Shown: in pieces, positions 1 through 64,000 of the stretch | How positions within the stretch are numbered: the first letter of the stretch is position 1 | Layout: each line of letters starts with the position of its first letter | Assembly: GCA_004431415.1 (NCBI GenBank) | Contig: QPMI01000088.1 | Span: 149,947-213,946, forward strand | DNA length: 64,000 bases | From: Cyanophora paradoxa CCMP329 | Lineage: Eukaryota; Plantae; Glaucophyta | Direction of reading: 5' to 3' | Notes under the pieces: generated by a model | Told to the model about the DNA's origin: nothing | Database searches by the model: none | Seen by the model: only the letters and a program-made list of their open reading frames with translations | Program-made: the position numbers and the translations under genes

Positions 1-267
1 TAATGCGCATCTCGAATAAAATGATCATGATGGAATAAAGTAGCATGAGAAAAAAGGACCGGCTTGAACAAAAAGAAGCTGACGTGCATGCATATGGGCA
101 CGCACGAAAGCTGTAACTGCGGCTACTGTCGATAATCTCAGTATTAAATCCTAGATGAATGAATGAAATTAATGCCCTATCGATAGTGTACTATAGCTGT
201 AGTACAAGTTGTACAGCACTGCGGCACGAACCGAAGTCGCCGAGTCGTGCGGAAAGGCGAAATGAAG

Positions 268-3200
268 TCAAGAGGCGAGGAGGGAGAGGGCGCGGGCGAG
301 GGCGGCGGGCGAGGAGGCCTTGACGGGCTCGAGGCCCCGCGCGACCCGGCCGGACGCCGCCTCCGCCCACTCCTCGGCCTCGCGGGACGGGTGCAGGAGG
401 CCGCGGGCGGCGTGGAGGAGCGGCCGGTTCACCGGCGCGAGGCGGCACGCGAGGCGGGCGGCGCGCAGGAGCTCCGAGGCCAGCCGCCGCGCGGGGGCGG
501 AGGCCGGGGCGCGGGGCCCCCCGCGCGGGCGAGGGCGGCGGTGGCGAGGGCGGCGTAGAGGCGGCCGCAGGCGGCGAAGAAGATGCCGGGGGCCGGCGCC
601 CGCGCCGCGATGGCGAGGATCCCGCGCGCATACCCGCCGCCGCCTCGGCCGCCGCCGCCGCCTCGGCTCCAGCGGCGCCCCAGGCCCGCCGGCTGGGGCG
701 AGGGCGCGGAGGGCGGCGGCGAGGGCGAGGGCCCCCGCCGCGAGCTCCCCCTCGATGTCCCCGAGCCCTGCCCGCCCCGCGCCGAGTCTCGCACCAGGAG
801 CGCCCGAGCCGCCCGGCCGCGGGGGAGGCGCACCGGGGATCGAGGCGAGCGCCCGCTCCAGCGCCCGCGCGCACTCCGCGAGGGGCGGGCCCCCGGCGAG
901 GGCCGGCCAGCCGAGGGCGCGGCGCGTGGCGGCCGCGAGGCACGCGAAGACGACCCCAAAGAGGCGCGCCGGGCCGCCGACGGCGCCGGCGAGGACCGCC
1001 GCAGCCTCCTCGAGCCTGCCCCGCGTCGGCTGCAGCCGAGGGGGGGCCGAGGGGGCGCCGAGGGGCGCGGGCGCACGCGTGAATGTCCCCGCGGTACATG
1101 GCGACGACGCCGATGAAGATGCGCAGCTCCTCCGCCCGCGCCGGGTTCCCCGCCGCCCCCGCGTGAGCCTGCCAGCGCGTCAAAAATGCAGCGGGATCCG
1201 GATCGTTGTTTCATTGGTTAGGAAGGGGGCGGGGGGTGGGGGTGGGGGGGTGGCGTGGGGGCGCACAAAGGCGTGCTCGATGTAGAGGGCGAGGGTGCCG
1301 CCCTCGCCGCGGCTCAGCGCGTTCAGCGCGAGGAGCGTGAGGACGCCGGCGCGCTCGGCCGAGCCCACCGCCCCCGCGTGCTCCACCGCCTGGGGCGCCC
1401 GAGTCAGAGGCAGGCCCGCCCGCGGCGGCCCCTCCTCCGCCCGCTGGAGCCACGCGCACCTTCCGCTCGTACGTCCGCCACAGCTTCAGGAGCTTCAGGC
1501 CGGGGGCGAGGGTGAACGGGATCGCCGCGATGCTGCGGGCGCTTTAACAATAAGCGAACCGGGAGCTCGAAGCTGCAGTGAAAAGGGAGGGGGGCACGAA
1601 CGCGTAGCTGCGGGCGAGGACCGGGGCGCAGACGGCGCCGCGGGCCTCGGCGGCGTTCGCGGAGCGGAGTCCGACGACGGCGGCCCGCGGGAAGTCGTTG
1701 ATCTTCGCGAGGGCCTGGGGCGGGGGCGGGAGGGCGCCGGCGCGGTCAGGCGCCCCCGCAGCCGCCGCACCGAGGGCGGGCCCGCGGCGCACGTCGGCGA
1801 GGATGTGGCCGGCGAGGACGGCGCGCAGCGCTGGCGGGGTCGCCAGGGCCTCCTCGGCCGTCGACGCGCCCGGCGGCGGCGTCGCCAGCAGCGCGTCCAG
1901 CGCGGCGCGAATGGTCGGCGGGGAGGGCCGGCGGGGGCCCGCGGCGGCCTCCTTGGCGCGCCGGAAGAGCTGCGGGCGGGGGCTCGGCGCAGGCGGGGCG
2001 GGCGGAGAAGCAGGGAAGGGGCGAGAACCTGGCGGGCGACGGCGCCCAGGGTCGCCAGGGGGACGCGGGCGGGTTGCGCAGGGCCGGCTGCACGCGGCAC
2101 CCCTCCTCGAACAGCGACAGGGCGGCCTGCGAATCCGAGGGTGAGGGGCGGCGGGGCGGACGGGGCGGCGGGGGCGGCGCGGGTGGCACGGTCAGCTGGG
2201 CGACGGCCTCGGGGAAGCTGCCGACGTCGGAGAGGGCGGCGCCGAGCTCGGAGCGCGCCACCGCCTCCTCCGCCTCCAGCGCCCCGCCCGCCGCCGCGGA
2301 AAGGCGCCCCGCGCCAGCGGCGTCGCGCCTGACGCCGCCGAGGAGCCCCGCGGCGCGCTCCAGCGCGTCCACCGCCGTCGCGTTGTCGAAGACGCGCCGG
2401 GCCTGCCGCGCGCGCGTCGGGCCGGGCGCGGGCCGGCGTGCAGGCGGCGACGGGGCGCCGACGGCGCTCACCTCGAACGCGAGGCGGACGAGGGAGAGTG
2501 CAGCGAGGCGCCGGTGGCCCACCTGCTCCCACTGCCCGCCGCGCCGCGCCGTCGGCGGGGGCCGAGGCTCCAGTGCAGGGCGGCGCTCGAGCGCGCGCGC
2601 ACGTGGTACGCAACGGCGTCGTCGGAGCGGGCCGCGTGAAGGGCGCGGCTTTTCTGCGCCGGACGCGCCCTCAGCGGATGGGAGGGCGGGAGGGAGGTGG
2701 GGGCGGGGCAGGGGGTGCCTGGGCGAGGTGCAGGGCGGCGCGCGCGTGGAGGGCGCGCCGCTGGGCGGGCAGGAGGAGGCCCAGCACCGCCTGCGCGCGA
2801 CGTCGGCCCCGTCAGCGAAGTGAGGAGAGGTGCGCGGCGGCGCCGGCGCACGCTGCGGATGCGCTCGTGGCGCCAGCGGAAGAGGGGCTCGGGGGCGTCC
2901 GCCGCCAGCAGGCTCTCGCTCTCGCTCTCCGAGCCGCCGCCCTCCGACCCCGACCCCGCCTCCTCGCCCCCGCCCCGCTCGACCTCCGCGCGGCGCACCC
3001 TCTCCAGCCCCAAGTCCGCCACGTCCCGCCCTGCGGCGCGTACGCCGGACGCCGGTGAGCCTCTCACCGGCGCGGGCTCAAGAGAGGGGCGCACCGCTCA
3101 GGGCGCGGGCGAGCATGACCGGATCGGCGACGAGCTCTGCGGCGCGCCACGATCCGGGTCGGCAATCAGTGCCGCCCACGCAGAAGCGGCCCGGCGAGGC

Positions 3201-6200
3201 GCACCGGCGGAGGAGAGCGGGTGGACGGCGCAGAGGAGGGTGATGGGGAACTGGAGCCCGCAGACGGCCGCCACCTGCCGGCGCCTGAGCGGGTGCGCCG
3301 GCGGGCGGGGCGGGGCGGCGGAGGCGGGGCGGGCCTTGAGGAGGAGCTGGGCGCGGAAGGGGAGGGCGGAGAGGCGGGAGACGACAAGGGCGGCGAAGTC
3401 GGCGGGGATCGCCGCCGCCGCCCCCTCCAGCGACACCTGCCCCCGCCCCTCGAACGCCGCCGGGGCGGGCGGCTGCGGCTCGAGGCGCCGCGCGCACGAG
3501 CTCGAGGACGGAGGAGTCGTCGTCCTCCCCGCCCCCGTCAGCGTCGGCCGCCTCGCCGCCCTCCCTGCCAGAGGGCGCGGCACGGCGCGTCAGCGGGGCG
3601 GCGTGAGGGCGACTGCAGCGGGGCGGGCACCCGGGGGCGGGGGCGGGGAGGCTCGAGGCGGGGGGCGGGCGGGAGGGGAGGAGGAGGCCGGAGAGCTGGA
3701 GGGCCCCCGCCACCTCCCGCACGAGGAGGGGCAGGCCGCCCGAGCGCTCCAGCAGCAGCCGCATCGCCTGCCGCCCCGCATCGCACCGCGACGCGTCGCA
3801 CCCGGCCGAGGGCCGAGGGGCCGGGTCCCGAGGCGAGGGCCGGCTCACCGCGGGCCCCAGGGAGCGAGCGCCCAGGGCGGAGCGGGCGAGCGCCAGCGTG
3901 TCCGACTCGGAGAGGGGCGCGAGGACCAGGCGCTCCGCGGCCGCCGCGACGCTCTCGCGCCGCGCCTCCGCCTGCAGACGCGCCGGCTCGGACGCTCTTC
4001 CGCGGGCGGCATCGAGGGGAAGCGGCACCTGCCGGCCCAACGACGAGTCGCCCGTGCGGTACGCAGCAAGAAGCACCGCCGGGCCGCCGGGCTGCGCGGC
4101 CTGCCGAGGGCGGATCGCGCCGGGGCCGACTACGGCGCAGGCGACAGCGTCGGGTGCGCACGGCGAGGGCGAGAGACAGGGAGAGGTTGTCGATCCACTC
4201 CTGGCCGGGCGCGTGTGAGCAAGACGGCAGAGAGCAGGAGCCCGAGGCTCGCTCGAGCCGGACGCGCGCACCACGTGGTCCACGATCAGAAGAATGGAGG
4301 CGCCGGCGGGTTGGGCGCGCCCTGGGTTCGACCGCCAGTTCTCCGAGGGCGGGGGCGGAGGGGACGGGGCCTCCCCCCCCTCCATCGAGATCGAGGAGAG
4401 GGCCCAGGCCGGCTCCATCGCGAGCGCCTGCGCCACGCGGCGCGCCTCGAGGCCGCCGCCGACCGCCGCCGCCGCCACGGCGGTCGGCCGAGGGCGAGCG
4501 GCCTCGAGCCGCCCCGACGCCCCGGCCGGCCCGTGGCTGCGCCGCCGGCTACTGTTCTCCGCAGCCCCGGGCGGCGCGCCGAACATCGCTGCGCCGGCAT
4601 CCCAGTGAGTAGAGGCGCGAAGGAAGAGGGCGCCGACAGCGGGCGGCGGGGCACCGGCGAGCGCGGAGCACTCGGTGGCGTGGGCGCGCAGCACGAGCAG
4701 CGCCAGCCGCTCGGTCTCGCGCCGCCGGACCTCCGAGTCCCTGCCCGGGAGCGCTCAGCTGCGGGAAGAACCGGGGGGGCGGGGCGGGGCGGGGGCGGAC
4801 ATGGTGCGCGTCTCCTCCGACTCGGGGATGGCGAGCCTCGGGTGGAGGGCGTTGAGGAGCGGCAGGCAGGCCACCGCGCGCGCGTCCAGCGCCCCCGCGG
4901 GGAGCAGCGCCGCCAGCCTCCTCAGGACGAGCTCCCGCGAGGTCGGCCCCGCCGGGGCCGCCATCGCGCTCGGGGCCCCAAGGTTCTCCGACGAGTGGAC
5001 GCGGCTCGGCACCGCCGACTCGGCTGCGCTCGCGATCCCGGAGCTGTCGGCGGCCGCCGGGGCCGCCCCACGGCTCCAGGCTCTGAGGACGGGCCGCAGC
5101 GCCTCCCGCCAGGCGCTGTACGGCTCCCCCCGCGCCGGGTCTGCGCCCCGGCATCGGCACCCGGGCGCGCGCTCGGGAGGGGAGAGCAGGCGGGGGCCGC
5201 CGGACCGCCGGAGAGGGTGAGCGAGGGGAGGCCGCGCCGTCCCACGGCGTCGTCCACGGCGGCGAGCAGGGAGCTCTTGCCCTGCGCAAGGAGGCGGTTC
5301 GTCCGGGCGGCGACGGCCGGATCGGAGCGGGAGGGGCGGGGCGGACCACGCCGGCGGGGCCCTCGACGAGCAGCGCGCGCCGCGCGCCGGCCGCGCCGGC
5401 CGCGCCCGAGAGCAGCGCCTTGGTCGCCTGCTTCACGGCAGAGTCGCGGCCCACCAGCGGAGCGACGCCCGCCTGCGCGGGGTCCGGAGCGGTGGAGGCC
5501 CGCGTCAGAGGCGGCGCGCATGCAGCGGACGGGGCGGCCGACCGTCCCGCTGCGGGACGCCCGACGGGCAGCCCCGTGCCAGGACTTCACGCTCAGGAGC
5601 GCGTGCGCCTCCGTGAGCCCTTCGAAGCTGAGCGCCGCAGCGTCGGCGGAGCGCGATCGCGAGTGCCTGCAGGCGGCCGTGCGGGCGGCGCAAAGGCTCG
5701 CGAGACCCGCACCCTTTGAGGCGGAGGGCGAGGGGCGGGTGAGAGAAAGCGGCGCGCTGGCGGGCGCGGCGGCCTGCGCGGAGGGGCGTCGGCCGGAGCC
5801 GGCCCGGCGGCGCGCAGCGGCGCCCGAGGAGACGCACACGTGGCCTCGTCGACGAGGACGCGGTTCTCGGCGTGCTGCATGAGGCGGGCGGCGAGGTTCA
5901 CCGTGCGCCCCAAGACTGCGCCGCGCGCGCCGGTCAGTTGACATGTTAGTGATCATGAGCAGCCGCCGGGGGCCGCCGCGCACCGGTGTACTCGCAGCGG
6001 CGATCGCGGGCGCCGACGATGCCGGCAAAGCACCTGCGGGGCGGGCGCGTCGGGGGCCGGCGGGGCGGGGCGGGGGATCGAGGCGAGGGCGGGAGGGGCC
6101 GCGCCTGCCGGTGGCGATGCCGGCGGAGGAGGGAGGCCGGCCGCCGCCAGCAGCGCGAGCGCCTCCTCGCCCGCCGCCACCGCCCGCCCCCTGCCGCCCC

Positions 6201-6567
6201 GCGCGCCCGCCGGCGTCGGCGTCGGCCGGCGCCTCCGCGGGTCGGGCCGGCGACGCGCACGCGTCGTCGAGGTGGGCGAAGAAGGGGAGGCCGAAGGCCG
6301 CGACCGCCACGCAGCCCTTGTCCTGCGCGCCCCCCGCGCATGAGATCGCGTCGCCCTGAGCCTCGACTCTGGGCTCCGGATCCGCGCACGTCCACGATGA
6401 TCTGCAGCGATCGGTAAACTGGCTGCGGTGACTTGCGGCCGGCGCGGGAGGGAACCTTGTTGAGAACGCCGCCTCGGCGCTCGCAGACGCCCTCCAGGAT
6501 CTCCGTGGCGCGGGCCAGAGACTCCTGGAAGCGGCGCGCCCCGCCCGCGCTCGCGTATGCGCCCCCT

Positions 6568-6605
<38 letters not shown>

Positions 6606-8526
6606 GCGCCGCGCTCGAGCTCCGACTCGGGCCGACCCGACGGCCAGCCGCCGGCCAGGAACGCCACGCCGGCGGCTCCTCTCTCTGCAACCGCAGGCGA
6701 GGCCGGCGCAAGCACGCCCCCAACGCTCAGGAACATGACGGAGGCCTCTCGAATCTGCGGAGGGGGGCCTGTGTGACGGGAAAGCGCGTGGGCGCGGTTC
6801 GACGGGCCCGGGCAGACCTCGTCGTGCCAGGCGGGCAGGCCCTCCCTCAGCGACTCGCGGACGACAAGGGGCACGAACGGGGAGGCCGCCACCGCGAGCC
6901 CCAGCGACGGGCGCGCGGCCTCGGCGGCGCGCGCGACGTGCCGGTCTGGCTCGCAGTGGCCCAGGGAATCCACTTCGAGCAAGGAGAAGCCGGAGGGCAG
7001 CGCCGTGGCTGCAACCGCGCGGCGCAGGCGCGCTGTGAGCGTGGGCGAGCCGCGCGCGCCGCGCCTGGCGCACCCCGCGCGGAGGGCCACTGCGCGAGGA
7101 TCTCGTCCAGGGCCGCCCGCCCGCACGCCACCTGCCCGCGCTGCGCGTGCGGCTCCGCGCCGCACGCCTCCTGCACCGCCGGGCCCCCGCACACGCTGTG
7201 CCGTCGAGTGTCTGTGGAAGGCCGCGCGTGGGCGGAGGGGAGCCACCGAGCTCTTCAGGACAGGGGCTGCTCACCTGTCCCGGGGTAGCAGCGCGTGACG
7301 CTGCCGGCGCCGACGCCTGCGGCCGGCGCGGTCGCTCGATAAGCTCGGGGACGAATCGGGGAGGGGAATCAGAGGCTCGGGGACCGATGTGGATGGAGAG
7401 GGGTGACAGCGAAGGGCCTTGGCCCCCACAGGCCGCGGCCTGCCGCACAAGGCCGGCGGCGCAGCGGCCGGCGGCGAGAGCTGGGTGCGTCGCGCCGCCC
7501 GACCCCGCCGCGTCAGCCGGTGCGGAGAAGACGATGAGCATCGCGTCTCCGGCTGCAGCAGCGTGAGGGCCGAGCTCCGGATCAGACGCGTGCCGTGCGC
7601 GGGGCACCGAAGCTCTCGACGGAGACGTCGCAGCGGCAGCAGGCGCGGTGCAGCTCGGCCTCCTCCAGGAGCGCGGAGAGGAAGGCGTTGAGGGTGGCCG
7701 CCAGCTCGCCCGCCGCCCGCGCCTCGTCCGCCCCGCACTGCCCGAAGATCGCCGCCTCCAGCGCCGTGAATCTGCCACCGGGTTCGATTCAGCTGCGGGG
7801 GTGGGCGGGGAGGGGGGAGTCTAATGAGGGGGAAAGGGTCAAGGGGGGGAAAGGGAAAGAAGGGGGAGGGGGGGGGGGGGGGGGGGGGCGAGAGAGAGGG
7901 GGAGCGATGCGGGGCAGGAGAGGGCCGGGAGAGGGTGGGGCGCGTACCCCGAAACGTCGACGAAGAGAGCGGCACAGTTCTCGTCGCCGCTCTGAGGCTC
8001 GGGGGCCCGCGAGAGTGCCGCGCCCGCCGCGCCCGCCCCGTGGTGCCGCGCGAGCCTCTGCAGCTCACTGCCGCTGGCGTCAAGAAAGCAGCGGTGCCAT
8101 AACTGCGGTGAAGGGCGGGGCGGCGGACGTGGCGAGGCGGGAGGGCAGGTAGGCCTCGAGCGCGCCGTGCTGCGGGGCGGCGCGGCGGCCGAGCACGCCG
8201 CCCTGGCCGCCGGACTCCCCGACGAGCGCGGCGCGCGCCGCCTCCTCGAGGTCCCCTTGCGGCAGCAGCTCCAGCGCAAGATCGAGCCCCGGCTGGCCCT
8301 GCCCCTGCCGCCCATCGCCAGCGCCCTCCGCGGCCGCGTGCCCGTTCCGCTGCAGCTGGCGCACGCTGTACGGGCTGGCCTCCAAGCGCGCGCTCGGGCT
8401 CTCCCGGCCCCCCTCGGAGCTGCAGCTCCCGCTCGGCGCGCTGGCGCTCATGATCAAACTCCCGCGGCCGTACGCGGCGGCCGCGTCCTCCGCGGGCCAT
8501 GTCCTCCTGCTCGACGCGCTGGGCAC
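268..8526 (-). CDS. Multi-exon soluble adenylate cyclase-like protein (tandem class III cyclase domains + STAND P-loop NTPase + TPR-like C-terminus)
   Basis: Exon fragments give C1 motifs AALFVDVSG|FT and AGDAMLIVF, C2 motifs DKGCVAVAAFGLP, SAGIATGR, RCEYT and GRTVNLAARLM, then LVGRD and Walker A LLVEGPAGV|GKSSLL (~5270-5370). The last exon reads ...ARALSLLAS* with the stop at 268-270. The start is uncertain. Confidence 0.85.
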
Positions 8527-9187
8527 GAAAGCGATGCGTGAAAAGCTTTAAGGGTGACGGTTCAAGGGCGCATTCCGATCTCAAGACGCGAACCTCACGA
8601 CGCGGCGAGGTTGCGCGTTGTCGCTGCGAGGCCGAGGCCGATCCGACTTCGATCGGGCAAGACTCCCGCCGCGGTTGCCCATGCAGACCGCCGCGCCGGA
8701 CGGAGACCGGCGCGCGCCGGCTCAAGACCAGGGCGCCGTCGGCTGATTGCCTATCGCAAGTTGAGGAAGAAGAAGAGGCTGATCGCCGAGTCAAGGACGA
8801 TTCGCTGCCAGCTGCAGAGAATTCCGAAGATCTGCGAGAATTCGAAGGTGGCGCCGGCGCTTGCTAGAACATGATCGCGCACGCGCAGCTATAGGGTTGC
8901 GCGTGCTTCTGGGGTGTCGTTCAAAGCGCTATACATTGCGAAACTCGCTCGCGGCTGATTGCTGTAGCGCCGGACATGTACAATGGCAGTCAAGACCATT
9001 AGCACGATGTACCCCCCGTGACCGCGCTAGTAGCGGCGCTACTACGTATACGGCGCTAGCGCTGTGCGTTGCAAGTCCCGCCCGATTGAAGCCCTTTCAC
9101 GCGGCCACGATGACGTGCCATCGCAGCGCTATCGGGTTGGGGGATTCGAATACTAGTATACAGCCGGCAGCGATCGTTCGACTGTGC

Positions 9188-10913
9188 CTACGCCTCGACA
9201 ATGCGGCCGCCCCCAGGGACTGCGAGCTCGTCCTCCTCCTCCTCCCCCGAGGAGGCGGGGGGGTACCGTGCGGCGGGCGGGAGCGGGAAGGGCCGCGGGG
9301 CGGGGTAGGGGCACGCCTCGTGGGGGACGTCCTGCCGGCGGGGCGCCGGCCTGTCAGGCGGCGAAGAGACCTCCGATCATTTCCTTGCGGGGGGCGCACC
9401 TTGGTGGGGTTGGGCGCGTTGCGGTGGAACTGGGCGAGGTAGGAGAGGTGCCCGCCCGGCCCCCCGGCGATCTGCCCCGCCGGCTCGGCGGGCGCCGGCG
9501 CCCTCGGAGCGCTCGGGCGGGGCCGCGTGCACCTGGCGCCAGGCGGGGCGGTCGGAGAGGGCCTGGTACCAGCGGGCGAGGGCCGGCAGCTCGGTCCAGG
9601 GGATGGAGTAGGGGCGCGGGAAGCGGTCGCTGTTCGCCCACTCCAGCGTCGCCACCCTGCGGGGCGTCGGCCGGGGCGCGGGGCGCGGGGGCTGGCGGGA
9701 GGGGGGCGGACGAGGTGAAGACGGCGAGGTCGGCGGCGGAGATCTCGGGGCCCGCCACGTACTCCCGCCCCTCCTGCCCCGGCCCCGTCGGCCCGGGGCG
9801 GGGCGGGGGGCGAGGGGCAAGGGGCGGGCACCAGCCAGGAGTTGACGAGGCGGAGGCCGTGGTCGACGGCGCGGCAGCCGCGCTCGAACGCGTTCTGCAG
9901 CACCGCGTCCGTCACCTCTGCGCGGTACCCCTCCGTCAGAAGGGTGGGGGTGGGGAGGGGCAGGGCGGCCCGCGCCTTCGGAGGAGCCGAGGGCGTTCGG
10001 GAAGGCGACGTCCTCCCCCACAGCGGGGTACAGCCGCCGCGCGTTCCACTCCAGGATCGCGTCCACCCCCGCCCCGTACGGGCCCACGCTGCCCCGCGAG
10101 GTCGCCTTCCCTCTGCGGGTCGGGCCCCCGAGGGGTACGGGTCCCGCACCTGTACCAGTTGGAGGGCACGGCGTGCTTCCCCGCGAGGTACCGGATGATG
10201 GCGCCCCTGCGGGGAGGGTCGCGCGGGGAGCAGAGCGTGGCGGGGGGTACCGCGCGCACGGCTCGGAGACGCGGACCCCGCCGTCGTCGATGGCGGGGAC
10301 GGAGCCGGACGGGCTGATCGCCAGGAACTCAGGTGAGTACTGCTCGCCCCGCCTGAAGTCCACGTCGACCAGCTGCGCGGGGCGCGGGGCGCGCCACTCA
10401 GTGCCTCGCCCCATCAGCGAGGCGGTTGGGGGCGGGCGGCGAAAGCATGGAACTGCTGGATTCCGGCTTAGCTAAGGGAGCGGCTTCGTGTGGGCGGCTT
10501 AGCTGCGGGACAGAGGAGGCGGGGCGCAGAGGGCCGCGCGGCGGCGCACCTCGCAGGGAATGTTGTTCTCGAGGCAGAACCACCAGACCATCTGGCAGGG
10601 CGCCGAGATGCGGGAGAGGTGGAGCCGCACGGGCGCCGGCGTCGGCGGCTGCATGGAAAGCCGCGGGTTGTTCTCCGCCAGCCACGTTGAAAGATACTGA
10701 TAGGGATCCTCCGTCTTTGACCTGCAGGCGCACAATCAGCCCCGAGCCCAGCTACCGGCCAGCGCCAGCCGCAGGCGTCGGGCCGCAGCTAGTGTTCCGC
10801 AGTGCAGCGGCGGCGCGCGGCGCTTACCGGACCATGTCCACCAGCGCGCGGACCAGCGCCGGCCGCACGCTCTCCGTCAGGTAGTCCTGCACGGATATCG
10901 GCTGCCCCGCCAT
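9188..10913 (-). CDS. Multi-exon Dpy-30/RIIa dimerisation-docking domain fused to a theta-like glutathione S-transferase
   Basis: N-terminus DYLTESVRPALVRALVDM..SKTEDPYQYLSTWLAENNP (Dpy-30 pattern). GST motifs SAPCQMVWWFC, GEQYSPEFLAISPSGSVPAIDDGGVRVSE, IIRYLA, YVAGPEISAADL and PALARWY. Last exon boundaries are approximate. Confidence 0.8.
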
Positions 10914-11010
10914 CTCCTGGATATCGCCGATGTCCGCTGTCCTGCTCGGAGGTCTCGCTTCTCTGCCTCCCTTGCACAAATTTGCTTTCTTAGAGGGGTA
11001 CGGCGCCAAA

Positions 11011-12630
11011 ATGGGCTACCTCGCGCTCGTTCGCGGGCTGATCAGCGGCGGGTTCATTTGGGCGTGTTGTCTAGCGGGCAACGTCGGCCAGATCCTGTCG
11101 GCGCTGTTCGTCCAGCCCTTTTCGAGGAAATGGTGCGATCTGCGTGGCTGTAGCGTCATGCGTCCCGCGGCCGTGCCGCGGGATCGGACGCACCGCGGGC
11201 GTCGCTGCGTCCGTAGCGTCACGCCCTGCCATGCCGCGCCAACCGCTCCCACAGGCACCTCAAAATCAACGCATTCTTCCAGGACCAGCTGCTCAGTCTG
11301 GCGGTCCTCGTCGTCGACAATTCACCTTCGATCGAGTTCCTGTACGGCGGCGACACGGCCACGCCGAACGAGAACGGCATTGTCGTCCTCAATCACCTCA
11401 GCTACGTTGACTGGGCGTTCATCTACGGCCTCTCGAAGCGCAACGAGAAGCTGGGGGCGCTGAAGTTCCTGCTGAAGGTCCAGCGCCCGCCGCCCGCCGC
11501 CGCGCCGCCGATTCCCGCCACCGAGCTCGGCCGCAGGACCCGATCAAGTACATTCCCGGCTTCGGCTGGGGCATGTGGATGCTGGACTGGCTCTTCATGA
11601 AGCGTAACTGGGAGTCGGATCGTCCGCGCATCCTCCGCGCGCTCGACCGCCTCAGCCAGGACTGCACGTCGAACGGGTGCGCCCGCAGCCCGCGCTGCGC
11701 CCCGCCGCCTCCGCCGACGCATGCACAGACTGAAGCTGTGGATCGCGATCTTCCCCGAGGGCACCCGCTACACCCCCAAGAAGCTCGCCGCCGCGCAGGT
11801 CCGCTTCCAACTTTCTACACCCCCGCAGCGATTCGAGCCCGCGCCGCGCAGGAGTTCGCGAAGAAGCGGGACCTGCCGGTCCCGGAGAACGTCCTCGTAC
11901 CCCGCGTCAAGGGCTTCGTGACGTGCGTGAACGGCCTTCGCGAGAAGGCCATCCCCGTGCGCCCGTACCCTCCCCGCCGCCCGCGCCCCCCGGCCGTTCA
12001 CGGCTTTCCCTCCAGGCGATCTACGACGTCACCATCGTCTACGTGGGATTCAAGGGCGGCATCCCCAGGCGAGCCGCGCCCCGCCTTGCCCGCGACGCGT
12101 ACCCCCTGACCGCATCCCCGCCTCCCCCCTGCAGCATCCGGCAGATCCTGTTCGACGACGCCCCCGGCCGCAAGGTCGTCCTCCACCTCAAGCGCATCCC
12201 CGTCACCGGTCCGCCGGTCGCGCCGCCTCCGGGAGCAGCCCTCCTGAACACTGATGTTGTACCCCCGCAGACGTCCCGACCGACGAGGAGGCCCTCGGCA
12301 AGTGGCTGCAGAGCCGCTGGGTCGAGAAGGACAAGGTCCGATCCCCGTACCCCCATCCGCCCTGGAGAAGAATCCGACCGGGGCGCGTACCCCGGGCAGG
12401 CGATGGCGGAGTACAAGGCGAAGGGCTCGTGCGAGGCGTGGGGCAAGCTCTTCAAGCCGCCGCGCATCCCCCGCGGGTGCGTCGTACCCCCCCCCCCTCT
12501 CTCTCCCGGGGCGCCGGGGCGGTGCGAGCGGGGCCGGCGCAGGCGGTTCCTGCTGGCGTACAGCTTCATGACCTTCTGGCTCCTGCTCGTCGCCTTCGGC
12601 CTCCGCTTCCTCGCCTCCGCCCTCCTTTAG
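11011..12630 (+). CDS. Multi-exon 1-acyl-sn-glycerol-3-phosphate / lysocardiolipin acyltransferase (LPAAT/LCLAT family)
   Basis: Catalytic NHLSYVD (HX4D), IKYIPGFGWGMWMLDWLFMKRNWESD, IFPEGTR, VLVPRVKGF, AIYDVTIVY, KWLQSRWVEKD and a C-terminal TM helix ending at the stop at 12630. Confidence 0.92.
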
Positions 12631-13194
12631 CGCGCGCGGCTCGCGGCCTCCAGTCCTCCTTTTGACGGATTTTTCACGATCGGGACGCGGGGGCGGCCGG
12701 GCGGGCGCCGGCCCGCGCGCTTCACTTCATGCAGTGCTTCAGTAGTTTTCAAGGCAGTGCCCCCGGCCCCGCCCCGGTCGCGCCCAGCGGCTTCGGGTGG
12801 CGAACCGCAGACATCTCCCTGTCTAGATCTTCTTTGCAATTTTTCCTTGTGAACGCTATTTCGTGTGCATATTTCGCTTTAAATTGAGAACCGATCGAAG
12901 GGCCGAGTGCCGTCCAGCGTCCGCCGCGGCCGCGGGCGCGCCTTCCACAGCTATTGGCTGGATCTGGTCGGGCGGGCACGCGTCGCACATGCGCCACATG
13001 CGCATGCATGCATATGCACGCGCACGCACTCGTGCATATGGTCTTCTCAGTTTCTGAACGACATTCCTAATTATATTAACTCGAGAATGCTACATCGCCT
13101 CGTAGGGCTCAGAGATTCATCGGATGCACGCAGGGCCGGCGGCCTCCACGCGGCGGCCACCGAGGGCGGGGCCCGGGCTCGGGGGCGGTCCGGG

Positions 13195-14129
13195 TCAGAG
13201 GATGAACTTCAGGCGGGGGTCCTCCTTGATGGCGTCGTACACCTTGAGGATCTGGCGGCGACCCGGGCCGCGCCGTCAGGGGCGGGGGCCGCGGGGCGGG
13301 GGCGGAAAGCTCGGGCAAGGCGGCACCTGCTCGGCGGACTCGACCAGCAGCGTGAACGTGACGCTGTGGTACTTCTTCTGCCCGCTCTCCCGGAAGCTCC
13401 AGTCGTCCTGCGGGCAGCTCAGGCGCGCGGCGGCGGGCGGCGGGCGGCACGTGGCGGGAGGCGGCGCACGGGGGAGAGCTCGCGCCCGAGGACGCCGCCG
13501 ACGCGGCTCACGCATCCGTCGACGAAGTCCTGCCCGCCCGTGCCCACCGCCTTGAAGATGTACTCGCAGGGGAACTCGTGCACCGACTCCAGGAGCTCGT
13601 CGAAGGTCTGGTTGCCCTGCGCCTCCTCGAGGTCCACGAAGGCCGGGCCCGCAGGGCTCGCCGGCCGCTCGGGCGTCGTCGGCCGCTCCCCGTACAGCGC
13701 ATCGATGCTGATCTTCTCGTAGTCGACGGCGCCAGCCGCAGCGCCCTCAAACGATGCCACGATCCTCTGCACGAGGCGATCAGGTCGATCAGGCGGCGCA
13801 CGAGCGCTTAGCTAGCGGCAGGCAGAGATCCCTCTCACCACTGGCAGCGGTTCCCGGCCGCGACCGACGCCATTTGACGACGGCGTGAGGTTCTGCGGGG
13901 CGTCGATCTTCTCCTCGCCATCCTCATCCGGCTGCGAGCTGGCCACAACAAGGGGAGTTCGGCTGCTGCTGAAGGTGCGATGCGGCCTGCCGGAGACGCG
14001 CTGGGACGGCGCTGACGGGCGCAGGTCGGCCCTGCGGCTGATGCGCTGCACGGGATGGCCCCAACAGCTCGCCGATGCCGAGCTCGAGGCCACAGCGACC
14101 GCAGGACCCGCGAAACCGAGCACAACCAT
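13195..14129 (-). CDS. Plastid-targeted DUF493 (YbeD/HP0495-like) protein
   Basis: Ser/Arg/Ala-rich N-terminal transit peptide MVVLGFAGPAVAVASS..., then HEFPCEYIFKAVG, SFRESGQKKYHSVT and the C-terminus VYDAIKEDPRLKFIL*. Confidence 0.85.
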
Positions 14130-14164
14130 GTTTCGCGCCGGGGTACGTGTACTTGCAGTCGAAA

Positions 14165-17100
14165 ATGAAGGCGCCGCTGAAGGCGCTGGCGGACCGCGAG
14201 CGAGGCTCCAGGCTCCGCCTGCAGGTTGAAGCTGGAGCGGAGGACGCACACGCGCTCCGCCTCACGTACAACAGCCGGAAGCTCGCAGGACGTGCGCTCG
14301 CCCCCCCTGCTGCGCCACGAGGCTTGACATCTAGCGCAGCCTTCGCGTTCAACAATGACGCGGCCAGCGGCGTGTTACTGGCGTCCAGCGGCGGGGCCGA
14401 CCACACCGCGGTGAGCTCCCGCCATCGCAGGCGCACGCTCACCTTATCTCCCCTGAGACGCGGGTACACGCGCAGCTCCAGATCGCGGGAGTCCTCGGCT
14501 TCGAGAGCTACCTGCAGCCGGCGGGCGGGGCGCGCGGCCCGCTGACGCCGAAGCGCCTCGTCAAGGTGGACGACTACGCGACGTTCTTCACGCGGCTCCT
14601 GTGGGCGAACCGCGACGCGGAGGTCGCGTCGACGAGCGAGGAGGGCGTCGTCAAGGTGTACGATGTCCGCGCGCGCCGGCCGGCCGGCTCCCTGAACGCC
14701 CCGCTCCTGATGGGCCTCCGCGAGTCCCCGCGCACGCCCGGCGCCCTCTACGTCTGCTCCGGCAAGTCCGTCATCGGTGCGCGTGTCCCGGGAAGCGCCC
14801 CGGGGCCGAGGGCGACCGGGGCCGCCGGGCGCGCCGCAGCGTGGGACCGGCGGGCGCCCCCCGAGGTGGCGCGGCGCCTGGCCGAGTCGGGCGACCGGGT
14901 GCTGGACGTGGAGGCGGCTCGCGAGGGCGAGCTCCTGTACACGTGCGACGAGACGGGGCACCTGCGCGCCTGGGACGAGCGCGCCCCCTCCCGGCCCCTC
15001 TTCCTCCTCCGCGACAACGTGCGCCGCACCCCCGCACGCACGCGCGCGCTCTGTACCCCCGTATCTGAGGCGCGACCCCGCAGACCGAGGGCCTGGCGGT
15101 GAACTCGCTGCAGATCGACCGCTCCGGGACGCGCCTCCTCGCCACCTCCGAGAAGGGTGCCCTTCTGCTGTACCCCCGCGGCGCCGGGTCCGCCTCACGC
15201 GGGGGGCGCAGGCCACGCGTCGCTCATCGATCTGCTGGCGCTGCTCGCCCCGCGGCTGAACCCCGACCAGCCCGTGCCCATCGACGAGATCCCCGGACTC
15301 CGCACGTGCGCGTACCCCCCTCCGTGCCAGCGCTCACCCTCGGCCCGACGATCTTGCCCCCCGCAGCTTCACAGCCGAGGGGTACAGGAACGGCGACTAC
15401 TTCCGCGGCGCGTACCTCTCGCCGTGCGGGGAGTACGTCGTGGGGGGGTCCGACGACGGCCGCGGGGTGCGCCGTACCCCCCTTTCCTCAGCTTCTCATG
15501 GACCCCGCCAATCGCCGTTTCCCTCAGTTCCTCTGGAGCTCGGCCACGGGTCGTCTGCTCCGCACGATCCAGGCGCGCTGGAACCCTGTACCCCCCGCCT
15601 TCCCGCGCCCCGCCGCTGACGGGCCCCTCAGTTCAAGCGGGAGATGCGCCCCGCGGAGGACGGCGCCCCCGCGCAGTACGAGCCACTGACGCGCCCGATC
15701 GTCCACGTGCGCCGGCCGCCCCCGCCCCTCCCGCACGGACCGCGCAAGGCGAGGCGAGGCGAGGCGCGCCCCCGGCAGGTGGCGATGGCGCCGGTGGGCC
15801 CCGCGCGGCCGCCCCTGCTCGCCCTCTCCAGCGACGAGCTGCTGGGCATCTGGCAGGACCGCCGCGGTGCGGGGCGGATGGGGCCGGGGCCTTCGGCGTG
15901 CCCCCCTCTAACGGCGCCCGCGCAGTGCCGGTGGCGCTGGGGCGGGAGCTGGAGGGGGACGTGCTCGAGCTCCCCCCCGGGGCCGCCCCCGCCCCCGCCG
16001 GCGAAGCCGGGGGGGCGGCGGGGCCGGCGGGGGCGGGCGGGGACGGGGACGTGGTGGCCGAGGGCGACGAGGACGAGGACGCCGACGCGGAGGAGGAGGA
16101 GGAGCAGGCGCCCCGCGCCCCCGCCCGCTTTTCCCCCTTCTCTCGCGTGACGGTACCCCCCCCCCTCCAGGACTGGGAGGAGGACCCGCTGGGGCTGGCG
16201 GTCTTCGAGTGCGCGTACGGGAGGGGGTACGCTGAGCAGGTCGTCTACACGTGCATGACCTGCCGCGAGGCCATGGGGGAGGTCCGCGAGCCCCCCATCG
16301 CCGTGCGCCCCGCTGGAGCGGCGGCGAGCTCATCCCTGCCTCTGCAGAACGCGGCGCACGCGGGTATCTGTCGCCAGTGTGTCGGCTTCTGCCACCGGGA
16401 CCACCAGGCGAGCGGGGCTGGCGGGTACCCCCCGTCGTTGTGACCCGTACCCCAGATCTTCTGCCTGGGCCGCAAGGGCGACTTTCGCTGCGACTGCGGC
16501 AACAGCAGGATGCCCGGTGCCCTTCCCTGTACCCCCGCTAAATCTCCCCTCCCTCACGCTCGGCCAGCCAACCACCGCTGCACGCTCGCGCCCGAGCGAG
16601 AGCCGACGAACCCCCGGAACCGGTGCGGGGGGTTCACGGCCTCCTTGCCTTCGATCGTTTCCGACCCCGCCCCGCAGCTACGGGCACAACTTCGACCTCA
16701 AGTACTGCACCTGCGAGGGCGAGGACGACGGCTGCATGGTCCAGGTTCGAACCCGCGCGGCTCCCGTTTCCTCCCGCCCTGAGGTCGGCGGTTCGAATCC
16801 GTGCAGTGCCCGACGTGCTGGGACTGGTTCCACTTCCGCTGCATCGGGCTCGCCGCGGAGCAGGCGCGCTTGCGTACCTTCCGCATGCTTCTTCCCCATC
16901 CATTGAAGCCGTACCCAGGACATCGACGACGATTGGGAGTACGTGTGCGCGGCGTGCGCGGGGGCGCGGTACCCCTTCCTGTCCGAGTACCCCGACTGCG
17001 GACCGTGCGCGGCTGTGCCCTCTCGCGTTGTGGCGCGGCGGCCGCTCACGCGCGGGCGCAGGGCGCTGCCGCAGGCCGCGGAAGGAGCCGCGGCCTTGGC

Positions 17101-18369
17101 TTCGGCCCCCTCCGCGCCAGCGCCGGGCCCCGGGGCGCCCGGCACGCCGCCGCGGGGGGCCGAGGGCGCCCCGCGATGACGCCGGCCGCCTCCGCGGCGC
17201 CGGGCGGAGCGGCCGCGCCGTCTCCCGAGGCGCCCCTCATGTACGCGCCTGCGGCCGCGGAAGGTGCGCCGCCCCCGCCCCCGCAGGCCGCTGGGCCGAG
17301 GCCGAGTGCGCCCGGCAGGCGGGCCTCCGTCGCTGGGGCGGGCCTGCGGGGAGCCGGCGCGGGGCCGCCTCATGCCGGCAGCCTGGAAGTCCCGCCTGCT
17401 CCAGGCCCACCAGGACGCCATCGGCTACCGCCCCGCCCCGCCCGCCCCGCCCGCCTCCAGCGACGCCCCCAGCGACGCCCCGGCGCCGCCGCCGGCCCTC
17501 CGCGCCCGCTCCCGCTGAGTCGGCGGCGCGGCCGTCGCCGCGGCGGCCGCGGGCGGCCCGCGCGGGCTCTCCGTGGAGCCCTCCGCGGCCGTCGCCATCT
17601 CCTTCGCCACCGCCGCCGCCGCCGCCGAGATCCCCGCCGCCGAAGCCCCAGCCCCCGCCCCGGGCCCCGCCCCCGCCGACGGCGCCGCTGCCGCTTCCGC
17701 GCCGCTCTCAATCTCGGAACAGGCGGCCGCGGCGGCCGCCGCCGCCCAGATGGACCAGGCCTCCTTCGACGCGGAGGCCCGTACCCCTTCCTGGCTCCAA
17801 CTCCCCCCCCCCCTGACCCCGCGCCTCAGGTGAAGCGCCTGATCCAGGCCGGCCAGCGGCCCGAGGCCATGCGGTGCGCCCCTCGATCCCGTACATGTAC
17901 CCCCACGCCGCCGGCCGATTGAGTACCCCAGGCTGGTCATGGGGCGGCTCCTCACGGACGCGATGAACAACGCGGGGGCCAACCGCAGGCGAGCCGGCCT
18001 GCGTCTCGTGCCCCACACCCGCCCCGCCTCGGCCCCTGACGGCGTACTCCCTTCCGCCCGGGCAGGCGGACGATCACGGACCGGGACGTGCACAACGCTG
18101 TCTCCAACCTCCGCATGTCCACCGCCGCCGGCCCCGCCGCCGTGCGCCCCGGCCCGGCCCCCGCCCCTGCGCCTCCTCGAGCCGCCGGACCCTCCCTGAC
18201 CCCCGCCGCCCCGCAGGCCGTCCCGCCCTCGGCCGCCCCGCAGGCGGGCCAGGCCGGCTCCTCGGGCTCGGGCTCGGGCGCCGCGTCCGACGGCGCCGGC
18301 GCCGGCGCGGGCTCGCGGAAGCGGCCGCGGAGGGCGAGGAGCCGTAGCCGGTGCCGCGCCGTTCCTTGA
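14165..18369 (+). CDS. Multi-exon WD40-repeat + UBR-box zinc finger + PHD finger protein (UBR7-like C-terminal half)
   Basis: WD-like repeats (STSEEGVVKVYD, TCDETGHLRAWD, LSPCGEYVVGGSDDG|FLWS), an acidic linker, a UBR box (QVVYTCMTC..GICRQCVGFCHRDHQ|IFCLGRKGDFRCDCGN), NxYGHNF..YCTC, and a PHD finger (MVQCPTCWDWFHFRC..YVCAAC). The 3' end is approximate and this could be two genes. Confidence 0.7.
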
Positions 18370-18954
18370 GGCTTCCCAACAATCCCAGCTGAACACCCTC
18401 CCTGATCATGAGGGCCCTGAAGGCACACAACAAAGAGAGTGGCGGCCTACAATTATCAATGCTGTCTGAGCGGGGGGGGGGGGGGGAGGGGGGGGGAGGG
18501 GGAGGGGGCGGTCCAGTTTGCCTCCTGGAAATCTCTGCAGTGCCGATTTCGAACGGTACGGGAACTGTACTTTTGATTCGCATGCCAGACCCGGACAGTT
18601 CACCGTTATGCCGTGGCACGTGAGCTTTTCACGTAACCATACTCTGAGACCCGCCGGGCCGCCACCCATGATCATGATCGTGGAAGGAATTCCAAACTCA
18701 TGATCAGATGCACTGACTGCTGGTTATAATGGTGCAATTGATGGATCTTAACAGATTCGCGACGCATGACAATATTAATTGCAGGCAAGCAAGCAAAAAA
18801 CTTGAAATAAGTGAATCAGTTAATCATGATCAGTGAATCACGGTGGAACTACTCCCGCATCCGCAGGCGCGTACCCCTCCTCCCTCCCCTCCCGGCCCGG
18901 CGGCTATAGGATTCGAGCCCTGTACCCCCGTTACGGGGGGCAGCGCGGGGGAGG

Positions 18955-19048
18955 AAAAGCAATTTGCTCGGATAGGTCCGGCCAGGCAGGGAGGGGGTTG
19001 CCCCCCTCCCCACGCGCCGCTGTTTCCAGCGGCTCGGCCGGACCATAC
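18955..19048 (-). mobile_element. ~94-bp SINE-like structured element, copy 1
   Basis: Flanked by the 14-bp direct repeat CAGCGCGGGGGAGG (18941-18954, 19049-19062). Near-identical to 38888-38982. Confidence 0.8.
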
Positions 19049-19277
19049 CAGCGCGGGGGAGGTGCTGGCGCTGCCGGCGGGGGGAGGCGCTCCTCTTCGC
19101 CGTCCTCCCGGGCGACCTCACGATCGCCTAAAGCTTAAGGAGTCCGAAGTTCAAATCCCAGCCGGCAAATCGATATACAGGACGACCGATGTAAGAGCGA
19201 CCTCGCCTAGCTATAGCTATAGGGAAAAAGACCCCGCTGAGATACAAAAGAAGACCTACGGAACCTCGCCTAGGACG

Positions 19278-21349
19278 CTATTTTTTATTATCATTGACCC
19301 TAATTATTGTTGTTGACATACGAGCAGACGAGGGACTGGGTGTTGATGCAGCCCGCGAGGAAACACTTATTGGCGGCCCTGTAGCCGGATTCGATGTTAC
19401 TGGTGCAAAAGAAGTAGCATCGCCTGCGTGGCAATATTTAATCAGGAGGGTACAGTGCAGCACAGGCCGAGGGGCGCACTGGTTCGACTTGGTGGAGCCG
19501 GAGGGGTACGTGAGGGAAGCGATCGCCGACGACCTGCCGATGCTGTTCGACGTCATGACGCCATTGGCGCCCCACGTCGTCGTCGATCCGTCCGGCTGGA
19601 TGACCGTGACGGAGGCCGAGCCCGTAAACCCGCAGCTCTTCGAATACACGCCGGCGGTATTGCAGCTGAGCCCCTTGGCCATCCACACGCCGAAGTCCTG
19701 CGCACCGCGGCTCGGGGGGGGAGGGGGGGTGGGAAGAAAGTGGGGGTACGAGGCCTCTACCGCACCGTGGCCTCCACGTTGGGCTTCGGCGTGCCGGACT
19801 TGTTGTAGTAGAGCATCTGCGTGACGCTGAGCATGTCGACCGACGTCGAGAGGTTGTCGAGGACGCCGCCGCCCGTCTGCGTCGACATCTGCGCGCGGGT
19901 CAAAGAAGAAGAGGGGGGGGCAGCTGATCGTGATCTATAGGACTGAAAACTATATATAGATCGGGCAAGAGTCGGAGCTCGAAGGGGGGAGGGGCCGGGC
20001 GCACCAGGCAGAGGCTGCCGGTGTAGGTCGTGGTCTGGCCGTTCACAGTGTACGATTTCTGCACGGCGCGCGCTCTGGAACAGTCTGAAACAGGCCGATC
20101 GCGAGACATGCGCACGGTGACGCTCCCGCAGCTCGTCTGCGAGGTCGTGCCGAACATCGTCTTCAGGTTGTACTGCCTGATCCTGGCGGCCGCGTGGGCG
20201 AGCGCGAGCGGCGGGATCTAGGCATCGCAGATTTGGCAGTATGCTTGCATCGGTCTCATGTGGAGACAGGCACACTCTCTATATCTAACCGTCCCTTATG
20301 CGCAGGTGATCATGAGGCTCACGATCCCGTAATCTGGAGGAGGCGGCGGCCGGCGCCCCCCGCATCCGCCGGCGGCAGCGTTTCGAGCTCGATCGCCGGA
20401 GCGCCGGCGTACGTCATGACCGGGGTGCCTGCAGCGAAATCAGTGCGAATATCGATGTCGTCTCAGTGACCATGAGGGGCCCGCACCGGACTTGTCCGTG
20501 AGCGCGCCGTCCTTCGTCTGGACGTCTGCGGCGCGAGTCGGCGGCCGCGCGGGGGGAGCCGGCGCGGCCCGGGCGCACCCTTGGTGAGGTTCACGACGGC
20601 AAAGGAGAGGCCGAAGACGGCGCCGACGACGAGGACCGAGAAGGCGACCTGGCGAGAGATGAGAGATGCGAGAAGGCGATCGTATATTTCGCGAGGCAGA
20701 CCATGATGATAGCAAAGCCCTGTCGACGCGCAGCCGGGGTTCGGACTCGGCGGCGAACGCACATGCATACAAAGGCGCGCACCTTGAAGAGCGCGGAGCG
20801 GTTCTCCTCGTTAAAGAACTGCGGAGAGGCTCGTTAAAACCAGTCGGCCGCGGGGCGCGCGGCGCGGGCGCGCCTTGTCCATGAGCAGCGCGAGCTCGTG
20901 CTGGTCGATCTGGCCGTCGCCGTTCCTGCGCGCGGCGGCGCGTGAGATTGCGATCATGACCGAGCGGACCCGCGCTCTACACGTTGGGCGGCTCACACGT
21001 CAATCTCGGCCATCAGCGCCCTGTAGCGGGCCAGCTTCGCCTGCGGGGGTCGCGTCGGGTGGGCCCGGCTTCGGCCGGCCGCGGGAGAGGCCGCAGCCCA
21101 GACACGGCGCATGCGCAGGGGCGGGGCCCGCGCCGGGGTCGAAGGGCGCGCACGCGGTTGATCGGGTCGTTGCGATGGCGGAGCCCCGAGAGCGAGACGC
21201 GGACCGCGCCTTCGGGCGCCCCGGCCGCGGGCTGCTGCGCCCGCTTCTCGTTCGTCGGGCTCGGTGGAACGAGGGCGTAATCATGGTCGGGGGCGCGAAG
21301 GCCGGGGGCGTGCGCATGCGCGTGGCTGACGACGACGGAGCTGGCCATG
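19278..21349 (-). CDS. Multi-exon EF-hand + transmembrane protein with Ser/Thr/Gly/Cys-rich ectodomain
   Basis: EF-hand-like NGDGQIDQHELALLMD, TM segment VAFSVLVVGAVFGLSFAVVNLTK, DVQTKDGALTD, the motif GRRLLQ, then S/T/G-rich exons. Ends are approximate. Confidence 0.6.
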
Positions 21350-21689
21350 GAGCTCGAGCGCGCAACTGTCGTCGCAACTGCCGTGGGGAAACTCATAGCT
21401 GCGGCAGGCGTACTACGGTAGGCTTCGCTGCAGGACCACTGCAGGTCAACGTTGGCTACCGGTAGCCTACTGGGCCTAGTATAGCAGCCAGGCTGCAGCT
21501 GTAAGCCTGAAACGCCCCTAGTAGCTACATATATATATATATATACCTGCGCCGCTGCGCATGCGCGGCCATGCGCCGCTGCGCCTGCGCATGCGCGGCC
21601 TGGCAGAAGCTATAGCTACTGCCATCCTACTGGTCAGTGCCACTAGTCAGAAGCTACCAGGGTACGTATGACGCAGAAGACATCGATGT

Positions 21690-21830
21690 GTTCCGTAACT
21701 TCCGGACCAAGTTCCGGTGCAGAAATTCCGGAATTCCGGGAGTTCCGTGGACCGGGAACTCCGGAATCCGGTCCCATTATCCGGATCGATATCCGGATCG
21801 CGAGGACGCCGGATCCGGAAAGTCGACGTC
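21690..21830. repeat. Cluster of about 11 (T)CCGG(A) motifs
   Basis: ...cttccggacc aagttccggt gcagaaattccggaattccgggagttcc...ctccggaatccggtcc...atccggatcgatatccggatc...gccggatccgga. Confidence 0.6.
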
Positions 21831-23512
21831 GGCGGAAACACAAAACGCACGGCAATTGCAAGGAGGGCGACGTTATTCCTCCCGAAGTAGCTCGTAGGCG
21901 TGCGGCTTCGCGTCCGGGAAGAGCTCCTCGCGAATCGTGATCGGGCAGCTGCGGCGGCGCCGGCGGGCTCGAGCAGGGCGCGCACGGGCCCGAGGATCGG
22001 GGCGAGAGATCACTGAGTCAAGAGCACCTCGCCGAGTCGGTGCCGGAGAGCACGATCGCGACGGGCTTCAGGGGCCGACCGTTGACTCAGTGAGCTTTCC
22101 GAGCTGTCGCAGTGCGCCCGGCCGCGGAGTGAGGCCGCGGCCTCTTACGTGTGCGCATGCCTTCGGCCTCTTCTTGTGCCTTCGAGGGCCGGGGCGCGGG
22201 TGGTTGGGTGGTACCTGGATCCGGTCCCGGATCCCGGAGGAGGGGGTCCGCGAAGGCGGCGGGGGAGAGGAAGGGCACGAAGGCCGCACTGGGGGTACAT
22301 GGTTAGGGGGGGCAAATTTTAAAGCGAAGCGGGGGGCGCGCCTTGACGCAACGCCTGCCCGCGCGCCTTCCGAAATCGATGGTCCTCACCTCACGCCCCG
22401 CGCCCAGGCTGAGCTAGGGGCCGCGGGGCCGCTTGCGATCGTCGAGACCCCAAGAAATCAAGGTGCGCGTCGCGAGATTCCGAGAGCGTCGCGGCGGGGC
22501 GCGCGGGTGGGCGGGAGCAGCGGTTGCCTCTTAAGCTTCCTCTAGCGGAGGCCAACGAAGAACGCTTAGGTTCGCCCATCCCCGCGCCCGCCTCCCCCTC
22601 CGCCGCCGCGCCGACCCTTAGTGCACGGTCGTCGAGTCTTCGAGGGATCTGGAGCGCGCCGGCGCCGGCATCCTTTCTGAACGCCCCGAGAATTCCCGAG
22701 GCGGCCGCGCGTTGGCATCGATCGCGAGCCTCGACGCATAGCGCGGCGCGGGGCGGGCGGGAGGACCGGAACGTTAACGATCGCGAACGCCGAGGAGCCC
22801 TTCGGGTTACTTCCACCGACGGAAGCGGCTCGGTTCGCATCTCCCCGCGCCGCTCCGACCGCCTCGCGCCAACGTACTCTCCCCTCTCAAATGCCCGTCG
22901 CTCGCTTCGTCGCAGCAGATAACAGCCGTCCTCGGCGCCTATAATGCTCGCCCATGACATTCGTCGCAGCAAAATACGAGGTCGTCTAGCTATAGCCCAT
23001 GAAAACGAAATTCAGGCCCTGAGAATTAAACTTGAAACCTCAGTACCAGTGCCACGAATTTGAAGCGGTCCTCAGGACAGAAAATAAGGACACGACATCC
23101 GACACTGAGAGCGGCAAAAGCAAAAGTTAAGCCCTCCGAGAACCTCGATCGGAAATTCCATGCCCAGCGTGCAAAATGCAGCGTGGGAGGTATGTTAGGG
23201 GGTGGGGGGGATGAGGTGAAAGTAGTGGTGAGCAGGGGCCCCGGCGGCGCCTGTCAGTGCTCACTGGGGCTTGGAGCTTGTCCTCCCTTCCCAGGCCTCT
23301 GCCCTCCGCCCCCCCCCCCCCCCCCCCACCCTTCCGGATCCCCTCCCCCCCCCATGCATATGGCCATCCGCCGTCCACACCTCCCGCCCCCCGGCCTCCC
23401 CGCTCAGCCCCTCCGCGCCGATTCCCATCTAAAAACTGCAGCCAACTCTTCAGGCTCACGTAAGAGACCGATCTCGTTCGAAAATCATGCAAAGCGGGCT
23501 GCGAATTCAAAT

Positions 23513-25696
23513 TCAGAAGGCCGCGACGACCTCAGCTGCTGCCGCGGCCTCGATGGCGAAGGGGTCTCCCTCTGCGGCCTCGGCCTCGAGCTCGCCGGCC
23601 TCGAAGTCGGCCTCCGCGCCGAAGGCCTCGTCCAGCTCCTCGAGCTCCTGGTCCTCGGCGTCCAGCTGGGCGTACGTGCGACCAGTGCAGTCAGTGAACT
23701 CGCCGACGGCGATCTTGCCATCCTTAGCTTGTTGCCAGTGGAGTAGAACGACTTCCCGAAACGGGTCTGCAGCTCGGTACGTACGCGGACAAATTTAAAA
23801 GGGCTCAGAACAGCGCACAATAAATTTAAACGTGTGCGGGCCGCGGGAAACTGACCGTCGTACAGGCCAATGATCTTGCTGGCTTTGGCGTCGTCGACGC
23901 CCATTATCGTCTTTACGTCCTCCACGTCGAGGCCGTCACGGTCTTTGATGTAGGCGATTACTGTCGAGTCGCCGGGATTTATGCCGTACTTGAAGACTGC
24001 TTCGACGGACTTGTTCAAAAGAAACCGCAGGGCTTCACTGCGGACCGGAGGGGGTCTGGCAATGAATCGCAGGGCGATAAGCGATGCGCGATGCGGCAAT
24101 GAGCGCACGGTACGGTCTCCTGTCTGCTGGCGGACAAGACGTAAAACGGTTCACCCGAAGCTGCCTTGCATTGGGCATCGATCCGAACTTCCTCCGTCGG
24201 GCTGCGACGCGTCATCAGATTGAACTCGTGCGATCCTGAATGCTGCAGGCCACGTGTCCACGGAGGCTTACCAGGGACCACACGCCCTCGAGGTGCCTGG
24301 ACGCAGCTCTTCAGTCAGTATTCTTCAGCGGAAGCATTTGCGACGAGGGGTGGGCCGGACCTCCGTTAATGGGGTCAAGGCGGTAGAACTTGGCATCCGA
24401 GCCGTTGCAGTAATTAAGGATGGTTAAGTCGTCCATGGCGTTCATTGGGGCCACGAACAACTCGTCAACGAGGGGCGTTTCGCTGCAGTCGGACGTGGAG
24501 AACGTCTTCAGAGATGTTCCTTTTATAGATGGGCTATAGCTAAGGAAAATCTTGAGTTAGACGAACTTCAGATTGCAATCCCCGCCAGCAGCGGCTTACC
24601 AGCTGCAGAGCGTGCAGGCCTTCGTGGTACCTGCGTGAAGCTCGCTTGTCAGCTGCAGAGACACATCTATCGACGCTGGATAGAACAGAAAGCACCTCCG
24701 TTTGTGCCTTCAGCCGTGTAGAACCTGGTTCTTTCTGTACTTGCCTGTACTAGACGACGCTGGATAGAACAGAAAGCACCTCCGTTTGTGCCTTCAGCCG
24801 TGTAGAACCTGGCCCCGCTCGAGGCGGCGCATGTATCGCTCGCGAGCTGCTCAGTCAGCGTCCCCTCGACGCGCGTGCTGGAAACGAACTGTCGGCTGTC
24901 GCAGTTCTTCCAAGAGAAGGTCTTCACCGTCGTCGCCGCGGGGCTGCAAACGAATCATCACCGAGTCGGTACCGGTGCAAAAAGATATGTTGTTCGAAAT
25001 TGCTTTGATTGGAGCACGCCAGATTTCGATCGCGAGCTCACCAGGGGATGCAGGTCCTCGTGGTGCCTGCGTGAAACTCGTCGGTCAGTGCACTTTCGAC
25101 TGCATCTGCAAATTAAAGATCGCTGGGACGAAAAAGTACCTCCGTTTATGCCGTCCGCCTGGTAGAAAAGAGCGCCCGGAGCGGCGCAGGCGTCCTTGAT
25201 GGACTGATTAGTCAACGTCCCTGCAACGCGCTTGTCGAAAGCCGCCGTCCCGCTGCAGTCAGTCGAAGTGAAACTCTTCACCGTCGTCGCCGTAGGGCTG
25301 GGATCGGAACACCGGCACCGTCAGTACTAGTCTCCAACACCGAGAAAGAGGTGAAGTTGATTACCACGCCGTGCACGCCCAGGCTGCCGTAAAAGAACCG
25401 TTAGCGGGCTCACGTGCACGGCATCAGCCGCGCGCGGTCGCTCCAGCGGACGCACTTGTTCCGTCTGTGGCTTGGGGCGACTTTGACGCGGAGTAGGCGA
25501 CAACATCTGCAGAGCAGACCGCAATCTTGTCGCTGTCGCCTAGGAATCTGTCCTTGACGGTCTCAAAGTACGTGCGGTTGCTGGCCGTGTTCTGGGTGCA
25601 GTCGTCCAGAGACCGCCATCCGCTGAGATCAGAGCTGGTGGCGCCCATCGCCGCGTCGCTGCAGACTGCAGTTGCACTTTGACGAATATTTGACAC
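23513..25696 (-). CDS. Multi-exon hypothetical protein with three Cys-containing repeats and an acidic C-terminus
   Basis: Three similar units (KSFTSTDCSGT..DACAAPGALFYQADGINGG / KTFSWKNCDSR..DTCAASSGARFYTAEGTNGG / KTFSTSDCSET..NYCNGSDAKFYRLDPINGG). The last exon reads ...EAAAAAEVVAAF* with the stop at 23513. The 5' end is uncertain. Confidence 0.55.
24671..24812. repeat. 58-bp exact direct duplication
   Basis: 24671-24728 is identical to 24755-24812, with a 26-bp spacer. Confidence 0.9.
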
Positions 25697-25996
25697 TCTA
25701 GATCTTGAACTGAAATTTTGTTGAGGATGTTACGATTTTCGGGTTTTGTCGAAATTAACTCTCGACGAACATTTCTACGTTCCATGGCCAGTACCTCAGA
25801 TTAGTCTTCAGTCGTTTATTGCTTTGCCGATTCCGCAACCTCGATTCAGTTTAGACACTTCGCCTGCTTCGAATTCGACTCTCCCCTCTAGTGGTGTCTT
25901 TTGTTTCGCCCCTCCTATTGTTCTGCCACCTCCGCCTCCTACGAGGCTACGACAGCGTCTTCTACCGTGTGGCACTATAATACCGCGCTCACTTAT

Positions 25997-26061
25997 TTAC
26001 CGCGGTACCAAATTACCGCGCCGAAATTGTGACGTACCGCGGTAATTTGGTACCGCGGTAA
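25997..26061. repeat. Perfect 24-bp inverted repeat (hairpin) built from TACCGCG units
   Basis: TTACCGCGGTACCAAATTACCGCG (25997-26020) and its reverse complement (26038-26061), with a 17-nt loop. Confidence 0.9.
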
Positions 26062-27189
26062 TAACCTGCTGCTACGTTGCTCCGGATCCATATAGTGCCC
26101 CCTACAATTAACGTATAACGCCCCATACAAGCCTCCAAATATCCAATATCTGCTATTTCTAGTGCGACGTCGACTATAGCTAGTACTGTCGTTTCTTCGA
26201 ACTTTAGATCTGGATCTTCGACTGTAGTTCCTCGTGCTCGTTTTCCTTATTTTCTGCGCCCCCGTGCTCCTTGTCGTTCAAGTGTGACTAGTACTTCTGT
26301 GTCGACATCCTTGAGCTCTTCTGCTACATCTCCTCGTGCTCGTTCTTCTTATGCTCGTGATCCTTCTTGATTATGTGATTGTGATAGTCTAGAATCTCTA
26401 GATCTGCTGTATCTTTGATTTGTGATTTGTTATCCGTATTATCACTACCTACGGCTACGGGCCCGGGGGGGTTCGCCCCACCGTAGTCTCTCAAAAACAA
26501 AAGCTATAATATTATAACCGGCCATCACGGGATTCACGGGCCATCACGGCCCATCAGCCGGAGACTGCCCGGAGTCCGGAATATTAATTAATCCGGATCT
26601 CGGCCGCGGCCGCGACGGCCCGCGAGCGATCTGTACCCTTGTGGAACCATTCTATACCCTCATTGGATTCCCATTGAATTTGATTTCCCCCCCCCCCCCC
26701 CCCTTCCCGGGGTAATTACATAGCCGCGCGCGGCTGGGCCGCTGGGGGCCCCCATTAAGAAACAAAGAGAGGCCATGGCCAGTGGCCACCCTCACGCCTT
26801 GAAGCCCCAAGACCCCAAGACCACTCCTGCTCCGCAGGGACTCGCTTGTTGTAATTGAAGTTAGTGATGAGCTGGAGGAATATTAATCAAGATCAAAAGC
26901 TCACCGAGTCGACGTCACGTGCAAGCTCATGATAGTACAATTAATATTGATGATCATGAATCCTTTACAGATTCGCAGTGCATGACAAGCGACAGTTGTG
27001 CATGACAAGCGACAGTTGCAAGCAAAAATAGAATGACTTGATGAATCGGCCACCTAGGCCTGACCTATCAATAATCGAAAACGGACGTGCAGGCTATCAT
27101 ACTCGACCACTTAAGCTAGCGGGGCTTGCCAGGCCGAGGGAACCCCAAAACTAGGTGCAATAAGAGCCGAGCGTGCGGCGCGATGGGGA

Positions 27190-30100
27190 TCAGGAGGTGG
27201 AGGGGAGGGCGGCGGCCCAGGAGGCGCCGGGGCAGGTGTCGGTGTAGGGGTGGGCGCTGGAGCCGGCCTGGGCCTGCACGACGGCGCTGAACTCGGACTC
27301 GCTGAGGGAGCGCTTCACCATCGCGCACGCCCGCGTCGCCAGCTGCCCCGCCCCGCCCCGCCCCGCCGTCAGGAGGAGGAGGGCGCTGGGTCCAGGAGAG
27401 GGCCCCCGCGGACCGCGGCGGGGGAGGTGTCGTGGACGCGGAGGGTGCGGTCCCGGGCCGAGAAGGTCGCCACGCTCGCCCCGCTGCTCGAGAGGGCGCC
27501 CCCGCGCACGTCCGTGCCCCCGCTGAAGAACCACGGCTCCTGCGCCCCGGCGGCGCCCGTCAGGCGGGGCATCAATGCGGCGGGAGGGGGGCGGGGCGGA
27601 CGTCGAGGGGCGACGAGGCGCCGTCCAGCACGAGCAGCTGGGCCCCCGGGAGCACCTGCGGGGCCCAGGCGCTCCCTTCAGAGGCGGGGGAAGAGCGGGG
27701 GGCAGGGCGATGGGCGCGCCGTGCTCTCGGCGAGGAGGAGGGAGGAGGAGGCGCTGAACTTGACGAACTGGCGCCCGTAGGAGAGGTAGCCCACGGTGAG
27801 CGAGCTGCCCCCGCCGCGCACGTGAGCGGCGGGGCCCGCGGAGGGGGCGGGGGCGGGGGCGGGACCTGAAGAGGGTCCAGGCCTGCGGCTGGGCGGGGTC
27901 CGACGCGTTGAAGATGCAGACGCGGTTCGTCGTCGCGTCGTCCGTCACCAGCCACTGCGGGTCGCGCGGGCGCCGGCTCAAGGGAGAGGGCGAGCAGAAA
28001 TCGGGGGCGGGGGAGGGCGCGCCTTGCCGTCGGGGCTGAAGGTGACGGCACGGACGGCCGGGCAGCTCGGGGAGAGGGGGATGGAGAGCTCCTTGTCCCC
28101 CAGCACGCCTGCGAGGGCCGCGCGGTTCCGAGCGGTTACATTAGAGCTGGGAGGGAGCGGGCGGAGGGGGCGCGGGGGGCGGACTGGAGGTGGAGAGGAG
28201 GGTGCTGGTGCGCCAGAGGTAGACGGCGGTCGAGTCGCGGGAGGACTCCATCGGGGGCGCCGGCGCCGCCAGGAACGACCCCGAGATGCCCACCTGCGCC
28301 CCCGGCTGGAGCGTCGGGCGGAGCCGCGCCGGGCGGAGCGCGGCGGGGGCGCGGACGACGAGGCTGTAGACGCGGTAGTTGGACTCCATGCCGCCCATCC
28401 GGAGGACGAGCTTGGCGCCGCCGGTCGCCGCCGCGTCCCGCCGGAACGCGAACATCCCGCCCTGTCATGGGGGCGAGCGCGTCAGGGCGGGCGGGGGCGA
28501 GGGGGGCGAGGTGGAGGGGAGGCCCCGCGCCTTGGAGTCGGCGAGGACGATGAGGCGCGAGTCGGCCGAGGCGTGCACGGAGACGATGACGCTGGACATG
28601 ACGGCGACCGCCGCCGACGCGTCGGCCGCCTGCGCCGCCGCCAGGTCGATCGCGACGCCCGTGCCCGGCAGGCCCCCCGCCGTCGCCCCGATCTCGTACA
28701 AGGAGGCTGCCGGCGGTCGAGCCCGCGGTCAGCGCGAGGCCAAGCGGAAGGAACTGTAAAGCATCCCGCGCGCACGCGCGCACCGCCGATGGCGAGGTAC
28801 CGCCCGTCGGGGGTGAAGAAGACCGAGTCGACGTAGTTCGCCGAGGTCGAGGCGGGGTAGCTGACGGCCGGCGCGAGCGTGCCCCCGGCGTTCAGGCCGT
28901 ACCGCGACGCGTCCCCCGCCTGCGCCGGCGGCGTCGGCCGAGAGGAGCGGGGCGGGGCGAGGGGCGCGCGGGGGGAGGGGGGGGGGGGGGGGGGGGGGGG
29001 GGCGGGCGGGCGGGCGGGCACCGCGGGCAGGCGGTAGACGTGGACCTGGGACGACTCGTCGAGGGTCATCGCCACGCACCAGGCGGCGAAGACGCCGAGG
29101 GAGGCGTCGGGGTGCGGCGCCGTCCACCCCATCTTGCCCGTGCACGAGTGCTCCAGGCCGAAGGCCTGCGCTCCCGCCCCGCCGCGTGAGCCGACGGGTG
29201 CTCCGAGGGGCGTGCGCCCCGGGCGGGGCGGGGCGGGGGCGCCTTGCTGGAGAGGAGGTTGGTGCCGTCGCTGGCGTAGCGGGCGGCGGCGAGGGCCGTG
29301 TCGAAGGCGGAGAACTCGGCGTTGACCGACGCCACCAGCCACGCGTCCCCCTTGAAAAAGTGGATCGACGTCGCCCCGAGCAGCTGCCGCCCCGTCCGTC
29401 AAGGTCCCGCTCGAGCGCCGCGAGCCCTGCGGCGCGGGCTCCACGCGCCTCCTCGGTGAAGACAGTGAGGAGCTTGAGGGGCTCGCCGGTGACCAGCTGG
29501 AAGCGGCTGCGCGCCGACGGCCCCTGCCGCGCCGCGTCCCGCGTCCGCCACAGCCCGATCGACCCTGCGGCGGGTGTTGGACGCGACCGACGCGCGATTG
29601 CCGGCTCAAGCGGGCCCGCCGACCGTCGGTCGAGGCGGAGGCGACGAAGTCGGCGCTCGCGTCGGTGTGGAGCGCGAGCAGCTTCTTGCCGTGGCGGAGC
29701 AGCTGCGAGAGGGGCGCCCGCGCCTCGGGATCAGCCGCGCGCCAGCCGCGTGGGGTCGCTTTGGGCTCGGGCGCCGCACGCACGCGGGCCGGGAGGCCGT
29801 TCACTCCGGGGTCGACGAGGTCCGCGGCGTTCGTGGCTGCCGAGCGCGAGCGTCCAGTCAGAGGGATGCGCCACTCCGGCTCGCGATCGGCCCCCAGCGG
29901 CGGGCGGAGGAGCTCGGGCGCTAGCGCACTGTAGACCGAGCCGGAGTTGTCCGCCCAGAACAGGAAGTTGTTCGTCGGGAAGTGGATGAGGTTGATCTGG
30001 CGCGCCAGTCAGGGGCCGGGGCGGCCGGCGAGGGCTCGGCGGGCGGGGCGGACGACGTGGGTCATGTCGAGGGTGATGCCGGGGACGGAGACGCGGGCGG

Positions 30101-33100
30101 AGTCCTCGTAGCCGACGACGTCCATGTTGGGGTCCGCGAAGGTCTGCAGCAGCACCAGCGACCCCGACGAGCCGCCTGCGCCCCGCGCGCGCGCCTCGGT
30201 CGCCCGAAGACGCCCGCGGGCTGCCAGCGCGGCGTCGGCGAGCGCACCCATCGCCAAGAACGGGGCTCTACTCGAAGTCCGAGTCGGCCCGTTCGCGAGC
30301 CTGCGCCCGCGTCAAAAGCCGGTACTCGCACGCAGGGCGCTGATCGAGAATGATGGCGCACGCAGAGACGGTGAACGGGTTGCCCCCCGACCCCGTCACG
30401 ATCTGCGGAATCGGAACACGGCCGTGAGACGGCCGCCGGTCGATCCCGAATCATCGTTTAATCGGGCTCGCCGTGGTGTAGCGCATGACGGAGGTGGCGG
30501 CGGAGTTGGCGGTGAGGTTAAGGGCGACGGCGTGGAGGGCGAGCGTCCCGCCCGCGCCCGTCTGCACGGCCACGAAGAGCACCCCGCAGTCCCGCTCCCG
30601 CAGCTGCACCGACGCCGTCGAGATGTCCTTCGTCTTGACCGACCAGTTCTGCGGCGCGGCGCGGCGCGGCGCGGTTGAGCTCAGCGCGGCGCCGCGTCCA
30701 TCGGATCCGACCGAGCGTGTCAAGTACCGGGCGGAGCTGGAACATGGCGTACGAGCTGCGCGGCGAGTTCGCGATGCCGGACGGCGTCATCCCCGAAATG
30801 TTGTCTGCGCTCGGGTGAGGGGGACGGAGAAGTGCTAGCGGGGCAGCTGAAAGAAGTGCGGCTCACAGAGCGTGAATTTCAGGGAATCCTCGTCAGTCAC
30901 GTTGGGCGAGACCGTCATGAAGACCTGACGAAACAACAATCAGACGCCCGAGCTTCAGATTTCAAGCCACGCCTGAGGCCCCCCGCGCGCGGGGGTGCCC
31001 GGGGGCGGACCGTGCCGGCGAGGCAGGTCCAGATGGTGGTGCGGGAGGCGGCCGAGTTGCTCGAGAGGGCGGCCGCGTCGGAGAGCGTCGCCTCGACGCC
31101 GGAGGAGGCCCAGGCGATGAACTTGCCGTTCTGCTGCATGAGGAGCACGTCCTGGTTGATCCACGCGAAGCCGACCCCGATCCCCTCGAACGTCCTCGTC
31201 GCGATCTGCCGCCGATCGCGACGCCGCGTCAGCCAGTCGCACACGCGCGATTCCAAAACTGTTCCCCCGCACCGTGGTCTTGGAGCTCGCGTCGATGACG
31301 TCGGCGCGCATTGTCGTGAAGCTCGACGTCGTCGCGCTCCCGTCGTCCAAGCACGCTGCCGGCCCGGCGTCAGCGGCCGGCCAACGCTCGACGATCACGA
31401 AGCTTAAGCCGGCGCGCACTCCCCGAGACGCAGGTGAGGGCGACGACGTATCTGCGGCTCCGGCTGCGCGCGCGCGCGCGCGCGTGTCGGCGCGGGCGGC
31501 CGCGGTGGAGCTGGGTTAGAATTGGGAGCCGGCCGCGGGCGCACCTGACGGCGAGCTGGAGGGCGGCGGTGGGCGTCTTGGTCGAGGGCGGGCACGCGAG
31601 GATGTCCGCCGACACGGCGAACGAGCGCGCCCCGGCGATTGAGCTCAGGTCCTGCCAGCGCAGCACCGTCCCTGCGCGCGCGGAGCGGCGCGGTCGAGTC
31701 GGGCGGGGGGGCGGCGGGGCGAGGCGCCTCGCTCACCGTCGGAGAAGAGGACGATGAGGTCGGAGCCATCCTCGGCGACCGAGAGCTTCTGGGGCATCGC
31801 CGACGCCGTCACGGTCGCGTTCGAGCACTGACGGCCGCCGGTGAGGGCGAGAGAGGGCGAGAGAGAGCGGCGGCGAGCGAGCTGGGCGGCGGGTCACCTT
31901 CGCCTTCAGCTCCTCCATGTTCCGGTACAGCGACACGCCGCCGACTCGCGTCAGGAGCTGCGGGGCCGGCCCGAGTCGGCGCCGGCTCGACCTCGAGTCG
32001 GATGGAGAGCAGAGCGGGCGCCGCACCCTGCGGAGCGTGTTGACGGCGTACCGCTCGGTGACCAGGTCCCTGCTCGAGAGGTTGAAGGCCTGGCGCACTG
32101 CGCGGCGAGGTCACGCGCGCCGGCGCCGGCCGCGCTGGGCACGCGGGGCCGGGCGGACCGCCCTGGAGGGCGTAGAGGATGCCGAGGTCCGCCCACGCCG
32201 TCTCGTACGCTTGCCCTGCGCGCGCGCCACGGTTGGACGAGCCCTCGTCACAGGAAGCGAGCCGAGCATTGACAGGACAAGGCACCGGCGCTGGAGAGGG
32301 AGTGGGCGGTGTTGACGGCGAGCGCCGTGACGGCCTTCTTCTCGGAGGCCTCCGCCAGTGTCTGTGCCTTGCGCGCCTCCTCCGCCGAAGCTTCCGCGAG
32401 CGCCCGCGCCGCGGTCGCCTCCGCCGCCGACTTCTCCGCCGCTATTCGCGACGCGTTCGCTTGCGCCGTCGCGTTCTGAGCCGCGCCGCGCTCAACGGTC
32501 GGTGCGCGGGGGGCGGCGAGGCGGCGGAGCGGCGCACCTGCGCGATCAACGTCTGCTGCTCTGCCACCTCTTTCGCCGCCTGCGCGCGCAAGCCGCGGTG
32601 AGCGCGGTCGGAACAACCAGCTCGCGGCGCCGCGCGCGCACCACAGCGGCATTCCGCTGGACCGTTGCTTCTGCCGCGCTTGAATCCGCCTGCAGCTTGA
32701 GCTGGACCGCCCACCCGACGATGCCACACGCTGCCAATAACAACAGAATCTGCAGGGCGTTGTATCAGCGCAAAGACGAGAAGGCGACGGACAACGAGGT
32801 GCACTGCACTCGAACCGATAGAATGGACAAAGAAATGATCATCGTGACGATGCGCTTCTCTCGTTGTCGCACGAGCTGCCTGCTCATCTCCACATAGCGG
32901 ATCTGCGAAGGCGGTGGCCCGAAGACGACAGCTTCAACGTGGAAGAGCAAACCGCGTCAGGGGTCGGTTTGGGTTTCTTGTCCGTCGTCAGCGCCTGCTG
33001 TATGACGGAGGCCGCGAGCTCCACCTCTCGCTCGTTGGATATGAGCAGCGTTTTTGACTCCTGTTCTTCCATCCTGCCAGGCCCTGAGGCATCAGCTCCT

Positions 33101-34985
33101 AGCAACCTGGGGGTGCAGAACAGAAAGACAGACCACTGGGCGCATCCCGTGGCGATGCGCGTGAGCACTTTGATGTAGTCGGCGTCCGACTGGCACGCGG
33201 CCACGATTTGCCCGATCTGGGGTACGGCATTCGATTTGGTGGAGGCGGGGGGCGGAATCGCGCATGGGTACCGCGATGTCGAAGTCGTCCGAGACGCGCG
33301 CGTAGATCTGGGGCCGTAGGCGGGTCACGTCAGATGATCATGAGGGGCGCGGGAAGGACGCGTCGAGGGGTGCCGGGGCGGACCCAGTTGATGCCGGCGA
33401 GCTCTTCCGGGATGTTGTTGCACTGCGGGGGCGCAGTCAGCGCGGGGGGAGTGGGGCGGGGGAGGGGGGGGGGGGGGTTGGGGGGAGGGGGGGGGGGTTG
33501 AGGGGGAGATGGTGGTGGGGGAGAGGGGGTTGAGGATGTGGGTGGGGGTGGGGTGGGGGTAGGGGACGGTGGGGAGGGAAGGAGGAAGGATACGAGGGGT
33601 AGGGGACGTAAAGGGAGGAAGAATGAGTGGAATTGGAGATGCAGAGGAAGAGCAGGAAGAAGAGGGGTGGTTGAAGTGGCGGGGGGGGGGGGGGGGGGAA
33701 GGGGAGGGCGAGGGGGGGGCGATGTTTGGAGGGACGGGGGGTGGGGAGGGGGTAAAGGGAGGAATGGGGAAGAAGGTGGGGGCTGGAGAGCGGGGGAGGG
33801 GTCCAGGCGAGACGTGGCAAGCCCGCCCGCGGCAAGACCACGGGGAAGGGCTTCGAAAGGGGGGGGGGGAAGGATGGGGGGGTAAGACGGCACCGGCTCA
33901 TAGAGGACAGGGAGCAGGCGCTTGTTCTGCTCGAGGGCGACCTCGAGCTCCTTCCTGCACTCGTCGCTTGCGATCCAGTCCTGCGCCGTACCCCTCTTCA
34001 GATGCGGGGAGGGGGAGGGAGCGAAGGAGGGGGTACCGGCGACAAGACGAAGATTACGTTCTCGCTGCACTGGATCCCCGCCTTGATCATCGCGCGCCAG
34101 TCGACCTGGGGGGCTACGCGTCGAGCGGTGCGGCGCCGCGGGCCTCGGAATGCGCGTACCCCCACGGGAATGTCCTCGTAGTCGACCCAGAGGGTGAGGT
34201 TGAGGCCGCGCAGCGCCTGCGGGGGCGCCGGCGGTTCAGCGGGGCGGGCGGGCGGGCCGCGCGGGCGGGGCGGGGTGGGGCGGGGCGGGGCGGGCGCACG
34301 CGGACGAGGCCCTCCACAAAGACCTTGTTGCGCCTACTGTACGAGACGAAGGCCTGCGGGCGGCCGGTCGGCGCGGCGCGCGGCGCGCGGGGCGCGGCGG
34401 GGGCGCACGTTGCGCTGGTTCGTCTTCTTCGTGAAGGCCTCGAGGGCCTGCGCCGCGCGGGGCTCGGCGGGCGAGCTCGAGGGCGGAGGCAGCGCTGGGG
34501 CGCACCTGGTCGGCGCGGCGGGCGCGGAGGGCGTGGGCCGCCATCGCCTCGGGCCCCAAGGAGCCCATGAGCCCTTTAGCGATCACGCTCATCTTGGCGC
34601 TGCTGGCGCCCGGCGGGCGCTTCGTCTCCGCGGTCCCCTGCGCGCCGGCCGCGGCGCCGGCGACCGCGGCTGCAGGCGGGTGCGAGGGAGGCGCCGGTGC
34701 TGCTGTCTGCGGCTGCGCAGAGCTCTTTTCCGCACTAAAATCCGGTGACTCGAGCTGCAGGCTCTCCTCCGCGGCTCCGCCGGCCGCGAAGGCAATGCGC
34801 ACGACGCCGGCATCCGACGAGGGCTCCGTGCCTCCGCGCCCCGTCTGTGTCTGTTGTGCGTACTGAGGTGTCTCTGGGCCGGGATTGAGTGCCGACGGCC
34901 GGGGCGGCGAGTCCGAGCCGAGTTTGGGAGGGCTCCGCGGAGCAGAACCCGGCGGCTCGGGGTGCACGCGTGCCTTGTCTGGCAT
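27190..34985 (-). CDS. Multi-exon TIR (TIR_2-type) - TM - coiled coil - divergent WD40/beta-propeller protein
   Basis: TIR motifs AFVSYSRRNKVFVEGL, LWVDYEDIP, DWRAMIKAGI and SDECRKELEVALEQNKRLLPV. Linker PKPTPDQIRYVEMSR, hydrophobic TM, Ala-rich coil, propeller blades (SVFFTPDGRYLAIG, AVTFSPDG), and C-terminus LATRACAMVKRSLSESEF...PYTDTCP. Confidence 0.8.
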
Positions 34986-35268
34986 GATGCCGACACTAGC
35001 TAGCTAGCTAAGTCCTGCGGCGACGGCAGCCCAGGCGTCCACAAGCTCGGCGGCTTCGCTCGGCCTACGGGGCATGCGGCAAGCGCCCGCGAAGCCGCGC
35101 TGGGTTGCAGAGAAGCTAAGTACGCTGGCCGGGCCGGGCGGGTAGCAAAGAGACCAGCTCCGAACAGGAGACCGGCCGCCGGCTAAGATGAGTCTGCGTA
35201 CCCCCCTCAAGAAGCAAACTTCCCGAGAAGCTGTCCTCGGCTGCTAGCTGAAGGCGCCGCAGTCGGAG

Positions 35269-38186
35269 ATGACGCTTCCTGCGGATGCGGAGCGAGCGGC
35301 GGCAGCCCGCGCGGCCGTGCTGGGGGCGCTCGCCCGCTCTGTGCCCTGCGACTGCCTTCTGCTTTCCGGTGGCCTCGATACGAGCATCATTGCCGGTAAG
35401 CGATCTCCGCAGATCGCGGTCTTTCTGCTGACGCGCGCCGCAGAGGTCGATTCGAATCCCACTCGGTCCGCGCGCGCCGGCGCCGGCGCTCACATTCAAC
35501 TCGAGCGCAGGCGGGGCGAGAGGTTGGTCTCTCTTTTCGGGCAGCTATCACTGTGACGTGCGGGGACGCGGCTACGGACCTGGAGCACTCCATCCGGGTC
35601 GCCGAGCGCGCGGGTGCGACGACGGGGGCCTCCCTAGGCCTTTGCGCACGACCGGCGGTACGCGTCAACGACTCCGCGCGGCAGGGATCCCCGAGCACAT
35701 CGTCCTGCGCGTGCCGCACCCGCGCGAGCTGATCGAGGACGCCGAGCTGCTCTCCTTCACCGTCCGCGCCTGCGGCTCATTCGACCCGATGGAGTGCGCC
35801 CGCGACCCGCCCGCGACCCGGCCTCGTGCCCGAGCCCCGCGCCGCAGGATACGGAACGCGATCGTGACGGCGCACGCGATGCGGGAGGCGAAGCGGCGCG
35901 GCTTCGCGAGCGTCGCGACGGGCGACGCGGCCGACGAGCTCTTCGCCGGCTACTCGTTCCTCCACGCCATGCCCGCCCCCGACCTCCGCGCCTGGACCGC
36001 CCGCCTCGTCGGCCACATGCGCTTCTCCGCCCTCTTCTTCGGTGCGCGCCGTACCCCCCCCCCCCCCCCCCCCCGCACCGCGCCCCGACGGCGGGGGCGG
36101 GCCAGGGCGGGAGCTGGGCCTCCGCGTGTGCCAGCCGTTCCTGGACCCCGCCGTGGTCGACTTCGCCCTCACCTGCTCGAAGGCCCGTCCCGCGTGGCCC
36201 CGCGCCCCGCCCCGGCCCCGGCCCCGGCCGACGCGCCCCCGCAGGAGGAGCTCGTGGGGCCCTCGGAGGAGGAGGGGGCGCGGGGGGCGGGGGGGGGCGC
36301 GGCGCCGGCGACGCTCGGCAAGCTCCTCCTCCGGCGCGCCTTCCCGGAGGCCTCCTCCCGCTGGCGCAGGAAGGACCCCTGCGAGGGTCCGCTGTACCCC
36401 TTCCGCCCCGGGGCTGCCCGCGGCTCCCCCTTTGACGCCCTCGCCCTCGCGGCGCAGTCGGGGCGGGCACGACGGGCCTCCCGCAGTACTTCGAGGCGGC
36501 CGTCGACGCGGCTGACCTCGAGGCGGAGCGGGCGCGCATCCTCCGGGAGGACCGCGTTCGAATCCGGGACGCCGAGCACCTCGTCTACTACCGGCCCGCC
36601 CGCCGCCCCCCGCGCCGCGCCGCCTGCGCCGCCTGCGCCGCCTCCGCTGCGGGCTGACGCCGGCGCACCCGCCTTGGCGCAGGGCCTTCCGGCGGGAGTT
36701 CCGGGACCTGGCGGCGGGGCCGGTGGCGCGGTTCGGGGACGACCCGTGCCGCTCCTGCGGCTTCCAGCTCGAGCGCCCCGAGCAGGTCCCACCGCCCCGC
36801 CTCTCCGGCTCCGAGGGCCGGCCGCTCGAGCGCCTTCGCCCCCCGGCAGCGCTTCTGCGTGGTGTGCGGGGAGTGGCCGGCGCGGGAGGAGGGGCCCCCG
36901 GCGGGCCCCGCGGAGCCCGAGCCTCCGCTCTCCCACGAGGCGGCGATCTCCCTCCTGCTCCGCTGGTTCGACCTGCGCCGCCCCCAGGTGCCCCCGCGCC
37001 CGCCGGCGCCCGACCTAAGGCGGGGCGGCGCGAGCGGGGGCGGGCCGGGGCCAGGACGTGTGGCGGGAGATGGCGAGCGGGCAGATCGGGCGCCTGTGGG
37101 AGGCCCTCTGGTTCTGCAAGGGCGAGCAGCGGGCCGTGGACGCCGAGATGCGGGCCTTCGCCGAGCGCCTCGGGCTGGCGCGCGCGGCCGACTCGCCCGA
37201 AGGCATCGAGGCGGCGTGCGGGGCGGCGCTGGCGGGGCCCGACGAGCTCCTCGCCGCCTCCCTCGTCGCCTTCGACCAGGTCCGTGCCCGAGGGCGCCCC
37301 GCCGCGCCCCGCGCCGACCCGCCCTCCGCCCCAGCTGCCGCGGAACGCCTTCCGGGGCACGCCGCGCGCGTACGCCTTCGACGCGGCGGCGCGGCGGCTC
37401 GCGCGCGCCCTCGCCGAGCGGCGGCGGCCCGCGCGGATCCGGAGGGCGGGGGCGGGGCCGAGGGCGGGGCGCCGGGGCGGGGCGGGGCGGGCCTGCCGAC
37501 GCACCTCCTCGTCTTCTACATCATGGCCTTCGTGCACAGCGAGGTCGGCGCCCCTCTCTCCCTCTCTCCCTCTCTCCCTCTCCCCCCTTCCCCACCCCCC
37601 CCACCCCACCCCCCGACCCCCGACCCCCCCCCCCCCCCCCCCCCTCCTCCTCCTTCTTCTCCTCGCGCCCCACTCCCTCTAACCGCCGGCGCGGGGCGCA
37701 GGAGGCGGGGGACCAGCGGCACGCGGAGGAGGTCATCCACGCGGAGCTCTCCCGCAGGCAAGCCTCGGCGCCCTCCGCAGCGCACCGTGCAGCGGCTCGC
37801 AATCGCCGAGGCCGTTCGAATCGAACTTGAACCGCACCCGCGCAGGAGGAACGTCGACGAGAACATTCGGAAGACGGTCGCGCAGGTGCCCGCCCCGTCC
37901 CGCGGCCCCGGCCCCCGATCGGGCTTCGAAATTCGCGCGTCTGACGCGTCTGCGCTGCGCTGGGGCGCCGCGTGCGGGGGAGTCAGATCGCGCGGAACCA
38001 CCGGGAGCGGGTGGAGGCCTTCGGCGCGCGCCCTCCTCCGGCCCCGACGCGCCCCGCCGGCAGCTGACGCTCGAGGGGGGCCGGGCAGCAGGCTGCATCC
38101 CCGAGCGGGACGTGTTTCTGGGGCGCCCGACCTCCGACGCCGCCCGCGCCTTCCTCGCCGCCGTCCGCCAGATCGCCCTCCCCTGA
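35269..38186 (+). CDS. Multi-exon asparagine-synthase C-terminal (PP-loop) domain + Zn ribbon fused to DUF924
   Basis: LLLSGGLDTSII, TGDAADELFAGY, PFLDPAVVDFA, GKLLLRRAF, CRSCG..FCVVCG. Then DUF924-like LVAFDQLPRNAFRGTPRAYAFD, FYIMAFVHSE, HRERVEAFG..PERDVFLGRPT, with the stop at 38186. No glutaminase domain seen. Confidence 0.78.
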
Positions 38187-38887
38187 GCTGCCCGGAGTGA
38201 CTGCTCCCTCGATCGTGATCACGGGGGTCAATTTTGCGACGCTAGTCTTCACGATTGCATGCTGCATACGCAGGCCTAGTCCCTTTGTAAAATTCGGTCT
38301 TGGTGAATTGCCGGCCCCACTCTTTTAGACACAAGCACTACGGGGGCCGCCCGGCGCCCAAGCGACGCAGAATTCGATCTCGAAAGCGAAGACAAGCAAT
38401 GGCAAAGGATGCAGAAGCGGCCGCGGGCATAAACAGAAAGCGGAAAGAGAGACTCTAGAAGAAATATATTCGAATCAGGAAAGTGATCTCGGCGTCAAAA
38501 GAGGAAGCCAGAGATAGATCTAGAGCCAGAGATGCTGTATATCGTAGTACGCGAACGAAAAGGAGATCTAGAACCACGCGGGCGAGCTCTAGAGCAGAAG
38601 TGAGAGATCGAGAAGTGACAGATCTGGTAGGATCCGGAGCCTCGTATAACCACCAACCAGGCCGGCGCCCGGGGAGAAACGAGGAGAAGGCCGGGAAGGA
38701 GGGGACGCTGGAGAAAGGCAGAGGAAACGCGATCTCGATATCGACAGCAGCTGCAGGCAGGAGGGCCGCGGCCGCCCCGGGAATCAAATGACGTCGGCAG
38801 GCGGGCATGCGCACTCTAATTCATATTGCACTTGACTGGGCAGCTGCAGGTAGGCGACCGTCGGTCGCCCGCGACAGTTCTAATTAT

Positions 38888-38982
38888 TAAAAAAAAAATT
38901 TGCTCGGATAGGTCCGGCCAGGCAGGGAGGGGGTTGCCCCCCTCCCCACGCGCCGCGGTTTCCAGCGGCTCGGCCGGACCCT
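38888..38982 (-). mobile_element. ~95-bp SINE-like structured element, copy 2
   Basis: Flanked by the 15-bp direct repeat GACAGTTCTAATTAT (38873-38887, 38983-38997), with an A10 run at the left (+ strand) end. Confidence 0.82.
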
Positions 38983-39778
38983 GACAGTTCTAATTATAAT
39001 CAGGATCATGAGCGACGCTGCGAATTGCTGGCCTTCGAATTCAGCTTTCATTAAATTAATGAGAAACCAATTCTCACACTGCAGCTGAAGCACATAATGG
39101 AATGCAAAAGACATGCACTGACAGCACTGCACATGCATCTCTCAGAGTCTAGATTGAGCTACGTATGTTTACGTTACCTAGGCCTAGGCCTACTATCTGT
39201 GCGACACGTTCAAAGACAATGCGCGATATACTGCACGGGGACTAGTACTGCGGCAGTCACGACTTGGAACGATCTATTCGAATGCGCAATCGAATCAGTA
39301 AGCATGAAACTAAATGCGAAAAAGAAAAAATCAAGCAAATGCAGAGGTTGAATCATTATTAAGGAATACATATCGATCACAAAATGGATGCATATGGAAT
39401 GACGCAAACCGCGGTCGTGATCGGACATGAGTTAATGCGTATGTACTACGGTATACGTGAAAATTAACTATATATATTGTGTATATATACGCGTACATGA
39501 GAGAGGAGGAAGGAGAGAGAGGATCCCCGGACTGAGAGGACCCGGGAAACTCGAAGGGGGCGGAAGGCTTGCATGATTACGTGAAAGATCCAATGCGAAG
39601 GTTCATACGATTGCTTTGCATTAGAAGTAAATGCGGAGGTTAATACATATGAGAAAAAAACTGGAGGCCGAGGATCTGGCGGGCGACTGCGATATTGAAA
39701 GATGATGTGCCCACGCAGTTTGCGATACATATCTACGTATATACGGCCTTGCAGCGAGGATTGTGCGCGTGGAAAGGG

Positions 39779-42700
39779 CTAGGAGCCGGCGACGGCCGCG
39801 AAGGGGGCGGGGAGCTCGAACGGCTGCATGCGGGCACGGACGGCGGCGAGGCGGGCGGCGGCGTCGGCGCGCTCGCGGGGGTCGGCGGAGAGGACGGAGA
39901 GCTCGTGCCAGATGAGGGCCTCGTACGTCGTGAGCCCGAGCGCCGCTGCCGCCGCCACCGCCTCGCGCAGCCGCCGCGCCGCCCGCGCCAGGCGGAAGCG
40001 GCGGACGAGGCGCAGCGAGGCCGAGGCGGCCCGCGCGGCGCCGGCGACGGCCCTGGCCCAGGCGAGCAGCGGCCGCACGACGGGGAAGCCGCCCGAGCTC
40101 GTCTCCAGCACCCGCACGCACCTGAGCGGGCGCCCACGGCGTTAGCGTCGCAGGTTTTGCCGCTAAGCGTTCTAGATCTAGATGTCGGGATCGAATTGAA
40201 GGGCCTCGCGATCGAATTTTGGGGTCTATGTGTATGGAGCCGGGGGGCTCGGAATTCGAAGGGGCGACGCGCGCGCACTTTTCCAGGGCCTCAAGGGGGG
40301 CCTGCCTCTGGGTCGCCCTCGGGCAGCGCCCCGAGGCCGGCGGCGACGCCTCCGCGGGGCGCGCTTCGGCGTCGACGCCGCGCGCCGTCGGCTGCGGCTT
40401 CGACGGCCCGGCGGAGGCGGCGATGTCCGCCGGCGCTGGGTGAATCGCGCAAGCGGCAGGAGGCCGATCGACCTCGCGATTGCCGGCGCCGGCGGTTGCA
40501 GTCGGCGGGGGCGCCGGCGTCGCGAACTGGTGGGAGTGGAGAGAGGAGGATCCGGAGGCCGGCGACGCGAGAGCGAGCAAGTCGAAGTGGGATCCCACCG
40601 AGTGCTGCCCGACCTCGCTCCCGGGATCGGCGATGTCGACCAGCAGCGCGTCCCACGGCCACCCCGCCCTGACGGACCACCCCAGGTCCGCGATACCACC
40701 GCCGCCCACCGACTTGCCCGAATTCGAGAGGGGCGCCGGCTGCTGGGAGGCCGGCGCCCGCCGCGCCGCACGCGCCTCCGCCGGCGGCGCCGCGGCCTGC
40801 ACGCCGTACCCCGCGCGCCTCGCGTAGTACCGGACGAGCTGCCCCGAACGAAAGGAGTGAGCGCCGAACAAACGATCGACAGCCTGGCTAGTGATGTTCG
40901 CATGCGCACCAGAATGATGCAGTGATTCGTAAGCCCGTCGGGCGGCACAGCCTGCACGGGAAAGGAAGATGAATATTTAATTTCATGTCGTTAAGAATCG
41001 TGAACTGGTAGCAGAAAAACTTTCAAGCAGAGGCGGGCGCGCACCCGCCCGATGCCGCGAACGCGCCGGTGCTCGCGAATTGCATCCAAAGCATTCTCCG
41101 CCTCCTGCTCTGCTTCCTGCGCTGCGGCGTCAGCCGGACGCGGCCGAAGGAAGGCGCCCAGCGCGCGGGGGCCCCGGGCCCCGGGCCCCGGGCCCGCCCC
41201 CCGCACCGCGACTTGGCCCTGGCGGTCGTGAATCGTCGCGAGGAGCGCGTGATACTGGAGACGGATGCCCTGCGGCGCGGCGGGCGTCGACGTCGGCGGC
41301 GCCGATGCGCGGGATCACAGGGCGGACCTTGCGGCTGCGGAAGCCGGCCTCGTCCTTGAACTGCGCCCGGGCGTGCCGCAGCATCTCGCGCGCCTGCTCG
41401 GGCGGCCCGCCGAACTCCAGCACGGACCCCGCCAGCGACATGTATCTGAGTGCTCGAAGCTCGAACTATGCGGAAGCGGGGCGGCAGGAGGCGGCTGCAC
41501 GGCGAGGACGCACGCCATGGCGGCGAACTGGGACTCCCCGAACTCGAGCGCCTTGGAGAGGTCGACGACGGAGGCGTAGGAGCGCGCCGCGTCCGCCGCC
41601 CGCCCCTGCATGGCGAAGATGTGGCCCCCGACGAGCTGCGCGCGCCGCGCCAGCAGCCAGAGCGTCAGGTCGCGTTTATGGGCTTCCACGGCCTTCAATA
41701 CTCGAGAAGAGTTCCGACGTTCGCGAAAAATGAAAGCACCGTTGTGAAGATCTGGCCACCGGCGTTGCCGACGAGGCGGAACTGAGGGGACGGGCGCGCA
41801 GGCTTGGTGGCGCGCGCCGCGGCCGCGAGGGATTGGGCGGGCGGGGGAGCGCGGGCACCTTGGCGATCGCCTCGTCGGCGAGGCGCTCGGCCTCCGCAAA
41901 GTCGCCGGCGAGGATGGAGGCCATCATCCGGTCGATCGTGAAGACCTCGTCCGCCCGGAGCGAGACGCCCCCACCCGCCAGCGCCGCCTCCGCCGCCCCC
42001 AGCCAGCGCCTCGTCTGCTTGCGCAGCCCGACGGCGGAGGCCGCGGCGGCCCTGCGCACGTGCGCCCGACGTCGGTGCGACGCCGACGAGACTACGGGGA
42101 GGAGCGGTGCTGGCGCGGCGGGCGCCGCGCACATGAGCGTGCAGCCTTCAACGTAGTGCGAGAGGTTCGGGCTCTCCACCGCCAGCTGGGCGCCCGGCCG
42201 TCGGCTGCAGGCGGGCAGCCGGGGCCGCGCGCGCGACCTCGACGCACCTCGGCGTGCATCGCGGAGTAGTACAGCGCCCCGAGCGGGTCGCTGTCGTTTT
42301 GCTGACGGGAGGGGCCCCGAGGTCATCGGCAGCGCGGCCCGGCGGGCGCCCGTGTCCGAAGCGCACCAGCACGTAGAACAAGACGGGCAGGAACTCGAGA
42401 AGGACCGAGCGCCGCGTCGACGCGTTCAGCACCCCGGCGCCGGCGTCCTTGAATTTCGTCCGAGAAACCGCCCGCTTCGGCCCGCGGCGGAGGACCCGGG
42501 CGATGGCCGACGCCGTGCCCCACAGGATGGGCGCCTGGTCAGCCGTCGGGAGTCCGAGCAGGACGAGGAGGCGATTCCCGATCTGGAGAGGCGTGGCGTT
42601 GAGCGCGGCAGACATGTACGAGAGAGCGCGCGTGGTGGCGGGTGAGGCGAGCGGCACCTCCAGCGCGGACGCGACGCGGCCCATCCGCAAATCGCACTCG

Positions 42701-45700
42701 GAGAGGAGCACCATGCGCCGAGCAGCGGCCATGTCCTGCCCCGCTCGCAGCGCGCCCGGCATCGAGGGCCGCTCGGCGTCGTAGACCGACATGGCGCGGC
42801 GGCAGAGGCTCGCCGCCTGCGGCGCGCCTCAGCTCCCACATCGAAATCGATGGTCCAGCTGCAGGAGCGCCGAGGGGTCTACGTGTACCTCGATGTACGC
42901 CCCCGCGCGGAACGCGCTCTCCGCAGCCATGTCGACGTGCGGCAAGCCCGACAGCTTCCTGCCGCTTCGCAACCAGTGATCTGCAGCAAATTATCAAAAA
43001 AACCGAAAACCTGCGCTGCAGCTGGGCGTTGACGCTGAAAACCACGGACGCACGGGCAAAAATTGCTGCGCGGCCGGAGAGAGCTCCGCCGCCGATGGTT
43101 TGCGCGAGCCAGTCGAAGGCGCGCCCGTGCAGCCGCTGGCGGTCGTGCTCGGCAATGATCTGACGGGGCGCCGTTGCTTCAGACAATACATGGAATTAAT
43201 TCGAAGACCTCGCGAGGCGGCGCACTCGATAGCAAACTTCCGAGACGATCGACTGCGCTCGGGGCGAAACAGGCCCTTTTTAGACGAGCGAACGCGCAGG
43301 CTTGCGAAATCTTCGACTTCTGTTTAGCGTCACCTGGGCGAAACCGTACGCTCCGGATCCGGCGCTCGTGCTCGTCGAATCCAGCCGGTGAAGGATGCCC
43401 GCACCCTCGAGCTGCGCCGCGCCGACCGTGATCGTGAGAGACGAGGCGGAAGAGCGCGGGGCATCGAGGCGGCGCCGCGGCGCGCCTGGGCCAAAGCGCC
43501 GACCACGGCCGCCTCATTCGCGTCGTCCGCGAGCACGTAGACCGCCAGCGGCACCGGAAAGCGAGCGCCCTGCGCGAGATCGCGCGATCGATCGTGACCA
43601 GGCGGCCGGCCATCGCGCGCCGCCGAAGCGTGGGCGCACGAGGACGCTGCAGCGCTTGGCGACGTTGGCCACGGAGGCGGGGAGGCCGTCGAGGCGGGAG
43701 ACGATGAGGCGCTCGAGCGTGTCCGGCACGACACCGAGCCTGCGCACGCACCCCGTGCACCGTTGATACCAGTATTCGTCGCGCGGGTCCGGGCGCACGC
43801 TCAAGCTCGCAGTCAGCGCGAAAAGAAGGAAGAGACGGCGCACCTGCCCTTCTCGGCCTCGGAGCGGATGGAAGGATCGACATCGACGGCGGACCCCTAC
43901 GCGAGAAGCAATAGAGTCAAAACGCGACGCGTGTGCGCATGCGAAAATTGAGCTCGGCCCTTGGCACCTCGCCAGTCCAACCATTGCTGCTCCGGACTTT
44001 CAGCAATTGATGGCGCAACATGTATTGAACAATCTGCGAGAAGATGCACGTCATGTTATTGGATCGCTTCAACCCCACACGCTCTAACTGCAAGGAGAGG
44101 GGACGGGAAATCCCACACGCCTCACAAATCGCGAATGCGTTCCCGTGTGCGGCGTCGCAGAGACACCGAGCGAGCCAGGATGGAATCTGCATGAGATCAA
44201 GTCAAACGAGTGCACGTGGCTGCTGCAAGTGGGCCGCGTTTGAAATGGCCTTGAAAGTCGACAGAGCCCAATTGATTGCAATGCAATTGCAACTCACGAG
44301 CTGCGGGTCGTCTACTTTCAGCTGATGCGCGAGGACTTCCCGAGCATCTGTACATGTTCGGGAGCGCAAATCAGGATCAGACGTTGACGTCACTGCGGAC
44401 CACGCAGTGTTACTGGCTACTGAGAAAACTGAACTGACCTTCAGGAGAGAGCGCGGACAGCGTCAACGAGCGGGTCCGAGGGCTGGTCGCAATCGGTCGG
44501 TGTTAGTGATGCGACTGTACTAAGGGCTTCGATCCCGATCGCGATGCAAGCACCTGTGCTGCAAGGCGGAGAGCTGATCCGGCGTCGACTCCAAGCTTCG
44601 GCTCGTCGCGAGGATCGAGGTCCCGCTGCGCACGCGGAATCAAAGGCGTCGACAGAGGAAAACGAAGCGCGAGAGGAAAGGCGACATCGCTCACGACAGC
44701 GCGGAGAGATTTCGAATCAATCTGAGTGCGAACAATTCGCATCACGGCAAGCGATCAGCACATGTACAGGCCTAGGCAACCGCGTGGGGGAGCTCCCGCA
44801 GCCCGACGGATACCTCAAAGACAAGCTGTCCATGCAGTGCAGGTCTTCTGCGATGAGGACAGCCTGATGGCACGCTCAATTTCACGGCGCCGGCCCGTCG
44901 AGGTGGCGGGTGCACAACGTACTTTGAGGCTTTTGAGGATGGCAGCGACGAGATCTCCTAAGAAAACGAGCGCCGCCTCTCCAGTGGCAACCGAATCCTG
45001 CGACACGCATTTATATTTTCCGGCCAGCCAAGCACGAAGCCATTGTTTTGATTTCGCACCTCCTGTCGCCAATCTCTGGGGGTCCCTTCTGGTGAGCTGA
45101 GCATAAGGGTCTCCTGCAGAATCTGCCCCAACCGAAAAACATGAGCACAAGGGTCTTCGACAAACAAGCGATAAAAAGAGCGAGGGCGGCGGGTCGCACG
45201 GCGCAGTTGCGGCTCGTGGCCAACGCGGGATCGACGGAGGCGATGAGGCGCGCCGCGCTGGCCCGGAGGCCGGCGTCCCGTGTGGCGCTGGTGGGGACGA
45301 GGGCGCGCGGGAGGGATGCCCGCCTGTACGAGGCGAGGGACGATTTCCGGAGCGCGGAGGCCGTCGTCCTGTCGCTACCCCGACGAGATGCGCCGCGAGA
45401 AGTGAAAGCTGTCGACGCCCCAAAGGCTGCTGGTGCTGGCATGCCCGTCGGGAGCAACGAGACGCTGACCGCTGCGTCCCTGCTTGAGGAGGAGGCTTCG
45501 GCTGCATTGGAGAGCCGTCGCTGCGGGCTGGGCGCTGTCGAAAGCGCCTCTTGCACCTCGCCACCGCCGTAGCTGGTGAGCAGGCTGCTGAGAGGCTTGA
45601 CAACTGTGCGCGACACTGACGCCCCGAGTGCGTCGCCTGCAGCGAACTTGCGAGCGCCGGGCTCCGCCTCATGCTCAGAATGGGTTTCAGGTTCCGTGTT

Positions 45701-48700
45701 AGGTACGATATTGATCTGAAAAATGTCTTGAGTTGCACGCGATTGCGATTGCCGCGTTAAGGGCACGCGTGGAGGCTCACTTCGTTGGCCGGCCGCGGTG
45801 TCCCCTCCTTGTCCACCAGACTCACTAGGTGCCACAAGAGGTCTCCAAAGGCTTGGAACGGCCTGTTCGACGCGCGCACGTACGTCACACATGCTGCTTG
45901 CGCGGCGGGCTTTGGCCAGAGCCGAGCACCTGGACGTCTCCAACGAGTCGCCGGATGCAACGAGGTACGGAATCTCCACGAAATCCGCCAGCCGCCGGCA
46001 CTCTCTGGCGATCTCGGACTTCCCTGTTCATGCGGCAGTGCAATCGCGTCGAACTTCTCGACTCGACACTCAAACGCAGCAAGCGCGCACCTGAGCCGGC
46101 CTCGCCGAGGACGAGCAGCAAGCCGGCGCCCGACGGCTTCCACGCCGCTGCGCGTCACACACTGGCGTCAGAAGAGGCGCGAGGCGCGCCGACTCCGAGG
46201 GGGAGGATGCGGCACCGCCGGCGAGGAACTCGGAGAGCGCGTCGAGGGCGGCGGGCCGGCCTTGCACGCTGGACTCCGGGCCGCCGGCCGCGGCGCGGAT
46301 GCGGGCGACGAGCTGCGCGCCCATGCTGTTGGAGCTCACGCTGCCGCGCCTCTGTCCGGACCCGGAATCGGAAGGGCCCGAGCGGCTTTGCGAGTCCGCC
46401 TGGTCGATGAACAGAGACCGGCGTCGCCTCATCGAGAATGATTTGCTGCGCGATCCCGATGCCCCGCTCTCGCGATCGGTTCCGCCCTCGCGATCGGCTT
46501 CCTGCAAGGGCCCCATGATCAGCGGGGAGAATCGGTGTCTCGGCGCCTTCGAATTCAGGCGCACCGGAGTGGGCTCGTACTCGACGTCGCCCCAGTCTGA
46601 CGGGTCGTCGCCCCACTCCGGCGGCTCCAGCGCCTCGAGCTCGCCATCGCGGAAGCTGCCGACGACGGCTTGCGCCAGCGCGATCACGCTCGCGTTCGGT
46701 CGCGTCCCTCGGACGCTGTGCCTCGCGAGGCCGGCGCTGCGCTGCCGCCTGGCCGTCACTCGGAACGCCTGCACGGTGCCGCGCTTCCCCTGCCGCGATC
46801 GCGATTGCGAGGCCTCAGCCACGGGTGGAACATGCGCGTGCGCGTTCGCCGCGCGTCCGACGAGGCTGTCAATCCAGGATCACCTTCAGGTCTAGGGGGG
46901 CGAGCGCCTCCGCCTCGAACATCCGGCTCTTGTCCGCGGCCGCCCCCTCCCGCGTGGGGCCGTCCACGATGATCGCCCCTCTTTGCGTCGTCATCAACCT
47001 GCGATCGCGATTTCGAATCAGTAATCCGGGCCGCGCTCGCGACCGTTCTTAGAGCTTCAGCTGAGAAGGTCACTTGCCTCGCCGCCGTGTTGACCGCGTC
47101 GCCAAGAACTGGCGCGAAGCAGCCGTGAGGGAGTGCACAGGCAGCGGGTGCCGATCGCATCGGCCATGAGTCGGGGCGGATCGGGAGGACGAACCGTTGT
47201 ACTCGCAGCGCAGCGTGTCCCCAACGAGCCCTGCGGCGGGAACAAGTCTAGATCTAGCTCCCAAGGAGGCTTGGCGGATGTATATGACGACGCTGGAGTT
47301 AGATCTAGAGCCGCACGCCGGCCACATGGGGTCCGCCCTCAATACCCAGGAGATTTAGGCTAGATCTAGAGCCAATGTAAAAAATCCCTCGAGCTCGAGC
47401 TCGTATTTGTCGCGTGGATTCCAGCCTTCGCACCTGCGAAGACGCGGCCCGTGGCGATGCCGATCGAGACCGTCCCGAGCTTCTGCGGCCCGCTCGAGCT
47501 TAGCGAAGAACGGGCGAGCTGGGGGGCAGTCGGTAGCAGACACCCCTCGTCCGCACCTCCTCTTCGAACGCGTTGCGGATGCGGACGGCCGCCTTTATGG
47601 CGCGGAGCGGGTCGTCCGCGTGGGCCGACCCGAAGAGGCCGAACGTCATCAACCCGACGAACCCCTTGTCGTCTGCAGCCGGGATCATGATCGGGGCCTT
47701 GAGGCGCGGGCCCCAACGGCGCCGGTACACGGGCGCGGGGCAATCGCGAGTGGCGAGCGCCGGGCCTCACCCCTGAAGAAGGAGCGGATGACTCCGCCGC
47801 ACCGGGCCGCCGACGCCTGCGCGATGCTGACGCGGCGGCTGAGGTCCTCGAGCGTCTCCTGCTCGCCGCCGAGAGTCAAATTTTGCGGGCACGAGGCCGC
47901 GCTCGGGCGGGCTCTGCGCGCCGGGTCGAAGGTGCCGACGAGGGGGCACGCGAACGAGTCGAAGCGGAGGAAGAGCGAGGTGATGATCCGCAGCTCCTTG
48001 ATGAACCTGCGCGCCCGCGGCCCCGTCTGTGAGCGGCCGCCCCGCCCCCGGGAGGCCCCCAAGCCGCGCGCGCGCGCGCTCACTCCGCGCTGGAGCGGAC
48101 GACGGCCTCCACGTCGGGTGGGATGTAGGCGGTGAAGTCCGGTCCAGCGCAGCAGCCGGCCTCCAGCTCCAGCTCGCGCTGCACGCGCACGTGGGCGTGA
48201 GGCCGCGGCTCGAGCGGGGCGTTCGCTCGGGGCCTAGCTCCTCCATCTCGACCGGAGTTTAAGCGGACCTCGCGATCGGCCCTGGATCTCGATGCCGGCG
48301 GGACCGTCGCCGGCGAGCGCCGGTCCGCAGCTGCGGCCGCCTGCAGCTGCCCGGCGCGCGGTGTTCCGGACACGGGCACGAGAACCCGCACCAGGTCCGC
48401 GCGCGCGCCGGTCCAGAAGCCGTCCGCTGGGATCTCTTTGGAGGCTGAGCTGCCCGCCGGTCGCGCGGAAATCCCCAGCAGCGAAAGGACCTGCACACGG
48501 AACTTGGTAATCAGGCACGCGAAGCTTCAAGGCTTATAAAATTAAGCTCTCGATACAACAAGCGCGCGTATTCGCGCACCGCGCCGCTGACGGAGACTTG
48601 GCCGGCCTTCGCCCGAGAGAGGCCTGCGCATGCGCGCGCGCGCGGGAGGCAGGCGTCGACGGCGTGGTCGGCCGAGGCGGCGCCGCTTCGCGGTCGCGAC

Positions 48701-49817
48701 GGCGACGGACCGGCCTCGAGGTCGGCGAGGGAGCGGCCGGCGACGACGACCTCGAAGCGGCCGCCGTGCCCGCCGAGCTTCAGCGCGAAGTAGGTCCCCG
48801 CCGTGATCGCGCAGTGCAGCCTGCGCCGCGCCCCAGCGCACGCGCAGCGTCAGGAGCACCGCCAGGGGACCTCATCTGCAGAATTCGAGGCGGGAGCCGG
48901 GGCGCACTTCAAGACCGGATCGATCTGCGGGCCACGCCCCGCCAATCGCAAGGTGGATCAGTACGGGCCGGGACGCCGCGGCGCAGGCGCAGCCGCTGAG
49001 CGGCTCGATCCCCGGAGGGTGGAATTGAAATTAGAAGCTAGTCTCTAATTTCGAAGCTGAAGTCTAGATGCGGGGCTGCAGCGGGGCGCGGGGCGCGGGC
49101 GCCGGCTCGCCTCGGTGGCGAGGACGTCGGCGACCATGTCGACGGCGGCGCGGGCGGCGGCGGCCATCCCCCCCGCTCCCTCCCCCTCCAGCATGAAGAG
49201 GACGGCGTCCCCCAGGAAGCTGCCGCCGCCCGTCAGCGCGCTCGGGGCCGGCCGCGGCCGCCCGGGGCCGCCCGGGGCCCGCAGCTGGCGCGGCGGATCT
49301 CCGCGCGTGCACGGACCGGAGGGCGTCCGCGTGGTACGACCGGGCGACCTCCAGCACCCGGCGGAACACGGCCTGGCAAGGATGTTGCGGCGGTCAGTCT
49401 CGAATTCGCATGGGAAATCGAAGTTGGCCATCAGAAGCGCTGGCCATGCATATGGGACCGGAGGCGCTTGCAACTGGCCATGGGGCGGCCGCGGGCTGCG
49501 CGCACGTTCATTCGGGCGGAGAGCTCGTCGGCTCCACGGGCGCCGGCGGGCAACTGGAGCGCTGTCGGGCCGGCCTCGTGCGCGTGCGCGTGGTCATCCC
49601 CGCGCGCGGTCTCGAGGGCGGGGTCCTGGAGCGCCTGGGCGAGGGCCACGGAGCCCGAGATGTCCACGACGGCGACGACGCCCTCGAAGGGCAGCGCCAG
49701 CGGCTGCGAGCCCGACGCGGCGAGCTGCTCCACATTCCGCGCCACCAGCGCCGGCACGAAGGCGCGCAGCTGCACCGCGGCTGCCGCTGGCGGCGGTCGC
49801 GATCCATTTGAGTCCAT
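39779..49817 (-). CDS. Second multi-exon soluble adenylate cyclase-like protein (tandem cyclase + STAND NTPase + TPR-like)
   Basis: LRAFVP..VAVVDISGS, FLGDAVLF, ELRIITSLF, DDKGFVGLMTFGL..HADDPLRA, SIGIATGRVFAG, RCEY, LGDAVNTAAR. Walker A LLVLGEAGS|GKS is split by intron 46024-46090. Then HGNAFAICE and VPDTLERLIVSRLDGL, with the last exon ending at 39779. Confidence 0.85.
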
Positions 49818-50668
49818 TCCTCGCAACTGCAACTGGCCCCGCTGCAGCTCCCTAGGCCTCAGCTCCGGATCCAGGGCGACGATTGCTCCGAGCTTAAGCC
49901 GCGGCCGGACAGCTGCCCGCTAGAAAACATGGAGCACGATCGAATGCAGCTTCGGAAAGCTTGTGGCGCTCTGCAGCTGGCAGCTGGCTGGCCTCCGGCT
50001 GTCCGGACCGGAGAGCGATCTAGATCTCCCGAGAGCGTGTTGCCGGCGCCGAAGCAAGCGCGCACGCGCAACCGTCCCGCGGGCCGCGGCGCCCGCGCGC
50101 TTGAGTCTTCGCCGAGTTCTGATTCGACGGGCGTTTCGAAAATCACTACGACGGCCGCGGGGCCGGCGCGGGCGTTTCGAAAATCACACCAGCAGATCTA
50201 GATCTAGAGCCGGAACTTGGATAAGTTGGCGGGAGCGTTATAATTAACGTTGGAAATTAACAGGCCTAGCCGCCTAGGCCCTGATCATGAGGGAGGGCGC
50301 GCGCACGGCGCGTGCGCCGCTGCGTCGCTGCTTCTCGATCCTTCAGCCTGCAGCTGGGCGCGCGCGCCGGCCGCGGCGCCGCGCGCGGCCGGATCGATAT
50401 CGATGAGGAATTTGCAATGCAGAGGGTGCGTATCACTGCCGCAGATCTAGAGTCGGCGCAGACAGGACGGTCAGGACGGTGACAGGACCCCGACTCCCCG
50501 CCGGCGCCGCCGCCCGCGGCCCCGCGCCGGTTCGCCGGCGCCGGCCCACCGCTTCGGTACCCTAAGTTCCGGCAGGTCGTCAAAGGGGATACCGAGCTCA
50601 CTTCGTGGGGGATACCGAGCTCGCTTCGTTCGCGACGTCGGCATCTCGCAAGGCAGCCCCGCTTCAAA

Positions 50669-51862
50669 ATGGATTGCTTTGCGGTGGGCACTGTGCAGAT
50701 AGTGCAGTCACGCACACGGGGAGCGGTCGCGCACGCTGCGCCGGCTTCGGTTCAGGTGCCCGATTTCGTGCTGTCGCCTGATTTCGCACACCGATGCGCC
50801 GGCCGCTGCAAACGGCCACGTAGGCGTGCAAGCTGCAGTTCGGAAGCGCAAGAGAGTCAGCGCCATTGCACCGCGCCTCCCGCTCGACGATCCGATTCTG
50901 CCGGGGAGCGTGGAGCTCAAGGCCGGCCGCGGCACGCGGGTGCGCTGATCGATCGCTCGCATCGTAGTTGCGACGACCCCCCCTCCCTCCCCGGTTCTCC
51001 CCACCCGATCGCATCCGCCGCTCACTCTCATGTCAGCTACCGCCCAATCCGCTGTGATGCATCGGCAGAGGTCAACTGGGAGGAGATCAAACGCCAGAAT
51101 GAGCAGATACTGGAGGAGAACCGAGCCGTCTTCGAGGCAGTGCAGAGTTCGTCTTCGAGCAGAGAGCGCCTGCGAGTCGCTCACGCCCGCCCAGAGACTG
51201 CCGCGGAGACGCGGGAGATGCTCGAGACGAATGAGTCCGTCGTCCTCGGTTCGCGCGCACCGCCGCGCTGGGGGCCGCTCGCCGGCCGCGCTGACTTTGC
51301 CGGCGTCGGCAGAGTACCAGGCGAGGGGGCGGCGGGGCGCGCCGCGGCTGCCGGGGCCGTAACGGGGCGGACAGATCCTCGTGGAGGAGAACAAGCGCCT
51401 GCTCGAGGAGATCGAGGAGAAGAACGCCGAGAAGCGCGCCCTCCTCGCCCAGGTCCGACATCCCCAAAGCCCGCGCTCCTCCACCCCCCTGCCCTTGCAA
51501 CCCTGTACCCCAGATCAAAGAGAAGGCGGCGGAGAACGCGACGCTCGTTGCGGAGAATCAGCGGGTCCTAGCCGAGTACGAAGAGGTGGGCTTACCCCCC
51601 TCGCCTTCCTCCTCCCTCCCTCCCCCGGGTGCACCGATCAACGGGAGCTCGCGCAGCTGACGAGCGAGAACAAGAAGACGCTAGCGTCAAACCAGGAGCT
51701 GGTCGACAAGATGATGGCCAAAGTCGGTGCGCGCGGCCCGGCGCGGCGGGGCCGGCGCGGGGAGGCTGAAAGGGGCGGGCAGACGACACGGACCTGAGGA
51801 TACTGAGCCTGATGGCCGAGATGCGGAGGGAGGGCGAGGGGGGCGAGGGCCCCCGCCCCGCC

Positions 51863-51895
<33 letters not shown>

Positions 51896-51906
51896 ACCAA
51901 GCAGTG
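50669..51906 (+). CDS. Multi-exon coiled-coil protein, possibly plastid-targeted
   Basis: Heptad exons (EEIKRQNEQILEENRAVFE, EENKRLLEEIEEKNAEKRALL, ENKKTLASNQELVDKMM). The N-terminus MDCFAV... resembles a transit peptide. Confidence 0.5.
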
Positions 51907-52100
51907 ACCGCCCCGCCGGCGCCGCTGCCGGCCCCGCGCGCCCTCTCCCCGCCCCCGCAGTCGGCCCCGGCCCTTAGCTTTGTTCGCGAACGCGTGCCCG
52001 CAGCTAGCAGACACGTGCACGGCGCTACTTCTGGAAAAAAAGGGGGCGTTCGCGGGCGGCCCCGCGCGAAGAACACTAGCCGATACATGCGAGCAGGAGA

Positions 52101-53450
52101 TCAGAGGGGGGCGGCATAACTGTAGACGGCCCAGGGGCTCCCGTCGCCCGCTGCGGAGGCCGGCCGGGGGACGCCTGGGAGGGATACAGGCGCCCTCAGC
52201 TTGGGCGAGGCGGCGTCGGGGGGCGAGCAGCGGCCCGAGAGGACGGGTACAAAGATCTGGAAGGGGTCCTCCTGGGGGGAGGGGGGGGGGGGGGGGGGTT
52301 CAAGAAAAAAGAGGCGGGGAAGGGAGGGGGCGGGGCGGGGGTGTCGCACGGGGTCGAGGAAGGCGGTGTTCTTGGCGCAGGCGTCCCCCTCGGGGCCCGT
52401 CTCCGCGTGGACCGCCTCGAGGACCTGCGGGGCCCTCAGACCGAGCCTGCCCCAGGCCCGCCCCCCCGGGGCCTGGGGCGGGGTACGCGGACCTCCATGT
52501 CGACGTCCTCGCCGGGCACCTCGAGCGGGGCCTGCGGGGGGTCCCGGCGTCCAGCGGGGGGGGCGCGGGGGCAGGGCGAGGGGCTGCGCACCGGCGCCGG
52601 CTGCTGGCCGTGGGGCAACAGGCGGCCGCTGCGGAGGGCGCTCAGGTCCGCCGGCCCCTCCGCCCCGCCCCCCGCCGCCGCCTGCGGGGCGCGTCGGGGT
52701 GCGATCGGTCGCCGGCCCGGGGCACGCTCTCGGCGCCTCACCCCTTGACCGGCTTCGTCCGAGACGCGGACCGACGCTTGCGTGGCCGCCGCCCCGCCCT
52801 GCCGCACACGCTCGGAGAGCCCCGCCGGAAGCGGGGCCGGGGGCGTGCGGGTGGACGGACCAGGGTCGGAGGCACTGCGGGGGGGATCCCTGCATCCCCC
52901 CCCTGATGCTCCCGCACCCTCGCGAGGACCGTCCTGAAGATCGACCTGCGGAGGGCGGGAAGGGGGGTACGTCTCCAAGCTCCGGTGAGCAATGAGCGCG
53001 GCGCACCAGAATTCGGGCAGCCTGGCTCGTTCGGAGGGTGGGGGTCGGCAGGAATGCAGGGGGAGAAGCTAGGGGGCAGGGCGCTTCGAGCGGCGTACCC
53101 CTCGGACAGGAAGATGCGGAAGCAGCCCTCGGTCCGGCGGGGCGAGCGGCCTGAGTTGGAAACGACTTGTAAGAGCGGCGCGGGATGCCGACGGGACTAT
53201 AGGTCAAGCACTGCGCGTGCACATGTGCACCGTCGACCTGTGGGCGCGGCGCGCGATCAGAGAAGGTACGGAGCGGCCGCGGGCTCGGCGACCGGCTCAC
53301 CGAAAGATTCTGAATCGATCGGAACGAGATGCAGCGCCGGCGAAAGGGACCCCCCTCCATCCGCTCCCCGCTGATCTTGCTGCAAGGCAAGTCGAAGCCT
53401 GCGCCAAGCGCCCGCGCGGTGAGCGGAAGCGTGAAATGCTGGCGAAGCAT
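52101..53450 (-). CDS. Hypothetical multi-exon protein
   Basis: Coding-like exons bounded by GT/AG ending ...GSPWAVYSYAAPL* at 52101. The 5' end is unknown. Confidence 0.3.
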   Translation of the reverse strand: MLRQHFTLPLTARALGAGFDLPCSKISGERMEGGPFRRRCISFRSIQNLSVSRSPSPRPLRTFSDRAPRPQVDGAHVHAQCLTYSPVGIPRRSYKSFPTQAARPAGPRAASASSCPRGTPLEAPCPLASPPAFLPTPTLRTSQAARILVRRAHCSPELGDVPPFPPSAGRSSGRSSRGCGSIRGGMQGSPPQCLRPWSVHPHAPGPASGGALRACAAGRGGGHASVGPRLGRSRSRGEAPRACPGPATDRTPTRPAGGGGGRGGGAGGPERPPQRPPVAPRPAAGAGAQPLALPPRPPRWTPGPPAGPARGARRGRRHGGPRTPPQAPGGRAWGRLGLRAPQVLEAVHAETGPEGDACAKNTAFLDPVRHPRPAPSLPRLFFLEPPPPPPSPQEDPFQIFVPVLSGRCSPPDAASPKLRAPVSLPGVPRPASAAGDGSPWAVYSYAAPL

Positions 53451-54859
53451 GGTGACAGGATCAACGCCGATAACCAGGCGCTAGGCGCCGACGTGCGCAC
53501 TGACGGCCGGCGTTTGGATCGTCGACATAAACATGAGCCGCCTGTGGTGGCGCCGGGCGCGCGCAGCATGCGCAGTCAGCGTCAGGCCTCGGTGGGCCGC
53601 GGTTGGCGACGCACCGGTTCGAAAGGTACGCGAAGCCGTCGCTGCGGATCGGCTGCCTCACGCCTGCGAGCTCCGCCTGCGAGGCGCGGCGCTTAACGGA
53701 CTTCCAAAGCAGACGAAGCGCTCTCACCCGGAAGCTGCACGGGACCGAGAACACCAGCCCATCCGGGATGACTGGCGGCATGAGCGGCGCCCGGCGCTGC
53801 CGCCGCGCAGGAAGCTGTGGCCGCTGGATGAGGTCAAGGCTAAACAGGAGGCGCCGGCCGACGCTGGGGCGCGCAGAAAGAGCGCGCGAAGACTCCCGAA
53901 GAGAGCACGCTCCAATTCGAATTCGAGCCCAAAGCAATTGCGGCCGCGCCGCGCATCGTGCTCAAACCGAAACGCCGCTAGGGTGGGGGACGATGTTGTA
54001 GAGGGGTATGCATATTGGAGATCCGGAAAGTTTTGTTTTTTGGTGAATTCCGGGAAGTTGGCGAAAAGTTCGCCGAAAACTTACCAATACGCGTACGCAT
54101 ATGCATCGATATCATGATCATGCATATGGCGCGTTTCTCACCAAATTAAAGGCCCGGCCGCCGGGCAGCCTGCAACTTGGCTGCCGCAGTACTATAGCTA
54201 TTAGCTAGTGCAGCGGCACTGCAGCCTGCACCGTGGCACGCTGCAAGTTAGCCTGCAAGCTTTTAAGTTGGCTCAGGTTGGCTGCAACTTATATAACTGT
54301 GGCCGGTAATTCACCAAAAAAAAACTTATATAAATAAGCTTCCTGCAACTTAGCCTAGTAGGCTGCAAACTGCCGCGCCACAGCGGCCTACCGGACCACT
54401 GGCTATAGCTACCAGCTGCAGGTACGGTGGCTGCAGCCTGCAGGCTAGCGCTGCATGCATATGCACCTGCACCGTGCTGCACGGCCCTGCAGGCTGCAGC
54501 CTGCAGGCGGCTGGCGGCCTGCATCATCGAGCATCATGATCAGCATTGCGGCAGCCGCTGATCATGACTCATGAGCTGCAGGCTGTTCAACGGTTGCCCA
54601 GTTGCCAAGTTGCAGGCTTGCAGCCTGGCAGGCTTGCATGCACTGCACAGCTTATATAATTATAGGCCTGCGCATGCAGGCTCCGCCGCGCGCGGCGCCA
54701 GCTATAGCTAGCTATAGCCTAGTCGCTTTAGCTGCACAGCCTGGCAGCCTGCAGCTGGATCATGGAGCTGGTCCGGATCCCGCCTGGAGGTCGCAGCCAT
54801 AGCCAACTTGCAGGCTTACGTGTATACCAGCTGCATGCGCCTGCTGCAGCGGTGCATCG

Positions 54860-55142
54860 ACACATAGTAAAATGCGGAGTTTTAACCCTCGGCTTATCTT
54901 AATTGATTTTGTTGATATATCTCGTATATTCTATTTCAATCAATCGATAATCTGTGTATATCTTATCGAATATTCAATTATTTCGATTATTTTGTATTCT
55001 TTTCGATATTTTATCGTAAATTTCTCTTATTTTCCGATTAGTCTTACTGAGTCTATCGATAATCTGTATATATTTCCGAATAATATAACTGAATCTCAAT
55101 TAGATCTTGCCTCTGGTTAAAACTCCGCATTTTACTATGTGT
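54860..55142. repeat. 283-bp module bounded by a perfect 28-bp inverted repeat (element terminus or MITE)
   Basis: ACACATAGTAAAATGCGGAGTTTTAACC (54860-54887) and GGTTAAAACTCCGCATTTTACTATGTGT (55115-55142). Confidence 0.9.
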
Positions 55143-55396
55143 GATTGGTCTAAAAGTTAATTGATTTAATCGATATTATATTCATGTACTTTCTCGATTA
55201 AATTTAATTAAATTTAATTCATTTAATCGGAAATATATCGCTAAACTCGATTAAGATCCATAAAAGATTCATTTGTTAAATAAAACAAATCGATCTCTTA
55301 TTGAATTCAATCGTAATTATACATGAAACTTATATGTTTTTATCATTGTTTTATTGAGTCTAAGGGGGGACCCTTAGGAATTTAATGAATAATTGG

Positions 55397-55487
55397 GTGT
55401 CACAGGTGTCACAGGTCCATCCCAAACTTTTGGAAATTCACTCTTTATAGGAGAAACTTTGGGATAGACCTGTGACACCTGTGACAC
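55397..55487. repeat. 30-bp inverted repeat with tandem TGTCACAGG iterons
   Basis: GTGTCACAGGTGTCACAGGTCCATCCCAAA (55397-55426) vs TTTGGGATAGACCTGTGACACCTGTGACAC (55458-55487), 1 mismatch. Confidence 0.9.
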
Positions 55488-55923
55488 ATACCATATTCAG
55501 TAAGGACCTCATATATTGTTAAAATCTCAGTGTTAGTTGGTGTAGTTGATTCAAAAAATGCATTTTATACTCTGATTCATTGTTATTTCCTGTGAAATTT
55601 GAGTCAACTCAACCCACTTAGTCAACCCTTGCATTGAATTCGTAACAAAAATCCATATACTATTACTACTTTTACGATTAATATGAGTCAACCTAGAGTC
55701 CACTTTAATATAAATATTATATAATAGGGGGAATCTTGGGGAGATGCTTATAAACATATGAATTATTGAGCCTATGATACTTACATCGTCAGGCAGGCCT
55801 CGTTAAGAGGATTCCGAATCTGTTTTTGGTTTTGTCACATGATGAGTTGGTGAAGAGATACATGCATTTTAGTGTTTTGTATGTGGTTTAATGATATGAT
55901 GTCATAATGCATGGGTTTTCGTC

Positions 55924-56022
55924 AACAGTTAAATGAACAGTTAAGTGGACACCGTTTCACGATAAACGAGTAGACACTGCCTACTCCCAACAGGTGTCCA
56001 CTTAACTGTTCACTTAATTGTT
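55924..56022. repeat. 30-bp inverted repeat with tandem AACAGTTAA iterons
   Basis: AACAGTTAAATGAACAGTTAAGTGGACACC (55924-55953) vs GGTGTCCACTTAACTGTTCACTTAATTGTT (55993-56022), 2 mismatches. An extra half-site lies near 56111. Confidence 0.88.
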
Positions 56023-56523
56023 CGCAATTTGCTTCATTGTCTTTCAATAGCTTTCCCGCATATCTTGTTTTCAATTGTTGTTGCAGTACACTATTACAAT
56101 AGTTGTCTCGTTAACTGTTCACTTATCTGTTCGCTGCGGAAAAAAGACGATGACGGACGTGTTATGTTACGAAATGATGTCATAATGACGATGCATATGT
56201 ATATGATATATATGACACACCATCGAACTCGGGAGATCATGACGATCACGGCGATATATATATGTTATGTGTTTATGATACATCATTATTACATCATTAT
56301 GATGCATCATTCCGAAATCTCGAAAAATCGATAATCGGCATCTTCAAACGCTTGTATCTCATCACCAGATTATCAAATCGCAACGTTCTGCATATCGCTG
56401 TGAAGCGCTTGAAAAGATCTACAAGACAATGTGTATATCATATGCATATATGTATATCAGTCATACATATATTTGGAAAAACGAGTTTTCGGCTAGCAAA
56501 CTAGCTAGTTTTGGTCCTCTCTC

Positions 56524-57885
56524 TTAGTGTTCTTTGAGGTTTAGGGCTGTATATGACTCCTTAGTAGTCTGAAAGTCACTATACCATCTCTGGCTATTCA
56601 CTTCTGAAAGTTTCTGTGTGCCTGCTATGGTGAGCTTTTTGAGTTCCCTATTAACTTTCCCAGCCTTCTCCTTCCTAGCCTCTATCAAAGGCTTATCTGG
56701 GACTTCATTAGCAGCTTCTATGCCTTCTCTCCTTATAGCAGCATCAACCCTAGCTTCCTCTTTAGCTTGCTCTAAGGCATCCACTGTAGGGGTTTCTAGA
56801 TATTCAACTGCATTCACAGGCAACAGCTCATGGAATGCAAACCTGTTATCTATGATCTCACCAGTGGGACTCCTTAGCTTAAACTTAAAGCCTTCCCTAC
56901 TATCAACTGTGTAAACCATCCTAGACCAATTGTTACCCTGTTTAGCAAAGGGGTTCTTCTCAACTTTCACTCTAACAAACATGCCAGGCTGCATGGTATC
57001 AAGATAAGCTATTGATTTCTTGAATCTCTCATCTTCTAATCCCACTATATACCTGTAATGCTCCTCTGTAGTTTCACCTGGCTTCATCTTAGTAGCTGAG
57101 TGAACTGTATTATTGTAATTATACTCAATATCACCTAACACATCAAAGAATCTAGCTGTGTTATTAGCTATGCAGTAGTTTGTGATCAGTCTCTTAATCT
57201 GCTTGTTAAAGGCTTCAATTCGACCTTGGCTTCTATGGTCAGCAGTTCCACTCACTTGGTGTTCTATGAATTTACTAGATAAATACTCCTGGAATATTCG
57301 ATTTTGGAATTCACTCCCAGCATCTGATTGAACCTTTACTATTGGTCTTGCCACTCTCATCTCAAGCTGTTTAAATGCAGCCAATGTAGTGAGAGCTGAT
57401 TTATCTCTTATAGGTATAATATACCCAGTTCTCAGTGTTGATTCCATTGCAGTCATAAATGTATCATAGCCATTGTTTTGTTTCTTATAAGCTGGGAAAA
57501 AGAGCAAATCAATCACATAGGTATCAAGGGGTTGCCTAATTGGGACCATGGGATCTCTCTTCCTAGATATAGCAGGTGCATTGATCTGAACAACTTCTTG
57601 TTTTTTATAGAACTCTTGCAACTGCTTATAGGATTCATCTGGTAACTCAGCTCTCATAGCTTGAAGCCCTTTGTAACCAGTCCTCACATCATAGAATCTC
57701 TTGGCAATCTTGCTAGTTTCTTTCACTGCAATAGCAACTGGGATCTCTACTGGGACAAGCTCTTTCATCTCTGATTTTTTGACAATTCGAGATTCCCCCT
57801 TTTCCTCCTTTGGAACTGTGATGGGCAGTAGGTTACCTTGCAGTTGCTCAGTGGTTCTTCTAACTATTCTTCCAGTTGCTGGCAT
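56524..57885 (-). CDS. int: RVE-family (retroviral-like, Polinton c-integrase type) DDE integrase
   Basis: 453-aa intact ORF with D (YVIDLL), D (VQSDAGSEF) and E (QGRIEAFNKQIK), then YNNTVHSATKMKP and an SH3-like VRV...NWSRMVYTV. No chromodomain evident. Confidence 0.93.
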   Translation of the reverse strand: MPATGRIVRRTTEQLQGNLLPITVPKEEKGESRIVKKSEMKELVPVEIPVAIAVKETSKIAKRFYDVRTGYKGLQAMRAELPDESYKQLQEFYKKQEVVQINAPAISRKRDPMVPIRQPLDTYVIDLLFFPAYKKQNNGYDTFMTAMESTLRTGYIIPIRDKSALTTLAAFKQLEMRVARPIVKVQSDAGSEFQNRIFQEYLSSKFIEHQVSGTADHRSQGRIEAFNKQIKRLITNYCIANNTARFFDVLGDIEYNYNNTVHSATKMKPGETTEEHYRYIVGLEDERFKKSIAYLDTMQPGMFVRVKVEKNPFAKQGNNWSRMVYTVDSREGFKFKLRSPTGEIIDNRFAFHELLPVNAVEYLETPTVDALEQAKEEARVDAAIRREGIEAANEVPDKPLIEARKEKAGKVNRELKKLTIAGTQKLSEVNSQRWYSDFQTTKESYTALNLKEH

Positions 57886-57888
57886 CTC

Positions 57889-60800
57889 TTAATTAAAAGG
57901 AACAGAATTAATACCATCTGGTAAGATGTATCTCTTTGCATCAAAGCAGTTTAGGGCAACCCTTCTACTCACAGTGTCTATTATTGTGTGATCTGCCCTT
58001 CTTTTCTGCTTTGCAGTCACAGTCTTGCTGATACCTGCAAATAAACACTGCTTAAAATCATTAAATTGGAGTTCCTCAGTTGAAGTCCCAGAGAGCTTAC
58101 TCCTCTCAATCTCAGCAGTTCTGAAACTGTAAACTTTGGCTCTGAGACCCACATACTCCAATATAGCAGAACCTGGCATCTCATTTTTGTATTTACCTGG
58201 GGTCATTCTGTTAGATCCCCCTAGGTCCAAGGCATAAGATATATTCTCTATATCTTTTTGTAAGGTCTTAGATTCGATATATAGACAAAAGGAATCAGTA
58301 TCATGGAACAGTAATTTGGCTTTGGACCATTGGGACCTTACAGTATCATAGAAGAACTGGTAATTATGCAGTTTGGCTGCATCCAAAACATAGGCTCCAA
58401 TGGCAACTGGCTTATCTAGCTTCACATGTTTTGTGTAAAACTCAAAGGCAACTGCTCTTTCGTTTATGGGGCTTGTTGATTTCACCAATGGAGAGGCTGC
58501 ATATTTCATAAACAGTTTCTCACTGTTTGCAATCTTAACCACAGATCTACCTCTGCAAGATTCAATGCATTTCCCATAGATTGAGTTATTCATGAGCTTA
58601 TAGAAATCAGCCTCGAATTTATTCACTGCTTTCCTTCTCATCTCAGTGTTCAGCTCAATATAGGGTTTCATGACAGGAGCCACAGTAAATGATAGGACCC
58701 TGTGAACTTTCTTTAATTTCACACCTTTGTCCAACAGATACTGTAGAAGAGGCTCAGAAATCACATAGTTGGTCACAGAACCAAAGGTTGCAGTTAGCTT
58801 AGGGGTCTTATCAAGCTCTTCTCCTGAAAGATCTAATAGGCTCTTTTGATATTGTGATAATTCGGCATATTCTACTATTTTCTTGTTAATAATTAGGGGG
58901 AAATCACTGTGGTCTAGATATAGCCTAATTGGGTAATCCAGATCAACTTCCAGGAAACTGGATCTGTTATCTTGTGGGTTGAATTCGGTCTCCCATCTAA
59001 AATCACCAACTGGGATTGGCTGACTCAAACAGTAGCCATACAAGTTGTTAGCATCAAACAGCATAATGTGGGAGTTTTCACCATCAGCCTCAGCATACCT
59101 ACAAGGCATTGTTGCAAAGCCACCCCTGATTCCCCTCTCAACAAATTCGTATTGCTCTACATCACTTATAAGCTCTATTTTTGCCTTGGTGGTCCTAAGC
59201 ATAGCATCCCAAGATAACCCAGGTGCAGATACATAATGAACTGGGTCCAATCCATATACTGAGTGTGAAAGCCTTCTAAAAGCCTGGAATTTGTTCATTA
59301 ACTCATCTACATCAGCAGCTCCAAAATCCATGAAATTGCTTGCATCAATGAACTTGTAAAGACCCCATTGCAATGACAGGTATTGATCAAAGTTTTTCGA
59401 AAGGATTTCGATTCGTTTTTTATCTCCCAAGCCTGCTATTTTTCTGAAAATGAATGTCCCACAGTCATCCATTTGGTCAACAACAACTGCAACTTTGGTT
59501 TGCTTTGAGATTCTCCTATGGAGATTGCAGTTTCTGCATGCAGGAGCAATGTAATGACCTGTGTGGTGGTCATGATCTCTGCATTTAAAGTTTTCCTTGG
59601 TGAACCTCTCACTGCAAAGGTAACAGTGTTTGGTAGCTCTGTAAATTGCTTTCTGCTCATCTGTGAGTTCATTCATGGGAATATTGGTGAACAGGAAATC
59701 GATCAGTTCTCTTGCTTTGGATTCCAAGCATTCAAACAGAACTCCCATTGGATCCTGCCCCTCAAATCGAAAATCTTGAACATCTTCCCCAGTGACTACT
59801 CTCAGGTTGACTGCTGAGACTTCCCTTTTGGATTTCGATGCATCAATGGGGATGCTTCTATGTTCAATCTTGCAGTAAACCACAACAGGAAGCCACACAG
59901 TTTTCCTGAGGTTTTTCAGTCCAAACTCTATGGTGGTCTCAGGTTTAGGGGTGATTCCCTTTGAGAGTCTCCAATCAATGCATCTGTTTGAGTCCACATG
60001 AGCAGTGAGTTTAGCCTCAGACCTGAATCGAGATAAGCATGTATCACAGTAGTGTAACTTTTGATCCTTGGTTTTATCAAGGGCAACTCTGAGAAGTCTT
60101 GAAAGGGACATGATTGTAATATAGTGACCATTCCCTTCATCATCATGAATGAGCATGAGATTAATCTTTTGCTTTCTGCCTGGGTTGCTGGATTGATGCA
60201 GTGGATATATAACATCTCCATCCATTCCAAAGATGTTTATGCTAATGCCTGCATTTTGAGCTTCGAATTTATCAATGATTTCAGCATCACAAGGAACAGG
60301 GAATGGGATATTGTCGAAATTGAGAGCCAAAGGATTGTATGTGGTTGGTGAGTATTTCCATTTGCGATATTGTGTAAGCTCACTTCTCTTGTGGGAATTT
60401 ACATCTTTCCTATGGATCCATGCCAAAATGGCATTTTCGAAGCAAGAATCATCAATATTTCGAATATTCACTGTGGCTTTCTTAGCTGCAATTGATTCTG
60501 GTGTTTTAACATAGCAGCCACCAGTTGGGGCATAACTCATAATAGCAACTCTTAGCATTTCGATTCTCTCCAATCGATAGCTATCAACCACATTCATCTG
60601 CTCCTGACACATTTGGGCTGCTTTATTCAGCTCAGTTCGAATATTTCTCGATTTGGTTAATACAAAATAATCGCTGTAAATGTATTTCGATATCCAAACC
60701 TGTGGATTGCTGACTTTTACGAACTTGCAGATAAACGATAAGCGAACTTTGATTGCCCTGAATTGATCTAGACTGTCTCTTAAACGTTTTGGTAGAGAGG

Positions 60801-61134
60801 TTGCAATTCTATCTAAATATTCAATCACATCAACAACAACTTCCCTTCTGGCTCTGTAAGTGAGCCAGCGATATAATTCATTCATTGCTGTTCCATCTTC
60901 TGCCTCTGGTTCTATTTGCCTCAGGCGATCGAGTTCATCAAGAGTCTCAACTTTGTCATAGAGGTTATTGGCTTTTCTGGTTAATTTTGCTAAAGTGGGT
61001 CTGCCCCTTGAAATAAATCCGATTTCCCGGTCATATTCAGCCTCTGTAATTTCATGGGCTGCATACAGTGTTCCCAGTAATCCCATGAGTTCCCATTTCT
61101 TTTCTCTAATAAGTCTGTTGCTAATTCGGGGCAT
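57889..61134 (-). CDS. polB: Protein-primed family B DNA polymerase (Polinton type) with C2H2 finger and EndoVII-like insert; exonuclease degenerate
   Basis: 1081-aa intact ORF with NIRNIDDSCF, HYITIMSLSRL, CDTC..LTAH, CYLC..CRDHDHHTGHY..CRNCNL, YGLDPVHYVSAPGLSWDAM, GIRGG, FDANNLYG, KLMNNSIYGK, HDTDSF, GLRAKVY and FDAKRY. Confidence 0.95.
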   Translation of the reverse strand: MPRISNRLIREKKWELMGLLGTLYAAHEITEAEYDREIGFISRGRPTLAKLTRKANNLYDKVETLDELDRLRQIEPEAEDGTAMNELYRWLTYRARREVVVDVIEYLDRIATSLPKRLRDSLDQFRAIKVRLSFICKFVKVSNPQVWISKYIYSDYFVLTKSRNIRTELNKAAQMCQEQMNVVDSYRLERIEMLRVAIMSYAPTGGCYVKTPESIAAKKATVNIRNIDDSCFENAILAWIHRKDVNSHKRSELTQYRKWKYSPTTYNPLALNFDNIPFPVPCDAEIIDKFEAQNAGISINIFGMDGDVIYPLHQSSNPGRKQKINLMLIHDDEGNGHYITIMSLSRLLRVALDKTKDQKLHYCDTCLSRFRSEAKLTAHVDSNRCIDWRLSKGITPKPETTIEFGLKNLRKTVWLPVVVYCKIEHRSIPIDASKSKREVSAVNLRVVTGEDVQDFRFEGQDPMGVLFECLESKARELIDFLFTNIPMNELTDEQKAIYRATKHCYLCSERFTKENFKCRDHDHHTGHYIAPACRNCNLHRRISKQTKVAVVVDQMDDCGTFIFRKIAGLGDKKRIEILSKNFDQYLSLQWGLYKFIDASNFMDFGAADVDELMNKFQAFRRLSHSVYGLDPVHYVSAPGLSWDAMLRTTKAKIELISDVEQYEFVERGIRGGFATMPCRYAEADGENSHIMLFDANNLYGYCLSQPIPVGDFRWETEFNPQDNRSSFLEVDLDYPIRLYLDHSDFPLIINKKIVEYAELSQYQKSLLDLSGEELDKTPKLTATFGSVTNYVISEPLLQYLLDKGVKLKKVHRVLSFTVAPVMKPYIELNTEMRRKAVNKFEADFYKLMNNSIYGKCIESCRGRSVVKIANSEKLFMKYAASPLVKSTSPINERAVAFEFYTKHVKLDKPVAIGAYVLDAAKLHNYQFFYDTVRSQWSKAKLLFHDTDSFCLYIESKTLQKDIENISYALDLGGSNRMTPGKYKNEMPGSAILEYVGLRAKVYSFRTAEIERSKLSGTSTEELQFNDFKQCLFAGISKTVTAKQKRRADHTIIDTVSRRVALNCFDAKRYILPDGINSVPFN

Positions 61135-61190
61135 TGTTCCTAACTTGTTCCTACTAAAAGGGAGGTTTTAAATGGGGATATTCCGAACGC

Positions 61191-61241
61191 AAAAATTTGA
61201 TGAAAACTACTTAAAGAAATATCTTCTATATATATAAAAGG
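61191..61241 (+). promoter_or_regulatory. Element promoter motif, copy 1
   Basis: AAAAATTTGA...AAACTACTTAAAGAAATATCTTCTATATATATAAAAGG, immediately upstream of ATG 61245. Confidence 0.7.
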
Positions 61242-61244
61242 ACA

Positions 61245-62062
61245 ATGGCAGAGAACAAAGCAACATCTTCTCTGGAACGCTTGAAGGCTACATTAATGTT
61301 TCTTTGTGGATCTAATAACTTTAAAGACTTTGTCGCTTTGGGGAGAAGCAAATATATGAACTCTTTGTATTTGAAACTTGCAAAGTATGATTTGACTCAC
61401 GAAAGCCTTCCTCCACACTCAAACAGCTGTGCTTGCAAGCATCATATTGAAGAACAATGCTACATCTTGCATGTGGATAAAAGATTGTGGTTCTTGTTGG
61501 CAACTGCTGCATTAAACGATTTATGCCAAATGGTGCAAGGAGGGAAGATATATGCAAGAAATGCGGAGATCGACATAAAAACCGTAAGGATAATTTCTGC
61601 AATAAGTGCAGGATTATCATAAAGGAGGAGGAATTGGAAAGAAAAAAGCAAATCCAGAAAGAAGCAGAGGAGCGAAAGAAACAACTTGAATTAGAAGAAA
61701 GAGAGCGAAGGCAGAGAGAATTAGAACAAGAAAGAGCAAGGAATAGACATGCAGTTAATCTTTTCCTGATTTGGTGCAACCAGTTCATTCCAAAAATGGA
61801 TAATCTTCGCAGAGATGATATAGAGAGGTTCAGAGAGGGTAGATCTGCATTGATTGAAATGTATGCAGAACTCAGTACAACAAACACATTGGTTGCTGGG
61901 TTTCAGGTGCCTTTTCTTAAAAAAGATATCGCAAAAGGATTAGATTGCAGATGGAATAAGGACAAGAAAACATGGGAGACCTTGGAAATCGAACCATTTG
62001 TAGCATTGCTAGGTAAGCATTTCAAACTTATGTATATTGAGAGATTTGGACAGAGAGGTTAA
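61245..62062 (+). pseudogene. Cys-rich Zn-binding protein with coiled coil and C-terminal DUF5710-like domain (one frameshift near 61485)
   Basis: Frame 1 ...CACKHHIEEQCYI joins frame 2 VGNCCIKRF..CKKC..FCNKC, then an E/K/R coil and VPFLKKDIAKGLDCRWNKDKKTW. The frameshift may be a sequencing error. Confidence 0.65.
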
Positions 62063-62067
62063 AGAAC

Positions 62068-62102
62068 AAAAAATGATTTAAAGATTCTCTATATATATTA
62101 AG
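62068..62102 (+). promoter_or_regulatory. Element promoter motif, copy 2
   Basis: AAAAAATGATTTAAAGATTCTCTATATATATTAAG, upstream of ATG 62118. Confidence 0.65.
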
Positions 62103-62117
62103 AGAGACAGAGGAAAA

Positions 62118-62371
62118 ATGCCACTCAGTGAAGCCCAGAAGAGAGCTATGAAGAGGTACCAGCAAACTGAAAAAGGTAAGGCTCAAATCAAAAAGTTTAA
62201 CGAAAAAATAGCCACACAGCTAAGAGATCTATATCAAACCGATGATACCTATAGAGCCATGAAATAGCAAGTTCATGTCAGCGAAAGTATGCAGCCAATG
62301 CAGTCTGCTTTGTCAAATATTTGTATGATGTCCCTTACTCAAACAGAGGGAGAAAATCGAAACATGTCTAA
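62118..62371 (+). CDS. Small basic protein (stop at 62267 as written, or ~62371 if a 1-nt deletion is corrected)
   Basis: MPLSEAQKRAMKRYQQTEKGKAQIKK..., preceded by the shared promoter motif. Confidence 0.5.
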
Positions 62372-62506
62372 ATTATTTTTCCCAGCATATTACTAGGCTG
62401 GGGATATGCTGTTTATTCGCTGAAATACCAATTCATCCTTTTTGTATCTGAACCACTCGATATATCATGTGGATAAATTTCGTAGGGATACTTTCTCGAT
62501 TTCCAA

Positions 62507-62575
62507 CAAAAAATGATTGGGGGACCCAAACTACTTAAAGAAAAATCTTCTATATATATAAAGGGACCCCCAATC
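62507..62575 (+). promoter_or_regulatory. Element promoter motif, copy 3
   Basis: AAAAAATGA...AAACTACTTAAAGAAAAATCTTCTATATATATAAAGGG, upstream of ATG 62583. Confidence 0.7.
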
Positions 62576-62582
62576 GCTGAAA

Positions 62583-64000
62583 ATGAACGCCAAACAGACC
62601 AAGTTAATCAAATCGCTCGCTAACTGGCTTCGTTCTGATGAGGAACTCGCCAAAAACATGATTATCCCAGTGAAACCTGACAGCAAAGACCCAGTTTTCA
62701 AGCATAAGGGAGGTGCTTGGTCTGGGAAAAGTATGAGGAAGCGCTGGCAACTAATCAGTATGTATCTTGGGGCATTCTGCTCTCAGACAACATGATGGTT
62801 ATTGACTTTGATGATGAGGAGGACTTTGAGAAATTCCGAGATATGTTTCCTGATGACTTTGATGCCAATCAGCCCATGGCAAAAACTAAAAAAGGCTATC
62901 ATGTCTACTTCAAACGACCTGAGGAGTTCACTAAACTCAAAATTACCGATAAGGCTCCAGGCTTTAAAGGCTTTGAAAAGGTTGACCTGAAACAATCACT
63001 GGAACTGGAACTTCTGGATTAATTAATGTTTGTCCCAGTGTCAACAAGACCTGGGTAATTGCTCCATGGGATGATACCTGTGATTTCAATGAGCCTACTG
63101 ATGAGTTTAAAAGTGGATTGCAGAGAACTATATCTATAAGAGTGAGTATACTGCTAGTGCTAGCTCAATGATGAACTGGAAAAGAGTATTCTTAAAGAGC
63201 TGGTGGATATGGGCTTTATGCATCCAATATAATCTCTAAAACTGAACTTGGCTTTAGCTTTGATGCTGCTAATAAGGGACTCAATTGCCCATGCTGCAAT
63301 GGTTCCCATGAATCGAATAACTGGTATGTTATGAAAGCCAAAGGAGAAGATAAAAAGTATATTGTGTCCAGCTACAGTGGCAATTGCAAAAAACGATTTA
63401 TCTTCATTGGAATGCAATCTGATATCTTCAATCTCATTGATAAATCCGCTGGTTCTGGAGGCGCTCATTATGATGTCAGTCTTGTGTGCAAAGAGGTACT
63501 ACAACATACTTGGAGATACTCCAAAAAGTCATGGTTCAAACTCAATACTGATACTGGGATTTGGGAGCATGATGACACAAACCAAAGATTTACCTAGACA
63601 TAAGTTGCCTTGTTGTCCCTCAATACCTTGGCAGGGCTGTGCATTATAGCCAAAGAGCTTTGAAGGATGAAGAGAATAGAACAGCTTTCGAAGAGAAATC
63701 GAAAACATTAATTTCTATTGCAAAAATCTTAAACAATCAGGATATCGCAAATCCCTTCTGACTGATCTGCTCCTCTGCTGAATGATGATGAATTCTATGA
63801 AAAGATTGATACAGTTCCATATGTAATTGGATTCGATAATGGTGTATTTGATCTGACAACTATGACTTTCAGAAAGGGGAAACTGGAAGATATGGTGAGC
63901 AAGAGTGTGGGTTATGATTATACTGAGAATGTAGACCCAAGAAAGTAGACCATCTCAATCAGATTTATAGAGAGATTGTAGATGATCCAGCAGAGCGAAA
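62583..64000 (+). pseudogene. PrimPol (AEP superfamily) - Zn finger - D5_N primase-helicase, frameshifted, partial
   Basis: Reassembled frames give IIPVKPDSKDP, WGILL..VIDFDD, TKKGYHVYF, LINVCPS, CPCCNGSHESN and D5_N-like IGFDNGVFDLTTMTFRKGKLEDMVSKSVGYDY. There are several 1-nt frameshifts (~62722, ~62992, ~63110 and later). The helicase core is expected beyond 64000. Confidence 0.85.

Follow-up and report, generated by a model that had tools for sequence, protein, structure and literature searches.

The window, a stretch of 64,000 nucleotides of Cyanophora paradoxa DNA, carries two copies of a short element, both lying on the minus strand (19048-18955 and 38982-38889) and 97% identical to each other. 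The genome of this alga, of about 100 Mb and with 67.6% GC, available as a draft of 2012 and as a long-read assembly of 2019, has intron-rich genes, and the genes in the window likewise appear intron-rich. Each copy is enclosed by a target-site duplication (TSD). Their parts, in window coordinates, are as follows.

19049-19062, minus: upstream TSD of copy 1, CCTCCCCCGCGCTG, an exact repeat of 18941-18954
18955-19048, minus: copy 1, 94 nt, made up of GTAT (19048-19045) and a 90-nt core (19044-18955)
19044-18955, minus: core of copy 1, starting with GGTCCGG and ending with AAATTGCTTTT
18975-19044, minus: Y-shaped core of copy 1 as folded by RNAfold, 70 nt
18955-18974, minus: 3' linker of copy 1, TATCCGAGCAAATT, followed by the T-rich GCTTTT end
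18941-18954, minus: downstream TSD of copy 1, CCTCCCCCGCGCTG, the first C of which may belong to the element
38983-38997, minus: upstream TSD of copy 2, ATAATTAGAACTGTC, an exact repeat of 38873-38887
38889-38982, minus: copy 2, made up of AG (38982-38981) and the core (38980-38889), which ends in AAATT(T)10
38888: a single ambiguous A following the core of copy 2
38873-38887, minus: downstream TSD of copy 2, ATAATTAGAACTGTC, 15 bp

The original prediction described the locus as a small mobile structured RNA with a 14-bp TSD, and proposed a second copy with a different 15-bp TSD and almost the same 5' end. Both statements were borne out. The duplications are exact, of 14 bp (possibly 13) at copy 1 and of a different 15 bp at copy 2, and the cores of the two copies differ at just three positions, namely one A to C change and a GC in the tail that is replaced by TT. 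The A to C change in copy 2 disrupts one U-A pair of the 7-bp arm described below. With the covariance model R1, copy 1 scores 118.3 bits and copy 2 scores 116.7 bits. Two probes of 23-25 nt (n = 2) matched at these two places only, with a chance expectation of 0, and no third copy was present in the 64-kb window, either by BLASTN at word size 7 or by the covariance model with its filters off.

The TSDs of the two copies are unrelated in sequence and unequal in length, 13-14 bp versus 15 bp (n = 2); the uncertainty of one base at copy 1 arises because the 3' edge of other copies may take in one more C. Between the upstream TSD and the core a few extra bases are found at the 5' junction, GTAT in copy 1 and AG in copy 2. 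The TAT is shared by 5 of 18 junction contigs and may be a templated 5' end of a subfamily. At the opposite side the element ends in UAUCCGAGCAAAUU-Un, and clear microhomology between this U-rich tail and the start of the TSD is absent at both sites.

Fold, strand and known RNA classes

On the minus strand RNAfold gave exactly the structure that had been proposed, a three-way junction with two GNRA loops. It consists of a closing stem of 10 bp, an arm of 7 bp with a GAAA loop and an arm of 12 bp with a GCAA loop, the junction being formed by four unpaired bases (A, GC and C). The 90-mer of copy 1 folds at -64.8 kcal/mol (z -7.25), an energy equalled by none of 200 shuffles, and the 70-nt core, which includes three G-U pairs, folds at -60.5 kcal/mol (z -7.0). 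For copy 2 the minus strand gave -57.1 kcal/mol (z -5.05).

The G-U wobbles and GNRA loops had also been said to work on this strand only, which is true but of modest weight. The complement of the 70-nt core is devoid of the three G-U pairs and of the GNRA loops, but it still folds strongly, at -54.4 kcal/mol (z -6.8). As judged from these predicted energies, the strand asymmetry of the fold is real but modest, about 6 kcal/mol. Since the complement folds almost as well, the structure alone is also compatible with a hairpin that acts at the DNA level. The strand preferred by the fold is in agreement with the polarity of the T-rich tail, the T-tailed strand being the one that has the G-U pairs and the GNRA loops.

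No known RNA family matches the element. Rfam at the gathering threshold gave 0 matches over the whole window, and at the locus a cutoff of E ≤ 10 gave chance miRNA-like hairpins only (22 bits versus a threshold of 70 bits); ARAGORN found neither tRNA nor tmRNA in the window. Self-cleaving ribozymes (hammerhead, HDV-like, twister and hatchet) were considered and rejected, no Rfam ribozyme model being found at E ≤ 10. By hand, the hammerhead was discarded on account of the four unpaired junction bases and the absence of both CUGANGA and a second GAAA, and the HDV-like fold on account of a misplaced P1 partner and a strand order that forbids a nested fold.

The family in DNA and RNA runs

Logan contigs of the same organism, from two DNA runs (X5 and X1) and two probable RNA runs, were aligned to positions 18850-19150. 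The DNA runs contributed 142 (X5) and 71 (X1) aligned contig pieces. In X5 the depth of the flanks was 45-54, versus a summed depth of 17,000-35,000 over 18960-19044; beyond 19047 the summed depth was about 240, and below 18949 it was 45. The family amounts to roughly 400-700 copy equivalents, a rough figure taken from a summed k-mer depth of 20,000-35,000 set against about 50 in the flanks, in an organism whose assemblies total about 100-120 Mb. The two copies of the original prediction have consequently to be corrected to a number of the order of hundreds, as given by contig depth in the DNA runs. Sorted by identity, the X5 pieces fall into classes of 64 (99% or more), 32 (95-99%), 30 (90-95%) and 16 (below 90%). 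The first class, at 99% identity or above, makes up 45% of the pieces, and so many near-identical copies point to recent activity.

The contigs also locate the edges of the element. At the 5' edge the junctions lie at 19044 (13 contigs) and 19047 (5 contigs), and at the 3' edge they lie at 18953/18954 (9 contigs) and 18961/18963 (8 contigs). The junctions at 18961/18963 are preceded on the plus strand by A6-A8, which are T-runs in the element strand, and the tail varies among copies, being GCTTTT in some and T6 to T10 in others, always at the same end. Consensus agreement beyond the junctions is just 0.45-0.6, which means that the flanks are unrelated. The 3' half of the element is covered at a depth some 1.6 times higher, and a few contigs exit internally, at 19008, 19036 and 18994; the 3'-biased depth and the internal breaks fit some 5' truncation.

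At least three variants are distinguished by the presence or absence of the 5' TAT, by the GCTTTT or Tn tail and by an insertion of CAGCTG. The latter, a palindrome of 6 nt, interrupts the closing stem on its 3' strand (18982-18983, core positions 62/63). The subfamily that carries it occurs in X5 as well as in X1, and also in one RNA run, where it accounts for about half of the local depth.

At the site of copy 1 the element is present in each of the two DNA runs, whose contigs showed no empty allele. Exact-pattern scans for copies elsewhere gave 0 in JGI metagenome contigs, in IMG/VR and in GTDB genomes, and a spurious ORF across copy 1, used as a protein-word query for other copies, yielded no candidate.

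No contig of the RNA-like runs covered the unique flanks of copy 1. All the RNA-run contigs that hold the element extend into unrelated sequence, the element thus being part of longer transcripts; these are assembled contigs, blind to a free RNA of 94 nt. Two of them, of 679 and 738 nt (runs X15 and X17, depth about 1200 and 1000), carry the 5' 62-66 nt of the element (18979-19044) fused to unrelated upstream sequence. The depth of these two contigs implies that another copy sits in a very highly expressed transcript, and this copy might have been co-opted or might serve as a source locus. No A box was recognised by eye, and the best B-box-like stretch agrees at 6 of 10 positions. The absence of A and B boxes noted in the original prediction is therefore sustained, and ARAGORN and Rfam detected no tRNA-like head. 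The Pol III-like origin that the same prediction had offered is unsupported, there being no A or B box and the RNA contigs holding the element in longer transcripts only.

A number of known mobile classes were tried as candidates and rejected. For a MITE, a fixed-length TSD directly at the terminal inverted repeats (TIRs) is expected, whereas the TSDs here are unequal, of 13-15 bp, and an asymmetric stretch of 20-24 nt of linker and tail separates the inverted repeat from the TSD on one side only. Replitron or other HUH elements were discarded by the termini, GTATGG... and ...GCTTTT or Tn, with neither a terminal direct repeat nor an RG target, and Helitrons by the lack of TC...CTRR or TG...TTGT ends. 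The 5'-truncated tails of Chlamys/Penelope elements differ in their targets, (C)n or (CA)n, and in 5' ends that are scattered. An introner was set aside because the RNA contigs keep the element and a GT start is present at copy 1 only.

Origin and mode of mobilisation

The two copies and their relatives in the runs probably represent a family of non-autonomous non-LTR retroposons of about 90-94 nt, SINE-like and head-less, that is moved by target-primed reverse transcription. The description of the locus as a discrete, mobile and non-autonomous element of about 94 nt has been strengthened by the TSDs, the polarity of the T-tail, the high copy number and the sharp ends. A variable TSD, a variable T-rich 3' end, extra bases at the 5' junction, a high copy number and discrete ends constitute together the signature of target-primed reverse transcription. 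Several features of SINEs in the strict sense are present, namely the short unit, the many copies and the TSDs of variable length (n = 2), and a head derived from tRNA, 7SL, 5S or snRNA or an internal Pol III promoter is absent; lacking a Pol III head, the element lies outside the strict definition. It does possess one mark of a LINE-dependent retroposon in the broad sense, strand polarity with a variable T-rich 3' tail adjoining the TSD.

In the mechanism that we propose, RNA of the minus-strand sense of the window would be made from a few source loci or, otherwise, by host read-through and trimming at the base of the stem. The Y-shaped domain, together with the 14-nt linker, would act as the handle recognised by the reverse transcriptase of a resident LINE, the putative partner. 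The U-rich 3' end would then sit on the nicked target DNA, with cDNA synthesis proceeding to the 5' end of the RNA, and a second nick placed 13-15 bp away would generate the duplication. The 64-kb window contains no RT element and no autonomous partner with the same tail or Y module, and two probes for Dualen 3' ends did not match in it either.

The tail finds parallels in plants and green algae. A strand ending in U had been regarded as an anomaly for a SINE, an opinion that cannot be maintained, as T-rich tails are known in SINEs of both groups. The plant SINEs Au, p-SINE and ZmSINE have (T)n tails, and the SINEs of Chlamydomonas and the Dualen (RandI) LINEs have tails of (ATT)n, (CTTT)n or (CTATTT)n; in the consensus of Dualen and of these SINEs the T-rich repeat comes 2-5 bases after one or two GC-rich hairpins. 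The present element resembles the T-tailed plant SINEs mobilised by RTE or L1 (Au and Au-like, p-SINE1-3, ZmSINE2) in being short and dispersed and in having a sense strand that ends in (T)n. It differs from them in that they have tRNA heads with A and B boxes and are about 120-350 bp long, whereas here a three-way junction of 70 nt forms the entire body and no tRNA-like head is found. Also not evident at the two sites of the element is the RTE signature, in which the TSD begins with a T some 10 nt past a T stretch.

With SINEX and SINE-1..6_cRei of Chlamydomonas, and with Dualen, the element shares the arrangement of a GC-rich structured module, a short linker and a T-rich end, and with the SINEs also the lack of poly(A) and the variable TSDs. 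The Chlamydomonas SINEs, in contrast, are 405-535 bp long, have tRNA heads and have some 80 nt or more in common with a named LINE. The shortest family in the curated TE table of Chlamydomonas reinhardtii is of 222 bp, and nine 10-14-mers of the element gave 0 matches in the part of the curated TE library of this species that was examined.

Retroposons with no head are known from other lineages. EhSINE, the trypanosomatid RIME, NARTc and SIDER, and the R2 SIDEs are head-less and depend on a partner LINE that recognises their 3' end. Like EhLSINE of Entamoeba, with its 'Unknown' head, the element would be a non-autonomous, LINE-dependent non-LTR sequence with no head derived from a Pol III gene. 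The known head-less retroposons are usually of 250-600 bp and share their termini with an identified LINE, whereas the element, of about 94 nt, is near the lower size limit.

Retropseudogenes of small RNAs have to be weighed as a further comparison. Those of Y RNA, U6, 7SL and BC1/ID combine a discrete 5' end, an end-to-end closing stem and a 3' U-run with TSD-flanked copies, and Pol III RNA copies mobilised by L1 carry poly(A) after the U-run. The copies described here might accordingly be retropseudogenes of a functional and abundant small structured RNA, copied in trans by LINE machinery, although we consider this unlikely. One or a few master genes with a Pol III or an upstream snRNA-type promoter would supply an RNA having a cellular job, and its mobility would be a by-product. 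The discrete 5' end and the very stable fold with two GNRA loops agree with such an origin, as does the constant GCUUUU 3' end of one subfamily, which resembles a Pol III terminator; copies with no internal promoter would be dead on arrival, comparable to those of master-gene models. The T-runs of T6-T10 in many copies, however, exceed the remnant of a Pol III terminator and reach a length of 10 that sets the element apart from Pol III RNA retropseudogenes. At least three subfamilies and about 45% of near-identical copies suggest several active sources instead of one master, and a parent RNA family is absent from Rfam even at E ≤ 10. No contig of a short discrete RNA was seen, a form that standard RNA-seq contigs would lose.

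If the unit were just the 3' end module of some longer element, a LINE or a SINE, the copies would be extreme 5' truncations. LINE insertions are often heavily truncated at the 5' end, the median insertion of Chlamys in Chlamydomonas being 128 bp, and the depth in the DNA runs is 3'-biased; in addition, Dualen 3' ends are formed by GC hairpins followed by a T-rich repeat. Such truncations predict 5' ends spread over many positions, and a common longer upstream sequence in a minority of the copies. What is observed is a fall of the summed depth of about 100-fold within 4 nt, from 19044 to 19048, a drop at the 5' edge that argues strongly against a mere truncated tail. Of the junction contigs listed for one run, 18 stop at just two positions, beyond which the sequence is unrelated (agreement 0.45-0.52). 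This explanation is hence very unlikely. Less probable still, to a degree that makes it highly improbable, is mobility at the DNA level, by which the element would be a MITE or a non-autonomous element recognised through its hairpin as a single strand (HUH/Replitron- or Helitron-like), the inverted repeats being either protein-binding hairpins or TIRs. The 10-bp closing stem can be read as TIRs, either strand gives a strong fold (z -7.0 and -6.8) and Replitron-1 of Chlamydomonas makes TSDs of variable length. Replitron-1, however, has TAAAGG terminal direct repeats and inserts 5' of RG, and replitrons have fuzzy right ends, while the present element has no terminal direct repeats of the TAAAGG type, no RG target and no Helitron ends. 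Moreover, its TSDs do not abut the inverted repeat, from which they are separated on one side by a 20-24-nt asymmetric linker with the T-run; the length of its homopolymer tail varies, and a variable TSD of 13-15 bp is not a known signature of cut-and-paste transposition.

A more specific proposal, also quite unlikely, is that the family consists of a processing-defined retroposon devoid of a promoter, or else that the Y RNA is an unrecognised abundant class of small RNA in glaucophyte-like algae. In the former case, copies located in transcribed regions would be cut at the base of the three-way junction and so released from the host transcript, and a LINE of the dual-endonuclease type, independent of poly(A), would bind the GNRA-capped Y RNA of 94 nt as its specific ligand. 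If the processing-defined reading is true, no smaller self-propagating retroposon module would be known, and the element would provide a LINE RT with a minimal RNA handle.

Returning to the head-less retroposon, the element is most likely a tidy repeat family of LINE-dependent short retroposons and gives no ground for a new class of mobile element. It is plausible that the family is undescribed so far: a search of the literature found no paper with a repeat-family description for Cyanophora paradoxa. Repeats make up 29.4% of the genome of this alga, and unknown repeats 11.5% of the genome. If the family is unannotated, the repeats of this alga, largely unclassified, would gain a very small retroposon of recent activity. 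At about 94 nt, essentially a three-way junction and a tail of 20 nt, the element would come close to the minimal RNA on which poly(A)-independent LINE machinery can act, and could be used to find the partner LINE and to dissect the recognition of the 3' end. For annotation the family is relevant as well: transcripts contain copies, in at least one case at very high expression, and the copies break short-read contigs.

Other features of the window

The end of the window is occupied by an AT-rich block (54000-64000) of 39-42% GC, versus about 70% elsewhere in the window. It contains long intron-less ORFs on the minus strand, at 56524-57885 and 57889-61134, whose products are not on record and for which a word search gave no relatives at E ≤ 1e-20. 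The block fits a Polinton-like insertion, and Cyanophora paradoxa carries PLVs.

The plus-strand ORF at 35558-37015 has a short match to Asn_synthase (PF00733) over residues 99-142, and is probably one exon of an asparagine-synthase-like gene. The other nine of the 10 long ORFs tested had no Pfam match, which indicates that most long ORFs in the GC-rich DNA are probably spurious. Imperfect runs of a G/C homopolymer-like character, of 49-63 nt, are found at 28970-29019, 33444-33497 and 37582-37644; they lie in sequence that is GC-rich and probably intronic. Short tandem duplications of 20 bp (two units, 100% identical) and of 23 bp (two units, 95%) are located at 26978-27018 and 50585-50629, respectively.

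What the first reader, a model, noticed from the sequence alone, without database searches (positions are those of the whole stretch)
54860..64000. Endogenous Polinton/virophage-like element with two replication modules (pPolB plus PrimPol-D5 helicase) and an RVE integrase
Seen: an AT-rich, intron-less island with int and polB leftward, Zn-finger/DUF5710, a small ORF and primase-helicase rightward, and a hairpin-stacked left end. Known: classic Polintons pair pPolB with RVE integrase. Many PLVs use a primase-helicase instead, and mavirus-type virophages combine pPolB, integrase and an SF3 helicase. Inference: a probably undescribed lineage of integrating DNA virus or self-synthesising transposon in an algal host. 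It may replicate from internal primase-dependent origins rather than, or in addition to, protein priming.
Basis: partly seen in the sequence, partly recalled or inferred. Interest (0 to 1): 0.85.

Follow-up and report, generated by a model that had tools for sequence, protein, structure and literature searches.

The report
Algal provirus with proofreading-dead polymerase
This is one end of a multi-copy virus-like element in a GC-rich eukaryote's genome, likely an alga, whose DNA polymerase has lost its proofreading residues but kept its copying residues, and it likely works together with the neighbouring primase-helicase, a further case of a trade-off already described in related viruses.

Summary
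The anatomy is real: an AT-rich element starts at 54,860 with a fold-back end, then RVE integrase, pPolB, a DUF5710 gene, a small ORF and a PrimPol-D5 gene that runs off the window before its ATPase. Short-read contigs show roughly tens of copies; the frameshifts are mostly one-base run-length differences, probably assembly errors. New here: this Polinton-type pPolB has lost its exonuclease motifs and about 90 residues, family-wide, while polymerase motifs stay intact and variation between copies is mostly synonymous. A 47%-identical sister shares the loss and a shortened protein-priming loop. Mavirus pPolB is only distantly related, so this looks like an independent, early-stage case of the published 'lose exonuclease, gain helicase' pattern. 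Best reading: one replisome, helicase unwinding and PolB extending (0.55); whether priming moved from terminal protein to primase or hairpin is about even. Capsid genes, right end and target duplication lie outside the window. The scan had no look-alike of this DNA, but noted sister viruses with hairpin ends and replicase swaps in this genome.

The parts
54860..55142 (.). Terminal fold-back: 28-bp perfect arms (54,860-54,887 and 55,115-55,142) around an AT-rich loop; likely left end of the element
   Evidence: X16 contig starts at 54,860 and X8 flank contig enters 28 bases
55397..55487 (.). Mirrored block of a 9-10-base word (two copies each way), iteron-like; candidate origin or helicase-binding site (inferred)
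   Evidence: (I2, 34 nt, 94%)
55924..56131 (.). Second mirrored block with a different word; candidate origin (inferred)
   Evidence: (I3, I5, D4)
56524..57885 (-). RVE-type integrase, 453 aa, DDE triad D126/D188/E224 intact; short-read contigs differ by one base near the C-terminus
   Evidence: nearest relative P0121 77%
57889..61134 (-). pPolB, 1081 aa: terminal-protein fold, vOTU with C231/H337, C2H2 and HNH-like Zn modules, dead and partly deleted exonuclease, intact polymerase motifs A, B, C
60529..60906 (-). Terminal-protein (PRD1-like, little-finger fold) domain, residues 77-202; linking loop at residues 183-186 shortened and without Gly/Pro
   Evidence: (Z 9.6, rmsd 2.5, 105 aligned)
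59299..59877 (-). Exonuclease remnant: ExoI Asp replaced by Lys422, ExoII motif lost, about 90 residues deleted up to ExoIII (deletion point near 59,325)
   Evidence: contigs cross the deletion point without gaps
61204..61243 (+). 40-base promoter-like repeat; copies also at 62,067-62,106 (63%) and 62,528-62,567 (95%), each just before a rightward gene; depth drops right after the first copy
   Evidence: (D2)
61245..62062 (+). Cys/His-rich, coiled-coil and DUF5710 gene, in two frames in the window; variable between copies
   Evidence: short-read contigs over 61,226-61,525 have 1 gap and 0 substitutions
62118..62267 (+). Small basic helical ORF, function inferred as DNA binding only from composition
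   Evidence: no informative Pfam or PHROG hit
62515..62575 (.). Inverted repeat enclosing the promoter-like repeat of the primase gene
   Evidence: I9
62583..64000 (+). PrimPol (DxD and His motifs present), Cys-rich linker and D5_N; in pieces in the window; SF3 ATPase expected beyond the window
   Evidence: 7 one-base run-length differences against short-read contigs

Best explanation
This is the left end of a multi-copy integrated Polinton-like element whose polymerase has lost its proofreading residues while keeping its polymerase residues, and which likely replicates with one shared machine in which the D5-type helicase would unwind the DNA and the polymerase would extend behind it. Shown: gene content, dead exonuclease across the family, intact polymerase, integrase and protease motifs, mostly synonymous variation in polB. 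Inferred: the RVE integrase inserts the linear genome; after excision or infection the primase-helicase loads at an end or at one of the mirrored repeat blocks; PolB elongates without proofreading. Priming is unresolved, about even between retained protein priming through the short Asp-Ser-Tyr loop and priming by the PrimPol domain or the terminal fold-back. Capsid genes are expected beyond the window but were not seen.
For: Exonuclease residues are invariant in 120 of 120 first-search homologues but lost here (ExoI Asp, ExoII His-Asn-Tyr), and the ExoII-ExoIII span is 11 residues against 100-416. In a larger alignment 288 of 296 keep all five residues; 25 of the 296 were preselected on the ExoII motif. 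The deletion point is crossed without gaps by contigs of X2, X8 and X15. 40 of 54 listed polB variant sites are synonymous against 21% (all changes) or 34% (transitions) expected. Sister P0124 (47% identity) has the same deletion and loop, so the state is old. PrimPol motifs are present and the breaks look like assembly errors: 12 of 12 listed indels change the length of a base run, and one X8 contig over 63,554-63,878 has 3 gaps and 0 substitutions. Primase depth is about 0.6 of polB depth in two runs. Control: of 27 viral contigs scanned that carry the same PolB type, 25 show the ExoII motif (2 are partial) and none has a Pfam primase or D5 hit. Krupovic et al. describe exonuclease loss accompanied by helicase gain in mavirus and PLVs.
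Against: No contig links polB to the primase gene, so linkage in other copies is not shown. Depth falls about sevenfold just after 61,243 and primase depth is below polB depth, so some polB copies have other neighbours. The ATPase was not seen. No genomic context could be fetched for the other exonuclease-dead proteins, so the helicase link rests on this one family. In the control, 2 of 27 contigs hold unannotated P-loop ORFs that could be helicases, and many contigs are partial. AEP-S3H is a stand-alone replicase in many PLVs. OmPLV has a helicase with a complete exonuclease, so the trade-off is not a rule. The variant rows are the best-supported subset (40 of 383 and 40 of 115 shown) and include one stop seen only in a low-depth contig of X15.
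Confidence: 0.55

Rival explanations
1. Replicase turnover: polB-integrase and PrimPol-D5 are two independent replicases that sit together in part of the family after recombination at the shared promoter repeat; each could copy the genome alone, and one will be lost.
For: Published reading for dual-replicase elements ('transient states in ongoing replacement'). Depth step at 61,243 and lower primase depth. Earlier scan notes report swapped helicases and polymerases among sister viruses in this genome (not tested).
Against: The exonuclease loss is old (shared at 47% identity) while the polymerase stays under constraint, which fits a long-standing partner better than a passing neighbour. About 0.6 of polB depth is matched by this primase.
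Confidence: 0.3
2. A capsid-less, transpoviron-like polB-integrase unit lies next to, or inside, a separate AEP-S3H element; the island is a tandem of two elements.
For: Barth et al. describe such tandem arrangements, one in a contig whose accession prefix belongs to a Cyanophora assembly. No capsid gene in the window. polB and integrase are adjacent on one strand.
Against: No inverted copy of the left end and no bracketing repeat near 61,135-61,245. No PolB-S1H fusion. polB and the rightward genes are divergent around a promoter repeat shared by all three rightward genes. The polB-integrase tandem is also seen in contigs with packaging ATPase or capsid genes.
Confidence: 0.1
3. The island, or the polB-primase arrangement, is an assembly chimera of repeats.
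For: High-copy repeat; indel errors concentrated toward the window end; junction bridged by only 28 element bases; no contig spans the region.
Against: All 30 of 30 bins are covered in three DNA runs; unique flank contigs run into the element with no difference; no joints in 59,150-61,300.
Confidence: 0.05

Closest known systems
Halocafeteria seosinensis endogenous virophages and PLVs (bioRxiv 10.64898/2026.07.28.741278; passages and section 7 read, figures and supplements not seen)
   Same: [quoted passage not shown]
   Different: There the palindromes go mostly with non-pPolB replicases and the pairing is read as transient; the state of the exonuclease is not mentioned in what I read. Capsid type here is unknown.
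Mavirus-type virophages / pMVRE group 1 (PMC11161782, PMC13215967; passages read)
   Same: pPolB with TP and active vOTU, exonuclease lost, separate SF3 helicase gene, RVE integrase.
   Different: Mavirus pPolB is about 617 aa and only rank 38 at 10% identity in the fold search. Here the enzyme is a 1081-aa Polinton-type pPolB that still has half the exonuclease fold and Zn/HNH inserts, and the helicase gene carries a PrimPol domain.
Alpha-adintovirus-type (Polinton) pPolB elements, incl. those noted in Cyanophora paradoxa contigs (PMC8502044; passages and section 3.4 read)
   Same: PolB type (30-40% identity to mollusc, insect and coral Polinton proteins; adintovirus and bidnavirus proteins top the fold search; relatives sit with PLA2 and DJR genes or Sputnik-type capsids); polB next to integrase.
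   Different: Those polymerases keep the exonuclease (Jeong et al. state this for all taxon groups) and the scanned contigs had no primase-D5 gene. The Alpha label is indirect: no named reference was aligned.
Multi-replicase polisuviruses (Barth, Ha, Aylward, bioRxiv 10.64898/2026.10.13.758929; parts 1-4 of 5 read, figures not seen)
   Same: Single elements with a second replicase; pPolB paired with DDE integrase, AEP-SF3 as extra.
   Different: The word exonuclease does not occur in the text; their model is independent mobility of modules, with bracketing repeats not seen here.
Tlr1-like pPolB-S1H of PLVs and transpovirons (PMC11161782; passages read)
   Same: TP-vOTU-polymerase without exonuclease, tied to a helicase.
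   Different: There the helicase is SF1 and fused, and the exonuclease is gone entirely.

Membership tests
Polinton/Maverick (Polintoviricetes) | Protein-primed family B polymerase with TP and vOTU domains | tested here: met
   phi29 polymerase top match; TP fold matches Y-family little finger (top 9 of 9 rows); C231/H337 invariant in 120 of 120 homologues and kept
Polinton/Maverick (Polintoviricetes) | Conserved exonuclease motifs I-III in pPolB | tested here: not met
   conserved in Polintons per Jeong et al.
Polinton/Maverick (Polintoviricetes) | Linking Ser/Tyr between helix 2 and strand 4 of TP with nearby Gly/Pro | tested here: inconclusive
   Ser185 and Tyr186 lie in that loop, but the loop is 4-6 residues shorter, the conserved Ser column is a gap, and there is no Gly/Pro (271 of 283 have one)
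Polinton/Maverick (Polintoviricetes) | RVE integrase with DDE triad | tested here: met
Polinton/Maverick (Polintoviricetes) | Terminal inverted repeats and target-site duplication | not testable with these tools
   Right end outside the window; no genome held. Left end starts ACAC, not the AG recalled for Polintons (recalled, no call)
Polinton/Maverick (Polintoviricetes) | DJR major capsid, penton, A32 ATPase, maturation protease of Polinton type | not testable with these tools
   None in the window; rest of element not available
Polinton-like viruses (PLV, broad sense) | Divergent DJR capsid module | not testable with these tools
   Outside the window. Bellas et al. list 366 MCP genes in two clusters (272 and 94) for the species named by earlier notes
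Polinton-like viruses (PLV, broad sense) | AEP-SF3 helicase replication gene | tested here: inconclusive
   Prim-Pol and D5_N domains found; ATPase beyond the window
Mavirus-type virophage | Short TP-vOTU-palm pPolB of the mavirus clade | tested here: not met
   1081 aa, Polinton-type; mavirus pPolB 10% identity, rank 38
Mavirus-type virophage | Virophage capsid, ATPase and protease | not testable with these tools
   Outside the window
Transpoviron / Tlr1 | pPolB-S1H fusion | tested here: not met
   PolB ends after the polymerase domain; no helicase hit
Transpoviron | No capsid module | not testable with these tools
   Only about 9 kb of the element is in the window

The most novel reading that the evidence does not exclude
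A Polinton-type protein-primed polymerase has been converted into an elongation-only enzyme: proofreading and protein priming are both lost, and a PrimPol-D5 helicase or the terminal fold-back supplies the primer. That would be a living intermediate between protein-primed Polinton replication and the primase-helicase-driven replication of larger DNA viruses.
Probability: 0.28. Interest if true: 0.75.

Novelty: new variant of a known kind. Interest (0 to 1): 0.45.

Why it matters
The published idea that these viruses trade proofreading for a helicase rests on lineages where the exonuclease is almost or wholly gone. This family would be an independent case in a different polymerase lineage, caught with half the domain still present and many close proofreading-competent relatives as controls, so the idea becomes directly testable in vitro. 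If priming has also moved to the primase or hairpin, it shows how a protein-primed polymerase can switch to ordinary primers.

Tried and rejected
No whole genome is held, so the contig could not be extended. Integrase scan of viral contigs: 10 pattern matches, none confirmed; metagenome scan gave 11 distant loci at 23-35%. Search with the 133-aa primase linker for longer proteins: 0 of 130 candidates; Atlas look-up gave only weak hits, one PriCT_2 cluster at 0.79. No loci for P0178 or P0220. No RNA holder listed; runs guessed as RNA cover parts of the element at low depth and were not used as evidence of expression. Rfam: 0 matches. Sigma-70 scan: 12 sites against 11.0 expected, irrelevant. 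One clade of all exonuclease-dead proteins: weak (0.79 in FastTree with 295 sequences; SH-aLRT 8 in a 40-sequence IQ-TREE subset; one search corrects support labels shifted by re-rooting), and deletion ends differ, so one or two losses remain open. Grouping with thrips proteins (0.99 in FastTree) was not recovered in the subset and is not claimed. P0140 (sponge gene model) lacks exonuclease pieces but falls elsewhere and may be a mis-predicted gene. The idea that 54,860-55,142 is a separate MITE was rejected: no target duplication flanks it and an X16 contig runs 753 bases from 54,860 into the element. Real decay of the primase gene in this copy is not excluded (contigs drop rare variants) but gaps without substitutions argue for errors. 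Earlier-finding look-ups by sequence found no look-alike. Paper searches found no description of an exonuclease-dead Polinton-type pPolB paired with AEP-S3H; bioRxiv figures and supplements, which I could not see, may show this family.
Full report
Observation. The window is 65-80% GC host DNA up to about 54,000; at 54,860 GC drops to 0.22-0.30 and stays near 0.39. The island holds an integrase (56,524-57,885, minus), a 1081-aa PolB (57,889-61,134, minus), a Cys-rich/DUF5710 gene, a small basic ORF and a PrimPol-D5 gene on the plus strand. Only DNA_pol_B_2 and D5_N pass Pfam's cut-offs; rve, Prim-Pol and DUF5710 are below them but agree with motifs (DDE triad invariant in 4 of 4; DxD and His primase motifs visible). 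The SF3 ATPase would begin just past 64,000 and was not seen. The first 283 bases fold back on 28-bp perfect arms (z -10.7), followed by two mirrored blocks of short words.

Is it real and how many copies. No genome is held. Contigs of three DNA runs cover 30 of 30 bins; unique flank contigs have depth 30-111 and no differences, while element positions are tens of times deeper. From depths at single positions, polB is about 70 times (X2) or 105 times (X8) the flank, the primase gene 40 or 63 times, and the 5' part of the DUF5710 gene 10 or 14 times (8, 5 and 3 positions per run that I picked from the tables). The tool warns that such depth is no copy number, and GC bias likely inflates it, so I claim only tens of copies and a primase-to-polB ratio near 0.6. 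The junction is crossed by an X8 contig with 28 element bases, short of the 31-letter bar; an X16 contig starts exactly at 54,860. No contig links polB and primase.

Frameshifts. The primase gene is in at least six pieces in the window. All 12 indels listed (24 more not shown) change the length of a base run, 7 of them inside this gene, and an X8 contig over 63,554-63,878 differs by 3 gaps and no substitution. That pattern fits long-read consensus error better than decay; rare variants are dropped from contigs, so decay of this copy is not excluded.

The polymerase. Best hits of the first search were 32-40% identical, among them mollusc, insect and coral Polinton proteins. The model (pLDDT 88) matches phi29 polymerase over residues 413-1064 and the Y-family little-finger domain over 77-202, the fold that Krupovic et al. 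assign to the terminal protein (passages). vOTU Cys231 and His337 and polymerase motifs A, B and C are kept. The exonuclease is not: ExoI Asp is Lys, the ExoII His-Asn...Tyr-Asp motif is gone, and the stretch to ExoIII is 11 residues against 100-416 in 120 of 120 homologues, removing the ExoIII Tyr. In 296 aligned sequences 288 keep all five residues, 2 differ at one, and 6 are dead: the window, P0124, P0140, P0178, P0220, P0273 (25 of the 296 were preselected on ExoII). Contigs of X2, X8 and X15 cross the deletion point without gaps, so it is a family trait. Of 54 listed variant sites in polB, 40 are synonymous against 21-34% expected (best-supported rows only, one low-depth stop included). 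P0124, 47% identical and from an unnamed record, shares the deletion and the short loop and is the sister with full support; a single clade with P0178/P0220 is weakly supported. Mavirus pPolB is far away, so this loss looks independent of the mavirus one, though no tree with mavirus was built.

Priming. In homologues the loop before the last TP strand carries a conserved Ser, mostly in a Ser-Gly-Trp context (224 of 283; 271 of 283 have Gly or Pro). Here and in P0124 the loop is 4-6 residues shorter, has no Gly or Pro, and reads Asp-Ser-Tyr. Conservation of that triplet, the intact fold and the active-looking protease favour retained protein priming; the lost column, the fold-back end and the primase motifs favour a switch. 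P0178 and P0220 keep the usual loop. I rate this about even.

Control for the helicase link. A scan of viral contigs gave 31 loci with this PolB type. I scanned ORFs of 180 aa or more from 27 of them (L032, L039, L040, L042 left out): 25 show the ExoII motif, 2 are partial there, and none has a Pfam primase or D5 hit; 2 hold unannotated P-loop ORFs that could be helicases. They carry Polinton-type, other, or Sputnik-type capsids, so this polymerase type moves among capsid modules and says nothing on the capsid here. The pattern fits the published trade-off but rests on one exonuclease-dead family with context, and OmPLV is a counter-example (passages).

Prior art. pPolB with D5 primase-helicase, RVE and terminal palindromes: Halocafeteria preprint (section 7). 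Multi-replicase genomes, one from a Cyanophora assembly by its accession prefix: Barth et al. (parts 1-4 of 5). Alpha-adintovirus-like PolB plus integrase in Cyanophora contigs: Starrett et al. (section 3.4; supplement search found nothing, file cut). 366 capsid genes in that species: Bellas et al. (supplement rows). Replication module switches are common in all PLV groups (passages). Exonuclease loss with helicase gain: Krupovic et al. (passages) and the pMVRE paper (passages). Polinton pPolBs keep exonuclease motifs: Jeong et al. (passages). Four searches found no report of this polymerase state; figures and bioRxiv supplements were not visible. The host name comes from earlier scan notes and was not tested.

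Verdict. A real, multi-copy polisuvirus-type endogenous element. It works like mavirus in pairing a proofreading-free pPolB with a separate SF3-type helicase gene and RVE integrase, but fails the mavirus polymerase test and the Polinton exonuclease test; class membership needs the capsid genes. New variant of a known kind; interest 0.45; the full switch of priming has probability about 0.28 and would deserve 0.75.

Noticed in passing
window 54,000-54,859: The flank just left of the element is 45-65% GC, rich in short CTGCAG-type repeats and inverted repeats, and has high summed depth at 54,202-54,552 although unique contigs cross it: a second repeat family at the insertion site.
   Followed up: partly
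window 61,204-61,243; 62,067-62,106; 62,528-62,567: A 40-base repeat precedes each rightward gene and depth steps down right after the first copy; it may be both promoter and crossover point for cassette exchange. Its TCTA core in AT-rich context recalls mavirus/CroV late promoters (recalled, no call).
   Followed up: partly
window 55,883-56,196 and 61,255-61,431: Short-read contigs show copies that skip 286 bases in the terminal region and one that skips 175 bases in the DUF5710 gene.
   Followed up: no
window 60,070-60,207 and 60,770: Loose ends at several polB positions point to more diverged polB subfamilies in the same runs.
   Followed up: no
P0178, P0220, P0273: Exonuclease-dead polymerases of the same type with different deletion ends and the usual priming loop; no context found.
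   Followed up: partly
L029, L036, L041: Viral contigs join this Polinton-type PolB to Sputnik-type capsid genes (hybrid virophages).
   Followed up: no
L001:310-4390: An integrase relative lies directly behind a 990-aa protein with SF1 helicase hits.
   Followed up: no
L035:6207-7595: An ORF with phospholipase A2-like and ADP-ribosyltransferase domain hits in a viral contig.
   Followed up: no
window 25,500-26,500 and 39,000-39,750: Two other lower-GC patches (0.42-0.51) with no similarity to the element.
   Followed up: partly

Follow-up and report, generated by a model that had tools for sequence, protein, structure and literature searches.

A Polinton-type protein-primed DNA polymerase from Cyanophora paradoxa with a putatively inactivated exonuclease, a scaffold predicted to be retained and an adjacent primase-helicase gene

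In this study, we report a protein-primed DNA polymerase (pPolB) of the Polinton type, P0001, whose exonuclease, as judged from its sequence and a predicted structure, is inactivated and lacks one excised subdomain, the domain itself not being lost. It is encoded in a window of 64,000 nucleotides from Cyanophora paradoxa CCMP329 (contig QPMI01000088.1, positions 149,947 to 213,946), which is the whole stretch of DNA that was analysed and to which all coordinates refer. Sequence comparison shows that the loss of the exonuclease site is lineage-wide, has taken place under continued purifying selection, and is not the decay of one copy. We consider it probable (roughly 60%) that P0001 acts as a replicase without exonuclease activity, which likely copies with errors and depends on the adjacent helicase for unwinding.

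Genomic context

The G+C content of the window is about 70% up to position 54,860 and 38% from there to its end. Pfam searches with six host ORF fragments gave no informative match. The AT-rich part contains, from left to right, a terminal palindrome, the integrase and polymerase genes (both on the minus strand), several small ORFs, and a primase-helicase gene on the plus strand, and the element runs past the end of the window at 64000. The polymerase ORF (57889..61134, minus strand) encodes 1081 amino acids, matches PF03175 (E = 1.8e-13) and has the phi29 polymerase as its top structural match. Directly 3' of it lies an rve-type integrase gene of 453 amino acids (56524..57885, minus strand), in the same order as in relatives; the pairing of pPolB and rve integrase that belongs to Polinton/Maverick elements is present in the window, with an integrase match (PF00665, E = 2.4e-4) below the curated Pfam cut-off.

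Divergent from the polymerase is a Prim-Pol/D5-like primase-helicase gene (62583..64000, plus strand), which matches Prim-Pol (PF09250, E = 7.8e-4) and D5_N (PF08706, E = 4.1e-9) and leaves the window before the ATPase core. It carries several frameshifts in the window, and in the contigs of all four sequencing runs compared, seven listed places of this gene show a one-base difference from the window; the frameshifts are likely to be assembly errors or peculiar to the window copy.

The left end of the element is an imperfect palindrome (54860..55142, no strand assigned) located where the G+C content drops from 70 to 38%, with folding z values of about −10 and −9. Two more palindromes, at 55397-55487 and 55924-56022, lie further inside the non-coding left end, the one at the G+C boundary being the outermost (z about −10), and these could be a hairpin end or an origin. 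A 40-nt AT-rich repeat with the core TATATATA was found at 61204-61243, 62067-62106 and 62528-62567, each time just 5' of a plus-strand ORF, and is likely a promoter. Between 61226 and 61741 the contig depth was far below that over the polymerase gene, and a loose end at 61153 indicates that in some copies a different sequence lies upstream of it; this region is likely a variable accessory slot.

Domains of the polymerase

The uninterrupted ORF of 1081 amino acids given in the preliminary description was confirmed, and motifs A (DANNLYG, 59035-59055), B (KLMNNSIYGK, 58570-58599) and C (HDTDS, 58291-58305) are all present (58291..59055, minus strand). The domain order is terminal protein (TP), vOTU, Zn finger, dead exonuclease with an Endonuclease VII-type insert, and polymerase. 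In the predicted model, the TP-like domain (aa 77-202; 60529..60906, minus strand) has a little-finger/PAD fold and matches the Pol eta PAD with Z 9.2 and an rmsd of 2.6 over 106 aligned residues; this fold of Y-family polymerases is the one described for fused terminal proteins (PMC11161782). A shortened TP loop reads DSY where the family has GSGW, and Ser185 is a candidate for the linking residue. A vOTU-like cysteine protease follows at about aa 205-345 (60100..60522, minus strand), its limits and identity being taken from PMC11161782, and its C231 and H337 align with the conserved Cys and His of the family. The Endonuclease VII-type zinc/HNH insert (aa 492-538; 59521..59661, minus strand) matches PF02945 below the curated cut-off (E = 2.5e-4) and keeps the DHDH...N residues. 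Its identity between P0001 and its sister protein P0002 is 0.61, compared with a median of 0.43 in exonuclease-intact pairs (95th percentile 0.56), and a role in the resolution of branched DNA or in mismatch cutting is possible.

Loss of the exonuclease site

Three strings at the exonuclease positions of P0001 had been singled out beforehand, and all were found where they had been placed. At ExoI, VYCKIE (aa 419-424; 59863..59880, minus strand) has Lys422 in place of the catalytic Asp and retains Glu424. At ExoII, VVVDQMDDCG (aa 550-559; 59458..59487, minus strand) has Gln554 for the Asn and Gly559 for the catalytic Asp. The third, FIDASNFM (aa 595-602; 59329..59352, minus strand), is followed, after a single Asp, by FGAADVDEL (aa 604-612; 59299..59325, minus strand), which is the ExoIII helix with Phe604 replacing the Tyr and Asp608 retained. 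Between these two, at a deletion junction at 59325/59326 (feature 59299..59352), about 95 residues are gone, including the Kx2h motif (KGxYPY). In the register of the family, therefore, YADFE has become YCKIE, HNLxGYD has become DQMDDCG, YLKTDV has become FGAADV and KGxYPY is absent. Roughly 100 or more residues including ExoIII had been thought to be missing; the gap stands, at about 95 residues, and the ExoIII helix is retained.

The exonuclease site of phi29 requires Asp12, Glu14, Asp66, Asp169, Tyr165 and Lys143 (PMC4974454). When these numbers are mapped by motif, P0001 lacks the equivalents of Asp12 (ExoI Asp), Asp66 (ExoII Asp), Tyr165 (ExoIII Tyr) and Lys143 (Kx2h Lys) and keeps those of Glu14 (E424) and Asp169 (D608), that is, two of the four carboxylates. 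Among 270 aligned homologs, chosen by similarity and including the query, the ExoI Asp is kept in 251, the ExoII Asp in 264 and the Kx2h Lys in 267; the gap at ExoI in 15 rows of the alignment mostly concerned proteins shortened at the N-terminus. Between the FxDS Asp and the ExoIII Asp these proteins have a median span of 106 residues (5-95%: 103-121), compared with 12 in P0001, and the span is below 70 in only 5 of the 270. Since these residues and this span are near-universal, the loss of the motifs is not a matter of chance. The missing acidic residues were not found elsewhere in the alignment. Some residual exonuclease activity might be conceived through E424 and D608 together with the nearby acids D553, D556 and D557, given that half of the carboxylates and several neighbouring acids are there, but P0002 has none of these acids at those places, and the absent Kx2h Lys and ExoIII Tyr both set up catalysis in phi29 (PMC4974454), so that we regard this as very improbable.

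Two short loops that most relatives have in the polymerase domain (P0001 aa 680-690 and 960-980) are also missing from P0001 and P0002; these loops may have packed against the excised subdomain.

Retention of the scaffold

The AlphaFold2 model of P0001, built with 11 sequences, had a mean pLDDT of 80.6. In it, the strands and helices of the exonuclease are retained around the Endonuclease VII-type insert, with pLDDT values of mostly 76-92 in the scaffold. The model matched residues 4-575 of the phi29 polymerase (2pyj) with Z 20.9 and an rmsd of 3.1 over 479 aligned residues, the next-closest structural family being at Z 10.4, and the regions that would correspond to TPR1 and TPR2 are near normal length and lie within the aligned range. 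A sequence search of the PDB gave nothing meaningful. The exonuclease scaffolds of P0001 and P0002 have an identity of 0.39, compared with a median of 0.38 in 1892 exonuclease-intact pairs of similar polymerase identity. The identities of their TP and vOTU domains (0.42 and 0.52) were above the 95th percentile of intact pairs, which partly reflects close kinship. Because the fold is predicted to be retained and the identity of the scaffold is normal, we read the change as inactivation with excision of a subdomain, and not as loss of the domain. The exonuclease has not been reduced to a remnant as in mavirus-like enzymes: the scaffold is predicted to be complete save for the excised part, and it is conserved. 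The preliminary description had spoken of a clean loss of the exonuclease under continued selection; the loss of the proofreading site and the continued selection hold, while the scaffold of the fold is predicted to have stayed.

Copies and selection

The stretch was found, whole or in part, in 20 of 24 listed runs, with at least half of its words in 14. In four runs compared over 54000-64000, the depth of single contigs over the polymerase gene was about 90-100 times that of the flank in X1, X4 and X11, and that over the helicase gene about 35-65 times, about half of the former. Contig depth does not equal copy number; these values point to a many-copy element in a GC-rich eukaryotic genome. 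Since the depth falls between the polymerase and the helicase, some polymerase copies may have no neighbouring helicase.

Between 59200 and 59960, no indel or joint was listed in the four runs compared over this part, nor was any of the listed loose ends at the deletion junction, which contigs of X1, X6 and X11 bridge without indel. In the runs compared we saw neither another form of the junction nor a sister copy that retains the full domain. Among the 40 variants listed in this region, which are the best supported, 28 are synonymous, compared with an expected proportion of 0.21-0.29, giving a rough dN/dS of 0.11-0.17 (binomial p < 1e-7). Elsewhere, the best-supported variants listed were all synonymous in the polymerase (10 of 10) and in the integrase (5 of 5). 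Manual reading of a loose end at 59465 showed that a more diverged subfamily likewise has Gly at the position of the ExoII Asp. None of the runs that contain the stretch is recorded as RNA; run X16, guessed to be RNA, gave two diverged contigs and has no bearing on expression either way.

The sister protein P0002 is 46% identical to P0001 over its full length, has the identical junction and lacks all four exonuclease carboxylates at those positions. A search for shorter proteins gave no further close sister of P0002 among 120 listed of 438 matches, and against viral contigs P0002 matched only an exonuclease-intact relative. The predominance of synonymous variants, the single form of the junction and the deletion common to P0002 are the reasons for which we set aside decay of a copy. 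The several frameshifts of the helicase gene in the window would suit a decayed copy or an assembly artefact, but they fall in a gene where the run contigs are one base off the window at seven places, and for the polymerase the junction crossed in three runs, the synonymous variants and P0002 already refute such an explanation, to which we attach next to no weight.

A second exonuclease-dead family

A second family of exonuclease-dead enzymes consists of seven distinct proteins (P0176, P0218 and P0273-P0277). P0176 and P0218 have lost the catalytic residues and carry a deletion similar, but not identical, to that of P0001, and a search with P0218 gave five more proteins at 57-72% identity, all exonuclease-dead (P0271 is a near-duplicate of P0218). 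Identity is 42-76% within this family, compared with the 46% between P0001 and P0002. Modelling of P0218 gave a poor structure (mean pLDDT 54), which was left unused. We also excluded P0138, a sponge gene model with two gaps that may be an artefact of splicing. Motifs A (DCNSLYP) and B (KLRLNSLWGK) of P0176 are more diverged than those of other relatives, and an exonuclease-intact polymerase at L028:4984-8742 has TDTDN as motif C.

One member of the second family has a readable genome, the Sputnik-type virophage L006 (178-16133; 16.3 kb, 51% G+C). Its polymerase starts like P0275, and it also encodes an rve integrase, the major and minor capsid proteins of the Sputnik type and a D5-type primase-helicase of 900 amino acids that points away from the polymerase, a layout like that in the window. 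At another locus, L007, the helicase was not seen in the 502 bases present upstream. Viral contigs scanned with P0176, P0218, A3, P0276 and P0277 gave no relative.

Trees of the polymerase core disagree on whether the exonuclease was lost once. They are unrooted, contain no mavirus sequence and leave out 14 of the 78 rows selected, in which the anchor motif was absent. A quick tree splits the two exonuclease-dead groups, a quick tree under a mixture model was unresolved near P0128 and P0162, and a careful tree joins the groups with support 95/85. A constrained tree separating them was 9.68 log units better, with a p-AU of 0.74, which leaves the matter unsettled by the AU test. In the best-scoring tree the virophage group stands with the exonuclease-intact P0143 and P0135, away from P0001 and P0002, and a small insertion ahead of the RGG motif is present in the virophage group and P0143 and not in P0001 and P0002. 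Two origins are favoured. All nine exonuclease-dead tips are more distant from the intact tips (means 2.87-3.52) than is any of the 53 intact ones (maximum 2.81). In an unrooted tree such long branches fit faster evolution, or else early divergence or relaxed selection, and they support the idea of a mutator indirectly.

Pairing with a primase-helicase

A primase-helicase gene of probable SF3 type, divergent from the polymerase, was found in both readable exonuclease-dead loci and in none of 17 partial exonuclease-intact loci (Fisher p = 0.006, uncorrected for kinship). The Pfam screen of these 17 loci, from which the integrase and polymerase ORFs and overlapping frames were excluded, covered 31 long and 114 of 125 shorter ORFs and gave no D5, primase or SF3 family; for one intact locus, L029, the ORF used starts downstream of ExoI. 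D5_N was likewise absent from the two of the 17 that were searched at genome level. A Walker-A pattern was discounted as a test, as it missed the L006 helicase itself.

The window helicase showed no tblastn similarity to that of L006 at E 0.05. This fits an explanation in which the helicase would be a second, unrelated replicase or else a neighbour in tandem, the pairing a passing replacement of replicases, and the loss of the exonuclease a separate event, for instance through selection for a higher mutation rate. The fall in depth from polymerase to helicase and the different upstream sequence at 61153 point the same way, and multi-replicase genomes have been reported as turnover states: elements with both a pPolB and a D5 primase-helicase are read in 10.64898/2026.07.28.741278 and 10.64898/2026.10.13.758929 as transient states of replacement. 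That published reading and the lower contig depth over the helicase also weigh against a helicase-assisted replicase. But the identities within both exonuclease-dead groups indicate an old and hardly transient state, and the divergent layout recurs in the two readable loci but in no intact locus of the 17, so that we hold this explanation to be improbable.

Proposed function

In phi29, the exonuclease domain and TPR2 build a tunnel that opens the duplex (PMC4974454), and mutants of the metal ligands of the exonuclease lose strand displacement (PMC6351526). These data imply that an exonuclease-dead enzyme would need a helicase and would keep its scaffold, and a retained scaffold together with an adjacent helicase favours the error-prone, helicase-assisted replicase. 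The Polinton-type polymerase would still be the replicase of the element, with error-prone copying. By analogy with phi29, it would have no 3'-5' exonuclease activity, and its strand displacement would be weakened, because the metal ligands of the exonuclease are also needed there for unwinding; the dead scaffold might be retained as one wall of the template tunnel, together with TPR2. Unwinding in front of the polymerase would fall to the adjacent primase-helicase. Priming would take place on the fused TP domain, with release by the OTU protease, and the gain of the helicase may have been the step that permitted loss of the exonuclease.

Two further observations weigh against this replicase. 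Its partner has a primase domain of its own, which would be superfluous for a protein-primed replicase, and the shortened TP loop and the left-end palindrome make hairpin priming possible. In another explanation, close to the repurposing for end-filling or priming suggested in the preliminary description, P0001 now serves only as an initiator or end-maker, providing TP priming and finishing the ends for the integrase, while bulk copying is carried out by the primase-helicase together with a polymerase of its own or of the host; proofreading would be dispensable once other machinery does the copying. Primase-helicase fusions are a replicase class by themselves (10.64898/2026.06.19.733378), pPolB and DDE integrase are strongly linked in polisuviruses (10.64898/2026.10.13.758929), and palindromic ends have mostly been reported with replication genes other than pPolB (10.64898/2026.07.28.741278). 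The high identity of TP and vOTU between P0001 and P0002, with the share of kinship indicated above, would also agree with such a role. Against it, the whole phi29-like core has been kept at normal length, also between motifs B and C, the expected place of TPR2, and the long branches of both exonuclease-dead groups fit copying of the genome without proofreading. We consider such a demotion the main alternative, though rather unlikely.

Going beyond P0001, we propose tentatively, and with less than even odds, that proofreading was shut off at least twice in Polinton-type pPolBs after the gain of a primase-SF3 helicase, with the dead exonuclease kept for structural reasons, and that these enzymes are intermediates toward mavirus-type replicases.

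Comparison with known systems

P0001 is about 30-35% identical to many pPolBs of the Polinton/Maverick (adintovirus) type and shares with them the TP-like fold, the Cys and His of vOTU, the nuclease insert in the exonuclease, motifs A-C and the downstream integrase (PMC11161782; 10.1101/2023.08.22.554363). It differs from them in the lost catalytic residues, the excision of about 95 residues and the adjacent primase-helicase gene; according to a survey of such enzymes, ExoI-III are conserved throughout the taxon groups (10.1101/2023.08.22.554363). With the mavirus-type pPolB plus S3H, P0001 has in common that it lacks a proofreading site, keeps TP and vOTU, and is accompanied by an rve integrase and by a helicase, probably of SF3 type, encoded in a gene apart (PMC11161782; PMC13215967), and most likely it works like that enzyme, although it retains the scaffold and the Endonuclease VII-type insert within 1081 amino acids and its helicase is fused to a primase. 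The Tlr1-like pPolB-S1H fusions of PLVs and transpovirons likewise couple exonuclease loss to helicase gain (PMC11161782), but those enzymes have the exonuclease replaced and carry a fused SF1 helicase, whereas in P0001 the fold is predicted to be kept and the putative SF3 helicase is separate. Mutants of the phi29 exonuclease site have lost the same catalytic positions (PMC4974454; PMC6351526); phi29 works independently of a helicase, and its terminal protein is separate and unrelated, while P0001 is a natural exonuclease-dead form under selection. Finally, L006 resembles the rumen-type hybrid virophages (PMC6905037) in combining a Sputnik-type capsid with a polinton-type polymerase; the word "exonuclease" does not occur in the main texts of PMC4409740 and PMC6905037, which deal with those hybrids.

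The loss of the exonuclease along with the gain of a helicase has already been published for mavirus and for the Tlr1-like enzymes and PLVs (PMC11161782; PMC13215967). No description of a Polinton-type pPolB that is exonuclease-dead and retains the scaffold was found in the main texts of open-access papers that were searched, among them PMC12721341, PMC10120064, PMC6905037, PMC9952930 and PMC8502044 as well as 10.64898/2026.06.19.733378, 10.64898/2026.10.13.758929 and 10.64898/2026.07.28.741278.

Krupovic and colleagues proposed that exonuclease loss and helicase gain are compensatory, on the basis of mavirus and Tlr1-like enzymes, which are end states with little of the domain left. The proteins described here appear to keep the fold and to have lost only the catalytic parts, probably in two lineages, each beside a different primase-helicase. 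Such fold-retaining, exonuclease-dead enzymes make the compensatory proposal directly testable, with close exonuclease-intact relatives as controls. If the tentative wider reading is true, they would be the first natural test of the idea that phi29-type enzymes keep their exonuclease mainly to displace strands and lose it when a helicase takes over. The proposal also predicts a lineage of DNA viruses with a raised mutation rate, present at high copy number in a eukaryotic genome, and the polymerase would then be a mutator.
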